NCBI GenBank assembly: GCA_050084985.1
Contig: JBITNC010000001.1
Location: 2,232,001 to 2,296,000, forward strand
DNA length: 64,000 nucleotides
DNA from: Nageia nagi
Lineage: Eukaryota > Plantae > Pinophyta
Direction of reading: 5' to 3'
Shown: piece by piece, positions 1-64,000 of the stretch
Layout: the number at the start of each line of letters is the position of its first letter
How positions within the stretch are numbered: position 1 is the stretch's first letter
Translations under genes and position numbers: made by a program
The notes under the pieces: generated by a model
Database searches by the model: none
What the model was told of the DNA's origin: nothing
The model's input: the letters and a program-made list of their open reading frames with translations, nothing else

Positions 1-2020
1 ATATGGGAGCCATCTCAAAGTGTACAAGTCTATAATGCAAACTATGAATTCTTAAACAATCATATACTTCTTGCGATACTTCTAAAAATGTTCAAGCACT
101 CTTTTGTCCACCTTAAGCAAGATTTACAAAATGCACCAAGTATTCAAGACAGCATAAGATAGTAACAACCATTCACATTAATAGTTCCAAAATGAGAGCA
201 TTCACTATTCAATTGCTTGGAATATATCACATTCACAAATTGAGAGAACTTGCAAGCTTGAAAGTATTAGGTAATTTATCCAATTTGCAAAATGTCTAAT
301 CCCTTACAAATGAGCCCAAATGGGCTATACATAGTTTCTTTGGCAATCCTAGATGTTGCCCTAACCCTAATTCCAAAATACGAGAAAATACACATTGTTC
401 AATCACAGATTGCCACATGGCATTACAAAGTTTCTTCCAAACTCATGGGAGCAAATCCTCATCCATCACGAGTTTGGGAATTGAATAATAAATATAATAA
501 TAAAGTTTTTCATCAAAATAAACATCATGTTCTTGAAAATAAAAATAAACTTGCAAATTTTGACTAAGATGACGGTGGGCCCAAAGCCATAACTTGTCCC
601 TCGAAATCCTCATCCAAGAATTTCATTGAGTTCCAATCCACGCAACATCTCTGACATCTTCGGCCCATTCTCAGCAACACAACATCCAACTTCTGCAATT
701 AGACTATGGATCTCAATGGAAGTAGTCATGATGCTCAAGTAGATGATGGGATTCTCCATGAGTGATGCATGGGTCTTCTAGGGATAAGGCCCCCCAACGT
801 TGTTTGTCTTGTCCCCTAATTCTTTGTGCAATCCCTAAGATAAAATGGGACGGATTCCAAACTCAAAAACTAGTCTTCTTCAATTTTGGCGCAAGTGTAG
901 AAAAGGAATGCAATTTGTATTTGAGAAAATGAGGTCTTCAAGCTTGAATTTATGGCTGGATTTGGTCTCCAAGAAAACCCCAGTCGGCTAGGTCAAAGGG
1001 GGAAAACGCATCTTAGCCATCCAACTAGCCGATCTTGGGATGTGTGTCTGCATCAAATTTCATGTTGAGTTGGGCAAGACCAAATGTGGGGGTTCCAAGG
1101 CACCTTCAAGCTTGGCGCATGCCTAGAAAAGACAAGATTTTGTCTTTCTGGATCATACGCCAGCCTTGGGGATGAATGCTCTTTCCAAGTTGGCTTTCCT
1201 TGATCCTTGCTCGTTCAACTTGACCCTGAAGCTCTTCCTAAGACATGTTCTTGCCTGATTTTTGCTCTTTCTGGGGTCTAGGCTCGTCAATTTTGATCTT
1301 TAAGCTCGACTTGGACACTCCCCAAGCTTGGCGCATGGTTCAAAAAGTAACGTTTTTGTCTTTTGGAATCATGAGCCAGTCTCTCCAGCCTTTCCAATTT
1401 GAGCGCATGATTCAAAAAGACAAGATTTTGTCTTTCTGAGGCATGCGCCAGGTTGTAGATGGCCAAATTTGTCTTTTTGTGAGTTCCTACTTCTGTGCCT
1501 TAGCCAAATTTTCATGATTTTCTCCTCCTAAAGGCTTCGTGGGTCTAGTGCACGATTTAAAAAGTCAAGATCCTATTTTTTGAAATCATGCGCTAGCCCT
1601 TCTGGAGTTGTTGGAGCTGATCTTGGGGTTCGGGCTTCATGCCTTGGCCAAATTTTGTCTTTCGGGTGAATTGGAAGCCTTTCTAGGTTGGGCGTATGGT
1701 TCAAGAAGGCAAGATTTTATCTTTTTGAGGCATGCATCAGCCTCCTGGATGCTTGGGTTTGACTTCATCATTCTCGAACTTGTTCTGTTCTTCCTCCCAG
1801 CTTGATTGTATGGTTCAAAAAGACAAGATTTTGTCTTTTGAAATCATGTGCTAGCCTTGAAATGCCTTCTACTTGTCTTTTCCGAGCTTGATTTTGATCT
1901 AGTCTGCTCCTTGCCCTTGGCGCATGCTCAAAAAGACAAGATTTTGTCTTTTACCAATCGCATGATTCAAAAAGACAACATTTTGTCTTTTGAAATCATG
2001 CGCTAGCCCTAGGAGTAGCC
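1..2020 (-). mobile_element. Fragment of a short-type LTR-like unit (paralog of 2232-5347), no intact terminus visible
   Basis: Collinear similarity with ~2760-5100. Examples: cccttacaaatgagcccaaatgggctata at 301 vs cccctacaaatgaatccaaatggggtata at ~3065; tttggtctccaagaaa at 961 vs ~3940; same palindrome array. Confidence 0.7.
1114..2004. repeat. Array of ~8 imperfect 48-bp palindromes GGCGCATG-N4-AAAAGACAAGATTTTGTCTTTT-N4-CATGCGCC with variable spacers
   Basis: Units at ~1114, 1330, 1402, 1547, 1691, 1805, 1919 (truncated) and 1958. Confidence 0.9.
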
Positions 2021-2044
2021 TAGGTTGACTTGATTCTTTCCCGA

Positions 2045-2231
2045 CTCGCCCTGGATCCCATCCAGACTTTAGCCTCCATTGCCTTCATTAGTAAGGAGGA
2101 CTTATCAAAGGAACTTATCCACACTTGTGGATTGTTTAATGCCACTATGATGCCATTTGCGGTACCTTTTCTTGATTTGAGCAATGAGGTCGCCAGGAGA
2201 TGTGAATAGGACAATAGAGTTCTACGGGACA
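2045..2231 (+). pseudogene. N-terminal fragment of the large unit-encoded ORF (probably copy A)
   Basis: Translates to DPIQTLASIAFISKEDLSKELIHTCGLFNATMMPFAVPF..., matching ORF 35727 (DPIMALASTTSLSKEDLSAELIHTCFLFNAAIIPFAVPF). Cut by a TGTTGG terminus at 2232. Confidence 0.85.
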
Positions 2232-3343
2232 TGTTGGGGTGTTTTTCTTTCCTACCCTGGAGTAGTGAGAAGAATGCCAACACCTCAGGTGAAGGGACAG
2301 TACCCCTCCTGCAATGGGGACTGGTTACCCCAAAGGTTAGCTCCTTAACTTGGTGAGGATAACTCAGGGAACGATTGAGATGTTTGAAGCTGCCACCAAC
2401 ATGAATATCATGTGTGGATTCAAGGACTTGAATCGTCTGCTGAAAGGGAAATAAGGGGTGCAAAAATTGTGAAAAAAAGTGTAAAATAAAATAAAAGAAA
2501 AAGTGGTGGAAAGACTGTGGGTAGTGAGATGCAACTTAGGCATGCGTACTCATGGGCTTGGGATAAGTTCCTCAAAAGCCGACTTGTTGGGTCTCGATTT
2601 AGGTTCCACGCACCCTTAATCCGTTCCACTAGCCAACATCATGAATGGTCTAGTGGAAGGAGCGTGAAGTTGTGGCAAGGATGGAATAGGATGGGATGAA
2701 GGCAACACACAACGATCCGGGTGAAGTTCCTACTGTGAACAACGTCAACAAGACATCTTGAGGTATCCAAGCCTAAGATTGCAAATGACAAAATATCACT
2801 AACAAGATGCTAATCAACCACTTCATAATATATACAAGCCTTCTTTTGTCCAACTAGAATTTACAAGATGCACCAAGTGATTAAAACCAACACAAAGTAG
2901 TGATAGAACAAACTAGACAACATTGTCAATCATTCATTCATATTTAGCATTACAACATGAGAAGCATATCATCACAATTGCACTAACATACACCACATTT
3001 AACAACTTAAACAATTTTGGTCTAGCAAGCAAAAGTTCCTTTCAATTGTTAAAAGTGTCAACTCCCCCTACAAATGAATCCAAATGGGGTATAAATAGTT
3101 TTAGGAGCAACCAACAGTGTTGCCCTAACCCTAATCATGAGTTTTGAGAAAATAAGATGCGGTCCAATATAAATATGCCACATGGCATCATAAGATTTAT
3201 TCTAGCACTTGTGGGAGCAAATCCTCATGTCACAAGGCTGTACAAATTTTAATAAGTCTTTGAGATCCAATTTTGAAATAAAATTGCAATAAAATAAAGA
3301 TAATTGTTGCGCTTGCAACATCATGCCTCGGTGGTTCTCTGGT

Positions 3344-3862
3344 CTATTCCTGTTGATCCACCTTCTCTGTCTTTGCAACGTCGAGCTTGAGGACTCCATT
3401 GCTAGCTTGTTGAAGGTACCCTTGTCCGCCTATGGCTAGCTGGTCTTGAAGAAGATCTGGGTTGGAAGGTGTGTTCTCTCCTTCTAGGCTCAGCTTCCCT
3501 TGCCCCTCTTCCAGCTCCTTGGTTAGCTTGGTGATATCTTTGATCCGCTCTGGTCCAGTAGTCTTGACTTCATCAGTTTCAGTCTTTATGGTACGGGCCT
3601 CCAAGTCTTGCGGCTTCTCCAAGTCTTTGTTCAAGGCAACTTTGGTGACAAAAAGTGTATTGTTCACCTTGAACACAAATCTACTCACATAGTGAGTGTC
3701 TGTAGATTCGTCTCTTGCTCTTAGGATGGGATCCTCGTGCAATGATCTTGTTAAGGCTGTGATGTCAACATTGTGCTTCTGTCTTGGAGAGGCATTTCTA
3801 GTGGTCATGCCTTTCCTTGTCTTGCCTTGTTGCTTTGGTGCTTCGGGGTTTGGTTCAGCCAT
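3344..3862 (-). CDS. Uninterrupted 172-aa ORF of unknown function (MAEPNPEAPKQQGKTRK...) inside the short unit
   Basis: Open frame with ATG ~65 nt downstream of a CCTATAAA box, in the position the large ORF occupies in long units. No recognisable homology. Confidence 0.5.
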   Translation of the reverse strand: MAEPNPEAPKQQGKTRKGMTTRNASPRQKHNVDITALTRSLHEDPILRARDESTDTHYVSRFVFKVNNTLFVTKVALNKDLEKPQDLEARTIKTETDEVKTTGPERIKDITKLTKELEEGQGKLSLEGENTPSNPDLLQDQLAIGGQGYLQQASNGVLKLDVAKTEKVDQQE

Positions 3863-3926
3863 TCTGGTGCACAAGATGAGGAGCAAGATAATATGAGTTT
3901 GAGAAAATGAGCTTCGTAGGATGGTG

Positions 3927-3934
3927 TTTATAGG
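3927..3934 (-). promoter_or_regulatory. TATA box (CCTATAAA) upstream of the 172-aa ORF
   Basis: tttatagg on +, followed on - by a pyrimidine-rich leader (ctcattttctcaaactc). Confidence 0.55.
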
Positions 3935-4087
3935 CAAATTTTGGTCTCCAAGAAACCCTAGTCAGATAGGCATGAGAGGAATTGATCTTGACCATCCAGA
4001 TGGCCAACTTCGAGATGTGTTCATGCTCAAACTTCCATGCCTTACTGTTGGAGACCAAACGTAGGGGTTTGAGGCTCTTCCAGGGCT

Positions 4088-5052
4088 AGCGCATGCCCAA
4101 AAAAGACAAGATTTTGTCTTTTTGGAGCATGCGCTCAACTTGAGGATGCATGCTCTTCGTCCATTGTTTTCCTGTGCTCCCCATGCATCCATCTCGACTC
4201 TTCATGCTCAAGATGAAACCTGAACTTGTCCATTTTGCCTTTTCTAGTGTTCTAGCTTATCGATTTTGCCCAACGAATTGACTCAGAGGCTCCTCTAAGC
4301 CTGGCGCATGATTTGAAAAGACAAGATTGTCTTTTTGAAACGCGCTCCAAACTCTCCAGCTCTTCCAGTCTGGGTGCATGGTCCAGAAAGGTAGGATTTT
4401 GTCTTCCTGAGGCATGCGCTCGGTTGGAGGTGGCCAGATTTGCTTCGCTTTGGTCTTCTACTCTTGGGGCTTAGCCAAAATTTCAAGTTCATTCCGTCCT
4501 GGATGTCTTCCCAAGCTTACGCATGCTCAAAAAGGTCAAGAATTTGTCATTTTGAGGCATGCGCCAGCTCCTCTAGTCATGTTGGAGCGGGATCCAAGCT
4601 TCAAGACTTCATGCCTTAGCCAATTTTTCTGTTTTGTCTCAATTGGATGCCTTCGTGGGCTTGGCGCATACTTCCAAAAGACAAGATTTTGTCTTTTTGA
4701 GGCATGTGCCAGCCCCCTGGGTGAGAGCACTTTGGTCTTCCGGGTCTCAAGTCCATCCTAGTGGCCTCCTGATTTGGGCGCATGCTCCCAAAAGACAAAA
4801 ATTTGTCTTTTTGAGGCATGCGCCACCCTTGAAATGCACTAAGTTACTATTTTCAGGCCTTCATTTTGTCCTGGGCATCCTTCTAGGCCTAGCGCATGCC
4901 CCAGAAAGACAAGATTTTGTCTTTGGGGGAGCATGCGTTGGGTCCAGGAGTGACCAAGTTTGCTCTTTGGACATGAACTCCAAATCGGGCGTCTTCCTGA
5001 CTCGAGCGCATGTCCCAGAAAGACAAAATCTTGTCTTCTTGGAGCATGCGCC
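4088..5052. repeat. Array of 8 imperfect 48-bp palindromes with variable spacers
   Basis: Units at ~4088, 4303, 4373, 4518, 4663, 4777, 4891 and 5005. The last has an inverted centre (ACAAAATCTTGT instead of ACAAGATTTTGT). Confidence 0.92.
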
Positions 5053-5347
5053 AGGCCTAGGAGTGGCCCAGACTCACTTTGCTTGGTTCTGACTTGACAC
5101 AAGTTTCCCAGTTTTACCTAAACTCGACTTATATTCCCAGACTTAGCCATTTTCGAGGGTTTTAACTCTTCAACACGACATGACTACGATTGGGCTGTTT
5201 GGACACTTGGGTGATGGGTTGATAGGCGTGATTTTGAGTTCGGTCGGAGATAGGGAGAGGATGTGTTGACTAGGTGCCAGACGAATGTAAGTTGCAGAGG
5301 GTCCCCAAAATTGCGAAATTTTGGGGTGCGTTGTGTAAGGCACAACA

Positions 5348-8070
5348 TTAGCTAAATCAAAACAACAACAACAGAAGACACAAGCTAAAACAAAAGAACA
5401 ACAACACAACGGAGTGAGGACGACTCAACGTAAGACGAAGTGATGATGAATGACAAACATGGTGACATAACAAGCTACAACTAACCTAGATGGGCGGATA
5501 CACAGTGACTTGCGTCGTCAATAGGGAGCGAACTTGTGTCAGCATCATCACTCACAATTGCATCGCCGATTTCATTATAGTGAGTGAACTCTCACTGGCT
5601 ATTTGAGTAGCCATCGGGACACCTGCATTGAAGTCTAGGTTCGAGGACATTGGATTCATTTGAAGTGTCTGCTCCAACTGTAGTCTCCGGAGAAAAGGAC
5701 AACCCGTCCTTGAGCTCGGTAGCCCTATTCAAGTGTTCTTGATGGTTTCTCCTGAAGTTCATATTTTTTTTTTAGGTTTGTGTGAGAAGACATGCAACAC
5801 ACTATTTACATTATAGTACAACCTCAAGGGACTTCAGGTGTCATGGATACCTGGATCAAAAACGTTCTTTTGTTCTCCACTTAAAGGAATGAACTCTATG
5901 TTGTGATCCTCATGTAACATGCCTCTAGGAAGAATGAGTGATTGTAGTGGAGGTCTTGCACATGCCTATGAGAATACTGCACAAATCCCAGGGACAACAA
6001 TCTTTGTGAACGTCTTTTGCATGGAATGATACAGGCCATTGATAAGAACAAGCAAGAGACTTTCTTTCATGGGCACCTCACAACATGGGGTATCATTTGT
6101 TACTCGTGCTGCAAGTATACCGACTTTGTTTGTGACAACCATGTGATCCTGACTCTCAACATCGGCAACCTCCTTGCTATCAAAAGATGGAAAGCATGCA
6201 CACCTAGGCATCATGATAGGAGGAACATATGGCCTATGCCCCTTTGAATCCAAATCAAAGTCTTCTATCACCAATCCAGGCCACTTCAACGTACATTCTG
6301 CCTCTCTCTCCATTGTTTTGCTAAGGCCATTGAAGGTACCGCTAGTTTCTGCAACTTCTTGGACCACTTCATGTACCAATCCTTGTGTATGGATCGCAAA
6401 AGCAACATCAACCTCTTAAGATGGAGATTCTTGCCTTTCATGAAATAAGGGGTCTTCAATATCATCAAACACTGATCCACGAAACTCATCTTTAGCAAGG
6501 TCAGGTTCCAATTGGACATCATCTTCATTCTTTAGCAACAATGTATAACTTTCAAGGAATTCATCAATATCCCTTACTTGCTCATCCTTTCGATGTGACC
6601 AATCACATGTCTTACCATACAAAGCTTCTTCCAGTTCCTTCAATACTGAATCTGGACATATCTCAGTTGGAAGTTCTTGTTCGATTATTGTGGTATCTTC
6701 GTCTAGAAGTGGCAGCAAGAATTCATCGATTACAACCTCTGGTTCTTGGTAATTCCACTGGGGAGTCATCTTGCACTCAAGTTCCTCATCAGTACTATCT
6801 TCTTCCCATCTCTCTTTGCTCGATTGATCACTTGGGAAAAGATCAGTAATGAAATCCTCCACAAAGATCTTCTCATGCAATGATTCCACATGATTGTAAT
6901 CTATTTCAGAGAAGCTATCTTCCTCCAAGTGTGGCCTTTTGTCTTGACATGGGTAGTAGTGTGCCTCACCCCGGTGGAATTGCTTGAAGTTTTTTGGGCT
7001 CAAACTCTGGAAACAACTCTGTTGAAGATGCCCATTCAACCTTAGTGATACTTTTATCTTCATGTGAGGCCCATAATTTGTCGGCTCTTAACACTTTGCT
7101 CTCCCACAACAGGTAGTTCGAAGAGTGGGCTCTCAGCACTCACCTTGGTATCCTTTTCAAACACTGGGTTATCCATGGATCGATGGCTATTTTTATGCTC
7201 CAACTAGCGAATCAACTCATGATCAACTTCATCATTAACACTGCTTTCTTCCCACATCTCTGTGCTTGATTGGTCTCCTGAAGCAAGATGAGTCGTGGAA
7301 TTATCTGCAAGGGTTTCCTCATGTAAGGATTCCATGGAGTCATGATCCATATTGGAAGAATTATCATTTTGTGTGTCTGACTCCTTGTCTCCATTTTCCT
7401 CTGTCTTCATCTCTAGAGAGGGTAGGGTATTCATTTTCTTTGAAGACATGTGCCCATTCTTTGCCACATATAATGGAGACAATACCAGGTAGATATAACA
7501 ACCATATGTCTGCAAAATACAAAGATGGCGAACCTTTAGGACATAGGGATTTCCCTCAAAACACCCATTATTTGACATTGGTCGTTAAGCCATGTACGGT
7601 CTTCCTTATCCAAGGCCATTGGGACAAATCCCGCTTCTTTACAAGCTTTATATGTCATGACATTGAACTCCATTTTGGAACTTACCATGCAATTGGTAAA
7701 CTCTCTATCTCTAAGGCACACAGATGCCATGAATTTATGCTCCTGGTTTCTTGGTGAATTCCTCCTTCCAACTTTGGATCAAGTGATTCCTCTGATTTTG
7801 ACGCAATGGGTGAGGATTCATCATTAAAATTGTCACCCTCTAGTGAACTGGTCTCATTACCTTGTTCTTCGTGAATGTGGCTTTTCTTCCTTCCTGTTTG
7901 GTCTGATTGATCGTCAAGGAAAGATTCAAAGGCAAAATTTGGATCTGGTATATCTTCGTAAGTGGATTCTGTTGCCTCTTGGTCTCCTCTGTGAGAGTGG
8001 TCACTGATATCTTCTTCACTATCTTCTTCCCTACTCCCCGATGATTCAACAAGTGGTATATCTTCGTAAG
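5348..8070 (-). mobile_element. Decayed retroelement-like internal region with acidic ORF fragments and a degenerate retropepsin-like segment
   Basis: Co-oriented minus ORFs 5966-6379, 6416-7063, 7204-7578, 7536-7730 and 7682-~8070. NCMVSSKMEFNVMTYKACKEAG resembles gypsy protease NCxxDSGAxxNxM without the DSG. Confidence 0.45.
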
Positions 8071-8074
8071 TGTA

Positions 8075-9431
8075 CATGCAGATTTCTTCCTGCAGGATGC
8101 TGACCATACATTCATCAGAGTCTATGGCTCGAAAGAGCAACCCCTACCACTACCGAGATACGCTAGTGATAGGCTTATCCTCATGGAGTTTGCCAGACAA
8201 CTTTGTTCTTGAAACAGAAAGTCTGGAAGAAGAACACGACCATTAACTTGCCTATCGTAATTGCAAGATATGTGTGTCAGATGTGGGTTGAAGCGATCAA
8301 TATGAAGAAGGAGATGCGACAGTATGTCTTCTTCAGGGAGGCAGGAAAAAGGAACTATGATCCTAGAGGTGTAATTGCACATTTCCACAACATTTGCGTT
8401 TCCCAAGCCTATTGCTTTTCAGCATAAGTCCTTGGGGAGTGTGGAGAAGTATTGAAATGTGCAAGATGAGGAGATTACAAAGATAGATGCTCTCCTGAGC
8501 AAGAAGAAGGCTCCCCTCCAAGTAGAAAAACCACCTCAGAAACCTCGAACTACTAAGTCTAAATCTAAAGTGGTCCCACTCAATATCAAATCATCCCCTC
8601 GTCTTGTTCTTGTTGCACCTCTGCCAGTTAAGGCACCCTTGCTTCTCGTTGGAAAGAGGAAAGAACCTCTAAGGGAGCATATTCCAGGCCCTAGCAAGCG
8701 CAACGTAGAAATGACTAATCTCAAGGATGTTGGCTATCGCGTTATCCCCACGGATGTACTGGATGAGGCTTGTACCAGTGATTCGCCGACAAAAGCGGTC
8801 CCTTTCAGACTCGTGTTCTCCTGGATGTAGGGAGAAAGTCCCCTCGTTGCAACCAAGTTCTAGTTTCAGTTTCGAACACTCCACTTCCTCTTTCGACGAA
8901 GAGACTGATGAAGAGCTTGGCCGTACAGCAGAAGAGTCCGGAGAAGAGTCAGAGAGCCATAGGGAAATAGAAGAAGAAGAGGAAGATGATGATGGTAATG
9001 TTGACGAGCAGTTCCCTGAGCAAGAAGATGTAGCTATAGGTGCCTCTGCACCTGATGAAACAGAGATTGAGAATCTCCAAGAAGATGATGAGATTGTGGA
9101 TGTTGGGACCTATGATGATGATGAGGTCCAAGTTGTCGGAGTAAAGTGTGCTAGAGAGGTGGGTGCCTCCAAACCCTCTCCTGCTGAGCATAGGAAAAGG
9201 TACCCTTCTTCATAGAAACCCTCTAAAAAGAGAACTAGCCATGAAAGGTCCCCCTAGCCATGGAACAAAGGCATATCTATAGGTAGTGATAGAGGAGATG
9301 AAGGAAAGACTGAAGAACAAAAAAAGATGAGAAGACATGAAGAGCACCAGGGTAAGGAGATTAGCCTTGTTCAAACTACTCTGGTGAAAGAGGTCAAGAA
9401 AATCAATAAGGGACGTTTGTTGGTACAGAGG
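8075..9431 (+). pseudogene. Large ORF copy A, middle part (interrupted at 9431)
   Basis: HADFFLQDADHTFIRVYGSKEQPLPLPRYASDRLILMEFARQL followed by basic and acidic low-complexity tracts. Matches 41117-42440 and 33117-34520. Confidence 0.9.
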
Positions 9432-10504
9432 TGTTGGGATGCTTTTCTTTCTCACGTGGGACACTTTGATTATCATGGGCGGAACTTATGAGATCCCAAG
9501 CAACATAGTTGGGAATGCGTTACCAATTCCCCCAGTTGAAAAGGACTGTGTATCTCCAAGGCTCTTGTTGAAACACCTTGCCAACGACCTCAATGTCGTG
9601 ACGTTGTAAGGTTTGTTCCTCCGGTGTGTTTTCTGAATAGGGATAGATATAGAAATAAAGTGCGGTATCCCTCTTTGGAATCAGCCTCGATGGAATGGAA
9701 TGAGAGGTATATAGTCTGTTAACCAACGATATTTTATTCTTTGATGTATAGAGTTTGTTCGGAACTTTTGTGTGTGGACTTAGCGATCATATTTGGTATG
9801 AAAACATAAAGAAAGCGTAAAGGTAATACTGTAAAGAGGTGAAGGAAAACACCTTGGAGAAAGAAAGAATACTTGGTCAGATATGAGGTTGAGGTTCACT
9901 AAGGGGAAAGTGTCTAAGAGTTAATCTCTTTCGGATCGGTTAAGGACTCTTCATCCACTTCATCCAACCTTGCAAGCAAACAACTTCACGTTCGAAATGC
10001 TTCAAAGAGGAGCGGGGAGGAACGCCAATTGTCGGTTCTCTACGAATAGGACCAATTCAATTGAATGGAAATGGAAGGTCTCAAAGTGAATGGATCATGG
10101 TTTTGGATGAAGGACCTAACAAGATGTCGTAGAAGTAGAAACTGACATAGAATACCCAATCGACTTGCATGCTAAGGGCCAAGCAACAAACATAGGTAGG
10201 CTTCAAGCACTTTTTAATGTTTTTTAGAGATAACTTCCCTAAAGCTCAAGAGCTTTCAAAGAAATAAAACGAAAAGTACACAAACCCACTATGAGTGCCC
10301 TCAAAGAATCAATCCATAACATCAATATGAAAAGTGTCAAACTCAAGTCTTCGCATTAACCACTCTGTATTTTCTTTGTAAAAGAGTTACATAAAAGTTT
10401 TCACAATTTTTCCCTTTTTTCGAAAAATTTGAACTTGTTCTCAAGATTTTCATTCCTTGAAAAGTTCCAAACTTTCAATCTACATAAAAGTGACCCCATG
10501 GGGT

Positions 10505-10514
10505 CTATTTATAG
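10505..10514 (-). promoter_or_regulatory. Distal LTR-type TATA box (CTATAAATAG) ~1.07 kb from the unit end
   Basis: Positional equivalents CTATTTATAC at 18915 and 43982 on +, and ~3090 on -. Confidence 0.6.
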
Positions 10515-10677
10515 AATTTCTAGGGTTTCCAAGTGTTGCCCTAATTCTATAAAACAAATTAAAATATTACATAGTTGCCTACTACGACTAAGTCAGCTAA
10601 CTTTTTGGTGCTCTACTTGCAAGGCTAACTGATCATGAGAGCAGGGTTAGTCGAGTTTTGGTGCTCAACTTTCCCAG

Positions 10678-13600
10678 CTAACTGATGTACCAAATTTTCA
10701 AAATTTTCGAAAGTGACAAGATATATAATGGCTGATTTGCGGTTTGCACATGTGATGCGATGGTGGCCTCGAAGTCCATGCCCATGAAAATGTTTTTGTT
10801 CTTGACTCCGGTGTTGAGGATCTCCATTATCCCTTCATTTGCCAACAGATATGCGATGATGGTCTTTGAAGTCTTCTTCATTTCTTTGCACCACATTGCC
10901 ATATTGCTACCATATTTGAGCTGTTTACCAGATTTGAGGACATTAATATCTTCAGTTTCGAGGTAAGTGTTGATAATCAGCTGGACCTCATTTATTACTG
11001 TGGAATAGTCCCTGCTGCGTCCATCTTCCTCGATCAGCCTTAGATCAAATTGGTATTCTGCTAGCTATTTCTTCATGTTTGCTTTGAAATTTGTCTGAAC
11101 TTGGATGAAATCCTGACACTTTGAAACAACGTAGAACAACCAATCATACTGGTAAAAGAATTGATGACAGTACTCCAGTATTATTGGCGTGCCGACAGCT
11201 TTTCTTCTTAGCTTATGCATCACCTGATAACTATTGCCCCACCTGGCAAGAACTTCACGGATCTTGTCTTGAGCGACAAACGATCCATTGTCTTTAATAA
11301 AGAAATTAGTTATTCCTAGGAATAACTCTTGGATAGCCTCTTTGGTCTCGTTAATCCACTCTTGTTTGACCGCTTGAATCCCAGTATTCAACGAGATCTG
11401 CTTCCTGATGTCTTCAATTGTTAGGTTAGCAGCTTGGATATCAACGGTCAACTTCCTCTTTTGAGCCAATTCTCTTTTCAGCTCCCTGAGCTCCACCTTC
11501 TGTGATGTGTTCTTCTCTGTCAGCGTTGCAACATTAGAAACTATAGCATGTTGCCTGCCCAGTGTTCCGATTGCTTTACATCGCTCTTCTCGTGTTTCCA
11601 CCACTAATGCAAATTCTCCATCAACATTCCTTTCCCTTCCTACAGCAACAGTATCTGTGATGATGGAATCATCCTTCATCGAGATGTAAGTGGCTACATG
11701 CTCAAGTTCATTCTCTGATTCTTGATCGATTTGAAGATCGGCATGGGCTTCAGATGGATGATATGCTCTTATGTTTTTTAAGAGCGTTGCCATGTCGAAA
11801 TTGTAACTTTGCCCAGGATTGGCAACTATAGTCACTTGTCTCTCTGGATTCCCTTGATGTTCTTCCTCTCTCCTTTTCTTCCTCTGATCTTCATCTTCAT
11901 TGTCGTCCTCTTCATTTCCTCCATCCCCTCCTGATGAGGAAGCTTTTCCCTTGGATGCCGAGGTCCTTCTTGAAGCAAGTGTTGGAGGTTTTCTCTAAGA
12001 TGGAGGTGTCTTCTTTGGTTGTCAATGTATGGAAGCCCGTGTAGACGTAGGTCTTGTTGCTTGAACGGTTTCTTCCATGGTAGGAGGACTTATGGCTGGT
12101 ATCTCTTCGACTGATGAATCTGTTTCATTGCCTGAGATGTAAGGTATTTCAGATATCTGGCCATCTTTTAAGGGTTCTCTCAAGAGGTCTCCTTCCTCAA
12201 TCTCATATTCATGCTTGTTGTCACTGAAGGGAGAAGCAGGAGAACTAGGGCGAGAATAATATAATTGTCCATCTCGGGATGGACCTTTGGGATGGACTTC
12301 CACAAACTTTTTCAAGCGTTTGTATGCGTGCAAAGTGCTTCTAGTCTCTTTGTCACTTCTTATTGTTGCGATAATCCCTGTATGGTTTGATCAATAGTTT
12401 GCATTGGTTGAACAATGAGTGTGGCATATTGATTAGATTGCCCCCATGTCAATGTCATTGAAGGTGAAATTGGTGGTGGTTCACACGGAATCGAGGGATT
12501 CTTTTTAAGGATTATCGAAGGATGTATCTTGGCTACCTGATTTGCTCGATGTCATCTATATTTCTGTACCTTTCGAGCTTTTCTAGGGACTTGTGAGGGT
12601 AATCGGTTTGCTAGGTTTTCTTGTAGAATGCATCGATTATAGCTTCAAGATCATAGTACTCTACCGCATGTTCTACTGTAAAGCCGTAATATGCTAGCTC
12701 CATCTTCATCGTCTTGACTTGACTCCATGATGTGCATTCGTACTCCCCTATGCGGATAGGTAATTTGCATGTGGTGGCACCTTTCTTGCACCAAATTTTC
12801 TCGTGTAAGTACGATAAGTGTGTGCAAAATTCCATCAGGATGAATCGATCACTTGCATAACAAGGAAGTTTGTAAGGTGGCTCAATTGACCCGTAAACCC
12901 TAATATATGTGGCATCTATTTCTTCGAGATAAAAATCTGCATGTCCTCGAAGAACTTGGATTGCTGCTTGTGATATCTTGGTCATATTGACGGTCCCCTT
13001 TACCTTTGCATATATATGACACTCCAATCCTTCATTCATCATTTTGAATTCGTCCCACCAGTTTTCCAACATGAATCTAGGGTAACTTCGCCATACTGGC
13101 ATTTCTGGGTCAAAGAGGTACTTGGTATCTACTATGGCGGATTTTCTGTTCTTGCCATGTAGAAGCAGGAATACCAAGTAAGAGCTCATGTAGAATCTCT
13201 TTGTTTCTACGATTCTGGACAACTATTGAGCTAAGCAGTCACTGATCACCTTACTCCATCTAATCCCTTTGCCTCTGTTGATCTGATGTATGAAGCCCAC
13301 GAGCTTCTTTTTGAATCTTTTATCATTTTCTCGTCCTGTGATCCTGCACAGCATAGTGATAATGGTCGAGACTGTAGGATAGAAGTCTATTCTGTTGGGT
13401 TGACTCAAGGCCTTTGCCTTGTAATCTTTGCACTCTTCAACTAGCCAGTCTCTTATCAAATTCCCCGGCCTGGTCAATTTGTTATAGAATCTGACGGACT
13501 TTTTCATGGAGAATATGATGCCTTCGTTATTCCATGCAAATGGGCTTTCTATTCATTCCAATGTGCAAACTAGTATCTTTGTGCCTTCATTGTCGAGGAG

Positions 13601-13921
13601 GACTCTCTCCTTTGTGTCGCAATATCTTGCTACCTCGAGTCACAGTTTTGGGAATGGAGCGGTAAAAGGGATCAAAGAAGCTTCAATGATCATGCATTGA
13701 GCAAGTGTATCATTGAACAATCGTTCGTGTGGGATCTTGGCCATCTTCTCTAATATTTTGATGGGGTTAGTATTTGCCCAATTTGTGTCCCTAATTTGAC
13801 CAAGCCCATCTACTAGCGCAGCTATAGGGAAGAGAGCCTTCCCTTGTTTTTCCAGGGTGATCAGGCTAGTCTTCACGAGCTTTTCCATTTGGAGCTCTTT
13901 GTTTTTCTTATCAATGCTCAT
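10678..13921 (-). pseudogene. Large ORF copy E (~1,080 codons, several stops/frameshifts), divergent subfamily
   Basis: Consecutive minus ORFs 13640-13921, 13223-13507, 12611-13222, 12022-12333, 11065-11835 and 10678-10902. Shared motifs IPFTAPFP, IRWSKVISDCL, KRFYMSSYLVFLLLH, HADFYL, YIRVYGS, ASDRFILMEF. Confidence 0.88.
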
Positions 13922-14653
13922 GAGTCAAACCTGTGGAGTACAACAAGGTGTTAGGATTGGCATTGGGTATCTTTGGAGCAAAAAAGAGATAGTCAAATTT
14001 TTGGCTTATTTTTAGTTTTTTTTAGAAGCTAAGTGTGGATTTTCGAGAATTTTGAAGTTCGTCAAAAGTGGGAAACAAGTACATGGGGTGTTGGCAAATA
14101 AATCTAGGAGGCTTGTGGCTAAGTCTCGTAGAAAAATTTCAAGTTTTCGGGGTTCGAATTAACTCACTATTTTTTTAGCCCATGTATTTGTTTTTTTGAC
14201 AGGTTTTTACAGCTTCGAAGCTCGGAAAGATGGGGATGCAAAGTGGGTTTTCAAGCTTCATTCGGGGAAGTGAATGATGAAGGCTGCTCTTCTATATGGG
14301 ATCTATCACTTTGGTATAAACTTCGAAGTTTGGATCATTCAAAATTTTGGAGTTTTTTGGCCTTGAAAAAGTGTTTTGTGTTTTTTCACTTTTTTTCAAA
14401 AAACTTGAAAATGGCCAAAAGATTTGGGGGTGGTACGAAATTTTGAAAATTTTTAAAAAGTGGATTTGACCTAATGGGTGGATAGAGGATGAAATTCTAA
14501 GATCCTTGGAAAATTTTGACAATGTTTTGGCTTATTTTGGATCTTGTGAGCAATTTTAAAGTTTTTGAGCAATTTTGTGAGGATTTTGCTCAAAAATGGA
14601 TGCACAGAGGCTTAAGGAGAATGTTTGTGGAGCAAATGAGAGGCTTAGGGGGG

Positions 14654-14663
14654 TATTTATAGG
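14654..14663 (-). promoter_or_regulatory. Proximal TATA box (CCTATAAATA) upstream of ORF E
   Basis: tatttatagg on +. Equivalent AAACCTATAAATA at ~35239 upstream of ORF C. Confidence 0.6.
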
Positions 14664-14777
14664 TTTTTTGTGCCTTTTGCATGCTCCTTAGTGGGCTTTT
14701 GACCTAAAAAGTACTCTAGGGGTGCATTTTGCATAGTTTTTAAGTTTTTGGAGTCTTTAAACACTCCATAGGCTTGC

Positions 14778-16075
14778 AAACCTGCACCTAGCTTTTTGAG
14801 GCACTTCCTTGGGTCAAAATGGAAAAATTCAAAGTTTAAATGTGATTCAAATCACTTCCTTCACCCATCTATGTGCCCAAAATCGAATTTTGATGACTTT
14901 TGGGGCTTTCTCCTTGCATCTAGGTGCCAATTTTCACTTTTTTGGGTTCTCCAATGGCTTGGAAACCTGTGCCTAACTTTTTTCAGCATTTCTAGTGCTC
15001 AATTTCGAAAATTTGTAAGTTTAAACAAGCTTGGAATGCCCTTTTCCATGCAACCATGTAAAAAAATTTGAATTTTTGCAAAATTTTCACTCCTGTTCAT
15101 GCTAGACGCTGATTTTCACTTCATTGGTTTTAGAAAAATCAACAAACCTGTGCTTAGGATTTTGGGCCACTTCCCTTGCTCAAATTTGGAAATTGCAAGT
15201 TTAAATGTGCTAAAAATCATGTTTTCCTTGCACTTGACCGTTGAAAATTGGATTTTTGAGGCAATTTTTGAAAAACTCTTGTTCCTAGGTGCTAGATTTC
15301 ACTTCATTGGATTTCCAATGGCATGAAAACCTGTGCCTAGCCTTTAAGTGCCTTTCCATTTCTCAAAATTCAAATTTTGTAGTTCTAAATGTGCTCAAAA
15401 TGGGGTTTTCCATGCAATTGACACCTTGGGATCAAATTTTAGTACATTTTTCGCTTATCCCTTCAAGTTAAGCGCCATTTTTCATCCCGATGGAATTAGA
15501 AACATTGCAAACCTGCGCCTAGCCTTTGGAGGGTCAAAACTTGCCCATTTTCAAAATTTTCAAGACTTAAATGTGCTAGAAATCACATTTTACACCTTGT
15601 AGACCCCTCAAAGTTGAATTTTGACCAAAATTTATCAAATTCTTTGATCCTAGGCGCCATTGTTTACATCATTGGATTTCCATAGCTCTCAAAACTTGCG
15701 TCTAGCCTTTAAGATGGCCAAATGTGCTCAAAATCGAAAATTTTGAGACCTAAATGTGTTTGCAATCATGTTTTCCTTGGTCCCAAGCACTTAAACTTAA
15801 TTTTTGATCAAAAATGATTCTATCTTGTCAATCTCGGTGCCATTTTTCACTTCAATGGTTTTGGAAACATCTAGAAACTTGCGCCTAGCATTTTGGGGGT
15901 CTTTACTTGCTCAAAATCAAAAGTTTTGAGGCCTAATGTGGCTTAGAACCATCTTTCCACTCATTCATGCATTTGGATTTCATTGTTGATGCATTTCCAC
16001 TTTTTATTTACTATCTAGGTGCCAAAATGTATCTCTTGGGATTTCCCATAGGCTTGAAAAACTGCGCCTAACCTT
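14778..16075 (-). repeat. Diverged tandem array with ~183-bp period
   Basis: AAAC(C/T)TG(C/T)GCCTA anchor at ~14781, 14966, 15147, 15330, 15512, 15695, 15878 and 16061. Confidence 0.9.
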
Positions 16076-17371
16076 ACAGTGCCTTAGACTTGGTCAAAAT
16101 AAAAAATTTTGGGTCTTAACTATGGTAGAATTCACCTTGTTTCTCCGAATACAGTCTTAGACTTGAATTCCGATACCAATTGTATTTATCAATAAGAAAC
16201 TTGCACCATTTTTCCCTCATTTGGGTTTTGAATACCTTGGGAAAATGTGCTTGGGGCCAAGGCTATTCAAACTTGCGTTTTCGAACTATTCCAGACTCAA
16301 TCTGTGCACTTTTGGCCACTCTTGGCGTTTTCGAGCTCAAACTCTATCAAAACACCTTTTCTGGCACCTTCGAGCTCAAACTCTACATTTTCAATGATTT
16401 TCGAGCTCAAACGGTGCAAAAAACGACCATTTCCTGGCTAAATGTTGTCATTTTCCATCATTTCCGGGTTCAAAGTATTCAATTCTGCCCATTTTTGGCA
16501 TTTTCGGCCCTTGGTGTGAAAAAAAAACTTTTTCGGCATTTTCAGCATTTTTTACCATTTCTGGCCATTTTGGGCTCAATTTGTCATTTTCAGGTTCAAA
16601 GAATTCAATTCCGCCCATTTTTGGCATTTTCGGGCTCTTCGTGTGAAAAAAAGACCTTTTTCGGCATTTTCTGCATTTTTCAGCATTTTTGGCCATTCTA
16701 GGCTCAATTCGTCATTTTTGGTCATTTATGAGCTTTCCGAACTCAAATCGTGCAAAACGCACCTTTTTTACCATACTAACCATTTCTGGGCCCAAAAGTG
16801 ACCAAAATGCGTTTTTCTACCTTACTTGCCCTTGTCCAGCTTTGCAGGGTCAACTTTGACAAAAATGTCCATTTTTGTCATCCTTGTCATTTTCAAGCCA
16901 CTCGAACTCAAAAGTGACAAAAACGTTCATTTTTACTACCTAGGTACCTTTGCGCTTAAATTTTGCAAAAAACGCACCTTTTGTGATGCTAGGCATCAAT
17001 GAGCTCAATTGCTGAAAAAACGCTCTTTTTTGTCAACTCTGCCAGTCTTGCACTCAAATGCTATGAAAATGCGTCTTTTTACGCTTTGTTGGTTGCTTGG
17101 TGAAAAACTCCTCTCTTGGTCGTTGCTGTGATCCAAAACTGCATCCTGCTTGATGTTGCTTGAAACAGGACCATGAATGGCCCTTGGACACATTGAACTG
17201 ACTTGGTGCCTCTATGGGTATTTGTGTGCATTGCTTCATCACTTGGCCGCTTTGACTCTTTTCTCTAGCTATCATATAGTCACCTACAGGCAATGTCGTC
17301 CATTGCCTTCAAAAAAATAGGGTCCCCAAAATGCTGCATCTTGGGGTGTGTTGTGTGGGCACAACAAGAGG

Positions 17372-18510
17372 CTTCCTCCCCAATCAGCAACTGAGCATCC
17401 AAATTTTGACTTGGATGTCTACCTTAGAACCCTCATCATGACTACGGCTCATGACGAAGACATAGACCAGGATCTTCACTCTGAAGATGAGGAAGAGGAG
17501 CTTTCGGATGGTGAAAAGATTCAAAGGTTTGATACATTTGTTTCCACCTTCCGAAAGGAAATCTCCATCAGCCATTGCTATTCAATGGAGAAACATCCTC
17601 AGAGAGAATGATTGTATCATTGAGACATTTAAGATGCTCATGAAACTAGGATTGATAGCTTGCAAGCATATAGTCACTTAGAATGCTGCAGTCATGGAGT
17701 AGGAGGGCTACGAAGCCAAAAAGGAGGTGAAGATGCTGAAAAGGGAACTCACGGCCAGCATGAAGATCATCAAGGAGTTCCAGAAGATCAGCACCACCCC
17801 TAGATCTAAAGAAGCAGACCTTCTTCCATGAGGGATGGGAATTGATGAAGGAGCAACTGAGGAAAGAAATGATGGAGGCTATTAAGAGATTGTCTTTTCA
17901 AATCTATAAGCTCCTTGCTGTAGGTGTGGAAATCAGGGACCTTAAGACACAAATCTCCACATACCTCAGTACGTTGAATAGCTATCTTCCCAACATCTCC
18001 CATCTATAGCACGTTTACGCTGACAATCTCGAGAAGTTAGTCTACTGCCACGAGTTCATCTACCATCACGATTGGCTGAATCATGCACTCAAGAAGTGCA
18101 ACATAGTCCTGAAGCTTAGAATCCCCTTGAGAAAGGAGGTCGAGGAACAGATGAGCAACTATGCGTATCAACTCAAGTTCCAAGGGGAGGACAACAATGT
18201 AAGGAAGAAGGATGTGGTATTGGCAGAGGCTCAGAACTTGATATAGGAGCATCTAGACATCGATGATGACATCTTTTTTCTGAAGGCACGGCATCCTATC
18301 GTCCACGAAAGATGGATGTTCATTTGGAGACACTAGATGCAAGCTACATCCAAGAAAATAGAGGACTACATTCGACAGAATGGTAGCACCATTGGCACGA
18401 TTTCCAGGGGCATGTAGAAGACTGTGGCCTTCTAGGAGGAGACCATTGAGTCGTACGGTCTCACCAAATGGAACTTCGGCGACACTAGAACAAATCTGGC
18501 CTAGATCTGA
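17372..18510 (+). pseudogene. Large ORF copy A, C-terminal part
   Basis: DLDVYLRTLIMTTAHDEDIDQDL...EGYEAKKEVK...YCHEFIYHHDWLNHAL, matching 42470-43587 and 52010-53145. Confidence 0.9.
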
Positions 18511-21119
18511 TTCGCTTGTAGAATCTCTCTGCGATAATCTTTCTATTGTTTAATGCATGTTTTATGATGGTTGTTGTCATGTCAGACTTTATTTACTTGA
18601 TTTGACTGGTGTAGGGATGAGTTTTTGCTCCTGCCAGATCAAATTTGTCAGACTCATTTATGACTTTGATTGGTGCAGGGATGAGGTTTTTCTTCCGTCG
18701 GTTCAAATGTCAGACTTTTATTGCATATCTAATTTCCTTTTGAGTAGTTTAGAAGTTGATTAAATGCATTTTGGTAGTGGCATTTATATTTTGTCAGTTT
18801 TTAAGCGCCACTTGCATCGTTTCATGTGAACTATTAGATTTTGTATTGGTATGTGTGTTGCGTGTGTGCACACCATATTAGATTTGATGCCCTTAGGGCA
18901 TCACTTCTGGTGGTCTATTTATACTCCATCATGGCCATTTAGAAGGGGATTTTACACATTATGGGATATTTGCATATGTGAGACTCTGCACATAATAGAA
19001 ATATTGCATATTGAGGGTCTTGCATTTTGGGATGCTGGTTACAAGCTTTTACATGTGTAAGAATTTATGAGTTTGTTGCATCTGTTATAATTGAGGTTTT
19101 CTACATTTTTATGAGTGTAACTAGGCTTTCTACATATGTTTGGGTTGTTGCATCGTAAAGCTTTTACATTTTATTGCATAGAGGTTCGCCACATAAGGGG
19201 TTCAATGCATGTTTATCATTGAATATCATTATGAATGTATTTCTTTATGGAATGAGATCATAAAGTTAATTAATATTGTGAAGAGTATCATTTGTGGGAT
19301 CGTGCATGTTTGAATAGTTTTCCTCTTGGAGTTGCATATTGAATATTTATTGAAGTGGTTTAAGCCGTTCTTTGCATGGTTTGCATGTAAGTGGATGTAT
19401 TCTGAAGCTCATAGCTTGTCTTTATATCATTCGGTTAGGTCCTTGTACTCACGGCCTCACCTCATTTATTCCTTCCCACTGAGTCTTCCACCAAGACCCA
19501 ACAACTTCTTGCTTTCGTCTAGTAGTGATTTGAGCACATATTGCTATTTGTTGCCCGATTTGATAGTGAGTACATTTACCTTAATGAATCTGGAGATGAC
19601 TTGTCGAGACACTGTTGTGATGATCCAAATTTAATTTCAACCATATACTAGCAGTTCTGGACCATCAAACCTTGACTTCGGGTCTAGGGCATCAACATAC
19701 AATCAAACAAACCCTCAAGTGCCAACGTTAGCGTTAGGACAATGAATACACATCATAATAATGGAAACATGCCAACTTCTAGCTCATACAATTGATTAGC
19801 AATGAACATCACATCACAATGCCAACGTCTGGTTCATACATGTACAATGAAGCAAAGACAATCCAATGCATGCACAAGTATGGAATACGCAACACAATAA
19901 TGAGATCCAATGCCCTTTGGCTGTATACAATAGATATGAATAGCATTAATACAATACCAAGCCCTAAGGGGCAGTCGTTGGCCTCCAAGGAGCCAACCAG
20001 GTCATAACAACAAGTATCTCCAATACCGGACGAACTACGAAACCATGGGATAGATCTACCCCCTCAGATCTTGAATCCTCTCCACTGAAGTAGCCCTCCT
20101 TGAACTCTGGCTGATCGACTGAATGGTAGAAGTAAACCTTCGAAATGCCACCGGATGGGCAAAGATGCTCCACCAATGCCGTAGATAATCAGGATCCCAA
20201 TGCGTGACTACCCCTCTAGACGCTTCGTCTAGGAATGGTTGCTTAGCATCACTAAGACTTGTGTCCAAAGGACTGTAGTAGAAGTGTAATAATAATCAAT
20301 TGGGTCCACTAATGAAGCTCCAATGGCTATTTATACATTACTTATGTCCAGATCTCACCTAGGAGTCATCCTAGGCCCATCTAATCCAACGTTGGGCATT
20401 TGGGGGGCCCAATCACTTAAAGTGCCAACGTGGGGGTCATGATCACTTAAGTTGCCAACGTGGGGTCCCTAGCACTTAAAGTGCCAACGTGGGGGTCCTG
20501 GAGTCCTCATGAGCCAACATGGGGGTGTGGGGCCCTCCCTAGTGTGGCGCTTGCATGCTGGTCGTTGTCCATCACTCTAATGCATAAACAGACCTTGGGA
20601 TTCCCACAATCCGTGATCTCTAATACAATACATGCCTAATCTATTGCTTAGGAGGGAGATGTCCCACTTGGGGCTCATAGTGGGGTCCACTTGACCCATT
20701 AAGTCTCCTATCCTAAGTTACAACAATGTAAATGCAAATACATCAAATAGATATAGTACAAGATGACCAAACTGGTCCCACTAAGAGTACAAAAGGGATA
20801 TCACAACTGCATCACTGGTGATACCTTCATAAGTTTATCTTTTTTTGTATTCCTTTGCACTTATCCCTGTGTTTGTCCTTGCATTTGTGATCTTTCTTCA
20901 CTTTCATTCACATTTGCAGTCTTCCGCATCGTGGCAAAGAACTCAGCATTGTATTTCCCTTGTATACGGTTAACAACATGCATCTCTGACTACTGTGCCT
21001 TAAATACCATATTCCATGTAAGCGTTTGGGGTAACCAGTCCTTTCAGGTGAAGACAAGTAACGCTGTTTCTTCCAAGTCTTGTGCATGTTTTGGACTAGG
21101 AAAGAAAAATATACCAACA
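18511..21119 (+). mobile_element. 3' non-coding part and terminus of unit A
   Basis: Collinear with 43588-44947. Ends GGAAAGAAAAATATACCAACA. Confidence 0.88.
19616..20805 (-). mobile_element. Solo LTR (1,190 bp), related to the LTRs at 46910 and 49049
   Basis: TGTGAT...ATCACA termini, TSD ACTGT/ACTGC, and an empty site visible at ~44630. Shares ggcctccaaggagccaac and ttgaatcctctccac with the 46910/49049 LTRs. Confidence 0.88.
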
Positions 21120-22227
21120 AGTTCTACATACTAATGAAGTGATTTTTCTCTCTTTTGTGATTGTTTCCTTTTGTGTTGTTATTTGGACCTCTTAGGGTCT
21201 CAATCAGATTCCCATGGTGTCCCCATGTATACGTTTTGTTTTTCATTGTGTGATGCCCAATCAAATTGTGCCACATTACCATCAACAGCCATCTCAAACC
21301 TACCCACTGCAATTCATAATAAGGTCAATCATGCTTGAAACTGGTCTACCCAAGCCATGTGACTGGTTTGGCCACTAGGCCAAAGCTGCACACCGACAGG
21401 GAAAAGAGCATTGTGTGATGATAAGGTCTGGTTGTTGGATTAACAAAGGAAAACGATTGACATCCTCCTTCCCTTGACAGCAAGATCCATACAAACCCTT
21501 TGATATTGGGAAACAACAAACTGTTGTCTGCAAACCACTAAAGACCTTAAATATCTTTCTAAATACCATGTGGAAGGAGGCAAACACCTGTTAGAAATTT
21601 GTTGAATGCTATGCACTACACACTTCCACCTAGAGAAAAAACTGTCTCCAGTCAAAGATCCCCTAAGTTGTGCACCCCAAATGGTAATATGTCACATTGA
21701 TGTTATCGACACCAAAATTTCAAATAAAATGGAATACTTTTACCTGAAACCAATATTGGGATTTTTGCATCAAGAAAGGTAGAACTTGCAAAAGTGCTAA
21801 AATGGGACCCCCCGCCCCTAAAATTTTGTGAGTCTAAACAACCAAATGAGTTAATAAATTTTGCATGGGTATTGAGATATGGAGATTTTGTTGAGAAGAC
21901 AATCTTTTCAGAAAAACTTTGTAATGGAATGTTGGATAAGGCTTAAATTTCTGATGAAGGTAGCTAAACCTATCTTCAAGTCTGTTCACTTATCAGATCT
22001 GCAGAATTTCGCCAAGCTAAAAAACAACTGATCACTATAGTTCAGAAGGGCTAGTGATGGAAATCCTTGACCTCACATACCATGTGAGAGTTAACCTCTA
22101 GATTGTCCAGACAGCTACCAAAATCAATTGAATTTGAATCCAAAAAAGAGTGCAACAAATAACTCCAGACAAAGCACAATATAAAGCTTCAAAAGAGAGC
22201 AATGCAAGGAGAAATCCTGGTGAATAT

Positions 22228-22670
22228 ATATTTATATGACAATGAATGAGATAATCTAAATGGAGAAAATATCTCTAACATGAATGAATTTGACAAGTGA
22301 TCACATCAAACATGCATAAGTTGGAAATGGATTAAGATATTGTGGTGACAGTCACCATTACTTCACTCCAGTTAAACATAATAACACTAAAGTGACACAA
22401 ATTCAGTAATGAGAAACATATTCACCAATATGCTAGTGAATATTAACCTATTTATATGACAATGAATGGGATAACCTAAATGGAGAAAATATCTCTAAAA
22501 TGAACGAAGTTGACAAGTGATCTCATGAAACATGCATGAGTTGGAAATGGATAAAGATATTATGGTGACAGGCACCAAAAATCCACTCCTGCTAAACATA
22601 ATAACACTAGTGATACAAATTTAATAATAAGCAACATATTCACCATTATGCTAGTGAATATTAATCTATT
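22228..22670. repeat. ~220-bp tandem duplication in intronic DNA
   Basis: atttatatgacaatgaatg...atgctagtgaatattaa occurs twice, starting at ~22230 and ~22450. Confidence 0.9.
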
Positions 22671-23422
22671 CTAAAAATAGGCAGGCAAGTGTTACTTCCA
22701 TGAGAACATGACCAGTTAACTGCATACATTTTTGTTCAATAACTAAGAGGAGATGATGGTAATGGAAAGAAATGGCAATGACCTATGATAGCATTAAATT
22801 TAACCTCTGCAATGATAGATAAAGATAGATCATCAAGCAATTAAAGTAAATGATCTACAATTTAAAGCTGCAGAAACTTGAAAAAAAAAAATTTATGGGC
22901 ATGCTTTTTGCTGATTTACTTTGTATATACACAAAGTAGACAAATCTGCATAGAAACTCTCCAAACTACAACTAGCATTAATGACTTAGAAAAGGCCTAT
23001 GGCATTGATCTTCTGAAGTATCTTTAGATTGTAACATTCTGTTTAATATGTATTTTATATTGCACTTTAACTTAGTTTTATTCCTGTTTTCTTGTATATT
23101 ACAGCACCCATCTTAGTGATTTGTCTCCACTTGCTTTTTTTTTGAGTCCCATTGACCTATGGTCATTCATGGACATTAATAAATTTCTTTCATTCTTTTT
23201 AATATCTGACTGAATTATATATCAAGATTTGTTCTAGTGACAAGATATAGTTTCAATTATCTTGTTTTTGTTTGCTTTCCTTTGCAATGTTATTAGGTAA
23301 CGTTTAATTTTTTCATTTTCAGATGTAAATTTTCTCCTTTTTAAGCTTTTGTTATAGAATTGAGTTTTAGTCTCATGAGTGTCTTCTTGTTAAAGAATTT
23401 GAAATGTTTCTGTCCATACCAG

Positions 23423-24118
23423 GATGATGCACTGCCTAGATACAGTTCTTTGCAGCTGCCTAGTCCTCTTGTAAGCAAGTCTTCTAGGTATGAACGATCC
23501 CCATCACTCACACCACCAGAAGCTTGGGGAGGAGATCCACCAACTGAAAGATTCGGCCCAAAGAACAAGTTATCAAGATTTGCTCCCTCTGCACACCTGG
23601 ATACCGATGAACTTTTATCTGGCTTGGTCTCTTCTCGTTTACAGGATTTATCCTCATCCAGTGTTTCTGCCACTCTTTGTTTTCCTGCAAAAAGTAGTCC
23701 TAATGTCAGTTCTGCTAAAGTTGTAGATGCTGATTTTTCAAGATCAGGCAATTCCTCTGTCATTTCAGAACCTTTAACTACACATAATATGAATAATATC
23801 ACAAGTTTCCTGGGATCAAAGGTCGTCGCAGGACAATTAAATGCTGATATGTCCGGGTTAGCATTGCCAGGGTTATCAAGGAAATACATGGAGTACACTG
23901 AAAGAAGAGCAAGTAATAGTTTATCTAGAGATTTTTCATTTGCAGGTGATGGGGCATTATTGAATGCTGAATCACCTAGAGAAAAGAAAATTGGTCTTGA
24001 GAAGGAAGAACAAAGTGGTGCTGCCAGTGAATTGAATGAGAAAAGGTTCTCTGAAAACAATTCATTCTTAAGAGCAGATACTTCAGTGCCTCCATTATCT
24101 TCTTCTTTGCCTGCCAAT
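23423..24118 (+). CDS. NEDD1: NEDD1/GCP-WD (gamma-tubulin ring complex targeting factor), large Ser-rich internal exon
   Basis: cag|GAT...AAT|gtaagt, 696 nt, phase 0-0. Contains the plant NEDD1 motif LTPPEAWGG and is in frame with the exon at 55151. Confidence 0.82.
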
Positions 24119-24989
24119 GTAAGTGTCTGTCTCTTCATTTTCTAAAAATATGTTATATATGGTGCATGACAAACCTGGGACTCTGTTAAGAACTAGTACT
24201 GCAGATTGATTGCAGTAGGAAATGTGTTGAGGCATAATATACATCCTAGTTTATAAATGCATGTAAATACTAACACCTTCATTTGGTTGATTTTTACAAA
24301 TTTGCTTTCCATACAACCATAGTGTTCATATACAAATCTATTCTGTGATGTCGAAGAATTATAAAGTTTTTCCATGATTGTCTGCAGATTGCTTTTACAA
24401 ATCTGATTACTGATTTGGTTTCCAATATTGCTAATCTACAGATCTGTGGAGATTTAACAGTCTCTTTTATAAAGTAATTTGTAACAGAACTGTCAGTCAG
24501 GAGATAATATTTGAAAGTTCCCATAATAAATCTTAAAATTTGGTCAAACTTAGATGCAACTCCTTTGATAATGGTTTATAAGGATTGGCCAAATATTCAT
24601 GAGAATATGAATGTGTAGCCATAAAGTATTTTACTTGTTTCATGGTCACAATATGAAACATTTTTCCTGCTTATGTTGGCATCCTCGTGTCATTCTCTGG
24701 TGGGCTGGTCATGGTAAAGATTCCCTTAGCATTTTGCATATGTTATAGGGGGGTTGCAGGACCAGTCTGGATATGCATGTAAAATTGCTAAAATTTGATG
24801 TTTGTGCATAGATAAATAAAATAACCTGCATTTTCTTCTTCACAAGATCTGATAAACAGGAAACTAAGAAGAGGAGTTGAGGCCTTGAAAATTTGAAATA
24901 ATGTTGTCAATAATTTTGCCATTCCATTTAAATGAGGAAAAAATTGTTAGAACAGCCCAAGAGCTGAACAATTTTCTGAACACAATTCC

Positions 24990-25430
24990 TTACTCCAAAT
25001 CTGGTCGCATGGTTTTGAATGAGTGCCTCAAGCACTGCCTTAAAAGTATGCGACTGGGTTCAGGGGTTGATATGAAATGCCTTGGCCAAAAAGGCTAACT
25101 GGATGTGCAACATCCCTAAATCTTCCTTCCCTCCTTGGTTGCACGTTTCGGAGTGAGTGCCTAAGCATGCATGAGAAATGGTGCGACTAGTTCCTGACAT
25201 GAAGATGTAATATTTCTCAATAGTCCTCCTTCCTTGGTCCCACGTTTAGAAATGAGTGCTCAAGTAGGGAGGATAAATGGTGCGATTGAGAAGAGGGGTG
25301 GTAATGGAATGATATATGAAATGCTCAAAAAGGGGGGTGGTATTTACAGGTTTTTATTGTTGTCAAGCGTCACTTTTTTATTAGCCCGTCTAAGGGTCAA
25401 ATAGAAGGCCCACAACAAGGTCGCAACACA
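24990..25430 (-). mobile_element. Fragment of a C-type unit promoter/motif region
   Basis: ggtcgcatggttttgaatgagtgcctcaagca is the reverse complement of ~35540-35573. ggggggtggtatttacaggtttt matches the reverse complement of the ~35240 TATA region. Confidence 0.65.
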
Positions 25431-25499
25431 ACAAAATATAGGATTTCTAGGTTTTGAGAAGGCCTATGGAAATGGTGTTATTTTTGAAGTTTTCTAGAA

Positions 25500-28400
25500 T
25501 ATAAAATTGAAGATGCCAAGCTGCGAAGGACGAAAAACCATGCATAATTAAACTTGGAACTTCTTGAAAACAGTCAAAATTGCAAAATCTACGAGGAGGC
25601 ATTTTTCAAGTTTTGATGATATCAAAGCTTGGAAACATGCACCTGGAGGAGATTTCAACAAGTTTGAATTTCGCTAGAGTAGAATTTGGAGGATATGAGC
25701 CAATGAAAGACACCGTTGCAGACCTGGTTCGAAAATCCGTGATTAATCGGCGAGTACTCGCGAGTAACCGCGATTCGAAGGCAAAACGAGTAATCGAGGG
25801 TCATTACTCGGCCTTGACGGTTTTTGTAGGTTACTCGATGATCACTCAGTGGTTACTCGACAATTACTTGGTGATCACTCAATGGTTACTTGACAGTTAC
25901 TTGGTGATTACTTGTCTACCATCAAAATAGAGTTAAAAAACATGAAAAAGACGGTAAACAGCAAGATATGCCTTTTAACTATCTAATTGTGTCTCATTCT
26001 TCTCATTCCATTGTGTTAGCTCAATTTTTTGCTCTGTAGATCAATTTGTGAAAGATTTGAAGTTTGAGTATCAATTTGAAGAGCTTCAATGTTGATTTGT
26101 AAGTTTTTTCATATTTTGTAATTTTTCATATTTTGAAATGTTCAAGGTTTTTTTGTCGACTTGCGGTGCCGACTTTTTTCTGAGTACTCTCCGAGTTGTC
26201 GAGTACTCTCTAAATTTTTCCTGGCCGAGTAGTTCCCAAGTCCGAGTTTTCCAACCTTGGTTTCAGACACCTTTAGGCTTGGAGATCTCAAAGTTCGACC
26301 AAAGTTGCTCTTTCCAAAGTCTAGACACAGGTTTTCTGGTTGTGATGATGTCAAAGATGGAAAAATGGCACCTAGTGTCAAGATGCCTCATTTTGATCTT
26401 CATCAAATTTGAAATTTGAAGATACAAGCATGAGAAGGGTACCAAAACAAACAAGTTTAAGCTTGAGAGTTTTCAAATTTGATCAAGTTTACTCCGTCTC
26501 ACCTCTAGGCGCAGATTTTGGGGGTTTGATGGTGCCAAACATGGAAAACATGTGCCTAGCATGAAGATGAACATTTTTAACCAAATTTTGAATGCATTTT
26601 TGAAGACATGGAATGATGGAGAAAGGAAAAGCAAGTGCTTTTGCTCTTGGAAATTTGAAAAAAGACCAAAAAATATGTCCAAGAGATGTAGGCATCATTT
26701 TGGGAGCTTTGATGGCATTAAAGCTAGAAAACATGCGCCTAGGTCATGAAACACTCAAATTTGACATTTTGGAATAGGATTTTGAAGACACCATGATGTG
26801 TAGGATGAAAAATCAAAGGGATTTGGCTTTGAAACTTCTTCAAAAGGATCAAAATTGCTCACTCAAGAGGTAGGCGTGTTTTTTGAGTGTTTGATGTCAA
26901 CAAAGAGAAAAAAACATGCTTCTAGACCAAATGGGCTCTATTTTTTACATTTGAACATTTCAAATTTGAGCACCTAGAGGCATGAAGGATTGAATTTCAA
27001 GTCAAATTACCTTTGGAGGTGCTCAAAATACTCAAAAACTCCCCTTCCACACCTAGGTGCAGATTTTGGGGATTTGATGGTGTCAAAAATGGAAAACATG
27101 TGTATACCTCAAGATGACACAAGTTTCGATTTTCATGGAAGTGAAAAGTGAGCATACAAACTTGTGGAGGACCTAAATCTAAGTATCTTTAGGCTTGGAA
27201 GTTTGTAAATTGATCAATTTTACCTCCTCCTACAGCTAGGTGCAAGTTTTGAGAGTTTGTGAGGTCCAAATATGGAAAAATGACGTCTAAGCCCAAACTA
27301 CTCAAAATTTACCATTTGTCAAAATCAAAATTTGAAGGTATGAGGTGGTGCACAATGCAAATCCAAGCATGTTTGCACTTGGAAGTACTCAAAAATGACA
27401 AAAAATGCACATTCTATACCTAGGTGCAATTTTTAGGTGTTTTATGAGACCAAAGAAGGAAAACATGCGCTTGGGTGAGGAAGACCTATTTGGCATGGAA
27501 AACACACCTTAGAAAGTGATCTTATTTGTCAAAATGAGGCTAACAAGCATGTGAAAAGCACCAAAACCAAATTTGAGCACCAAAAGCAAATTTGCGTACC
27601 AAATCCAAATTTGAGCACCAAAAGTGCACCCACTCCCAAAATTGAATTCTAGATCCAAAATTCTCAAAATTAATGCAAAATACCTTGGAGTTTTGTTGCC
27701 TATCCATCCATGGCCTTGTTGGATCAATCTGATAACTTTTTGAAAATTTTCCAAAATCACTGCCCACGCCCCCACCCCATAGAGCATTTCCGAAAATTTA
27801 GATGAAAATCCACTTTTTTGAAAATCCTCACCAAATTGCTTGAAAGTTCGCCAAGAACACTCAAATGTAGATTGAATCCATATTTGACAAGAAAATGTAC
27901 TTAAAGATGGTGGAGGAGATTCATAATGGCTTCAAGATCCGTTGAAGAAGGCTCAAATTTCTATCTATTTAGCTTATATTGCTTATGGGATGAGTTTTTA
28001 CTCCCACAACTTGAAATCTAATTTCAATTTCAGTTTGCATTTCAATTTGATTTAGAGCAACACTAGGTTGCTCTCAAAAGTCTGTAAATTGACCCTAATG
28101 GGTCTCGTTTGTTCTAGAGTGAAATTTGTGAATAAAAAGAGTAAATTGATGTATTCTTGTATGCTTTTAAGCAAATTTATACAAAGTGGTGAATTTTTAA
28201 AAACAAAGTGAATTGTCATTTGTGGGATTGCGGATTCGATCTTTTGGAGCTTTTTTTGAGTGACTTGGATTCTTTCGTGCCATTTCTTTAAAAAATTTCA
28301 AATTTTAGGAATTTTTTTTGAAAATTTTAATCATTCTTAGATTGGTGCCAATCTACAATTTGCATGTTAAGTGAACGTAATCTGAAATTTCTTTCATTCT

Positions 28401-28669
28401 ATGCCATCCAATTAGACCTTTCATTCGAAACGAAGTTTGTGGGTGCACTTGATCTACGCTAAGTTCATTTGATTGTTTATTGGTACCACTTAGGAGTATC
28501 GACAATCAGCGTTGCTCTTTGCTCCTCTTGAAAATAACTTGTATATAGGTCATTTATTTTCAAGTTGGAAGACTTTAAATAAAACTTCTTAACTAATTCG
28601 AAAAGTAAAAAATCTCATACAATGCTTCATTGTGATGTTTCCTTTGTAATCTAACAAAGTATTGCATCA
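25500..28669 (+). mobile_element. LTR-like sequence with an E-type ~183-bp array but no large ORF; boundaries approximate
   Basis: TAGG(C/T)GC anchors at ~26322, 26506, 26689, 26871, 27054, 27237 and 27421 resemble the reverse complement of the E array. Possible ...GCATCA end at 28669; no TSD found. Confidence 0.55.
25723..26259. mobile_element. hAT-type MITE (537 bp)
   Basis: Imperfect TIRs CCTGGTTCGAAAATCCG / CCGAGTTTTCCAACCTTG, 8-bp TSD GTTGCAGA/GTTTCAGA, and subterminal CGAGT/TACTCG repeats. Confidence 0.8.
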
Positions 28670-29145
28670 TTCTCAACTTTTATTTTCTTTATTTTTCTCT
28701 TTCTTTAAAATTTAAAACAACATTCAAACTTCACATATAAACACCCTAAGTTTCCTAAAAAAACACGTGAGTTAACAACTATTACCTCTATTACACCACT
28801 GATTTGATTCTTGAACAAGAGTTACTACAAATCAAGCGATTTTCTTTTTACGAATCTGAAACCTTGGGGTCTCAATCCTTACAAGTCAGGATAGGTAATG
28901 CTATCTCACCTAAATGCTGGGTTGTGTTTCCATTCGATCACCTCCGGTGATGCCTTGTATAAGAGGAATGAATTCCTTCCCAACACCACCACCTCCCCTA
29001 GTCATCCCCACCATCCTCAACCCTCCCCACACTCCCATTCTATTGGATCCAGTGCATGCCCACCTTTACAATAGTATCCTAAAACAGAAGTTACTTGGCT
29101 TACACTCTCTTTCTTCTATGGATGATCAGGCACTCTTTTTAGCGG

Positions 29146-29344
29146 TGTTGGTATGTTTTTCTTTCCTCACCCAAAACATGCACAAGACTTGGAGGAAACA
29201 ACGTTACTTGTTTCAACTTGAAAGGATTGGTTACCCCAAGTGCTCACATGGAATATGGACTAGGGAACAGTGGATAGAGATGCATGTTGTTAACTGTATA
29301 CAAGGGAAATATACGGCCGGAATTCATTTCCACAAAGAGGAAAG
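29146..29344 (-). mobile_element. Terminal ~200 bp of an inverted A/C-type unit, cut by unit B
   Basis: Reverse complement of ~44755-44947 (TGTTGGTATGTTTTTCTTTCCTC...). Confidence 0.88.
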
Positions 29345-31580
29345 TGTTGTGCTTGCACAACACCCTCCAAAAATTTGCATTTTTGAGGACCCTCATTGTA
29401 CTAAAACGTAAAGACATGAAAGATTCTTTTGAGGAAATGCATGCATTATAGGTGTAGCAAGGGTACACGTGGTAAATTTGAACCTTCATGTTCAAACGAG
29501 TCAGAATTTTGCCATTTTATCCATGGCACACGTTTTAGGGGACATGCTTTTGCATGTACATTGAAACTTGCACCCTCCTTCATACTTCATAGTTTTGGGT
29601 TAAGTCTTGCATTTTTAGATTCAAACTGCATTATTCATGCCCATTTTTACTTAATCATTTTGTGAAAATTGCATCCCCTCCATCACATCTCATTCTTGAG
29701 GATCATTTTGGTCATTTTGAGGAGAATTAACATGTTTTGTGCCTGAGCGCATGTTTTGAGGGACATGCTTTTGCATTTACCCAGATCGGTGCACCTAGGT
29801 GGATGAGGTAGTTTGACACTCAGCAGATTTCAGAGGAAAATTGTCAAAACAGCTTGAGCGCATTTTTGAGGGACATGGTTTTGCATGTACCCAAAATAGT
29901 GCGCCCTTGGCAAAAAGAGCATTCTCAAGCACTTAGTCATTTTTAGAGAAATTGGTGAGTTGGCTGAGCGCATGGTTTTGGGGACATGCTTTTGCATATA
30001 CTCAAATCAGTGCGCCCTCCTTCAGATGCAAAATTTTGGCTAAAGTGTGGGATTATGGACATTCACTATGGAAAAGAGAGGTGTGCTCACATGCATCGGA
30101 CCTTCACTCACACTAAAAGTTGCATGACACCTGTCCACTTGAGCAAGTCTATAAAAGGAAGGTCAGCTTCAACATTTAGTTTGTTTGGTTGAATTCAGAG
30201 CCTTGTGCAGTGCTATGTCCATAAAGCATGTCCCTCAAATTTTGTGCCCTATTTTGGATGGTGATTTTCAAGGTCATTTTCATTAAATATTAATTTGTTG
30301 CATTGGAGAGTGTGTCACGGGATTGTGCACATGGTTTCTGGAGCATGCTTAGGCACTCATTCAAATTGGTGCACCAACTTCCAGATGTCCTGGCCCAGGG
30401 GTATTTTTTTGACTAAGTATACAATCTTGTAAAGGGGCCTAGGCGCATGTTTTCTGGTACATGCTTTTCCACTCTTCCAAAAGGGTGCACCCAAAATCCA
30501 GGAGCATTTTCAAGTCAAGTATTTTGAGGTGCCTGTTTTGGTACCCACAAGGATTTTGGGACATGCTTTTGCACCCCTTCAGAAGGTTGCAACCAAGTTG
30601 CAAAGGTTTTCAAGTATAATAAAATTAATTACTAAGTCCTTTTTATGCATTAAAGTTAGTAGGCGCATGCATTTCTAGAACATGCTTTTGCACGTACTCT
30701 AAAACGTATGCCCACCATCTTGGCTTTGTCATTTGACCTCATTTTGAACCAACCTAGAGGTGATATTGGGCATGTTCGAAGGTTATTTATATGAAGCAAC
30801 CCCTTGTATCATTTAATGCTTCATTTCATTTTGGGTTGAGATTCTTCGTCGCATCATTTTTGAGAAGGTGTCTGTGCTGCCAAAAGCCATTTTTAAGAGG
30901 GTGAGCTATATCCCAGGGTCCATTTTTTGTAATTCACTTTGCATTTTTCTGTCAAGGCTTGCCCTAAATTGACCTATGCTCATGTTTTCTCACTAGTGCT
31001 TCAAGGACTCATCCAAGACGGTGCGCCCAGGTCCATATTTAGGAATTTGGCGAAGTATACCTGATTATTAGATGCATTCTGTTCTTTCATTCATGCATTA
31101 GAATTTAAGGCGCATGCTTTGTGGAACATGAAAAAACACATGCCCAAATCCATGCGCTCTAGCATGAAGTGGTGATCTGGCCTCTCAAGTAGAAAATTGT
31201 TGCCCAAAAATTGACAAAAGTGATGTGTATGCCCATCAGGAGACCAGTCGCCTATTTTTTAGGTAGTGAAAAAGCACGTACCCAAATCCGTGTGACCTGG
31301 GGACAATGAGCCAAAATTGTCTAAGTATTGGAGAAGCCAAGAGTTGGAAGACTAAGAAGACAGGTGGCACACCCACTGTGTGCCATGCATAAACCCTACA
31401 TGCAGCTTCTATAAGAAGGCAATTCGAGTTCATTTCTGCAGGACATTTTACAGCTTAGACCTGCATGTCTGGCCAAGTTTTTCTATGCACATCTAATTCG
31501 GTGTTTGACCGTTTTTGGGGCATTCCCAACCAGAATTCCAGCTTTTTATGTAGTTTTCTGCACATTTTTCAGATTTTAAG

Positions 31581-34500
31581 ATGACTTCTAAGGTGAGGTC
31601 TCCCCCATCCAAGGCTAGGAAGATTCAGGGTTGTTGGAATGTATAATGCATAATTGTAAAGGTTATGTAATAATCTTCTATGTAAGTTCACTAATACTTA
31701 AGGGTATCATTTGATACCTTAAGTATTTAAGTGAATATGATAATGTTACTTGTCCTACACTCCATGTCATGAGCATGCCCCTTGGGTAAAAGGATGTGCA
31801 TGTCATGCTTTTGTACATTGGATAAAAGGGTGATCCAAAGAGAGATTTTGGCCTATAAATAGAAGGCTCTCCTATTTGTGATTACACACCCAATTGTGGA
31901 GTAAAGTTATGCTATAGGATAGTGTTTAGGAGTTGAGATTAGGAGGATTGTAAGAGAGTTGTATTTGTGATTGAAGTAAAGATCTAGTTAGTGGATGTGC
32001 TTCTAGTTGGAGGAACCACTTACATCTTGTGTTGTGTTGTGAGATTGCTTTGTGAGTTTCTTAGATGTGTATTGTGAGCTTTCATGTGATCTTGGGAGTT
32101 TAGAGTTGTTCATGTTATAGTTCAACTCTCTCAAGGGGTAGCTTTTTGAAAGACATGTCACAGATGACCAGATGGAGAGGATTTTGAGGGAAAGTCAGAT
32201 AGAATTGCAAGAAAGAGAAAAACCAGAGCTCTCTAAAGCCAAATTTAAAAGGGAGATTCGCCTTTGTTGGTGATACAAATTGGGGAAGTGTTAACCCCAT
32301 TTAGACCATAGCCTCCACTGCCTCCATTAGTAAGGAGGGCTCGTTGGATGAAATCATCCATTCTTGTGGGTTGTTTAATGCCATTATGATGCCTTTTGTT
32401 GTTTCATTTCCTTAATTGTTTTATGAAATTCTCTAAATGCTGCAAGTATGACAAAAGAGTTCTCTTGGACACCGAAGGGAATGTGATCATGGGCTTCTCT
32501 CCAGAAGGAATCAAAGCCGCCTTTGGTTGGAGAAGATACGAGGATGATTATACATTGGCCACTTCAGAAGAATTCCATGACTCCACTTCTTGGCCTGGGG
32601 ATTATATCAGAAGATGGTTGTATGAAGACTACCAGGGCATCCAGGGCCAGAGATTGATTCGTTCTTGTAGGGATGAGTTCCTCCCCACGATTGCTAATTT
32701 GATCACTTTGTTGTACAGAGTCACAGGTCAAGAAAATGACTCCAGTACATGAAGGAGTTCATTGGATTTATTGCCGTGATCAGCTCAAGGAGAGCTATTC
32801 GGTGGAACAGGGTAATTAGTGATGCCTTGCACCACCAGCTAGCCTACTTTGGCTTTTCTAGGAGGTTCTATATGAGCTCTTATCTTGTGTACCTATTGTT
32901 GCATGACAAGCTCATATCAAGGGAGCTTGCGGATGAAAGATATTTGGGCCAAAAAGGCATCCCGGTGTGGCAAATCTATTAAAAGTGGTGGTATCATAAT
33001 AAATTCAAACATTTCTATGAGAGAAACGACAGATGGGAGTACGCCATTTACAAGGAAATCAAGGAGAATCAGTAATCAAAAGAATCTCTGATGCTACTGT
33101 TCAAGCCATCAATGTGCATGCAGACTTCTATCTGCAATATACTGATCATACTTACATCAGGATCTACGGCTCTAAAGAACAACCCTTGCTCTTGTCCAGA
33201 TATGTTAGTGACAAAATGATTCTCATGGAATTTGCCAGACAATTACTGTTTTTGAAGGAACAAGTGTGGAGAAAGGATGCAACCATCAACTTACCCATTT
33301 CCATCGCAAGTTATGTTTGGTAAACATGGGTTGAGGGTAATAATATGAAGAAAGAGTTGCAGTAGTATGTCTTCTTCAAGGAGATGGCAGCCAGAAACTA
33401 CAATCCTAGGGGTGTTATCGCCCGTTTCTACAATACCGCATTCTAGAAACTTGTTGTTTACAAGCATAAGTCTTTGGGGAATGTGAGAAAGTACATAAAT
33501 GTACGAGATGAGGAGGAGATAACAAGAATAGATGCTCTTTTGAGCAGGAATAAGGCTCCCCTTCAGGTAGAAAAGGCACCTCAGAGACCTAGATTTGTGA
33601 AAGCAAGACCTAAAGAGGTCCCATTGAGGATCAAAACTTCCCATCCTTCTTCAAGCGTTGCACCTTCTCAAGTCAAGACATCCTTGCTTCCCAGGGGAAA
33701 AAGACAAGGAGTGTCAAGAGAACATGCCTCAGCAGGACCTAGTAAACGCAGTGTGGTGACTGACGTAGTGAAGAAAAGCCAACAGGGTGTCTGATTTTAG
33801 AGACGCTGGTTATCGTGATATCGCTTTGAGCATGCTGGAGGAAGCCCATGCTAATGATTCCCTTGTTGAAGAAACTCCATCGAGACCACTCGTCCTCCTG
33901 AATATGTAGAGAAAGTTCTCCCACCACAACCAAGTTGTAGTTCTTTCAACACTCCACTTCTTATGAAGAACCCGACCGTACTGAAGAAGGCTCAGAAGAA
34001 GAGACAGAGAGCCAAGAGAATGATGTAGAAAGTTGTGGTGAAGAAGGAGAAGAAGAAGATGATGATGCAGATGATGCTGTTGATGAAGAGTGCCTCGGTC
34101 AAGAGAATGTAGCTATAGGTGCTTCTGTACCTAATGATACAGAGATTGAAACTCTCTCGAACAACAATGATGACTTGTACGTAGACGTTGGGACCTATGA
34201 TGAAGAAGTCCATATTGTTGGAGTGAAGTATGCCAAAGATGTGGGTTCTTCCAAACCCTCTCCTATTGAACATAGAAAGAGGTCACCCTCATCTTCTCAT
34301 AAGCCCTTTGTGAAGAGGACCAACCATTAGAGATCCCTTTAGCCACGAAAGAAAGGTCTATCAATAGGTGGTGATGGGGGAGACGAAAAAGATGGAGAGA
34401 CCGAAGAACAAAAAAAGAAGAGGAAGTAGGACGAGCATCAGGGTAAGGAGGTTGCCCTTGTTTAAACCACTCCAACCAAAGAAGTTAAGAAGATTAGTTA

Positions 34501-34647
34501 AAGCTGAGTGCTAGTGCAGAGGTTCCCTCCCAAGCTAGCAACCGAACACCTAGATCTTGACTTAGATGCCTTCCTAAGAGACTTAAGCATGAGTACGACT
34601 CATGATGAAGAGATTGATCAGGACTTGAGGTTCGAGGATGAAGACAC
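31581..34647 (+). pseudogene. Large ORF copy B, truncated and interrupted by a solo LTR
   Basis: MTSKVRSPPSKARKIQG...GDTNWG...IRWNRVISDAL...RRFYMSSYLVYLLLHDK...YIRIYGSKEQP...DQDLRFEDE. Confidence 0.88.
31632..32133 (+). mobile_element. Solo LTR (502 bp)
   Basis: TG...CA termini, TSD AGGGT/AGGGG, CCTATAAATAG at ~31852. Removal restores ARKIQG-(Q>stop)-LFERHV. Confidence 0.85.
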
Positions 34648-36327
34648 GTAGCCAAATTTCGGAGCTTCAAGGCTTGTCACAAGGGTGGAGATGAGTCCTT
34701 TTGCACTCATCCAAAACCATGCGACTAGGGAAAATAGAAAGCAAAAAACCTAAGTGTTGGATGTTAGTGACAAGTGGAAACCCATGCATTAGACCTCACC
34801 CTATGCCTATCTCATGGTGACACGTGTCCCACCTTGAAAGCTATAAAAGGGAAGTCACCACCCCTTCATTTCTGTTTGCAAAATTGAAGGAGGGCCAGAG
34901 CGTGGGAGATAGGAGAAAAAGCACCCCTTCTTGGATGTGCGACCAAGGACAGCCTACACCTTTTTCAAGTTTTGTTCAAAGATTGACCTTGGTAAGTGTG
35001 CCAAGGGTTGGGCGTAAGGATTCAAGCTTGTGCTTTGAGCACCCATCCAAAAGGATGCGACAAGGGAGTTAAGGGCTCTAATATGTCGGAAATTGACTAA
35101 GTCCCCTTGTCCCACTTCCTAGTCGCACCATTCCTATCTGGTCCTTTTGCACCCTCCACCATCCATGCGACCTTGTTCGTAAGCTTCCTATTGGACCTTT
35201 TAGCGAGCTGGTAAGAGAGTAACACCTGGCTTAAGAGCAAACCTATAAATATCACCCCCTCCTTTGAACATTTCATCTCTCATTTTCATCCCTCTTCTTA
35301 GTCGCATCATTTTTCAAACATGCTTAAGCATCCATCCTAAAACATGCGACCAAGGAAGGGACATTAAAATACATTGCACTCATTTTAGGGCTTGGTCGCA
35401 TCATTTTTTATGCATGCTCAAGCACCCACTTCAGAGCATGCGACCAAGAATGGAGATTCAGAGACGTACATCCAGTTAGCCTCTTTTGGCTAAGGCATTT
35501 CAGATCCACCCTTGAAACCTAGTTGCATCATTTTTCATGCATGCTTGAGGCCCTCATTCAAAACCATGCGACCAACTTTGGGGTGAAGAATTTAGTTCGG
35601 GAAATTGACTAAGTGTCACCAGGCCCAATTGCACGCATTCCTGGCTGTACTTTTGCACTCATTCATACTATGTGCTTGGACTAGTCAGTCATTTGGAATT
35701 GAGGAAGGATTAGGGTAGCATCCTCCATGGCTTCAAGCACCAAAGTACCCACTTTGAAGGCCAGAAAGACCCAAAGCCAATTATTCGGGAGGCATGTGAC
35801 TAAAAGCCGGATGACTCGACTTTTGAGGGAGAGTTTGATAGAATTTCAGCTGAAAGGCAAACCAAAGCTTCCCGAGGCCAAATTCAAGGGGAAATATATC
35901 TTTCTTGGTGACACTGATTGGGGTGACTTGGACCCAATTATGGCCTTGGCCTCTACAACCTCTCTCAGCAAAGAGGACCTGTCTGCAGAACTTATCCACA
36001 CATGCTTCTTGTTCAATGCTGCCATAATACCATTTGCAGTACCTTTTCCCAACTTGTGCAGTGAAGTGGCCAAGAGGTGTGATTTCAGCAAGAGATTGCT
36101 ATGGGATATAGAAGGTAATGTAATCATGGACTTCACCCTTGTTGGCATTGAAGCAGCTTTTGGTTGGAAACGTTATGGGGATGGCTATACATTGGTGCAT
36201 TCGGAGGAGTTTCATGATTCCACTTCCTAGCCTGGGGACTATATTAGACCTTGGTTGCTTGAGGAATTTCAGAACCTTCAAGGGCAAAGGTTGATCAATG
36301 CATGAAGAGAAGAATTTCTACCAGTGG

Positions 36328-39300
36328 TGATCCGTAAACTGAAGGATTAAATAACTAATTTAACCCTACTTGGATCATTCACACTTAAAACTTATTAAGT
36401 GCTTGCAAATATGTGAGAGAGATTGAGTGTTATTAATTATTTCAAAAAAAATGCTGTGAGTAATGTAGGAATCCACAAATCACAAAATTTGCGATAATCA
36501 AAAGAATGCAAACCACAAGGAGAAGAACACCAAAAGTTACCCTGGTTCACACCAACTTGGGCTACTCCAGCATGTCTGCGCTCTCTCAATTATGGAATGG
36601 AATCAGGCATGCAATATTGCCTTTACAATATTTCCTCCTGTCTTGACACCTTTTGATCAATATCCCTTCATACCCATCAACATACTCTCCTGGAACAATT
36701 ATCAAGCATTACAATGATAAAAACACACTGTCTACTTGCACCCAATTCACAGACTTACAAAGTGTCTACTCTCAACTCTCTCCCAACATTCCCCCCACAT
36801 AGCCTCCTTTAAATAATATTTTGAAGGAGCTACGTAGCAATATTTTGGTCATAGCACACCTGTAGGAAATCTCCAAAGAAGGCAAAGATTGATTTGGCCA
36901 GAATGCAATCTCCTTTCTCCTTATCCTCTCCCCTAAAAATGCACTATACGCCATATTTTGCTCTCTGGAAAATATATGACAGTCTAAAATAACACCTACA
37001 GGATTTAAACAATAATTATAGTCTCAAAAATAACATCAAAACTCCAAATTACATTAAAATCCATGCAATAGGTTAAAATTGGGCGGATGGCACAGAATTG
37101 CGCCACTTGGCACTTGCAAAAGGCTTGGTCAACTCCCCTTTGACCGGCGGCTGGCGGTTTCCGACGACTGGCGGCTTCCGGCGGTTGGCGGCTATGTCGG
37201 CTGTCTCCACTCCACGCGGGCTCTAACACCTCACACTCGCCTCACCTTGCCACCTCACTCCAACGTGGCCTCCACATGGGCCCCCTTTCACCTCCACGCA
37301 GCCACAACAGGCGGGTCCCGCTCCTAATGGCCGCCCAACATTTAATTTAATTTTTTGAATATATTTTTTTATATATATATATTTTTTTTTTTGCCTTTTC
37401 ATATTTTCCACACAAACTGGATTTAATTGCATAACTTCCTCATACGGAGTCGGATTTACGATCCGAAAGAAGCGTCGGAAAGCTGACGATGAGACGATTC
37501 CAATGAACTCATAGAAACCTCTTGACATTGATCATTAAAGTGATCCAAATTCGGATCATTCCTCCACACTGAGAGAGTGCTTTCGTCCTCGAAAGCTCAA
37601 GGATGACAAAGATGAGGAACCCAGTTCCCCAACATAGGTCCATGCCAATAATGCCTCCATGTATTCTCAACTGCGAAAACCACTGGATATCCTGGCACAC
37701 AACTTGCAACACTGCATCCCATAGAATTTTGTGTCACCATATTGCCAATCTGTATGGCTTGCCTTTGCTCCTCCTGCGATACTGAAACCTGTGCTTCTTC
37801 TTTCACACTCAACAATGTTAAGTTTCTTGAAGCATTAAACAACTGTCTAACATGCCCAGATAGGATTTTAGGATTTTTACTTTTATGAGACTGAAGAATG
37901 TAGGTTTTACCATCCTTCCTTAGTTGATACTCATTCCGCTTGCGCATGAAAATTGCATCCCTATCATACAAATATGGGCTGCCTAATACAATGCCACAAA
38001 CATCGAGAGGTACCACATCTAATAACACTTCATCATAAAACTTTGTATTAACCCCAAACTTCAACTTACACTGTCGTGTGACTTGCAATCTAGCATTTCG
38101 ATGCATCCATCTGAGTGGATATGGGCGTGGGTGAGGTTGAGTTTGCAACTCCAAATCTTTCACCAAGTCCTCAGCAATCAGATTAACCTGTGATCCTGGG
38201 TCAAACAACACATCAATCTTGGTTCTTTTTGCTTGAACTTTAATATGGAATAATTGAAGTCTTTTATCCTCCTCACTTAATTCATATGAATTCTTAACTC
38301 CCATGCAGTTCATTTGCTCATCAATCTCAGATGTATCATCTATATCACAAATTTCTTTACCCTTAGAAGCTACAACATTTTTCTTTTCTTGATTCTTTGC
38401 AAACCATTTCGGTGCTTTATCAGGATGGAGTTTCCAACACTTAGCATCAGTATGACCATCTAAATTGCAATGTGAACAATGCCCTTTATCTTTCTTATCC
38501 TCTTTCTTATCATCTTTCTTAATTGATGCATTCGTTTGCTTTTTACCTTTAGGATCTTGATCTCTTGATTTATCACGTGCCTCAAGGTGTGTAGCTTGAA
38601 CACAAACTTTGTCTAAATCATTCACATCAAAAAGAAGAAGTGTATGCCTAAATATGAATGTAAACCACCAATATACTTGAATAATGTTTCTTCACTATTT
38701 AGTGCAATACCCAACATATTAGCCTTTTTACGAAATTCAGTAGTGTAGTCTTGTACACTTTGGCCCTTACCTTGACGTAGATTTTGCCACTCCATGATTA
38801 CCTTTGGCAAATACCCAAGTGGATAGAAATGATCTCTGATATGTTTCGTAAAGTCTCCCCATGTAGTGATCTCCACATCCAAGTTAGATCGACTTTCCCA
38901 CCATATAAGAGCTGAACCTCCCAACTTGAGAGTAGCTAATTGAATCTTGGTCCTGTCATCAATAATCTCATGCACTCTACAATAGACCTCAATTTGCTTA
39001 ATCCAAAAATCTAATTTCTCGGCATTAACCTCTCCATCATACGTAGGCAAATCAAATTTCACTTCTAATTTAAGAGGCGATTTCTTAGAATTAAAGAAAG
39101 AAATATGTTCATCATCACCTTCATGTGTGTTGTTTCTCCCTGAATTCTCTCCTAGAGATTCTTTAATCCTTGCTTCATTCCGCAATTCATCAATAGCCAT
39201 GGTCATTTTCGTTATCAGGGATTTAAGAACATCAAGCTCAACATAGACATTCCTCTCTGATTCTGTTCTCTCAGCCATTTGCCTTGTCCAAATTCTGGAA

Positions 39301-40686
39301 CCAATCTCTGGATCTTCTTCAGCAAGAACTCCTTCACCTTTTTTGCTCTTTGATCTGGTAAGCATCAAAAATACACACTATCCAATCCAACAAGACTTGC
39401 AGTAATTGGATTTAAAGAATACCCATTATTCTTATAGGTTATCCCATTATAATCATCAGCTCTGATACCAAACTTGATCCGTAAACTGAAGGATTAAATA
39501 ACTAATTTAACCCTACTTGGATCATTCACACTTAAAACTTATTAAGTGCTTGCAAATATGTGAGAGAGATTGAGTGTTATTAATTATTTCAAAAAAAATG
39601 CTGTGAGTAATGTAGGAATCCACAAATCACAAAATTTGCGATAATCAAAAGAATGCAAACCACAAGGAGAAGAACACCAAAAGTTACCCTGGTTCACCCA
39701 ACTTGGGCTACTCCAGCATGTCTGCGCTCTCTCAATTATGGAATGGAATCAGGCATGCAATATTGCCTTTACAATATTTCCTCCTGTCTTGACACCTTTT
39801 GATCAATATCCCTTCATACCCATCAACATACTCTCCTGGAACAATTATCAAGCATTACAATGATAAAACACACTGTCTACTTGCACCCAATTCACAGACT
39901 TACAAAGTGTCTACTCTCAACTCTCTCCCAACATTCCCCCCACATAGCCTCCTTTAAATAATATTTTGAAGGAGCTACGTAGCAATATTTTGGTCATAGC
40001 ACACCTGTAGGAAATCTCCAAAGAAGGCAAAGATTGATTTGGCCAGAATGCAATCTCCTTTCTCCTTATCCTCTCTCCTAAAAATGCACTATACGCCATA
40101 TTTTGCTCTCTGGAAAATATATGACAGTCTAAAATAACACCTACAGGATTTAAACAATAATTATAGTCTCAAAAATAACATCAAAACTCCAAATTACATT
40201 AAAATCCATGCAATAGGTTAAAATTGGGCGGATGGCACAGAATTGCGCCACTTGGCACTTGCAAAAGGCTTGGTCAACTCCCCTTTGACCGGCGGCTGGC
40301 GGTTTCCGACGACTGGCGGCTATGTCGGCTGTCTCCACTCCACGCGGGCTCTAACACCTCACACTCGCCTCACCTTGCCACCTCACTCCAACGTGGCCTC
40401 CACATGGGCCCCCTTTCACCTCCACGCAGCCACAATAGGCGGGTCCCGCTCCTAATGGCCGCCCAACATTTAATTTAATTTTTTGAATATATTTTTATAT
40501 ATATATATATTTTTTTTTTTGCCTTTTCATATTTTCCACACAAACTAGATTTAATTGCATAACTTCCTCATACGGAGTCGGATTTACGATCCGAAAGAAG
40601 CGTCGGAAAGCTGACGATGAGACGATTCCAATGAACTCATAGAAACCTCTTGACATTGATCATTAAAGTGATCCAAATTCGGATCA
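36328..40686 (-). mobile_element. Young non-autonomous Ty3/gypsy-type LTR retrotransposon, gag-protease only (TR-GAG-like)
   Basis: Near-identical LTRs 36328-37558 and 39475-40686 (TGATCCG...CGGATCA), TSD AGTGG, tRNA-iMet PBS TGGTATCAGAGC at 39459-39470, PPT at ~37559-37568, 1.9-kb internal region. Confidence 0.97.
37597..39368 (-). pseudogene. gag: Gag (Retrotrans_gag, CCHC knuckle) plus aspartic protease, with one frameshift at ~38650
   Basis: LRQGKGQSVQDYTTEF, CSHCNLDGHTDAKC and VLFDPGSQVNLI. Reading GLHSYL-RHTLLLFDVNDLD needs one extra base. Confidence 0.92.
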
Positions 40687-43600
40687 AGTGGTGGCAAAAT
40701 TGATCACCTTGTTATCAAAAGTAACCGATCAAGAGAACGATGCCATGTACTGAAGGGGGTTCACACGATTTATGGTTGCAATTAGTTCAGGGATGTCCAT
40801 TAGGTGGGCAGTGGTTATCAGTGATGCCCTACGCTACCAGTTGTCTTTGTTTGGGTCCTCAAAGAGATTCTACATGAACTCTTACTTGGTATACCTGTTA
40901 CTGCACGACAAGGTCATATCTAAGGAGTTGGCTGATGAGAGGTACTTGGGAGAGAAGAACACTCCCATGTAAAGCGCATACCAGAAATGGTGGTGCCAAA
41001 ATAAATTTGAGTATTTTTATGAAAAGACTGACGCCTGGGAATATGATATCTACAAGGATATCAAGGGAGAGTCCATGATGAAGAGGATCTTTGATGCTGT
41101 CATCTAGGAAATTCGCGTGCATGCAGACTTTTTTCTGCAAGACGCTAACTTCACCTACATCAGAGTTTATGGCTCCATGCTCCTGCCCAGGTATGTTAGC
41201 AATAGGTTGGTCCTCATCGAGTTTGCCAGGCAGCTTTTGTTTCTAAAAGAGAAGGTTTGGAAGAAGAAAAATGCCACCATCAACTTGCCTATTTCTATAT
41301 CTGGATATGTGTGCCAGACTTGGGTGGAGGTAAGACACATGCGGGAGGAGTTACAGTAGTATAACTTCTTCAGGGAAGCTGCTGCAAGGAACTATGATCC
41401 TAAGGGGACAATTGCCCCTTTCTATGACACTGCTTTTCATCGGCCCATAGATTTGTGAGGTGAAGAAAGGTATAGGAATGTGCAGGACGAAGGGGAAATT
41501 GCACATATCACAACTTATTTGAAAAAGAAGGTGGTTCCCCTTCGAACAGAAAAGCCCCCTCAGAAACCTCGAACTATCAAACCCCAACCTAAGGAGGCTA
41601 TTTTGAAGGTCAAATCTCCTACCCACACAACGTCCTCACCCAAGAAGGAGAAGACCTTGCTTTCTATAGGAAAAAGGCAAGAGGCCCCGAGAGAGCCTCT
41701 TCCAGGGCCCAGCAAGCGTAGTGTGTTGGAAGCTGACCTTAGAGATGTTGGCTATTGTGCTCTCCCTTCAGATGTGCTGGAGGATGTGATAAACATAGCC
41801 TATGGGAGTGACTCCCCCACGGAAGTGATTCCTTCCAGATCAACCCATTCTCTTGGGCAAAGAGGGAGAGTTCCCTCATTACAACAAAGTCCTAGCAGCT
41901 CCAAGCCCTCTTCCTCTTCTTTTGATGAAAAAACTGATGGAAACTCTGACCGTACAGTTGAAGACTCTGCAGAAGAGTTAAAGAGCCAGAGAGGAGGAAG
42001 AGGGAGGTGATGCCAACGTTGACCACTCACATCAGCCAGAAGACATAGCCAATGGTGCTTCAGCGCCTGACGAGACGGAAGTAGAAACCATTCCGGAAGA
42101 TGAAATAGTGGACGTAGGCACTTATGATGATGACATCCAGATACTTGGCCAAAAAGGCGCTAGAGAGGTGGTTGCCTGCAAATCCTCTCTTGCCGTGCTC
42201 AGGAAAAGGTCTCCTTTGCGTAAAACCTCTACTAAGAGGAGTCATGATAAATCTCCCTAGCTCCGAAATATAGGCATATCTCTAGGCGGTAGTGGAGGAG
42301 ATGAAGAGGATGAGGGAGAGAGAGAAGAATAGAAGAAGAAGAGAACGTAGGAAGAGCATGAGGGCAAGGAGATAGCGGTAGTTCCAACTACTCTAGTAAA
42401 GGTGGCCAAGAAAGTTGATAAAGGAAGGTTGTTGGTTCAGAGATTTCCCCCTCAACTAGTGATCGAACATCCAGACCTTGATCTAGATGCATGCCTTAGA
42501 GCCCTCAACATGAGTGCAGCTCGTGATGAAGATATAGACCAGGACTTGCGGTCTTGAGGATGAGGAAGAACTGTCGGATGTGGAGAAAATTCGAAGGGTG
42601 GACACCTTTGTCTCCACCTCTCAAAAGGAGATCTCTATTCATCATTGCTACTCCAAGGAGAAGCATCCTTAGAGGGCCAAGGATTGTCTTATCGAAACAT
42701 TTAAGATGCCAATCAAATTGGGGTTAACCGCCAGGAAACGCATTGTTACCCAAAATGCTGCAATCATGGAACAAGAAGGCTATGAAGCCAAAAGGGAAGT
42801 AAAGAGATTAAAGAAGGAGCTCACAGCCAGTAGAAAAATTATAAAGGAGTTCCAGAAAATCAACACAACTCCCTTACATTTGCAAAAACAAACTTCCTTC
42901 CATGAGGGGTGGGAACTCATGAAGGACCAACTCAAGAATGAGATGGTAGAGATTGTCGAGAGATTGTCTTCACGCATTTACAAGCTCCTAGCCGAGGGCG
43001 TTGAGATCAGGGATCTCAAAGCTCAGATTACTACTCGCCTCGGCCAGTTGGACAATTACCTACCCAATGTTTCCCACCTGCAGCATACTTTTGCCGATAA
43101 CCCCGAAAAATTGATCTACTGCCATGAGTTAACCTATCACCACGATTGGTTGAACCACGCACTCGAGAAGTGCAATGCTGTCCTCAAAGTAAGGATCCCC
43201 TTGCGAAAGGAGGTAGATGAGCAAATGAGCGAATATCTTTATCATCTCAAATTCTAAGTGGAGGATAATAATTTTCGAAAGAAGGAAGTAGTGTTGGCAG
43301 AGGCCTAGAATCTAATCGAGGAACATCTTGAGATCGAGAATCTAAACTTGTTGAAGGCAGGGCTTCCTATTGAGCACGAGAGGCGGATGGTCGTCTGGAG
43401 GTACCAGATGTAGGCCACTATCAAAAAGATTGAGGATTACTTCCGGTAGAATGGTAGTACCATTGGTATGATCTCTAAGGGCATGCAGAAGACTGTGGCA
43501 TTCTTGGAGGAGACAATTGAGTCCTATGGTCTCACCAGCGAGGAGTGGAACTTCGCCCGTACCAAATCAGATCTGGACTAGATTTGATTCACCGCAGGCT

Positions 43601-44947
43601 TCCCCTGCGGTACTTTTTTATGTTAATGCATACAGGTGCTTGTCAGACTTTACCTTGATTTGATTGGCGTAGGGATGAGGTTTTGGTCTTGCTAATCAGA
43701 TTTGTCAGATTCATTCATGACTCGGATCAGTGTAGGGATGAGGTTTTGCTCCTGCCGGTTTTGATGTCAGACCTTTTCACTCTATTTATTGCATATCTGA
43801 TTTTTTGTTGGATAGAATAGAGGTAGAGTAGATGCATTGCGGCTATGGCATCTATATTTGTCAGCTGTAGATGCCACTTACATAGTTTTGCATGATGATA
43901 TATGATTTTCTATCGGTATGCGTGTTGCGTGTGTGCACGCCGTATCATATTTGATGTCTTTAGGGCATCACTTCTAATGGCCTATTTATACCCCACTTAG
44001 ACCATTTAGAAGAGGATTTTTACATATGGGATTTTGCATGAGGAATTTTTTGATATGATCTTGTACTATTTCTGCATGGGACTTTGCACATAATGAAAGC
44101 ATCATATACTGGAGTTCTTGCATCTTGAGATTGTGGCTATTGAGTTCATTCTTATAATAATTTTGAGCTTTTGCATATCATAAGATTCACATTCCATTGC
44201 ATAGAAGATTGCTGCATAAGGGGTTCTATGCATGTTCTGTTATTGGAAATCAATATGAATGTGTTTTGTTTAGAGGAATAAAATCATAAACTCATACTAT
44301 GAGGAACATCATTTGTGGGATTATGCATATCTGAATGGGTCTCTCTATGAACTGCATATTGTTTATTTTGTGAAAGTCTTATCCTTTTTTTTGCATAGTT
44401 TGCATGCAAGTGGATATATTCTGAGGCTTACAGCTTGTCTTTATATCATTCGGTTAGGTTACTGCACTTATGCCCTCATTCCATCTTTACCCTTTCCATT
44501 GAGTCTTCCATAAAGACCCTACAACTTCCTGCTCTTGTCTGGTAGTGATTTGAGCATATTTGCTATTTGCTCCCCGGCTTGATAGTTAGTGTATCGACTT
44601 TAATGAATTTGAAGACGGCCTATCGAGACACTGTATTCCTGGTGACGCCCTCATAGATCCTTTCCTTCCCTTGCATTCGCTTGCATTTATCCCCATGTTC
44701 TTTCCCTGCAATTGTGATCATTCTTCGCTTTCGTTCACATTTGTAGTCTTTCCTCATTAAGGAAAGGAATCCTGATGCGAGTTTCCCTTGTATACGGTTA
44801 ACAACATGCATCTCTGACTTCTGAGCCATCAAAACCATATTCCATGTGAGTGCTTGGGGTAACCAGTCCTTTCAGGCGGGAACAAGTAACGCCATTTCCT
44901 CCAAGTCTTGTGCATGTTTTGAGCGAGGAAAGAAAAACATACCAACA

Positions 44948-45960
44948 TTTCTTAAATTCCATAGTGTATTCTTGAACATTTTTCCCTCTTTGTTGTCTAA
45001 AGAATTGTCATTTCATCAATTGTTTATTATGATGTCCTAATGGATAGAATTGATCTCTTAACAACTCCTTATATTTATATCCAAGAAGTTATTTCCGATA
45101 AATTTTTATGAGTAAGAGTTTCTACATGGCTTTCCATCCAAACTAAAGCATGTCCACTTATCTTTAATCTAGCAAAAGAGATTTTATCAACATCATTTAC
45201 AACACCATGAATCTAAAAATAACCTCCAATTGTTTCAACCAATTGTTCACCTTTTCCGCATCAACCTCTCCTCCAAAAGTAGGAATGTCAACTTTGGCCT
45301 CCACCTTGAATGGAACTCTATTTGATGAAGATGATGAATCAAGTCTCCCAACTACATCATGATATCTCTGATTGACATTTGCATTTGCTCCAACAGCTAA
45401 CAACTCAGCCAAACGAGCCAAATGATTCTCCATTGCCGAAAACCTCCTTTAAAAATCGACATTTGTCAGGGTACGAATAATAGATTGTTGCTCCTCCGCA
45501 TTATCCATTTCAGTCACTTTGCCCTTTTGACCAATCTCAGGATCCTCTGGAATCAACTCTAGTTTTTGAGATCTCCTCCCAAACATCAAAAACACGCCGC
45601 TGGTGGCCTGAAATACCTAAAATTCCAGCCCCAAATTTGACGTATACAAGCTCTGATACCATGTGATCTGTAATCACCGAATGCTTATAGCATACTCGGA
45701 TCCTCACAGATTCGAACAAAAATACATTCACCATTATGAGATCATACAAATTGCATATAAATTTGAAAATTGCACGGTGTAAATCACAAACTAGCAATCT
45801 CAAAACACATAACAAGATCAACACATTGATTTACCTTGGTTCACCCAATGTGGGCTAATCCAGCATAGAATTGAAGCCTTCTCTTCTCATTGTCTATGGA
45901 CATTACAATATTACATGGGGTAAAGTCCTCTCAAGTGGGAATAGGTAACGCTACTTCACC
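44948..45960 (-). mobile_element. Decayed relative of the TR-GAG-like element (partial 5' LTR, PBS, gag fragment)
   Basis: PBS gctctgatacca at 45650-45661. LTR from ~45664 shares ggttcacccaa...gggcta. Gag PFKVEAKVDIPTFGGEVDAEKVNNWLKQLE and NVQEYTMEFKK, cut by the unit C terminus. Confidence 0.8.
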
Positions 45961-46909
45961 TAAGTTGTTGAGTCTATTTCTAGTGTTGCTTGCAACCTTG
46001 CTTAGGAGGAAAGTAAAACACACCAACATCTTCTAGAATCCTACTTACTCAACATCAACATTATACAACTTACAATATACACAATTACAAATAAGAAATA
46101 ACGTATAGAAAGGGACATATATTTGTATTGATCAAAATGTTAAAAATTCATAATACAAAATTTGCCTATGGTGGTTGGAAAATAGAAAATCACACAACGA
46201 CTAATGGCTGCAAACTTCTGTTTTTTGTTTTACTTTTACCCTGTGTTCTACTATAAGCTACAATCCCCCTTTGTGCTAGATCCAAGTGCGTCTTCTTATG
46301 CCTTTTGCTCTTCTTACCTTGTTGTCGTCAACTCCCCTATTAGATTTTCAAGATCGTCAAAAACAATGTTAGGAATATTAGGATCCTCTGAAGGGTTATC
46401 CTCATCCTCTAAAGGGTAATCCTTTGTAATACATTCATTGGATGTATCAATGGCTCTAAGTTCAATGGCTTCATAATATATAACTACAATGTTTGCATCA
46501 TGTTTTGCTTTATTAGTGTTCTAGGATTCTAGCACAAAGGTTTATCTACACTATGCGACATGTGTTGTATACTTTATGAAATTGTAGTTAATGGCCTCAT
46601 AGTCTAGAATCTAGATTTTCTTGTGCATACACAATACCAACCCAAAAATTTTAAATTTTCGAGGAACCACTTTTAAACTAGAAATCATTGCACAAATATT
46701 TCTTGTCAAATGCATGCATTTGAGCAAATTCGTGAGGATAACTAGCTAAATGATGCATATGCTGCGAAATCAAACATGAAAATCATTCCAAGTCATGAAG
46801 GCATGTTTTCTAGTGAGTGCAAAAGGACTCACTGAAAACGGTACGACTGGGCAAAATCTGCATTTTTCATAAGTCTAGTCTACATTGTCATGTGTAAAGT
46901 CGTGCATTT

Positions 46910-49900
46910 TGTAGAATCCCATATAATTTTGCATGCAATTAAGCAAATTCACTAAACAAGCACCCACGTCTGGCCTAGAAGGGCAGTAACAAGCATTCAA
47001 CACCTCAATATGCCAACATTAGGGTTAGGGCATCAAATACAAGTCTACACAAATCAATAATGCCAACATCTCGCTACAACATGCATGAATGATCAAACAC
47101 ACCACAACGTTGCAAATATAGATAAATGAATAATTGAATATGAGATCCAAAAGCCCACGACTTGTATTAAAGTGTATGATGAACAAAGATACAATATTAG
47201 GCCCATAGGGCTCAATGTTGGCCTCCAAGGAGCCAACTAGGGCACAATGAATATGATCAATGCTGGCTGGACAGAACACTGGATGGGATAGCCTCAGTCC
47301 CTCAAAATTTGAATCCTCTCCACCGAAGAATCTCTCTCCAAACCTTGGTGACCAATTGAATGGTAAAAGAATGACCTCGGAATGCGACCAGATGGACTAA
47401 GGTGCTACACCAAAGTCGTAGATCAACAGATCCCTTAGCCTGTTTACCCTCCTAGATGTTGCACCTAGGGATGTAATGCACCTACCCCTTGCCTTGGAAA
47501 CAATGTCGTGGCTCCCACATCTTCTTGCAATAGAAGCACTTGCCCTCTTCTCTCAACTTCCTTCGGATGGCTACGCCCAACTGGCTTGTTCAAGGCAAGG
47601 GAAAGGGTTTGGACTTGGTAGGCCCTTCTTTCTCTTCAAATGTATTCCAAGTGGCTTATCCCTTGTACATCTTCCCTCCTGAGCAATTTCATGGTAGGCT
47701 CCAAATCGTATGCATCCCTAATAGCGTCATCAAGGTTTCTTGGTGTAGATACCTTTACCATCCTTTGTAATGGCTCCATCAATCCTTCTATGAAAAGGAA
47801 TGTCAACTGCTCCTCAGAGATGTTGTGGATCATAACTGCAACCTTCTAAAATTCAGACACATACTCATCTATTGCACCTTGTTGTTTTAGAGATGTCAAT
47901 TCTCTGAAGTAGTCGTTCTCCCATTTCCGATAAAATCTCTTCACCAATCTCCTTTCAAACTCATTGAAAGAGGTGATGTGTGAGTAATCCTGGCTGATTA
48001 CTCCATGTTGCCACCATTCGAGGGCATCACCCTCAAATTGTAGTGATGCAAAATGAATTGCATCCTTTTCTACCATATTTGGACTCAAGGTGAAGTAGGT
48101 CTGTAGTTGATGTAGCTAGGCCCTAGCTGTCATCCATAGCGGCACTTGCATCTTGTTGATTTCTTTTTGTAGATCCCTCTTATCTCCCCATGAGTTGCTT
48201 TGAGAATGTGTGACGTGTGAGGTGCCTCCTTTCAGCCCCAAGATCTCTAGGTAGTCATTGAAGTTCATGTCTGTTCTCAACCCTGGATCCAACATGGAAT
48301 ACTCTTTGAAATTCTGGTTCAGCTCCAGAAAGTCGGGGATTCGATTCTTTGCTTCATTTGTGGACTTCTTGGCAAACATGGGCTTGGACGGTTTGGGGAT
48401 AATGGGTTGCTCCCCTATCTTACCAACTTCCTCATTTAGGAACCTCCTTAGGAGAGGGTTAGTTCCTTGTGGAGTTCTATGAGAATGAGATCTCAAAAAT
48501 GTGGGTTTTGGATGACCCATGGATCCGTGGTGAGTGAATCCTCTATCTCTCAAATTGCAAGATCTCCTTAGGCTCGGCTCTCTCTCTGCCCTATCCTCCT
48601 CCCATGGCTCTTCTTCTTCATTAGGGATAGGACATGGGGGCTCACATGTCTTTCTGGCATCTCTTGCCCTCCAATGTATTTGTTGACGACAGTCATTTAC
48701 TTTTGCATGGTAGCAATGGCACTCGTCATGTTGTGGATGGCTGAGATGAGCCCATTAAACCTCCTCTCAGGCATGGACTCTCTAGCCTGAGTAGGGTTCA
48801 TCCTCCTAGCCGATGTGGTTTTTCCTCTTGTTGCCTCATTCTCCTCTTCGAAATTGTCCTCATCAGGGACTTCTTTCATCCATGGTCGGCGATCCTCCTC
48901 TTTGGCAGCTCTAGAAGGGGTCTCTTTCATATTGTGTCTTTCCTCTCTTCTTTGCGAGGCCATCTCTGTTCTGCTGCTAGATCTGGTGTAGTAGTTGTGA
49001 ATGGCAAGTTTCATTCATAGGTTGGCCAAATCTAAGCTTTGATACCACTATAGAATCCCAAATATAATTTCACATGCAATTAAGCAAATTCACTTAAACA
49101 AGCACCCATGTTTGGCGTAGAAGGGCAATAACAAGCCTTCACCTCAATATGCAAACGTTAGGGTTAAGGCATCAAATACAAGTCTACACAACTCAATAAT
49201 GCCAACGTCTGGCTACAACATGCATGAATGATCAAACACACCACAACATTGCAAATATAGACAAATGAACAACAAAATATGACATCTAATAGCCCAAGAC
49301 TTGTATTAAAGATGTATGATGAACAAAGATACAATATCAGGCCCATAGGGCTCAATGTTGGCCTCCAAGGAGCCAACTAGGGCACAAAGAATATGATCAA
49401 TGCTGGCTGGACAGAACACTGGATGGGACAGCCTCAGTCCCTCAAAATTTGAATCCTCTCCACCGAAGGATCTCTCTCCAAACCTTGGCGACCAACTGAA
49501 TGGTATAAGTATGACCTCGGAATGCCACCAGATAGACTAAGGTGCTACACCAAAGTCGTAGATCAACAAGATCCCTCAGCCTGTTAACCCTCCTAGATGC
49601 TACACCTAGGGATGTTGCTTGACGTTGCACCAAGACTTACGTCCCCATGATGGTATGAGTAATATTAACAAATTTGTATATCTAGCAATGATGCTTCAAG
49701 GTCTCATATAGTAGACATTGGATCCGAATCTCACCTTAAAGTCATCACCCAACCCCTCAAACCCCAACAATGGCACCTAGGAGTCATTCTAGGCCCAAAA
49801 TGGGTATCTGGACCTGCCCTATGCTCCACGTGGGTCCTCAAGCTCAACGTGGGCCTAAGGATGCATGCGTGGGTCAAGGAGGCATGTGTGGGTGTCATTG

Positions 49901-49920
49901 GCCTTCTAAAGTTGCACTAA
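46910..49920 (-). mobile_element. Deleted Ty3/gypsy element: partial 3' LTR (46910-~47475), gag, PBS, 5' LTR (49049-~49920)
   Basis: Direct repeat of 46910-47470 at 49049-49613, PBS gctttgatacca at 49036-49047, gag ASLQFEGDALEWW...LKQQGAIDEYVSEF, knuckle-like CFYCKKMWEPRHC. No pol. Confidence 0.88.
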
Positions 49921-49972
49921 GGGGAATTCAAGCCTGTTTTATCATTTTGCACAGGATTTTGCTTGGTTCAAG

Positions 49973-52900
49973 ATGAGTTCCAGGGCAAAATTCGTTACAT
50001 CAAAGATCAAGAAACCCCAAAAGCAATTGTTTGAGAGGCATGTCATTGAAGATCAAATAGGGAGACTCTTAATGGACAGCCAGCTGGAATTTCTAGAAAG
50101 AGAGAAACTAGAGTTTCATGAGGCTAAAGGTAGATTCACATTCATTGGAGACACAAATTGGGGTAATATCCATCATGTTCAAACCATCATTTCATCATCA
50201 AAGATTTTCCAGGAGGATTTACAAGATGAAGTCATCCATTCCTATGGTTTATTCAATGTTGTTATGATGCCATTTGTTGTTCCTTTTCCTTATTTATGTT
50301 ATGAAGTGGCCAAATACTGCAAATTGGATAAGAGATATCTCTTAGACACGTAAGGAAATGTGATTATGGACTTCAATCCATAAGAGATTGAAGATTCTTT
50401 TGGATGGAAAAATGAAGGAAATGAATATATTAGAAGCGAATTTTGTGGAGTTCCATGATAGCACTACCAAGCCTGGAGACTACATCAAAAATTGGTTGTA
50501 CACTGATTTCCAGGGAATCCATGGCTAGAGGCTCATTATTGCCAGGAGGGAAGAGTTCATTCCCACAATGTCCTAATTGATTACCTTGTTGTCTAGAGTC
50601 ACTGGACAAGAAAATGATGTCAAGTACAGGAAGGAATTCACTGGCTTCATAGCCATGATCAGTCAAGGGAGAACCATAAGATGGAATCGGGTGATCAATG
50701 ATGCCTTGCGCTCACAATTGACCTATTTAGGCTCTTCCAAGAGGTATGTTTGTTGTTACTTGCATGTTGCCATTTTTGGGTATGTTTGTCAAACTTGGGT
50801 GTAGGCAAAGAGTATGAGAAAAGAGTTGCTACAACATACTTTCTATAGCATTGCCTTCGCCAACCCTATGACTTACAAACGTAGATCTCTAGAAAATGTA
50901 GAAAGATATATGAATATAAGGGATAAGAAGAAGATTGATTATATTTATGCAGCCTTAAACAAAAACAAGACTCCTCCCAAATCTTGCAAGAAGAATGCAT
51001 ATCAGCCCACTACTCGAGGAGCATTAGTAGAAAAGAGGGTTAAAGATGCCACGAAAAGGGTTAAAAGGCCTAAGGAGGTCCCACTCAAGATCAGAAAATC
51101 TCAACCTAATGATAGTACCACTCCTTTGGTTGAAAAGCATTCCTTGCTTTCTCTTGAGAAAAGGCAAGGTACTATTGGGCAACATGCTACTATGGGCAGC
51201 TCTAAACTAAAGGTAAAGGCCAATGTGGTGAGAATTAGCAAAGAAGTTGTTGATCTTAAAGAAGCAGGCTATGATAATGTTCCCTTGTGCATTTTGGAAC
51301 AAGCTATGATACACCCCAAAGGAAGTTGTGTTGGGGACTCCTATAAAAGAACCAAGTGGCACTCCATATAAGCCCCTAAGCCTCAAGATTTGTAGAGAGA
51401 ATGTTCCTCCTTTGTAACCTGGCTCCAACTCTTCTAGTTCTTCCTCTTCCTCCTTCTCTAAAGAGGATTATGAAGAATCAAACTTGCATGGAAGAGAAGG
51501 AGGTGATGATGAATCAAATGCACAAAGTAGTGAGAAGGATGATGAAGGCTACCCCTCATAGGAAGAGAATGTAGAGATGGAAGATACATAAGCCTCTTTA
51601 CTAGATGACACGGAGAATGAATCTCCCACTAGATGACAATGAGATTATAGATGTAGACCAAATGGATGAACCCTGGTGATGTCCAAATCATTGGAGTAAG
51701 TTGTGCCAAGGATGTAGGTACGTCTAGAACTCCTCCTAACAATAGGATAAAATCACATCCATATTCACAAAAGGCACCAACTAAGAGGACCTGCAATGAA
51801 AGATCACCCTAGCCTCATAGGAAGGTTCCTTCATTAGGAGGGAATGGTGGAGATGAAGAGTACGAAGGAGAAACTGAGGAGCAAAAGAAGAAAAGGAAAC
51901 ATGACAAGCATCAAGGTAAGGAAGTAGTTGTTATTCAGAGTACTCCAACAAAGAGGGTGAGCAAGAGCAGGATGTTGGTGCAAAGGTTTCCTTATAAACC
52001 TACCAATGAAGACCTAGAAGTTGACCTGGATTCCTAACTTAGAGCTTTGAATATGAGCACAACTCATGATGATGATATTGACGCAGACCTGAGATTTGAG
52101 GATGAAGAAGAGGAACTCTTTGATGGTGAGAAAGTTTGTAAAATTGACACTTATATCTCTACCAACAGAATGGAGATCATTGTGAGCCGTTGTTATACAA
52201 AGGAAAAACATCCCAAAGGCCTTGAAGATTGCTTGATTGAGACTTTCAAGGTACCAATCAAGATGGGATTGTCAGCAAGGAAGCACATTATCGCCCAATA
52301 CGCAGCAGTAATGGAGCAAGAGGGCTATGAGGCCAAGCAGGAGGTCAGACGACTAAAAAAGGAGCTTATTGCAAGTAGGAGAATGCTCAAGGAATTTGAG
52401 GCAGTAAATATGACTCTTGGAGAACTTAAAAGACAAGCTTCATTTAATGTTGGGTGGTTAGTGATGAGAGATGTGTTGTATAAGGAGATGATGGAAGGCT
52501 GTTGAGAAGTTAACTTCTCAAATATTCAATCTCATTGAGGAAGGAGTTGAGATGAGAGAGATGAAGAAGCAGATATCTGAGCTACTAGAGAGATTGGACT
52601 CGCATCTTCCTACTATCACAAATCTCCAAAACCTCTTTGCTTGCATTCCTGAGAAGTTGGGCTACTATCACGAGTTCATGTATCATTATGACTGGCTGAA
52701 GCATGCTTCTGATGAATGCCAAGTTGTGCTTAAGGCAAGAGTACCCCTGAAGAAGGATGTGGAGGAGCAAATGATGAAATACACTTATCAGCTTCAGTTC
52801 CAAGGAGAAGATGGCAATGTACGGAAAAAGGAATCTATTTTGGTGGAAGCACATAATCTTATTAAGGAGCATCTAGAGGTTGAGCATCTAGAGGTTGAGG

Positions 52901-53145
52901 ATCTCAATCTTCTTAAAGCAGGGAAACCCATTCACCATGAGAGACAGATGGTCATTTGGAAGTTTCAGATGCAAACTACTTCCCAACAAATTGAAGAATT
53001 TTACAGAGAAAATGGTAGCATTGTTGGCCTGCTTTCGAGGGGAGTTAGGAAAGCATTGGCTTTCATGGACGAGACCATAGTGTCATACGGCATCACCAAG
53101 GAATGGAGTTCTGTGGAGCCTGAGAAAAATCAAGAGCAGATTTGA
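49973..53145 (+). pseudogene. Large ORF copy D, with an internal deletion near 50745
   Basis: MSSRAKF...GDTNWG...MMPFVVPFP...IRWNRVINDAL...EQEGYEAKQEVRRLKKEL...YYHEFMYHYDWL...NQEQI*. Confidence 0.9.
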
Positions 53146-55150
53146 TTTGCTTGTAGATTTGATTCACTTGCGGATCTGATTTGCATGCCTTTTTTTAATT
53201 TGAATGCATTCATGGTTCCAAGTATATTACTTTATTGATTTGACTGGTGCATGGATGAGTTTTTGCTCCCGCCGGCTCAAATGTCAGACTTTGCGGCTAT
53301 ATCTGATTTCATTTGCGTAGATTAGACATGCATATTTAATTTTGCGGCTTTGACATTTATTTTTGTTAGTTGCTAAATGCTATGGTAGCCAGATTAGCAT
53401 AGTTTTTTGTGTTGATGTGATGTTTGTTTTATATCAGATTTTATGGCTTTAGGGCAATGCTGCATTTAATGCAGCCACTTTTGGATAGTACATGTATTCC
53501 ACTTCGATCATTTAGAAGGGGATTTTTGCTATCAAAGAAAGGAATTCTATGTTTTGCTGCTGAATATCTTTGCAAAGTTGTTTTCTTTCTGGAATAGTGC
53601 TTTGAAGAATGAATGAAGCTTTTCATTTCACGGGATTATGCATCTATCCTGCAAAGTTGTTTCACCAGTAGGTTCAAGAGCTTGACATCACTATTTCTTT
53701 TACTTAAAAAATCTCACAAACAAGTATTCATATAAAGAAATTTAGTCTGGTCTTTCTTTCAGACCTTTAGCGCCCATACAAATATTTGCGACCACATAAG
53801 ACAGATATGTGATGAACACAACAAAACCTCGTACTTCTTCCATCATGATTCTCACTTTTGGCTCTGATGGCACATGTTGGAACAGCCTGAGAAATGAACC
53901 ATTTCTATTAGACCAATGAAGGAATTTATATTAAACTGCTGACTAACTTAACCTCCTATAAAACCTTGTGTAGGACTAACAATGAGTCCAAACATAAGCT
54001 TAAAACTTATCATGACTGACCAATTTGACTACTACGTGAGATGAAGGTGATCCACAAGGTTGCATCTTCCATTGCATTATTAATTTGAATATTTATTTAT
54101 TTAATGCCTCAACTCAACTCCAAACTTTAGGTTATTATCTCTAACAAAAACATGATGTTGTGGAATGCAGCTGCTGTGCACCAATAGGGAGTTTGTTTCT
54201 TCAGTATCTCATGGGGACTAAACCCAAGTTTTACTACCCAAAAAAAAAGCTGCGTTTTTTATGGTTATAGCATATTTATAAAAACAAAAACAAAAGAAAA
54301 GGTTCTATACTCTTTGGATATTCTAATAGGATGTCTGTTGATGCCTTAACAAGATGCCATCCAGATTCCAACCAAGCACATAGATGCATTAAACAGCTAT
54401 TCTCCAAGTTTGCAAATAAATGTTGTAATGAGCCATCCTCTATCTTGCATGGAAATTCAAAGAGGATGATGTTGTGACCATCGTATACTTGATTTAGGAT
54501 ATTTTTGTTGGGCAAACTTATGTTCTGAAATTTGCTTCTGTAATGAATTTAACATTCAATTTACCTTCTCTTTTCTATTCTTATGTTTACTTCAATGGGG
54601 ATCGACAAAAACCAGGTTCCTGGCTATCCCCTTGCACATTAGCCCCATCAACGGGAATAAAAAAAGGACAAATTATTAAATGCATAGCCAATTGCTTTGC
54701 CTTTTTCCCCTTGTAAAGTCTCTTCTGTTTTTGTGTACTTGAATGAGAATTGATGAAGATCAGCCTCCCTGCCATACCCCTTGCTATGTTCTCCATCGGA
54801 GAGAACAAAAAGGTTGTGATTATTATGTATTACTACTGCATATTCCTAAGAATTGATTTCTGCATAATGTCGTCGAGGAAGTTCAGGCTTACCCAGGAGG
54901 GTTTGACATCTGAGTATACGTATGGCATATTATTGATGAATGATAGTGCGTAGTGGATTCCAATTACAAGATATCAAAGCTGAAAATTGCAGTTTATTAG
55001 ACTGTCGAAAAATGGATCCATTATTTGGCCACAAAACAATGAAAGAAGTGTGTGTTTAAACTCGTCTTTTGTTTCTTTTCTATGAATAGGAGCTCATTGT
55101 TGAAGATCGAAATTTGCAACCTTTATTTAAAATCAAAGTATTCCTTACAG

Positions 55151-55339
55151 GGCAGTTCTCAATCAAATCATTCATCGAGTTTAATTCACTCAGATCCCAA
55201 TTATCAAGGGCCTCCATCATTTGCACTTCAGTTGGTACAGCGTACACTTGAGGAGAGTCTTGGGAGTGTACAGAAAGCTATTCATGAAGATGTGCGGAAT
55301 CTTCATCTAGAATTGCTTCGGCAATTTCACATGCAACAG
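55151..55339 (+). CDS. NEDD1: NEDD1 penultimate coding exon
   Basis: ttacag|GGC...CAG|gtgctt, 189 nt. FALQLVQRTLEESLGSVQKAIHEDVRNLHLELLRQFHMQQ is the conserved NEDD1 C-terminal helix. Confidence 0.93.
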
Positions 55340-55422
55340 GTGCTTACAGTTGTTTTTTTGTGTCTTTTAAAACAATTATCTTAATGCTAGTAACATGATA
55401 AAGTTGTTTTCCTGGTTCACAG

Positions 55423-55530
55423 ACAGAAATGTCCACCTTTATGCAGTCGATGCTGTCAAGACAGGAAGAATTTATGAAGGAAGTACAGGCTCTCCGAGAG
55501 AGGAATCACCAATTGCGTCAACTACTTTGA
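55423..55530 (+). CDS. NEDD1: NEDD1 last coding exon
   Basis: cacag|ACA GAA ATG; TEMSTFMQSMLSRQEEFMKEVQALRERNHQLRQLL*, after an 83-nt intron. Confidence 0.92.
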   Translation, partial: TEMSTFMQSMLSRQEEFMKEVQALRERNHQLRQLL

Positions 55531-57809
55531 GCGAGAAATCCATACGCATAAATGCCTTTAAGAGAAAATGGAATTTTATTTGCACTTCTTATCTTCAGCT
55601 CTTGGTGTGGGAACAGTTAAACATCGTAACTGATAAGTCTCCATATGAGATCATTGAGTGCAGTGGTGTCAACTCAAATCCCAAATCCTCAATACATTGT
55701 ATCTTGCAATGCTACTCTTCAAGATTTGTTTGCCCATGGTGAATCTTTTTTACTTGTCTCAATGTTATTTTGCTGAGGATCTAAAAAAGAATCAAGGCAC
55801 AATGGTGGGTTTTTTTTGGAATCTTTTTTGTATTTATTTTATTGGTTGTGGGATCATTTGTTGAACTGCATGAAGAGTATCTTGCAGCATATCAAATAAT
55901 TTCAATATTGAAAAGGTCTGGGAAATGTTTTTAATTTCAAGTTCTTTTCCATGTGAGAGAGCTTGGTTCATTGTGTTGTACAGAATACAGTATTCTCCTT
56001 TGACCCTCTGATTGGATTCAGTTTGTCATAATGGCCAAGCAGCTTTTGTACTGCATAAAGGTCTTCCATCCAGTGTTACATATACCAATGAGTCTGAGAT
56101 CATGTACATTTCGATGTTTGGAGTATGATGACAATTTTTAGTGTCTTTGCAGCAGACATTTCTGTATTCAATGTTGGCTACATTTAGTGTAAACTTTCAA
56201 ATTTTCAATTCATGGGGGCACTGTATATCAATCCATGATGTTTGAAAGAAGTAGATGGGAAACCATAGTGACCCACCACATTTTTATTATCAAGATCGTG
56301 TATTCTTTGCAAAATAAAAATCATAGAAATTTTTTAGAGTATTATATATTTTTGTCGTATATGTTGTTATTTACCCGATATTTCTCAATTGCAATATGAT
56401 CTTTGATGTTTACAAAATTAAAGTGCATGCTGTTACTCTATAGTCTATACAAAACTGAAATATATGATCCATATTTAATTGTGTACATGACAGCAAATTT
56501 GCCAATTTATTTCTTTCATGAAGATCAAAAGATATATCAAATTGTATAGGTATATGAAATCAAACATATTGATTGTGGGATAATGTTTTATGTTGCACCT
56601 ATTTTTATATATATTTCCTTATAACAAGGAACCTACTTCAAGTCTACACTACAATAGGAATTCATGCTACATATAGGTTGGAGCATGGGAAGAAAAACCT
56701 GAATAAGCCAATAATATGTATTTAACAATTTTCCATGTTTTATTTATATCTTTTATTACACAGATATATTGGTTTAATCCTTACTCTTTATTGTTCCTAT
56801 TTTAATATAAAATACGTAAATAAGATTCCTATGAATAAAATTTTTATTTTATAATCTACCCAGCAGAACTATTATATGTTTTACATTTTAAATGAAGATC
56901 TACTAATTACAACATTTAAAGATTCTCTGGACTTTTATATTTTTGAGTTTTTTGTTCTTCCTAAATTATTCCACTCATGATATTAGAGGTGAATGGTGAA
57001 ATGGTATGTCAAATGCTTAGGATTTTTCAAGTTGCATGTTCATTGCTATCCTCTTTCAGCTTTTTCACATTTGGACTATAAAGTCTATGTAGTTGGCTGT
57101 ATTAAGTAGTGTATGTCAAAAGCTTAAGGTTCTTCAAGTGGTATGTTCATTGCTATTGTTTTTTTCATTTTTCATGTTTGGCCTATTAAGTCTATTTAGT
57201 TGGTTGTGTTAAGTATTTGGTTTAGAATTTGCATGAAGGTTAAGAACTCTATAGTGAAAATTACTTCAGCATAGAAAAGGAAATAAAATCAACAACATTG
57301 TAGAATTTGATGCAAAAATATTATAAAATCTGGGATTAAATAAACGATTAAACATAAAATAAATTATATGAAAATTATCTTTTTGTATTTTTTAGGTCTC
57401 TTAGAGGGGGGCAACCTTACAATGTAAGTGATCTCAATACAAAATATATATGTTAAATTATGGTTTATGTTTTTGGCATTTTATAAAAGAAATATCATAT
57501 ATGTCTAATATTCGTTTATATAATACACATTGTCTTTAACCCATTTACTTAGAACAATGAGTCACATGTTCAACTATATATTCTCTTAATGAATTTATTT
57601 TAAGTGGATACATAATATGCGATCTCTCCTTAAACAAGTTTAATCCTTAAGGTTTGAATTCTAAAAACTATCGATGGAAATCTTGAAGACTCCCATATGG
57701 CATATTTTGGTAGTAATCATTCCCATCAAACCAATAGTTCAATGATTGAGTGAGAGAGAAAATGACATTTGCGTTGAATAAAGGTAGTTGCAAGTTTGAT
57801 TAAGGCTCC

Positions 57810-60100
57810 CTTGCCAAATAATCAATAAAGGCAATATAAAGTTCATCTCCAAGCCAGGAGACCTCAAGATTATCACTAATTGGAGACCTATAATTTTGTT
57901 GAATGTGAGCTATAAAATTATTTTCAAAGCTTTAGCTTTGAAGCTCAAGCCTTTTCTCCCTCTGATCATTCGGCCTGAGCAAGCAGATTTTATTAAAGAC
58001 AGATATATCTTGAATAATGTTATTGCAGTCTGGGAAGGAATGGAATGGGCAAGAGTCTTTGATCAAGAGGCCTTGTTTATCAAAATTGACTTTGAAAATG
58101 CTTACGACAAAATTGAGTGGAATTTCATTCTCTCCATGTTTCAAGCTCTTGGATTTGGAAATTTTTTATTCAGTCTGTTAGAATACTTTTTAGAGATGCC
58201 TCTTTTGTTCTTACCATGAATTGTGTTTAGTCTGCTCCCATCACTCTTGCTCGCTCTGTCTGTCAAGGATGTCCTTTAGCCCCCTCCTTGTTTATCTTAG
58301 CTACTGAAGTTTTTGGTTATTTATTAGCAAACAAAGCTAAGCAGGGTTTCATTCAGGGAATTTCTCTTCCCAATTCCCATGTGCAGCTTATTAATGGACA
58401 TTTTGTTGATGATTCCTTTTTTACCTTCCATGAAGATGAACAATCTATTAATTCTGCTTCGGAATATTTGAATACCTTATATTGTGCTTCTAATTGTAAT
58501 ATTCAATGGTAGAAAACATTATGTTTCAAGCAATCTTTGAGACCCATGCTTAACTATCTTTGCCTTTTTCCCTAGAAGTGGATTCAGCATGTTGAGGTGT
58601 TTAAATTTCTTGATATCCCCTTTGCCTTCCAAGCTTCTCTTACTCATCTTTGGAACTTTTTCATTCAAAAGATTGAAAAGAAGTTAGGGTATGGTCTACC
58701 AAAAAGCTTTCTATTGTTGGAAGGTATCAAATTTGTACGAAAATTTTAGCTTTCACTCATGTGTACTGTTCTTCATGTTGGGTTCCTTCTAAGGCATGCT
58801 ATCAGAATATGGATAAGCTTCTTAGAGATTTTCTTTAGGCCTCTGATATGCAAAAATAAGGATTTCACAGAGTAGCATGGGATGTTTGTTGCCTTGATTG
58901 TTCAGATGGAGGAATGGGTATTTTTTATTGTTAGAACCAAGATTTTGCTCTTTGTGCCCTGAGGGTGTTGAGGCTTGAAAGATCCTCATTTGGCACTGTA
59001 TTTCTACAGGACTCCCCTTTGGCAGAATGTCTTGGAAGGGTCTTAACCTTCAAATGCTTCTTATTGCTCAAGTCCCCATCAAGATCATCGGCTCATTTGT
59101 TGTCAAAAGTATTTGGTAGGCCTAGGAAGCTTTTAAGCCTTAGCTTCAATGGATGGAAAACAAAATTCATTAGGGGACTCCCTCTCTTCCTTGAATGTTT
59201 GGTGGTCTCCTGTTCTTAAAATTGATGGTTTTCCTTTGGCTAGTGTTTAGTGGGTTGGAGCCCTTCATTTTCACAAGAAAGGAATAGACTCTTTTAAGCA
59301 TTTTTTATTTTCAAATAAAGCAGCAATTGCCTTAGGAGCAGTTTTGTAGGAATTTTAATTTGTGACAGGATGATAAAGCTACTTGTGATGTTGTTATTGA
59401 TAAAATCCCATTTTCCATTTGAAGAAAGTTGGGTAGGCATTTTCATAGGCCTTGATGGGATGATTGGTGTTGGCCTAAGAACATTCATTTGCAAAAAATC
59501 AAACCCAAGTTAAGATATCTTTGGCTATCACCTAATGTCCCCATGTTTGAGCAAATTAAACAATAGATGGGATCTTGTTTCTACTCAATCTAGATGGAGA
59601 TTAAGGTTTTCTATAATATGGGCTTGTTATATTGATCCTAAGAAAAGTTCTTTTGCTTGGAGTTTGTTACATCAAGGTTTACCTATTGGCCATAGGTTAT
59701 AACATTTGGGGTTGGCAAACCCTGTTTGTGCTTTTTGTGGGGAACCTAATAGTTTTGTCCATATTTTTTATTCATATTCTAAAGCTTCAATTGTTTGGGA
59801 TTGGATTTTACCCTTTTTTAATCCATTCTTAGCTACTCCCTACTCTTGGGTTCATGCATTATTAGGGGACCCTTTACAATTTTCTGAACATTTGGGGAAT
59901 TCTGGCACATTTTTTGGCTCAGTATTTTATATCACTTATGGAAATTCATGAATGGTATTATTTTTGCACAATAGGAAGCTTCTCCTTCATTTTCTTTGGT
60001 TGATAAATATGCAATTTTTTTACGAATGCTGGTTGTAGATAATTGTTCAAGTGGAGAAAGTGAATGTGGAGGTTCAACATCTACGGAACTTACTTGATTA
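57810..60100 (+). mobile_element. 5'-truncated, decayed L1-type LINE (RT and zf-RVT remnants)
   Basis: NWRPIILLNVSYKII, IKIDFENAYDKIEW, QGCPLAPSLF, FVDDS and CAFCGEPNSFVHIF. Confidence 0.92.
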
Positions 60101-61474
60101 TTGGGGGAATGCAGCATGCTCCATCAATCAAGTACCCCCAAATAGTGCCCCTTAGTGTCATTTTAGGTCCCATTGGCACTTCTCTTAGACCAGACACTTC
60201 TCTGGTGGGTGTAATTTTGTTAAACCTTCACAAAGCCATCATTGGTGTTGATATGTGTTTTGGAACTCTTAAGATTACCTCTAAATGAACTGAAAGCACA
60301 TATACATTTAATTGTATGATAAACATAAGTTAAGTAACTCAGATAAACATACATGAATAAGGGAATTCAACAGTGCAGTAACAACATAACAAAATTACAT
60401 TAATGTCAAGATGTAAAATGTAATTATACATACCAAAAAGAAAGGAATCATGTGGAAGATAAATATATGTGTCCTTACCTGTTTTGAGGTTAGGAATATG
60501 ACGGATGAACTTATCGAAGAAATAGTGACTTTATTATGTGAACCCCAAGACCAAATGCAAAGAAACACCAACACGGGCTCTAGTCTCAAAGAGCTCAACG
60601 CAAAGCACTAACGATCCTGAAGAATAAGATTTGCCAATAAGAATCAATAACAACAGAGATGATGACAAGTTGAATCGAGCATCTGATCGCAAAAGTGGAT
60701 AACAAATATTCGCTTGAGTGATAACAAGATTACAATCTCAATAGGAGGCATTTAGAAACACCCAAGTGTAGGGTATCGACTATCAAGATGTAATATTGAC
60801 ATTCTTTCCCCAGGTTAAAGATACTTATATTTATATTAGGCGTGATTCACCATTTGAGCCCTTGTGTGAAGGTAGTTGCCGACATGGTGTACCTAACATA
60901 AAATATAAGAACACAACCTGAGAAATATGTGATAATATGGTAGAATATGACTAAATATGATTAAGACATGTATGTAAGTTACACCTAAGTGGGACCGTGT
61001 TAAGGGGACCACATTTAAGTGTTAATAGATACCCCCTTATGTAAGTATAATTAAATTGAATCTTGAAACGAAATTATTCTTGCAAAGGATGTAAAGGTAA
61101 AGAGAAGAAAAATTTGATACTTCCCTAGTTTAGCTATCCAAATCATCAAGGATTTGATTATGTATATTGCCCCCTCTTTTCCTTGGTTGTGAGATGCAAT
61201 GGCTTGCATGTAGTAGAATCAACCAAGAGCAAAGAATGAACCTAAAAATGATAGGCAAATATTTTCAAGAACATATATGATTGTTAACTCATAAAAGATA
61301 TAGTATTGAATAGTAATAGAGAACATCATAGCATTTCATCAAATGATATAGCAATAATAGAGCAAGGATGAAATTAATATAATATGTATACATCATATTG
61401 AGAACACTAAATACAGAAATACTCAATATTTCATTCTTAGATGCATACATAGGAGAATTATGATAAAGGTATGT

Positions 61475-61860
61475 CCGCATCCTCATGGGGTACATGCCCC
61501 ATTCCTAGGTGGAACACATGCAATCAGAACCATATATGTTAACATTATCATGGGGTACATGCCCAATTCCTAGATGCAACATATGAATTAGTAAGAACAA
61601 TATGGTGATGGTTAGTTGAGACCCAACTGACAAAGGTGACTCAAAGATATGGTTGGTTTGAATGTTTTTCAACCATGTTATGTGATATGTCATTCATCAT
61701 CATGAGGTACATGCCCCATTCTTTTATATTGACATGAGATGCATTCATTGTCATGAGGTATATGCCTCATTCTTAGATGTGATTAATAGCAATGGTTAAC
61801 TAAGACCCAACCAACAAAAGTGACTTAATGATGACTAGTTTGAATATTTTTCAATCATGT
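61475..61860. repeat. Local tandem duplication with four CATG(G/A)GGTA(C/T)ATGCC-ATTC units
   Basis: Units at ~61484, 61548, 61701 and 61752. gagacccaactgacaaaggtgact region repeated at ~61618 and ~61802. Confidence 0.75.
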
Positions 61861-63126
61861 GAATGATTAAAGCAATGCAGAGATAATAAGAATACTCCTT
61901 GTGACTTACCCACTATGCGCTTGTACTGTGATTTGGCATGATTAATGTCTTTATAGCTCAACGTTTGTGCTAGCTTTAGTGTGCACTAGTGTTTTTATGA
62001 TATATGCTTTTGTTGTGATAGTTGCATCCTGTAGCATGATATATGATTCTGAAAAAGATGTTTTCATACCTGATATCACCTAATAAAGTGTTTGATTTTG
62101 TGATGAATGGTTTGGACCCAAGAACGAACATACGGGAAACACATCATTCTTTGATTGGATGTTTTTCGTGCCTATAAAAACTTGATTCTTCTAAATATGT
62201 TATTCCTAGATTGATTTTTATACCACTTGTAGTTGGAGGATTTGTGATTTTTGGGCTAAGGTTATGAATGCTCAGGAATGATAGCATGAGTGTAGGTGAT
62301 GAGGTAAGCGTGAATGCAAGGATCCGTAATGATTTTGGGTGTGGGAGTTTTTGGCACTTGACTTGAATGAGTTAAGAGGTAGGAAAATAAGTTTTGATAA
62401 CATGGTAGGTAGGATATAATTGTTAATTGGTACTTACCTCATGGAATGTGTCTGAATTTGGTATTAAATAGGCCAAATAGTGACTTATTTGTCACTTTCA
62501 TTGTTTGGGATTTGAGCTTTGGCCCTAGAGGAGTTGAGTGAGCTTGCCTAGGTGATTTGGAGCTTTATGTGTGATTAGCATTATGAGGTAAGTGGTTAGG
62601 TTTTCCAATTGTATCAATTTGGCCTAGTTTTATGAGGTTTTGCCAAAAATTAATTTGGTATTTCAGGATGAAGATTACTGAGCAAGAGAATCATAGGGCT
62701 TATTTCTTACGATAGAATAGGGTTTCAACACATGTGGTAGGTGTTTTGAACCTTTTTATTTCTTTATTTTGCTAAATTTGCATGGGAAATAAAGTAATTA
62801 GGCAAAATATTGAGTTACCCTAGGCTAGAGTTTTTAAGGGTAGGGCTTAGTTGTTATTGCATTTAGGATGACTTTTTGGATGCTAGAACATGTTTTTAGA
62901 CTATTACAGGGGTAAAGGGAGTTTTTCCCCAAGTTTTATGGTAATTATACTCAAAAAGCATAGCATGGGTGTTGGTGTAATAGCATGAATTCCATGATGG
63001 GATAATGGTCAACCATATATGGCATTGCTTAGTGTGTGCTAAGAATAGATGAATAAAATTTCTTTACATTTATTGTATTGAAAATTGCTTTCAAACTAAT
63101 ACATACCTTATCTTTGTATGCTTGCA

Positions 63127-63945
63127 GTGTCACCAATTTCTCATGGAGCTCGAGGTTATGTCTCAGAGTTGGAGAAATGCTTGATCATGAAATACAAACT
63201 CATGAAAGAGGATATAGGTTTTCTTCAACATGTTGTATGGGATGGCTTCTCCATTCCCCATACATTTAAGTAGACAAGGAACTACTCATGACCCTTATGG
63301 AGAGGTGGTATGAGAGGACCAACACATTTCATCTTCCGACTGGGGAGATTACCATAGTTCTAGATGATGTTCACAAGATTTTACGAGTGCCTATGAAGGG
63401 GAAACCCATATTATTTGAGGAGGGGATGATGGATGATCAATGTAGACAGTTAGCTAATTAGCTTACAAGATGTTAAGAATACCATGAAGGGAAGAAAAGT
63501 GCTTTCCTTCATCATGCTTTTAGGAGCAAGATGAAGAAATTTAGGCATGTGCGACTTGTGATGGTTACATGCATTGATAGCATTATCTATCCTGGTAAAA
63601 ATTAGAAAGTGTTCTCATTTGGGTTGATACAAGTGGTTTATGAGATGATGCAGGGTAATCGTTATGCATGGGAACCTTACATTCTTCCCTAGATCTACCA
63701 TGAATTGCATAACTTTGTGATGATGCAAAAGAGTGGTAAGAGGATGGCACACTCATTTATGCTACAGTGTTGGGCTTATGAGCATATTTTTGTGAGACCT
63801 AGGGAGCTTCTTGTACATGATGTACATCTCAATCATCCATCATGGTATCGATGATCCAAGCATGGGAAGATTACATGAATCTACAAGACGTGGAAGCTTA
63901 TAGGAAGGTTATGGATGGCTTGATGAAAACTGACTTACCTTGCAT
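63127..63945 (+). pseudogene. Decayed aminotransferase-like plant mobile domain (PMD, PF10536) ORF, probably TE-borne
   Basis: LLMTLMERWYERTNTFHLPTGEITIVLDDVHKILRVPMKG, YAWEPYIL..IYHEL and LQCWAYEHI, with in-frame stops. Confidence 0.88.
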
Positions 63946-64000
63946 GTCTAATTTTATTATTTTATTACTTTTAGGTAGGATAATTAATTCATGAATTTGG

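What the first reader, a model, noticed from the sequence alone, without database searches (positions are those of the whole stretch)
9432..17366. 7.9-kb integrase-style mobile unit with no gag/pol that carries its own ~1,100-aa gene
Seen: TGTTG/CAACA termini, a perfect 5-bp TSD and clean interruption of another copy's ORF. In sense order it holds a repeat array, a TATA box, a ~3.2-kb ORF, a second TATA box and a ~1-kb tail; no RT, integrase, PBS or PPT. Established: TG..CA ends with a 5-bp TSD mark retroviral-type integrase, and LTR-encoded genes are rare (e.g. MMTV sag in U3). Inference: this is either a giant solo LTR whose U3 encodes a protein, so the gene survives and spreads through solo-LTR formation, or a stand-alone element mobilised in trans. 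I do not recognise either as a described plant system.
Basis: partly seen in the sequence, partly recalled or inferred. Interest (0 to 1): 0.9.

Follow-up and report, generated by a model that had tools for sequence, protein, structure and literature searches.

The report
Giant retrotransposon end carrying anti-silencing-like gene
A high-copy 7.9-kb plant mobile unit with integrase-type ends and no replication genes is likely the lone giant end-repeat of a retrotransposon, and it carries a now-broken gene whose protein is predicted to fold like a known transposon anti-silencing factor, next to a regular array of one short DNA word that it may recognise.

The parts
9427..9431 (.). left copy of the 5-bp target-site duplication AGAGG
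17367..17371 (.). right copy of the 5-bp target-site duplication AGAGG
9432..17366 (-). the whole unit, 7,935 bp, TG...CA; strand given is that of its ORF
17313..17366 (-). head terminus, shared with other subfamilies; starts with a small hairpin TGTTGTG-4 nt-CACAACA (17366-17349)
   Evidence: (loose ends at 17313 in 3 runs)
16285..16990 (.). degenerate repeats, including a 128-bp tandem pair
14760..16232 (.). array of about eight 183-bp units, each with two inverted copies of the word GCGCCTAR about 48 bp apart; candidate binding sites (inferred)
14654..14661 (-). TATA box 1, conserved in L001 and L003; likely promoter of the ORF
13931..13954 (-). branch-point-like word and AG acceptor 9 nt before the ATG, conserved in L001 and L002; predicted 5' leader intron, donor not identified
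   Evidence: no RNA evidence
10678..13921 (-). ORF of about 1,080 codons, broken by 7 stops and 2 frameshifts (pseudogene copy)
12539..13921 (-). conserved N-terminal domain (461 codons); residues 40-313 of the model of its 83%-identical relative match VANC21
11725..12351 (-). acidic, serine/proline-rich linker, weakly constrained (dN/dS 0.64)
11383..11547 (-). predicted coiled coil (crude heptad score) at the start of the C-terminal part
10506..10513 (-). TATA-like word 2; at the same place in related units but there facing the other strand
9432..10505 (-). 1.07-kb tail; only its last ~115 nt are shared between distant subfamilies
8071..9431 (+). host: upstream part of a related unit's ORF (truncated at 8071)
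17367..21119 (+). host: rest of the ORF and tail of the related unit, ending in the family's CCAACA terminus at 21119 (with another insertion at ~19616-20805)

Best explanation
The unit is an integrase-type insertion with TG...CA ends and a 5-bp duplication, most likely the solo remnant of a giant LTR of a Tat/Ogre-like retrotransposon, and it carries a now-broken gene whose N-terminal domain is predicted to have the PMD/DUF1985/VANC fold and would act as a sequence-specific chromatin regulator of its own family. Steps. Shown: ends, duplication, layout, high copy number, purifying selection on the ORF, a 183-bp array with a repeated CG-containing word, different words in different subfamilies. 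Predicted: the fold (about 0.75). Inferred: a full element with two such LTRs was integrated and recombination between them left one LTR between the duplications (about 0.6); the ORF was transcribed from TATA 1 with a leader intron; the protein, oligomerised through its coiled coil, bound the paired words in the array and kept the LTR promoters free of silencing, also in trans on ORF-less copies that keep the word (about 0.35). After this copy died the words decayed by CG-to-TG/CA change.
Confidence: 0.45

Rival explanations
1. The unit is a stand-alone non-autonomous element, never part of a two-LTR element, moved in trans by an integrase-like enzyme that recognises its short conserved ends.
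For: 0 of 11 other termini have a PBS or PPT and all flanks differ; loose-end agreement 0.4 at 17366; no LTR-type RT or integrase found in the 150 pieces scanned; only ~55 nt at one end and ~115 nt at the other are shared between distant subfamilies; ORF-less and short-ORF versions exist; VANC-fold genes are known from DNA transposons.
Against: No known route gives both TG/CA ends without PBS, PPT and a repeated R region, and there is no terminal inverted repeat; Mutator-like elements make longer duplications (recalled). Termini sampled are few, old and clustered in one nest.
Confidence: 0.22
2. The ORF is an ordinary internal extra ORF of a TatIII/Ogre-like element, and the unit is a rearranged derivative that kept the outer ends and the extra-ORF region.
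For: Read on the + strand the order (antisense ORF, its promoter, tandem arrays) is that of the pol-3'LTR region of Retand/TatIII (PMC11963269 abstract; PMC4408406 section 6); PMD plus coiled coil is the known extra-ORF architecture.
Against: No LTR pair or PBS/PPT inside the unit; the layout is family-wide, not a one-off: L001 is colinear over 5.7 kb, the host and the 41-45 kb copy run ORF-tail-terminus the same way, depth is continuous.
Confidence: 0.15
3. The unit is a solo LTR, but the protein is not an anti-silencing factor: it has another role in the element's cycle (particle, RNA or integration accessory), and the array is ordinary LTR enhancer expansion.
For: Fold match is borderline and a shared fold shows no function; PMD proteins MAIN/MAIL1 were first described as silencing factors (PMC5418596, passages); functions of retrotransposon PMD ORFs are unknown.
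Against: Words differ between subfamilies, lie only in non-coding arrays, come as spaced inverted pairs and contain CG, as expected for co-evolving binding sites.
Confidence: 0.18

Closest known systems
VANC anti-silencing proteins and their tandem target motifs in Arabidopsis VANDAL (Mutator-like) transposons (PMC5735166, passages; PDB 9lnk)
   Different: Carrier has TG...CA ends and a 5-bp duplication, no transposase; 9% identity; no Pfam DUF1985 hit; binding and demethylation untested; VANC is described as dicot-specific.
Extra ORFs (PMD, PMD-coiled coil, TRP28) of Tat elements: TatIII, Ogre, Retand (PMC4408406 section 6; PMC6317226 passages; PMC11963269 abstract)
   Same: Large accessory ORF with N-terminal globular domain, linker and coiled coil, beside tandem arrays, in an element with integrase-type ends.
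   Different: Those ORFs lie in the internal region between LTR and gag or pol and LTR; here the ORF lies between the two outer termini with no LTR pair, PBS or PPT, and it scores with no Pfam family.
Solo LTRs of long-LTR non-chromoviruses; pine PtOzark and PtPiedmont (PMC3762812, passages)
   Same: Single TG...CA unit with a duplication; kilobase arrays; PtOzark has two 13.4-kb repeats; PtPiedmont is 7.3 kb without domain hits.
   Different: 7.9 kb exceeds the ~5 kb reported in PMC6317226; it encodes a protein; PtPiedmont has 1-kb LTR pairs, which this unit lacks. No sequence comparison with these families was possible.
LTR-encoded genes such as MMTV sag and HIV nef (recalled)
   Same: A gene placed inside an LTR.
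   Different: Much larger gene, plant host, own promoter and array; LTR status here is inferred.

Membership tests
Solo LTR of an LTR retrotransposon | TG...CA ends with a 4-6 bp duplication | tested here: met
Solo LTR of an LTR retrotransposon | No internal domain, PBS, PPT or second LTR inside the duplication | tested here: met
Solo LTR of an LTR retrotransposon | The same sequence occurs elsewhere as a pair flanking an internal region with PBS and PPT | tested here: inconclusive
   0 of 11 other termini; no genome held; public contigs too short or chimeric
Tat clade (TatII/TatIII/Ogre) | RT phylogeny and additional RNase H domain | not testable with these tools
   no pol linked to the unit
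Tat clade (TatII/TatIII/Ogre) | Extra ORF in the internal region | tested here: not met
   ORF lies between the outer termini with no LTR pair
PMD (PF10536) / DUF1985 (PF09331) | Pfam score above cut-off | tested here: not met
   0 of 144 members; positive control P0169 scores E 2e-31 for PMD
PMD/DUF1985/VANC fold | Structural match over most of a domain | tested here: inconclusive
VANC-type anti-silencing system | Subfamily-specific short words in non-coding tandem repeats of the same element | tested here: met
   words picked after inspection
VANC-type anti-silencing system | Protein binds the word and lowers methylation of cognate copies | not testable with these tools
   needs binding and methylation assays
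VANDAL / Mutator-like element | MuDR transposase and long (about 9 bp, recalled) duplication | tested here: not met
   5-bp duplication, no transposase hit
Ginger/Polinton-type DNA element with retroviral integrase | Terminal inverted repeats and own integrase (recalled) | tested here: not met
   no terminal inverted repeat of 25 nt or more, no integrase

The most novel reading that the evidence does not exclude
A gymnosperm-type retrotransposon lineage has built a complete VANC-like anti-silencing module, gene plus its own array of target words, into a giant LTR (or a stand-alone unit), so that every solo remnant keeps both the factor and its address label and can de-silence the family in trans; protein and word co-evolve between subfamilies.
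Probability: 0.27. Interest if true: 0.87.

Novelty: new variant of a known kind. Interest (0 to 1): 0.66.

Why it matters
Sequence-specific anti-silencing is shown so far for VANDAL DNA transposons of dicots (papers read). A related fold with matching word arrays in an abundant retrotransposon-type family would extend it to the elements that fill giant plant genomes and give a direct test (protein-word pairs can be read from each subfamily). An 8-kb gene-bearing LTR would also be missed or misnamed by standard LTR finders, which could explain part of the large unclassified repeat fraction (18.4% 'Unknown' in Cryptomeria), and would upset solo-to-intact ratio estimates.

Full report
1. Observation. 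The unit 9432-17366 begins TGTTG, ends CAACA and is flanked by AGAGG on both sides. Its flanks join up with an uninterrupted relative at 41117-44039, and 3 of 4 public runs hold a contig that skips it. On the minus strand it runs head, arrays, TATA 1 (14661), leader, ORF (13921-10678), TATA-like word 2 (10513), tail. None of the 80 stop-free pieces of 45 aa or more has a Pfam hit at E<=0.005, whereas the same call found gag at 38.6-39.4 and 47.8-48.1 kb and a reverse transcriptase at 57.8-58.5 kb among 70 longer pieces from the rest of the window (pieces under 88 aa outside the unit were not scanned). There is no LTR pair (head vs tail score 23, shuffled 24; array and leader vs tail 36, shuffled 32 and 26, over at most 44 nt) and no terminal inverted repeat of 25 nt or more. 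The ORF is broken by 7 stops and 2 frameshifts.

2. A family, not a one-off. All 30 bins are covered in 4 of 4 runs, most contigs 90-95% alike, and cover drops sharply beyond 17366. Several holders are air metagenomes and the nearest Atlas clusters are Streptophyta; a wind-pollinated seed plant, probably a conifer, is my inference, not a test. The window holds five more copies of the ORF at 24-46% identity (2054, 8075/17803, 32266, 35808-43545, 50030), an ORF-less version (about 26250-28920) and a version with a short different ORF and no duplication (5347-2232). L001 is colinear with the unit over its 5.7 kb at 76-86%. A full scan of 1.84 billion representatives gives 186 relatives at E<=0.001, almost all to the first 480 residues, including an unbroken 1,010-aa protein with the same domain-linker-coiled-coil plan; of 10 looked up none had an informative name.

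3. LTR or stand-alone. I listed 13 family termini (6 head, 7 tail; 10 in the window, 3 in L002 and L003); two are this unit's own, leaving 11. All flanks differ and none shows TGG within 5 nt after a tail end; the two nearest cases are a 12-of-15 purine flank at 29345, which is homologous to another unit's tail and so a target site, and a TGG at offset 5 in reverse orientation at L003:1660, inside another LTR. The 29345 head may belong to a more distant LTR type. By my arithmetic 0 of 11 has a chance near 0.001 at 1 solo per 5.6 complete elements (Picea; PMC5751070, passages) and near 0.08 at 2.8 solos per element (Cupressus; bioRxiv 10.64898/2026.07.23.736688, passages); the termini are not independent. 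So the family is either strongly solo-biased, as long LTRs are in angiosperms though not in spruce, or never paired. I favour solo LTR because it is the only established route to one TG...CA unit inside a perfect duplication without PBS, PPT or inverted repeats. Plant non-chromovirus LTRs reach about 5 kb (PMC6317226, passages) and a pine repeat has two 13.4-kb copies (PMC3762812, passages). Orientation is open: the second TATA-like word faces the ORF strand here but the other strand in three related units.

5. The array. Its period is 183 bp. GYRCCTAR occurs 18 times in L001 (0.47 expected, largest shuffle 3) as inverted pairs 48-49 bp apart every 183 bp, and 28 times in the window (7.0 expected), 11 in this unit's non-coding part, 8 in the ORF-less unit. 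Other subfamilies have other words: AAAGACAAA 14 of 14 in the units at 1000-5300, AGCATGTSC 5 of 6 at 29400-31600, ATGYGACYA 6 of 10 at 34650-35770. The words are better conserved than the rest of the unit (0.92 vs 0.56 in 8 L001 units), but they were chosen after inspection and one served as anchor. Their CG is intact at 15 of 16 sites in L001 and 7 of 14 here, the rest being CA or TG, as methylation-driven decay would give; L001 may be a blend of copies. This is the pattern described for VANC targets (PMC5735166, passages).

6. Mechanism. Shown: anatomy, copy number, selection, word arrays. Predicted: fold. Inferred: solo-LTR origin; expression from TATA 1 with a leader intron (acceptor conserved in 3 of 3 copies; no RNA data); binding of the paired words by an oligomer; relief of silencing, also in trans. 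Rivals are given with their odds in the fields above.

7. Known relatives and novelty. PMD and PMD-coiled-coil extra ORFs are known in Tat elements, first in gymnosperm TatIII, but in the internal region (PMC4408406, section 6; PMC5418596, passages; PMC11963269, abstract). Searches for a gene inside a plant LTR or a VANC-like factor in a retrotransposon returned nothing on point (listings only; open-access library only). PMC13477047, PMC11539532 and PMC12859917 were seen as passages and do not describe this layout there; the VANC21 structure paper and Sasaki 2022 could not be read, and repeat libraries or supplements that I did not see may already hold this family. Verdict: real feature, new variant of known kinds, interest 0.66; most novel reading 0.27 likely, 0.87 if true.

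Noticed in passing
window 36328-40686 (-): Young gag-protease-only LTR element: 1,231-bp LTRs 98% identical, tRNA-Met PBS at 39470, duplication AGTGG, no RT; inserted in a family ORF.
   Followed up: partly
window 46912-49900 (-): Second gag-only element, LTR parts 92% identical, PBS near 49050, inserted in the head of a family unit starting at 46619.
   Followed up: partly
window 44948-45914 (-): Ty3 remnant with PBS at 45661 and gag, probably a ~250-bp LTR, inserted in a unit's tail and itself hit by another unit.
   Followed up: partly
window 2232-5347 (-): 3.1-kb unit with both family termini, its own word array, a short ORF (3347-3961) without Pfam hit and no duplication; possible recombinant of two insertions.
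   Followed up: partly
window 26250-28920 (+): ORF-less unit that keeps the same GYRCCTAR word (8 copies): candidate trans target.
   Followed up: partly
window 63177-63851 (+): Broken plant mobile domain ORF (PF10536, E 2e-31).
   Followed up: partly
window 57800-58509 (+): Reverse transcriptase remnant of LINE type by its printed translation.
   Followed up: no
window 23341-24145: Both strands are open for 266 codons over the same stretch, no Pfam hit.
   Followed up: no
window 9432-9550, 21005-21119, 44833-44947, 29146-29260, 2232-2350, 45915-46028: A ~115-nt terminal stretch is the only part of the tail shared by distant subfamilies; possible cis element; no Rfam hit for the unit.
   Followed up: partly
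window 5348-8070 (-): Long acidic, broken reading frame ending in words like those before a Ty3 RT and 3' LTR (recalled resemblance); no Pfam hit.
   Followed up: no

Follow-up and report, generated by a model that had tools for sequence, protein, structure and literature searches.

Arrays of a 48–51-bp dyad beside genes for a predicted VANC-like protein in LTR-like units of Nageia nagi

The 64,000-nucleotide stretch of Nageia nagi DNA analysed here (the window) contains related repeated units in which arrays of a bipartite inverted motif lie close to one long gene, referred to below as the cargo gene, and this raises the question of what the arrays are for. An initial annotation had suggested that the protein encoded by the unit binds them, by analogy with VANC, the anti-silencing proteins of the Arabidopsis VANDAL (Mutator-like) transposons, which possess target arrays (available text of PMC5735166 and PMC10398659).

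The array feature is real. The short, B, C and E motifs quoted initially were found at the places given, with small misquotes only: the copy at 4663–4710 reads GGCGCATA...CATGTGCC, the exact GGCGCATG...CATGCGCC copy is that at 4777–4824, and the B-type copy at 29857 is 49 bp long and reads AGCGCATT...GTGCGCC. An unbiased spacing scan of the whole window for [GT]CGCA...TGCG[AC] pairs at distances of 12–149 placed 12 of the 17 strict pairs at a core distance of 46–49 (span 48–51 bp), where 0.03 would be expected at each distance. Shuffling 1-kb blocks 200 times with dinucleotides preserved yielded a mean of 0.095 and never more than 2. Profile searches combined with a loose scan identified approximately 55 copies of five types in the window (hits per type: S 16, A 7, E 8, B 12 and C 10, the last in three places), including a fifth type, A (14923–16068), that had been absent from the initial list. 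Spacing was fixed, as had been claimed, in that all 46 curated copies spanned 48–51 bp (48 bp in 12, 49 bp in nine, 50 bp in 18 and 51 bp in seven); this count omits a 44-bp deletion copy (4303), two truncated copies (1916 and 30215) and four degenerate copies (1805, 25595, 30548 and 46800). Array periods were 182–184 bp for A and E, 94–179 bp for C and 70–216 bp for S.

The region that holds units B and C comprises the following features.

29146..29344, minus strand: final 200 bp of a unit in the opposite orientation, immediately adjoining the 5' end of unit B; matches the unit C end at 82 % identity
29345..29400, plus strand: 5' terminus of unit B, starting with the 18-bp hairpin TGTTGTG...CACAACA (two-end profile, E 8.6e-07)
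29525..31296, plus strand: B-type array, 11 dyads of 49–51 bp and one truncated, period mostly 106–138 bp
31581..34650, plus strand: broken cargo gene of unit B, ATG at 31581 (tblastn of P0001, translations)
31632..32133, plus strand: unrelated solo LTR at codon ~17 of the unit B gene, flanks AGGGT/AGGGG
34676..35572, plus strand: C-type array, six dyads of 50–51 bp, GTCGCA...TGCGAC
35727..43580 (end approximate), plus strand: broken unit C cargo gene, interrupted by a young insertion of gypsy type
36328..40686, minus strand: young Ty3/gypsy-type element inside the unit C gene, LTRs 98 % identical, duplication AGTGG
44748..44947, plus strand: conserved 3' terminus of unit C, ...GGAAAGAAAAACATACCAACA

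The profile that detected the 5' terminus of unit B was built from the two other 5' ends. The unit B gene is split by the solo LTR, carries stops and frameshifts, and has lost its 3' part at the junction with unit C; TATA-like boxes were found within the C-type array at 34841 and 35243. The element inside the unit C gene retains gag and protease remnants, and is one of two young gag-only gypsy-type elements without pol in the window (36328–40686 and 46912–49615, with LTRs 98 and 92 % identical, respectively). The abutting inverted unit end and unit B 5' end (29146–29400) mimic a terminal inverted repeat (TIR) with 44748–44947. The reading of 29146–44947 as a single element with 200-bp TIRs was rejected, given the separate 5' terminus at 29345 and the lack of a duplication, and it is also countered by the complete unit A, which has no TIRs.

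The other units and the remaining content of the window are as follows.

1114..2004, minus strand: S1 array, eight copies including one truncated, homologous to the S2 array with an identical spacing pattern
2232..5347, minus strand: short unit S2, with both family termini, no cargo gene and no matching duplication
8071..21119, plus strand: pieces of the unit D cargo gene (also ~2046–2231), 3' terminus at 21119
9432..17366, minus strand: unit A, the sole complete copy, inserted in the unit D gene (ends and 5-bp duplication AGAGG)
10678..13921, minus strand: broken cargo gene of unit A, ~1,080 codons (83 % identical to P0001, aa 1–461)
14923..16068, minus strand: A-type array, seven copies, span 49–51 bp, period 182–183 bp, TATA box at 14654
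25004..25286, minus strand: second C-type array fragment, three copies
25595..27471, plus strand: E-type array, span 49–50 bp, no cargo gene downstream
46619..53145, plus strand: unit F, with a degenerate 5' end and a broken cargo gene starting at ATG 49973
55142..55339, plus strand: host gene exon, C-terminal part of NEDD1 (phmmer, human and Xenopus-type NEDD1 chains, E 4.2e-05)

The S2 array comprises eight copies of a 48-bp near-perfect palindrome (4088–5052), the E-type array seven copies at the 182–184-bp period (26324–27471) and one outlier, and unit F a single motif copy (46800–46849). Unit D, whose 5' part is lost, is interrupted by unit A and by a solo LTR (~19615–20807). The ORF at 23345–24142 gave no match in searches; we take it to be another NEDD1 exon, and the window presumably includes a 31-kb intron. 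Several further sequences were noted: a 128-bp tandem repeat without the dyad upstream of the A array (16458–16718); an open frame of ~170–205 codons in S2 (3344–3961, minus strand), which has no Pfam match, is unlike the cargo and is missing from the S-type unit of locus L002; an anonymous insert (5348–8070, minus strand) with acidic ORF fragments and no Pfam match, the start of which is vaguely similar to a loose end that follows the unit terminus in run X1; and a reverse transcriptase fragment of LINE-like appearance (57800–58219, plus strand; RVT_1, E 9.5e-13). At locus L003, a chromodomain-type gypsy element (5317–8797, minus strand) lies inside the cargo gene, and its LTR family is also present in the window (~19615–20807 and 46912–49615). 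S-type units at 2232, ~2045 and L002:1687 abut or interrupt cargo genes at codons ~50–110, all antiparallel to the gene, and other elements likewise sit early in the B and C genes; these early insertions, few in number, might be due to open chromatin, or to targeting, immediately downstream of the promoter.

The repeated unit opens with a 5' terminus (TGTTGTG-N4-CACAACA), followed by the array, then by a TATA box and a single long gene, and closes with a conserved 3' terminus ending in CCAACA; a second TATA-like box lies 0.9–1.1 kb from the 3' end. The 5' terminus is itself an 18-bp hairpin (17349–17366, 29345–29362 and 5330–5347), imperfect in S2. Arrays sit 300–1,300 bp from the terminus, at one end only and beside the promoter. 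The initial claim that every subfamily has its array upstream of the cargo gene was borne out for units A, B, C and F (the last with one degenerate copy) but not for the S, E and second C-type arrays. No cargo homology was detected by tblastx near these three, which therefore look like gene-less derivatives. At locus L003, a cargo gene was present and no array was detected.

Unit A is 7,935 bp long, is flanked by AGAGG on both sides and has TGTTG...CAACA ends, with no internal terminal repeats. Its ends share only these 5 bp, and comparison of its first and last 1.5 kb gave no match with E below 0.28. In other runs, contigs reach from one end of unit A to the other at high depth, and precisely beyond 17366 they part into unlike sequences (12 contigs in run X2, agreement 0.44), indicating a high-copy unit bounded at that position. 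In S2, the other unit with both ends, the termini are present without a matching duplication, so that a duplication was seen in one of two units. Coverage of the unit by presumed RNA runs (type guessed) was even, as for DNA. The ends and promoter of unit A (9481–10600, 13977–14800 and 17068–17348) had much deeper coverage than the gene in run X9, pointing to plentiful gene-less derivatives in that organism, contig depth being a poor measure of copy number.

No transposase was found among the 54 ORFs of the window, and the complete unit A holds the cargo gene only. Together with the 5-bp duplication and the TG...CA ends, this places the unit outside the VANDAL/Mutator class; Mutator-type elements make a target duplication of ~9 bp. 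The ends and duplication of unit A are instead those of an LTR. This status is likely rather than certain, since no primer-binding site was seen beyond any of the eight recognised 3' ends and none of the five 5' ends adjoins a purine tract not otherwise explained. A related 115-bp end (45914–46028, E 1.7e-10) is separated by 255 bp from a minus-strand primer-binding site and gag, an arrangement in which the gene would be antisense in the LTR.

A single complete dyad describes the motif better than two half-sites with filler between them. The arm common to the types is (TA)G[G/T]CGCA followed by a T-tract at positions 9–12. Between types, half-sites are 0.60–0.75 identical, distant flanks 0.25–0.35 and positions 13–24 only 0.16–0.33 (0.48 for B vs C); between A and E, which share the 183-bp period, identity is 0.65 in half-sites, 0.84 in T-tracts, 0.33 in interiors and 0.35 in flanks. 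Interiors thus differ between subfamilies, as reported initially, but they are not free filler, since the centre is conserved within each type: AAGACAA.TTGTCTT in S, TGC-N4-GCA in B and C, GGAAATCC in A and a TGATG-rich centre in E, with GTCATAATTATGAC and a span of 46–48 in the S-type unit of locus L002. The B, C and F proteins group together and have one centre in common, whilst A differs in both; with only four units, all related by descent, this agreement is no demonstration that protein and motif evolved together.

Half-sites were also more conserved than the rest of the array within one subfamily. Between unit A and an independent copy (L001), 93 % of non-CpG half-site positions were identical (76/82), compared with 78 % of the rest of the array (926/1,186; p=0.001), so that the greater conservation of half-sites than of interiors, seen between subfamilies, extends to two copies of a single subfamily. 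The CpGs themselves showed no extra retention in the same comparison (6/15 in half-sites vs 57/157 elsewhere, p=0.78). Over all arrays, half-site CpG decay was strand-biased (25 CG>CA vs 7 CG>TG on the unit sense strand), in copies that are not independent. A conserved RNA or DNA hairpin as a general function was rejected, folding being found only in S and some B and C copies: S copies were near-perfect hairpins (z −7.7 to −11.1 vs base shuffles, 4/4), and A and E copies did not fold (z −1.7 to +0.9, 5/5).

The cargo protein was modelled (P0001) and submitted to a fold search, giving a predicted layout of a VANC-like domain, an acidic linker and a helical C-terminal part. The predicted N-terminal domain matched VANC21–DNA (PDB 9lnk) as the single clear match among 48,161 chains, a model-based result that lends independent support to the VANC analogy at 8 % sequence identity. 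No match to DUF1985 at E≤1, and none to PF10536 or PF04195, was found for 139 members among the best 25 of 49 families. A sequence search of the PDB with the cargo family profile returned nothing relevant, Foldseek of both models against the PDB and against viral models gave nothing at E≤0.001, and no relative was found in viral and prokaryote collections. Locus L004 was rejected as a relative: it reflects a 20-mer shared by chance, and blastn did not match it to the window. For a possible C-terminal coiled coil, the indications are a crude heptad score and a long predicted helix at aa 458–496; a homodimer prediction for aa 35–500, in which the alignment was not used and the protein's own fold was uncertain, scored 0.00 and speaks neither for nor against pairing.

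Taken with the predicted fold, these observations make the arrays likely docking sites for the unit's own protein, with its VANC-like domain, probably paired, locally relieving silencing (probability roughly 0.55). This anti-silencing reading is the most economical because a predicted VANC-like domain is encoded directly downstream of arrays that behave like constrained sites. The domain would bind the arrays of its own unit, with two protein copies per dyad, each on one ~24-bp arm; the outer half-site may provide a contact common to all subfamilies and the centre the subfamily specificity. With the protein bound, the promoter and DNA nearby would stay unsilenced, giving positive feedback on the protein's own expression, and gene-less short units (S and E) may keep their arrays and borrow the protein in trans.

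Alternatively, a host transcription factor could bind the arrays as ordinary enhancer repeats of an LTR, and the cargo protein would have some other role. The position of the arrays upstream of TATA boxes, their persistence in gene-less units and the half-sites common to all types agree with this, as does the presence in B, C and S arms of CATGC, which we take to resemble the RY element of B3 factors. However, CATGC is mostly missing from A and E arms, a single factor needs no fixed 48–51-bp dyad with a subfamily-specific centre, and the best structural match of the adjacent gene is a sequence-specific transposon DNA-binding protein, so that this explanation is considered unlikely.

Binding for mobilisation or target choice, either by tethering integration machinery or by moving a self-contained TG...CA element, appears more improbable still. 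The counts of primer-binding sites and purine tracts given above mean that no recognised copy belongs to a full retrotransposon, which favours it, as do the lack of CpG protection between unit A and L001 and the frequent location of units inside other units (units A and S2 within unit D, unit B within an inverted unit, and an S-type unit within the gene at L002); nesting is nevertheless common in repeat-rich introns, the arrays lie well inside the terminus at one end only, and the structural relatives VANC and MAIN/MAIL are chromatin regulators. Least probable is neutral amplification, through tandem duplication, of an ancient palindrome or hairpin, with half-sites that reflect descent and have no current function. 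The S hairpins would fit it, and tandem arrays are described as common in large non-chromovirus elements in the available text of PMC6317226. It is already weakened by the A and E copies that do not fold, by the survival of half-sites, T-tracts and span where interiors and flanks have fallen to chance identity (for example, A vs E), and by the greater conservation of half-sites between two element copies.

The predicted structural match lends strength to the earlier VANC idea, which needs correction on element class and motif anatomy. It is tentatively proposed, at somewhat under even odds, that the VANC/PMD fold provides a sequence-specific anti-silencing module well beyond the Mutator elements of eudicots, carried whole inside an ~8-kb LTR-like unit of a giant plant genome, that the module reads a 50-bp dyad with outer arms common to the subfamilies and a centre acting as a subfamily barcode, and that gene-less derivatives parasitise it. 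No paper describing such a system was found in literature searches, in which most subscription papers were out of reach. At this locus, a candidate protein is found next to a precise candidate site, and the subfamilies provide natural variants. If the proposal is true, with array, promoter and gene in each unit, each LTR or solo copy would act as a cassette that activates itself, a mechanism by which retroelements could escape silencing in very large plant genomes; it would also give a function to the enigmatic PMD-type retroelement ORFs, whose role is a standing question, move the origin of VANC-like anti-silencing, held to be a dicot-specific Mutator invention, back before flowering plants, and offer new long, specific protein–DNA pairs for targeted epigenome editing.

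Among known systems, Ty3/gypsy solo LTRs resemble the unit in their TG...CA ends, 5-bp duplication, TATA-like box ~0.9–1.1 kb from one end and lack of long terminal repeats. The unit differs in its length (7.9 kb, compared with LTRs of up to about 5 kb in the available text of PMC6317226), in containing a full gene with its own promoter and in that no cognate full-length element was found. Solo LTRs are reported in the part of PMC5751070 available to be rare in conifers, so that a run of apparently solo copies would be odd if the host is a conifer.

PMD-containing extra ORFs (PMD-A) occur in Ty3/gypsy Tat and Ogre elements, where their function is called enigmatic; these ORFs are located between the LTRs, either at the 3' end in antisense (gymnosperm lineage III) or at the 5' end in sense (accessible sections of PMC4408406, PMC5418596 and PMC6317226). 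The retroelement context is similar, as may be the combination of a domain with a probable coiled coil, PMD and VANC being reported structural relatives, whereas the cargo has no PF10536 or PF04195 match within the search scope given above, its ORF is inside a TG...CA unit with its own duplication and no gag-pol rather than in an internal region, and a cognate DNA motif is not mentioned for Tat/Ogre ORFs in those sections.

VANC and MAIN-type PMD are reported as one fold family (PMC13547354 and 10.1101/2024.09.27.615353, as far as available). MAIN, MAIL1 and MAIL2 are PMD-C proteins with M1M/M2M promoter motifs, of which M2M is palindromic and whose promoter sites oppose silencing; in the available text of 10.1101/2024.09.27.615353, direct DNA binding is not shown. 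Unlike the cargo, they are host genes rather than an element-borne module and have no tandem arrays in that account, and no MAIN/MAIL structure was among the matches of the structure searches made here.

With VANDAL/VANC, the units share family-specific motifs amplified as tandem arrays in non-coding DNA and, by predicted structure, the VANC fold. The units differ in the missing Mutator transposase, the 5-bp duplication and the TG...CA ends, and the protein in its 8 % identity and lack of a DUF1985 match; the VANC site is an 8–9-bp asymmetric word, compared with a 48–51-bp dyad here, and VANC is described as dicot-specific (PMC13547354, in the text available), whereas the host here is Nageia nagi (Pinophyta). 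If the docking reading holds, the cargo and array would work like VANC and its targets, yet in an element that is not a VANDAL.

Follow-up and report, generated by a model that had tools for sequence, protein, structure and literature searches.

A constrained long gene of a conifer mobile element in Nageia nagi: a probable retroelement accessory protein of PMD/VANC-type fold in an unusual position

Five broken copies of one long gene

The stretch of Nageia nagi DNA analysed here, a window of 64 kb, contains a single long ORF in five copies, as recovered by tblastn and translation. A profile built from 133 relatives finds five N-domain sites in the window and none besides: copy A at 35790-36329 and 40682-41548 (+ strand), copy B at 13906-12524 (- strand), copy C at 50054-51011, copy D at 32173-33581, and copy F at 2051-2233 and ~8066-8545. 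Stops and frameshifts occur in all copies, of which just A and B extend over the full ORF.

Copy A runs from an ATG at 35727 to a stop at 43579-43581, i.e., ~1,160 codons once an insertion at 36328-40686 is left out. Its 5' part (35727..36327, +) holds the first 200 codons, within the N-domain, and two premature stops. The remainder (40692..43581, +) has several stops and two frameshifts (~42010 and ~42550); here the N-domain extends to ~41550, the basic cluster of the linker lies at ~42330-42350, and a heptad-rich C-domain occupies 42556-43581. Of the interval 35727..43587 given in the first-pass annotation, 4.36 kb is a nested, unrelated and young LTR element (36328..40686, -). Its LTRs (36328-37558 and 39475-40686) are 98% identical, with 4 mismatches in 1,212 aligned bases, and it is flanked by the target duplication AGTGG. 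The 1.9-kb interior gives gag and protease matches only, next to a primer site, TGGTATCAGAGC, that we take to be of the tRNA-Met type. Relatives without this insertion join ~36322 directly to 40687.

Copy B (10678..13921, -) carries stops and one frameshift or deletion near 12540, while 758 codons are open in its relative at locus L001. Besides stops and frameshifts, copy C (49973..53145, +) has lost an internal stretch at ~50745, and copy D (32142-34645, +) is truncated at both ends, being cut at ~34645. Copy F (8066..21119, +) comprises ORF segments at 8066-9431 and 17367-~18500, with a tail reaching a 3' terminus at 21119; two insertions split it, one being another unit of the family, unit B, and the other a solo LTR (19616-20805). 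A fragment with N-domain sequence at about 2051..2231 (+) probably belongs to it.

All five are intronless, high-copy and nested in one another: they are broken remnants of a once strongly conserved gene of ~1,150 residues. Opposite the premature stops of copy A, a glutamine codon is found in 8 of 16 comparisons, and CpG is depleted (observed/expected 0.18-0.53), a combination consistent with methylation-driven decay after insertion, when the copies here would have drifted neutrally.

The window has other inhabitants. A decayed fragment of a true PMD (plant mobile domain) protein lies at 63198-63920 (+; PF10536, E 2e-31), its sequence unrelated to the family ORF. Pieces resembling host-gene exons are found at ~23420-24116, 55150-55340 and 55424-55530 (+); two were scanned and have no Pfam match, and their C-terminal peptide is presumably NEDD1-like. 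Should they be exons of a single gene, its intron would contain copies A, C and D. Another LTR family is present at 46912-49615, with a 92% identical repeat pair around a gag-like region; the solo LTR at 19616-20805 is related to it and has a 4/5 duplication. Finally, a reverse transcriptase fragment at 57800-58219 (+; PF00078, E 1e-12) is presumably LINE-like.

Selection on the coding sequence

The first-pass annotation had described five diverged copies with codon-level conservation, and both the profile sites and an excess of third-position mismatches agree with it. The codon strings that it quoted for EQEGYEAK are exact at 42769 and 52314. The motifs it listed are not invariant; copy B, for instance, reads RDTNWA in place of GDTxWG.

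Because protein-guided alignments favour low dN/dS, selection was retested on frame-blind DNA alignments besides the protein-guided pairs. In all seven coding segments, 46-58% of third positions are mismatched, compared with 12-31% of first and second positions (chi2 p 9e-8 to 4e-31), while none of the three non-coding controls has any periodicity (p 0.18-0.95). Maximum-likelihood estimates of dN/dS from alignments of the frame-blind type are 0.06-0.16 for the N-domain, 0.06-0.09 for the C-domain and 0.16-0.48 for the linker, with likelihood-ratio statistics against dN/dS of 1 ranging from 6.8 to 194; controls gave 1.2-2.8 in wrong frames and 1.17 in non-coding DNA. The protein-guided set (15 pairs, with 2 saturated ones dropped) gave 0.17-0.33 when A, C, D and F were paired with one another (six pairs), and 0.40 when B was paired with L001. 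Values so far below 1 exclude a neutral origin, and the protein was functional while the subfamilies diverged. Purifying selection, as proposed earlier, is upheld by both kinds of alignment. That the ORF is a mobile-element gene maintained by selection is nearly certain.

The non-coding tails of copies A and F (43600-44634 and 18520-19615) differ by ~22%, and third codon positions by 49%. The lower divergence of the tail implies that it is itself constrained or has been exchanged.

Protein architecture and predicted fold

The expected layout was recovered: a folded N-domain, a linker of low complexity in which all five copies have a basic cluster, and a heptad-rich C-domain. A distant relative, P0078 (23% identity, an open protein of 1,010 aa), has the same N-domain, an acidic linker and a long heptad stretch, so that this architecture is common to distant members.

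To which known family does the protein belong? Profile HMMs for PF10536 (PMD), PF09331 (VANC/DUF1985), PF20167 (Transposase_32), PF03078 (ATHILA ORF-1) and PF04195 (Transposase_28) found no match in the five window readings, in 44 relatives, or, for the 133 relatives, among the best 25 of 34 families. The PF10536 model did recover the true PMD fragment of the window at 2e-31. Comparison with PMD by hhalign gave E 0.082 and a probability of 0.7% over a 48-column block around a shared Trp, with a PMD profile consisting of two sequences; a search of the PDB by sequence found no PMD structure. A Gag HMM has no match in the family ORF, while the Gag of the nested element matches PF03732 at 2.7e-13, and no transposase family was matched among 24 ORFs scanned. 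The gag, env or transposase identity that would have contradicted the earlier proposal of an unknown protein was thus not encountered. A hydropathy scan of eight proteins, which took in part of the copy A linker, gave highest 19-residue Kyte-Doolittle means of 0.48-1.78 and thus no clear transmembrane segment, so that an env-like role is disfavoured; the most hydrophobic stretch falls within the folded N-domain.

The best structural match of the predicted N-domain is VANC21 (PDB 9LNK, DUF1985), over 235 residues at 7% identity. The model thus weakly resembles a DNA-binding anti-silencing VANC protein, and the domain probably has a PMD/VANC-type fold. As far as the available texts go, VANC and PMD domains are reported to have a common fold, and a coiled coil is predicted to mediate oligomerisation of VANC21 (bioRxiv 10.1101/2024.09.27.615353, 10.1101/2024.04.02.587720; PMC13547354). 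The likeness to PMD suggested in the first-pass annotation therefore survives indirectly, through VANC, but not as an HMM match to PF10536; nor did PF20167 give an HMM match. Lacking PMD, DUF1985 and PF20167 matches, the ORF is filed under none of these families, though it would work like the extra ORFs of Tat elements.

The carrier unit and its ends

The first-pass annotation did not mention the unit of which the gene is cargo; this unit can be delimited at copy B. Unit B (9432..17366, -) is complete, 7,935 bp long, and inserted cleanly inside the ORF of copy F, which is continuous across it. Its termini, TGTTG and CAACA, form a perfect 5-bp inverted repeat, and AGAGG flanks it on both sides as a perfect 5-bp target duplication, a match expected by chance about once in 1,000 cases. 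In the orientation of the ORF it consists of a hairpin start, ~2.7 kb of degenerate repeats, a TATA box at 14662, the ORF, a TATA box at 10514 and a ~1-kb tail. No gag-pol was detected in it, a six-frame motif scan giving just one GPF tripeptide, and a self-comparison of its ends showed no long match, i.e., no second copy of either end and no paired terminal repeat.

Unit B is the only one in the window with both ends and a duplication. The 3' end of the family occurs six times and its start three times in the window, and each once in loci L002 and L003. In four sequencing runs the 3' end marks a drop in read depth, from thousands or hundreds to about zero; among the matches listed, 37 contigs run past it, and their flanks are unlike one another, though contigs break at repeats. 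Neither a primer-binding site nor a polypurine tract adjoins the six ends and three starts in the window, and no full-length element was seen. The starts at 17366 (-), 29345 (+) and 5347 (-) form a ~18-nt hairpin, TGTTGTG-N4-CACAACA.

Other members are less complete. Unit A has lost its own 5' end, but keeps a conserved non-coding tail (43582..44947, +) with a TATA-like box at 43982 and the 3' terminus ...CCAACA at 44947. Unit D (29345..34645, +) has the start TGTTGTG at 29345, a repeat array and the truncated ORF, and is inserted into a further family member, unit G, of which the 3' terminus is seen at 29146..29344 (-). Unit X (2232..5347, -) has both family terminal sequences, its own repeat motif and a different short ORF; its flanks are mismatched and form no duplication. 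The unit X ORF, of ~175 aa, has no convincing Pfam match. A decayed acidic ORF adjoining it (5349-8065, -) could be an internal region, with no recognisable primer site or purine tract. A unit of related sequence with another repeat motif lies at ~289-2040, and a B-like unit at ~25440-28900 (+) has array and tail without the ORF between them, as an ORF-less derivative.

TG...CA ends with a 5-bp duplication are the signature of an LTR integrase. Duplications of 4-5 bp are described for LTR elements in the available part of PMC6317226, and solo LTRs as common in Cupressus in that of bioRxiv 10.64898/2026.07.23.736688. The simplest reading of unit B is likely a giant solo LTR, and on balance we favour an LTR as the carrier. 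The ORF would then lie in its U3 part, since an R-U5 of ~1 kb is easier to reverse-transcribe than one of ~7 kb.

Upstream motif arrays

Arrays of short motifs are found upstream of the ORF in A, B and D, and the motif differs by subfamily. The array of copy A (34718..35573, +) has six copies of a CATGCGACC-like motif against 0.1 expected, with a TATA box at 35243. The repeats of unit B (14654..16718, -) are degenerate tandems with periods of ~185 and 128 bp, accompanied by the TATA box at 14662, and a GCGCCTAG-like motif occurs 12 times in 14700-17366 against 0.6 expected. In unit D a CATGCTTTTGC-like motif occurs seven times against 0.3 expected, and in unit X its own motif ten times against 0.4; since the motifs were picked after looking, these enrichments are descriptive only. 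Tails hold none or one of the array motifs and ORFs at most two, and the repeats lie at one end of the unit only. The motif of B is found too in D (5) and in another unit, Y (8).

Relation to known systems

Three groups of elements invite comparison. Tat elements, those of the gymnosperm lineage TatIII among them, are known to carry extra ORFs of the PMD and PMD-coiled-coil kinds, with function unassigned in the parts of PMC4408406 and PMC9289625 available. Like those of Tat/Ogre elements, the family ORF is a retroelement accessory ORF in which a coiled coil follows a folded N-domain, and its host is a gymnosperm (PMC4408406, PMC6317226, in the portions available), and the folds are probably related through VANC, going by the model. 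However, it has no PF10536 match, and it lies within a single TG...CA unit devoid of gag-pol, whereas the Tat/Ogre ORFs are described between the LTRs, either upstream of gag or antisense after pol.

VANC proteins, encoded by the Mutator-like VANDAL elements, are reported to bind short motifs in family-specific tandem repeats and to strip silencing from their own elements (PMC5735166, available text). VANC21 is the best structural match of the model, and a coiled coil (PMC5735166, PMC13547354, as far as available) as well as family-specific short motifs in tandem repeats of the non-coding DNA of the element are seen on both sides. In contrast, identity is 7%, Pfam gives no match, the carrier here has TG...CA ends with a 5-bp duplication, and a transposase is absent. 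VANC is also described in the text at hand as dicot-specific, unlike this conifer ORF, for which array binding and demethylation are putative.

Very long LTRs are on record, too: in the accessible text, those of Ogre measure 1.9-6.5 kb (PMC6431247), and rice Retrosat2 has an LTR > 3.2 kb, an ORF0 and frequent solo LTRs (PMC3485330). Both have extra ORFs, but these are described as internal, while the unit here measures 7.9 kb including the ORF.

A protein-coding gene within a terminal repeat has a precedent in MMTV, whose sag gene sits in U3, although protein and host are unrelated and the ORF here is far larger. In the mostly open literature searched, including work on Cupressaceae genomes and bioRxiv 10.64898/2026.08.24.746577, neither a plant LTR with such an ORF nor a VANC-like retrotransposon protein was found; the family could already be among the extra ORFs tabulated in PMC6317226 or displayed in PMC4408406 (Fig. 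S4). Taken with the model, the feature is probably a retroelement accessory protein of PMD/VANC fold in an unusual position.

Proposed explanation

We give even weight to the following account, and to all the others together: the ORF is an accessory gene in a giant LTR, likely of a conifer Ty3/gypsy element, encoding a PMD/VANC-type protein with a coiled coil that likely binds the motifs of its own subfamily against silencing. The VANC-like predicted fold suggests that the protein helped its element to escape host silencing, and the VANC mechanism together with subfamily motifs upstream makes a particular sequence of events most plausible. Transcription of the ORF would start at a TATA promoter of its own that lies within the LTR; the protein would enter the nucleus via its basic cluster, oligomerise through the coiled coil and bind the array of its own subfamily; and anti-silencing in trans would keep the family transcribed. 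Solo LTRs left by LTR-LTR recombination would hold gene, promoter and binding sites together. Anti-silencing as the function falls a little short of an even chance. Against it, unit X has arrays without the family ORF, and the host PMD proteins MAIL1/MAIN are reported to promote silencing of transposable elements (PMC5418596, available text).

With element and fold unchanged, the protein may do something else: it may tether the integration complex to chromatin, package RNA or serve as a scaffold for it, or act in particles. This is unlikely. In its favour, the Tat extra ORFs with PMD or PMD-coiled-coil lack an assigned function in the available text of PMC4408406, and the C-domain is constrained like the N-domain (dN/dS 0.06-0.09). 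What weighs against it is that the best structural match is a DNA-bound anti-silencing factor and that motif arrays adjoin the gene; an env-like version also meets the lack of a clear transmembrane segment (0.5-1.8).

Could the carrier instead be a non-autonomous DNA transposon, or something else mobilised by an integrase, whose inverted ends are very short and which, as in VANDAL, has subterminal repeats and a helper gene resembling VANC? We consider it distinctly unlikely. Mutator-type elements make duplications of ~9 bp, against 5 bp here, and TG...CA ends with such a duplication point to an LTR integrase; the repeats lie at one end only, no transposase was seen, and the ORF is intronless while VANC genes are described with introns in the sources available. 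Yet VANC is a DNA-transposon protein, all ends observed, L002 and L003 included, adjoin unrelated DNA, no internal retro domain was found in the unit, and the starts make an 18-nt hairpin.

It is improbable that the ORF is simply the extra ORF from the internal region of a Tat/Athila element, with unit B a rearranged remnant mimicking one LTR. Rearrangement of the locus is indeed heavy, TATA-like boxes are found in either orientation, and the accessible text of PMC4408406 reports an antisense PMD ORF in gymnosperm TatIII and PMD plus coiled coil in lineages IV-V; but unit B has a perfect duplication (about 1 in 1,000), both termini and neither end repeated, whereas a two-LTR deletion remnant with its duplication kept would retain a direct repeat. 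That the copies are host genes of one family, or junk copied neutrally, is barely credible: a Taxus relative does have an annotation, as a hypothetical protein, but the copies are broken, mutually nested, intronless and numerous, dN/dS excludes a neutral origin, and target duplication and termini effectively refute both.

A bolder form of the giant-LTR account, which we regard as doubtful, is that a conifer LTR of ~8 kb combines a VANC-like gene, its promoter and its cognate array, so that each solo LTR is a self-contained anti-silencing cassette acting in trans, with protein and motif co-evolving by subfamily in the manner of VANDAL elements.

Significance

Sequence-specific anti-silencing is reported for DNA transposons (VANC, TnpA), and the PMD-type ORFs of Ty3/gypsy elements are without assigned function in the literature available. 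The family described here joins both ideas, a VANC-like predicted fold and VANC-like arrays in a likely LTR, and it makes the function of extra ORFs testable, because a natural domain and a neighbouring array are at hand. Units of such size without gag-pol would escape standard LTR pipelines or be misfiled by them. If the bolder form of the account is true, these elements would provide a retrotransposon counterpart of VANC and extend its fold to gymnosperm elements. The family could bear on how retroelements persisted in the heavily methylated giga-genomes of conifers.
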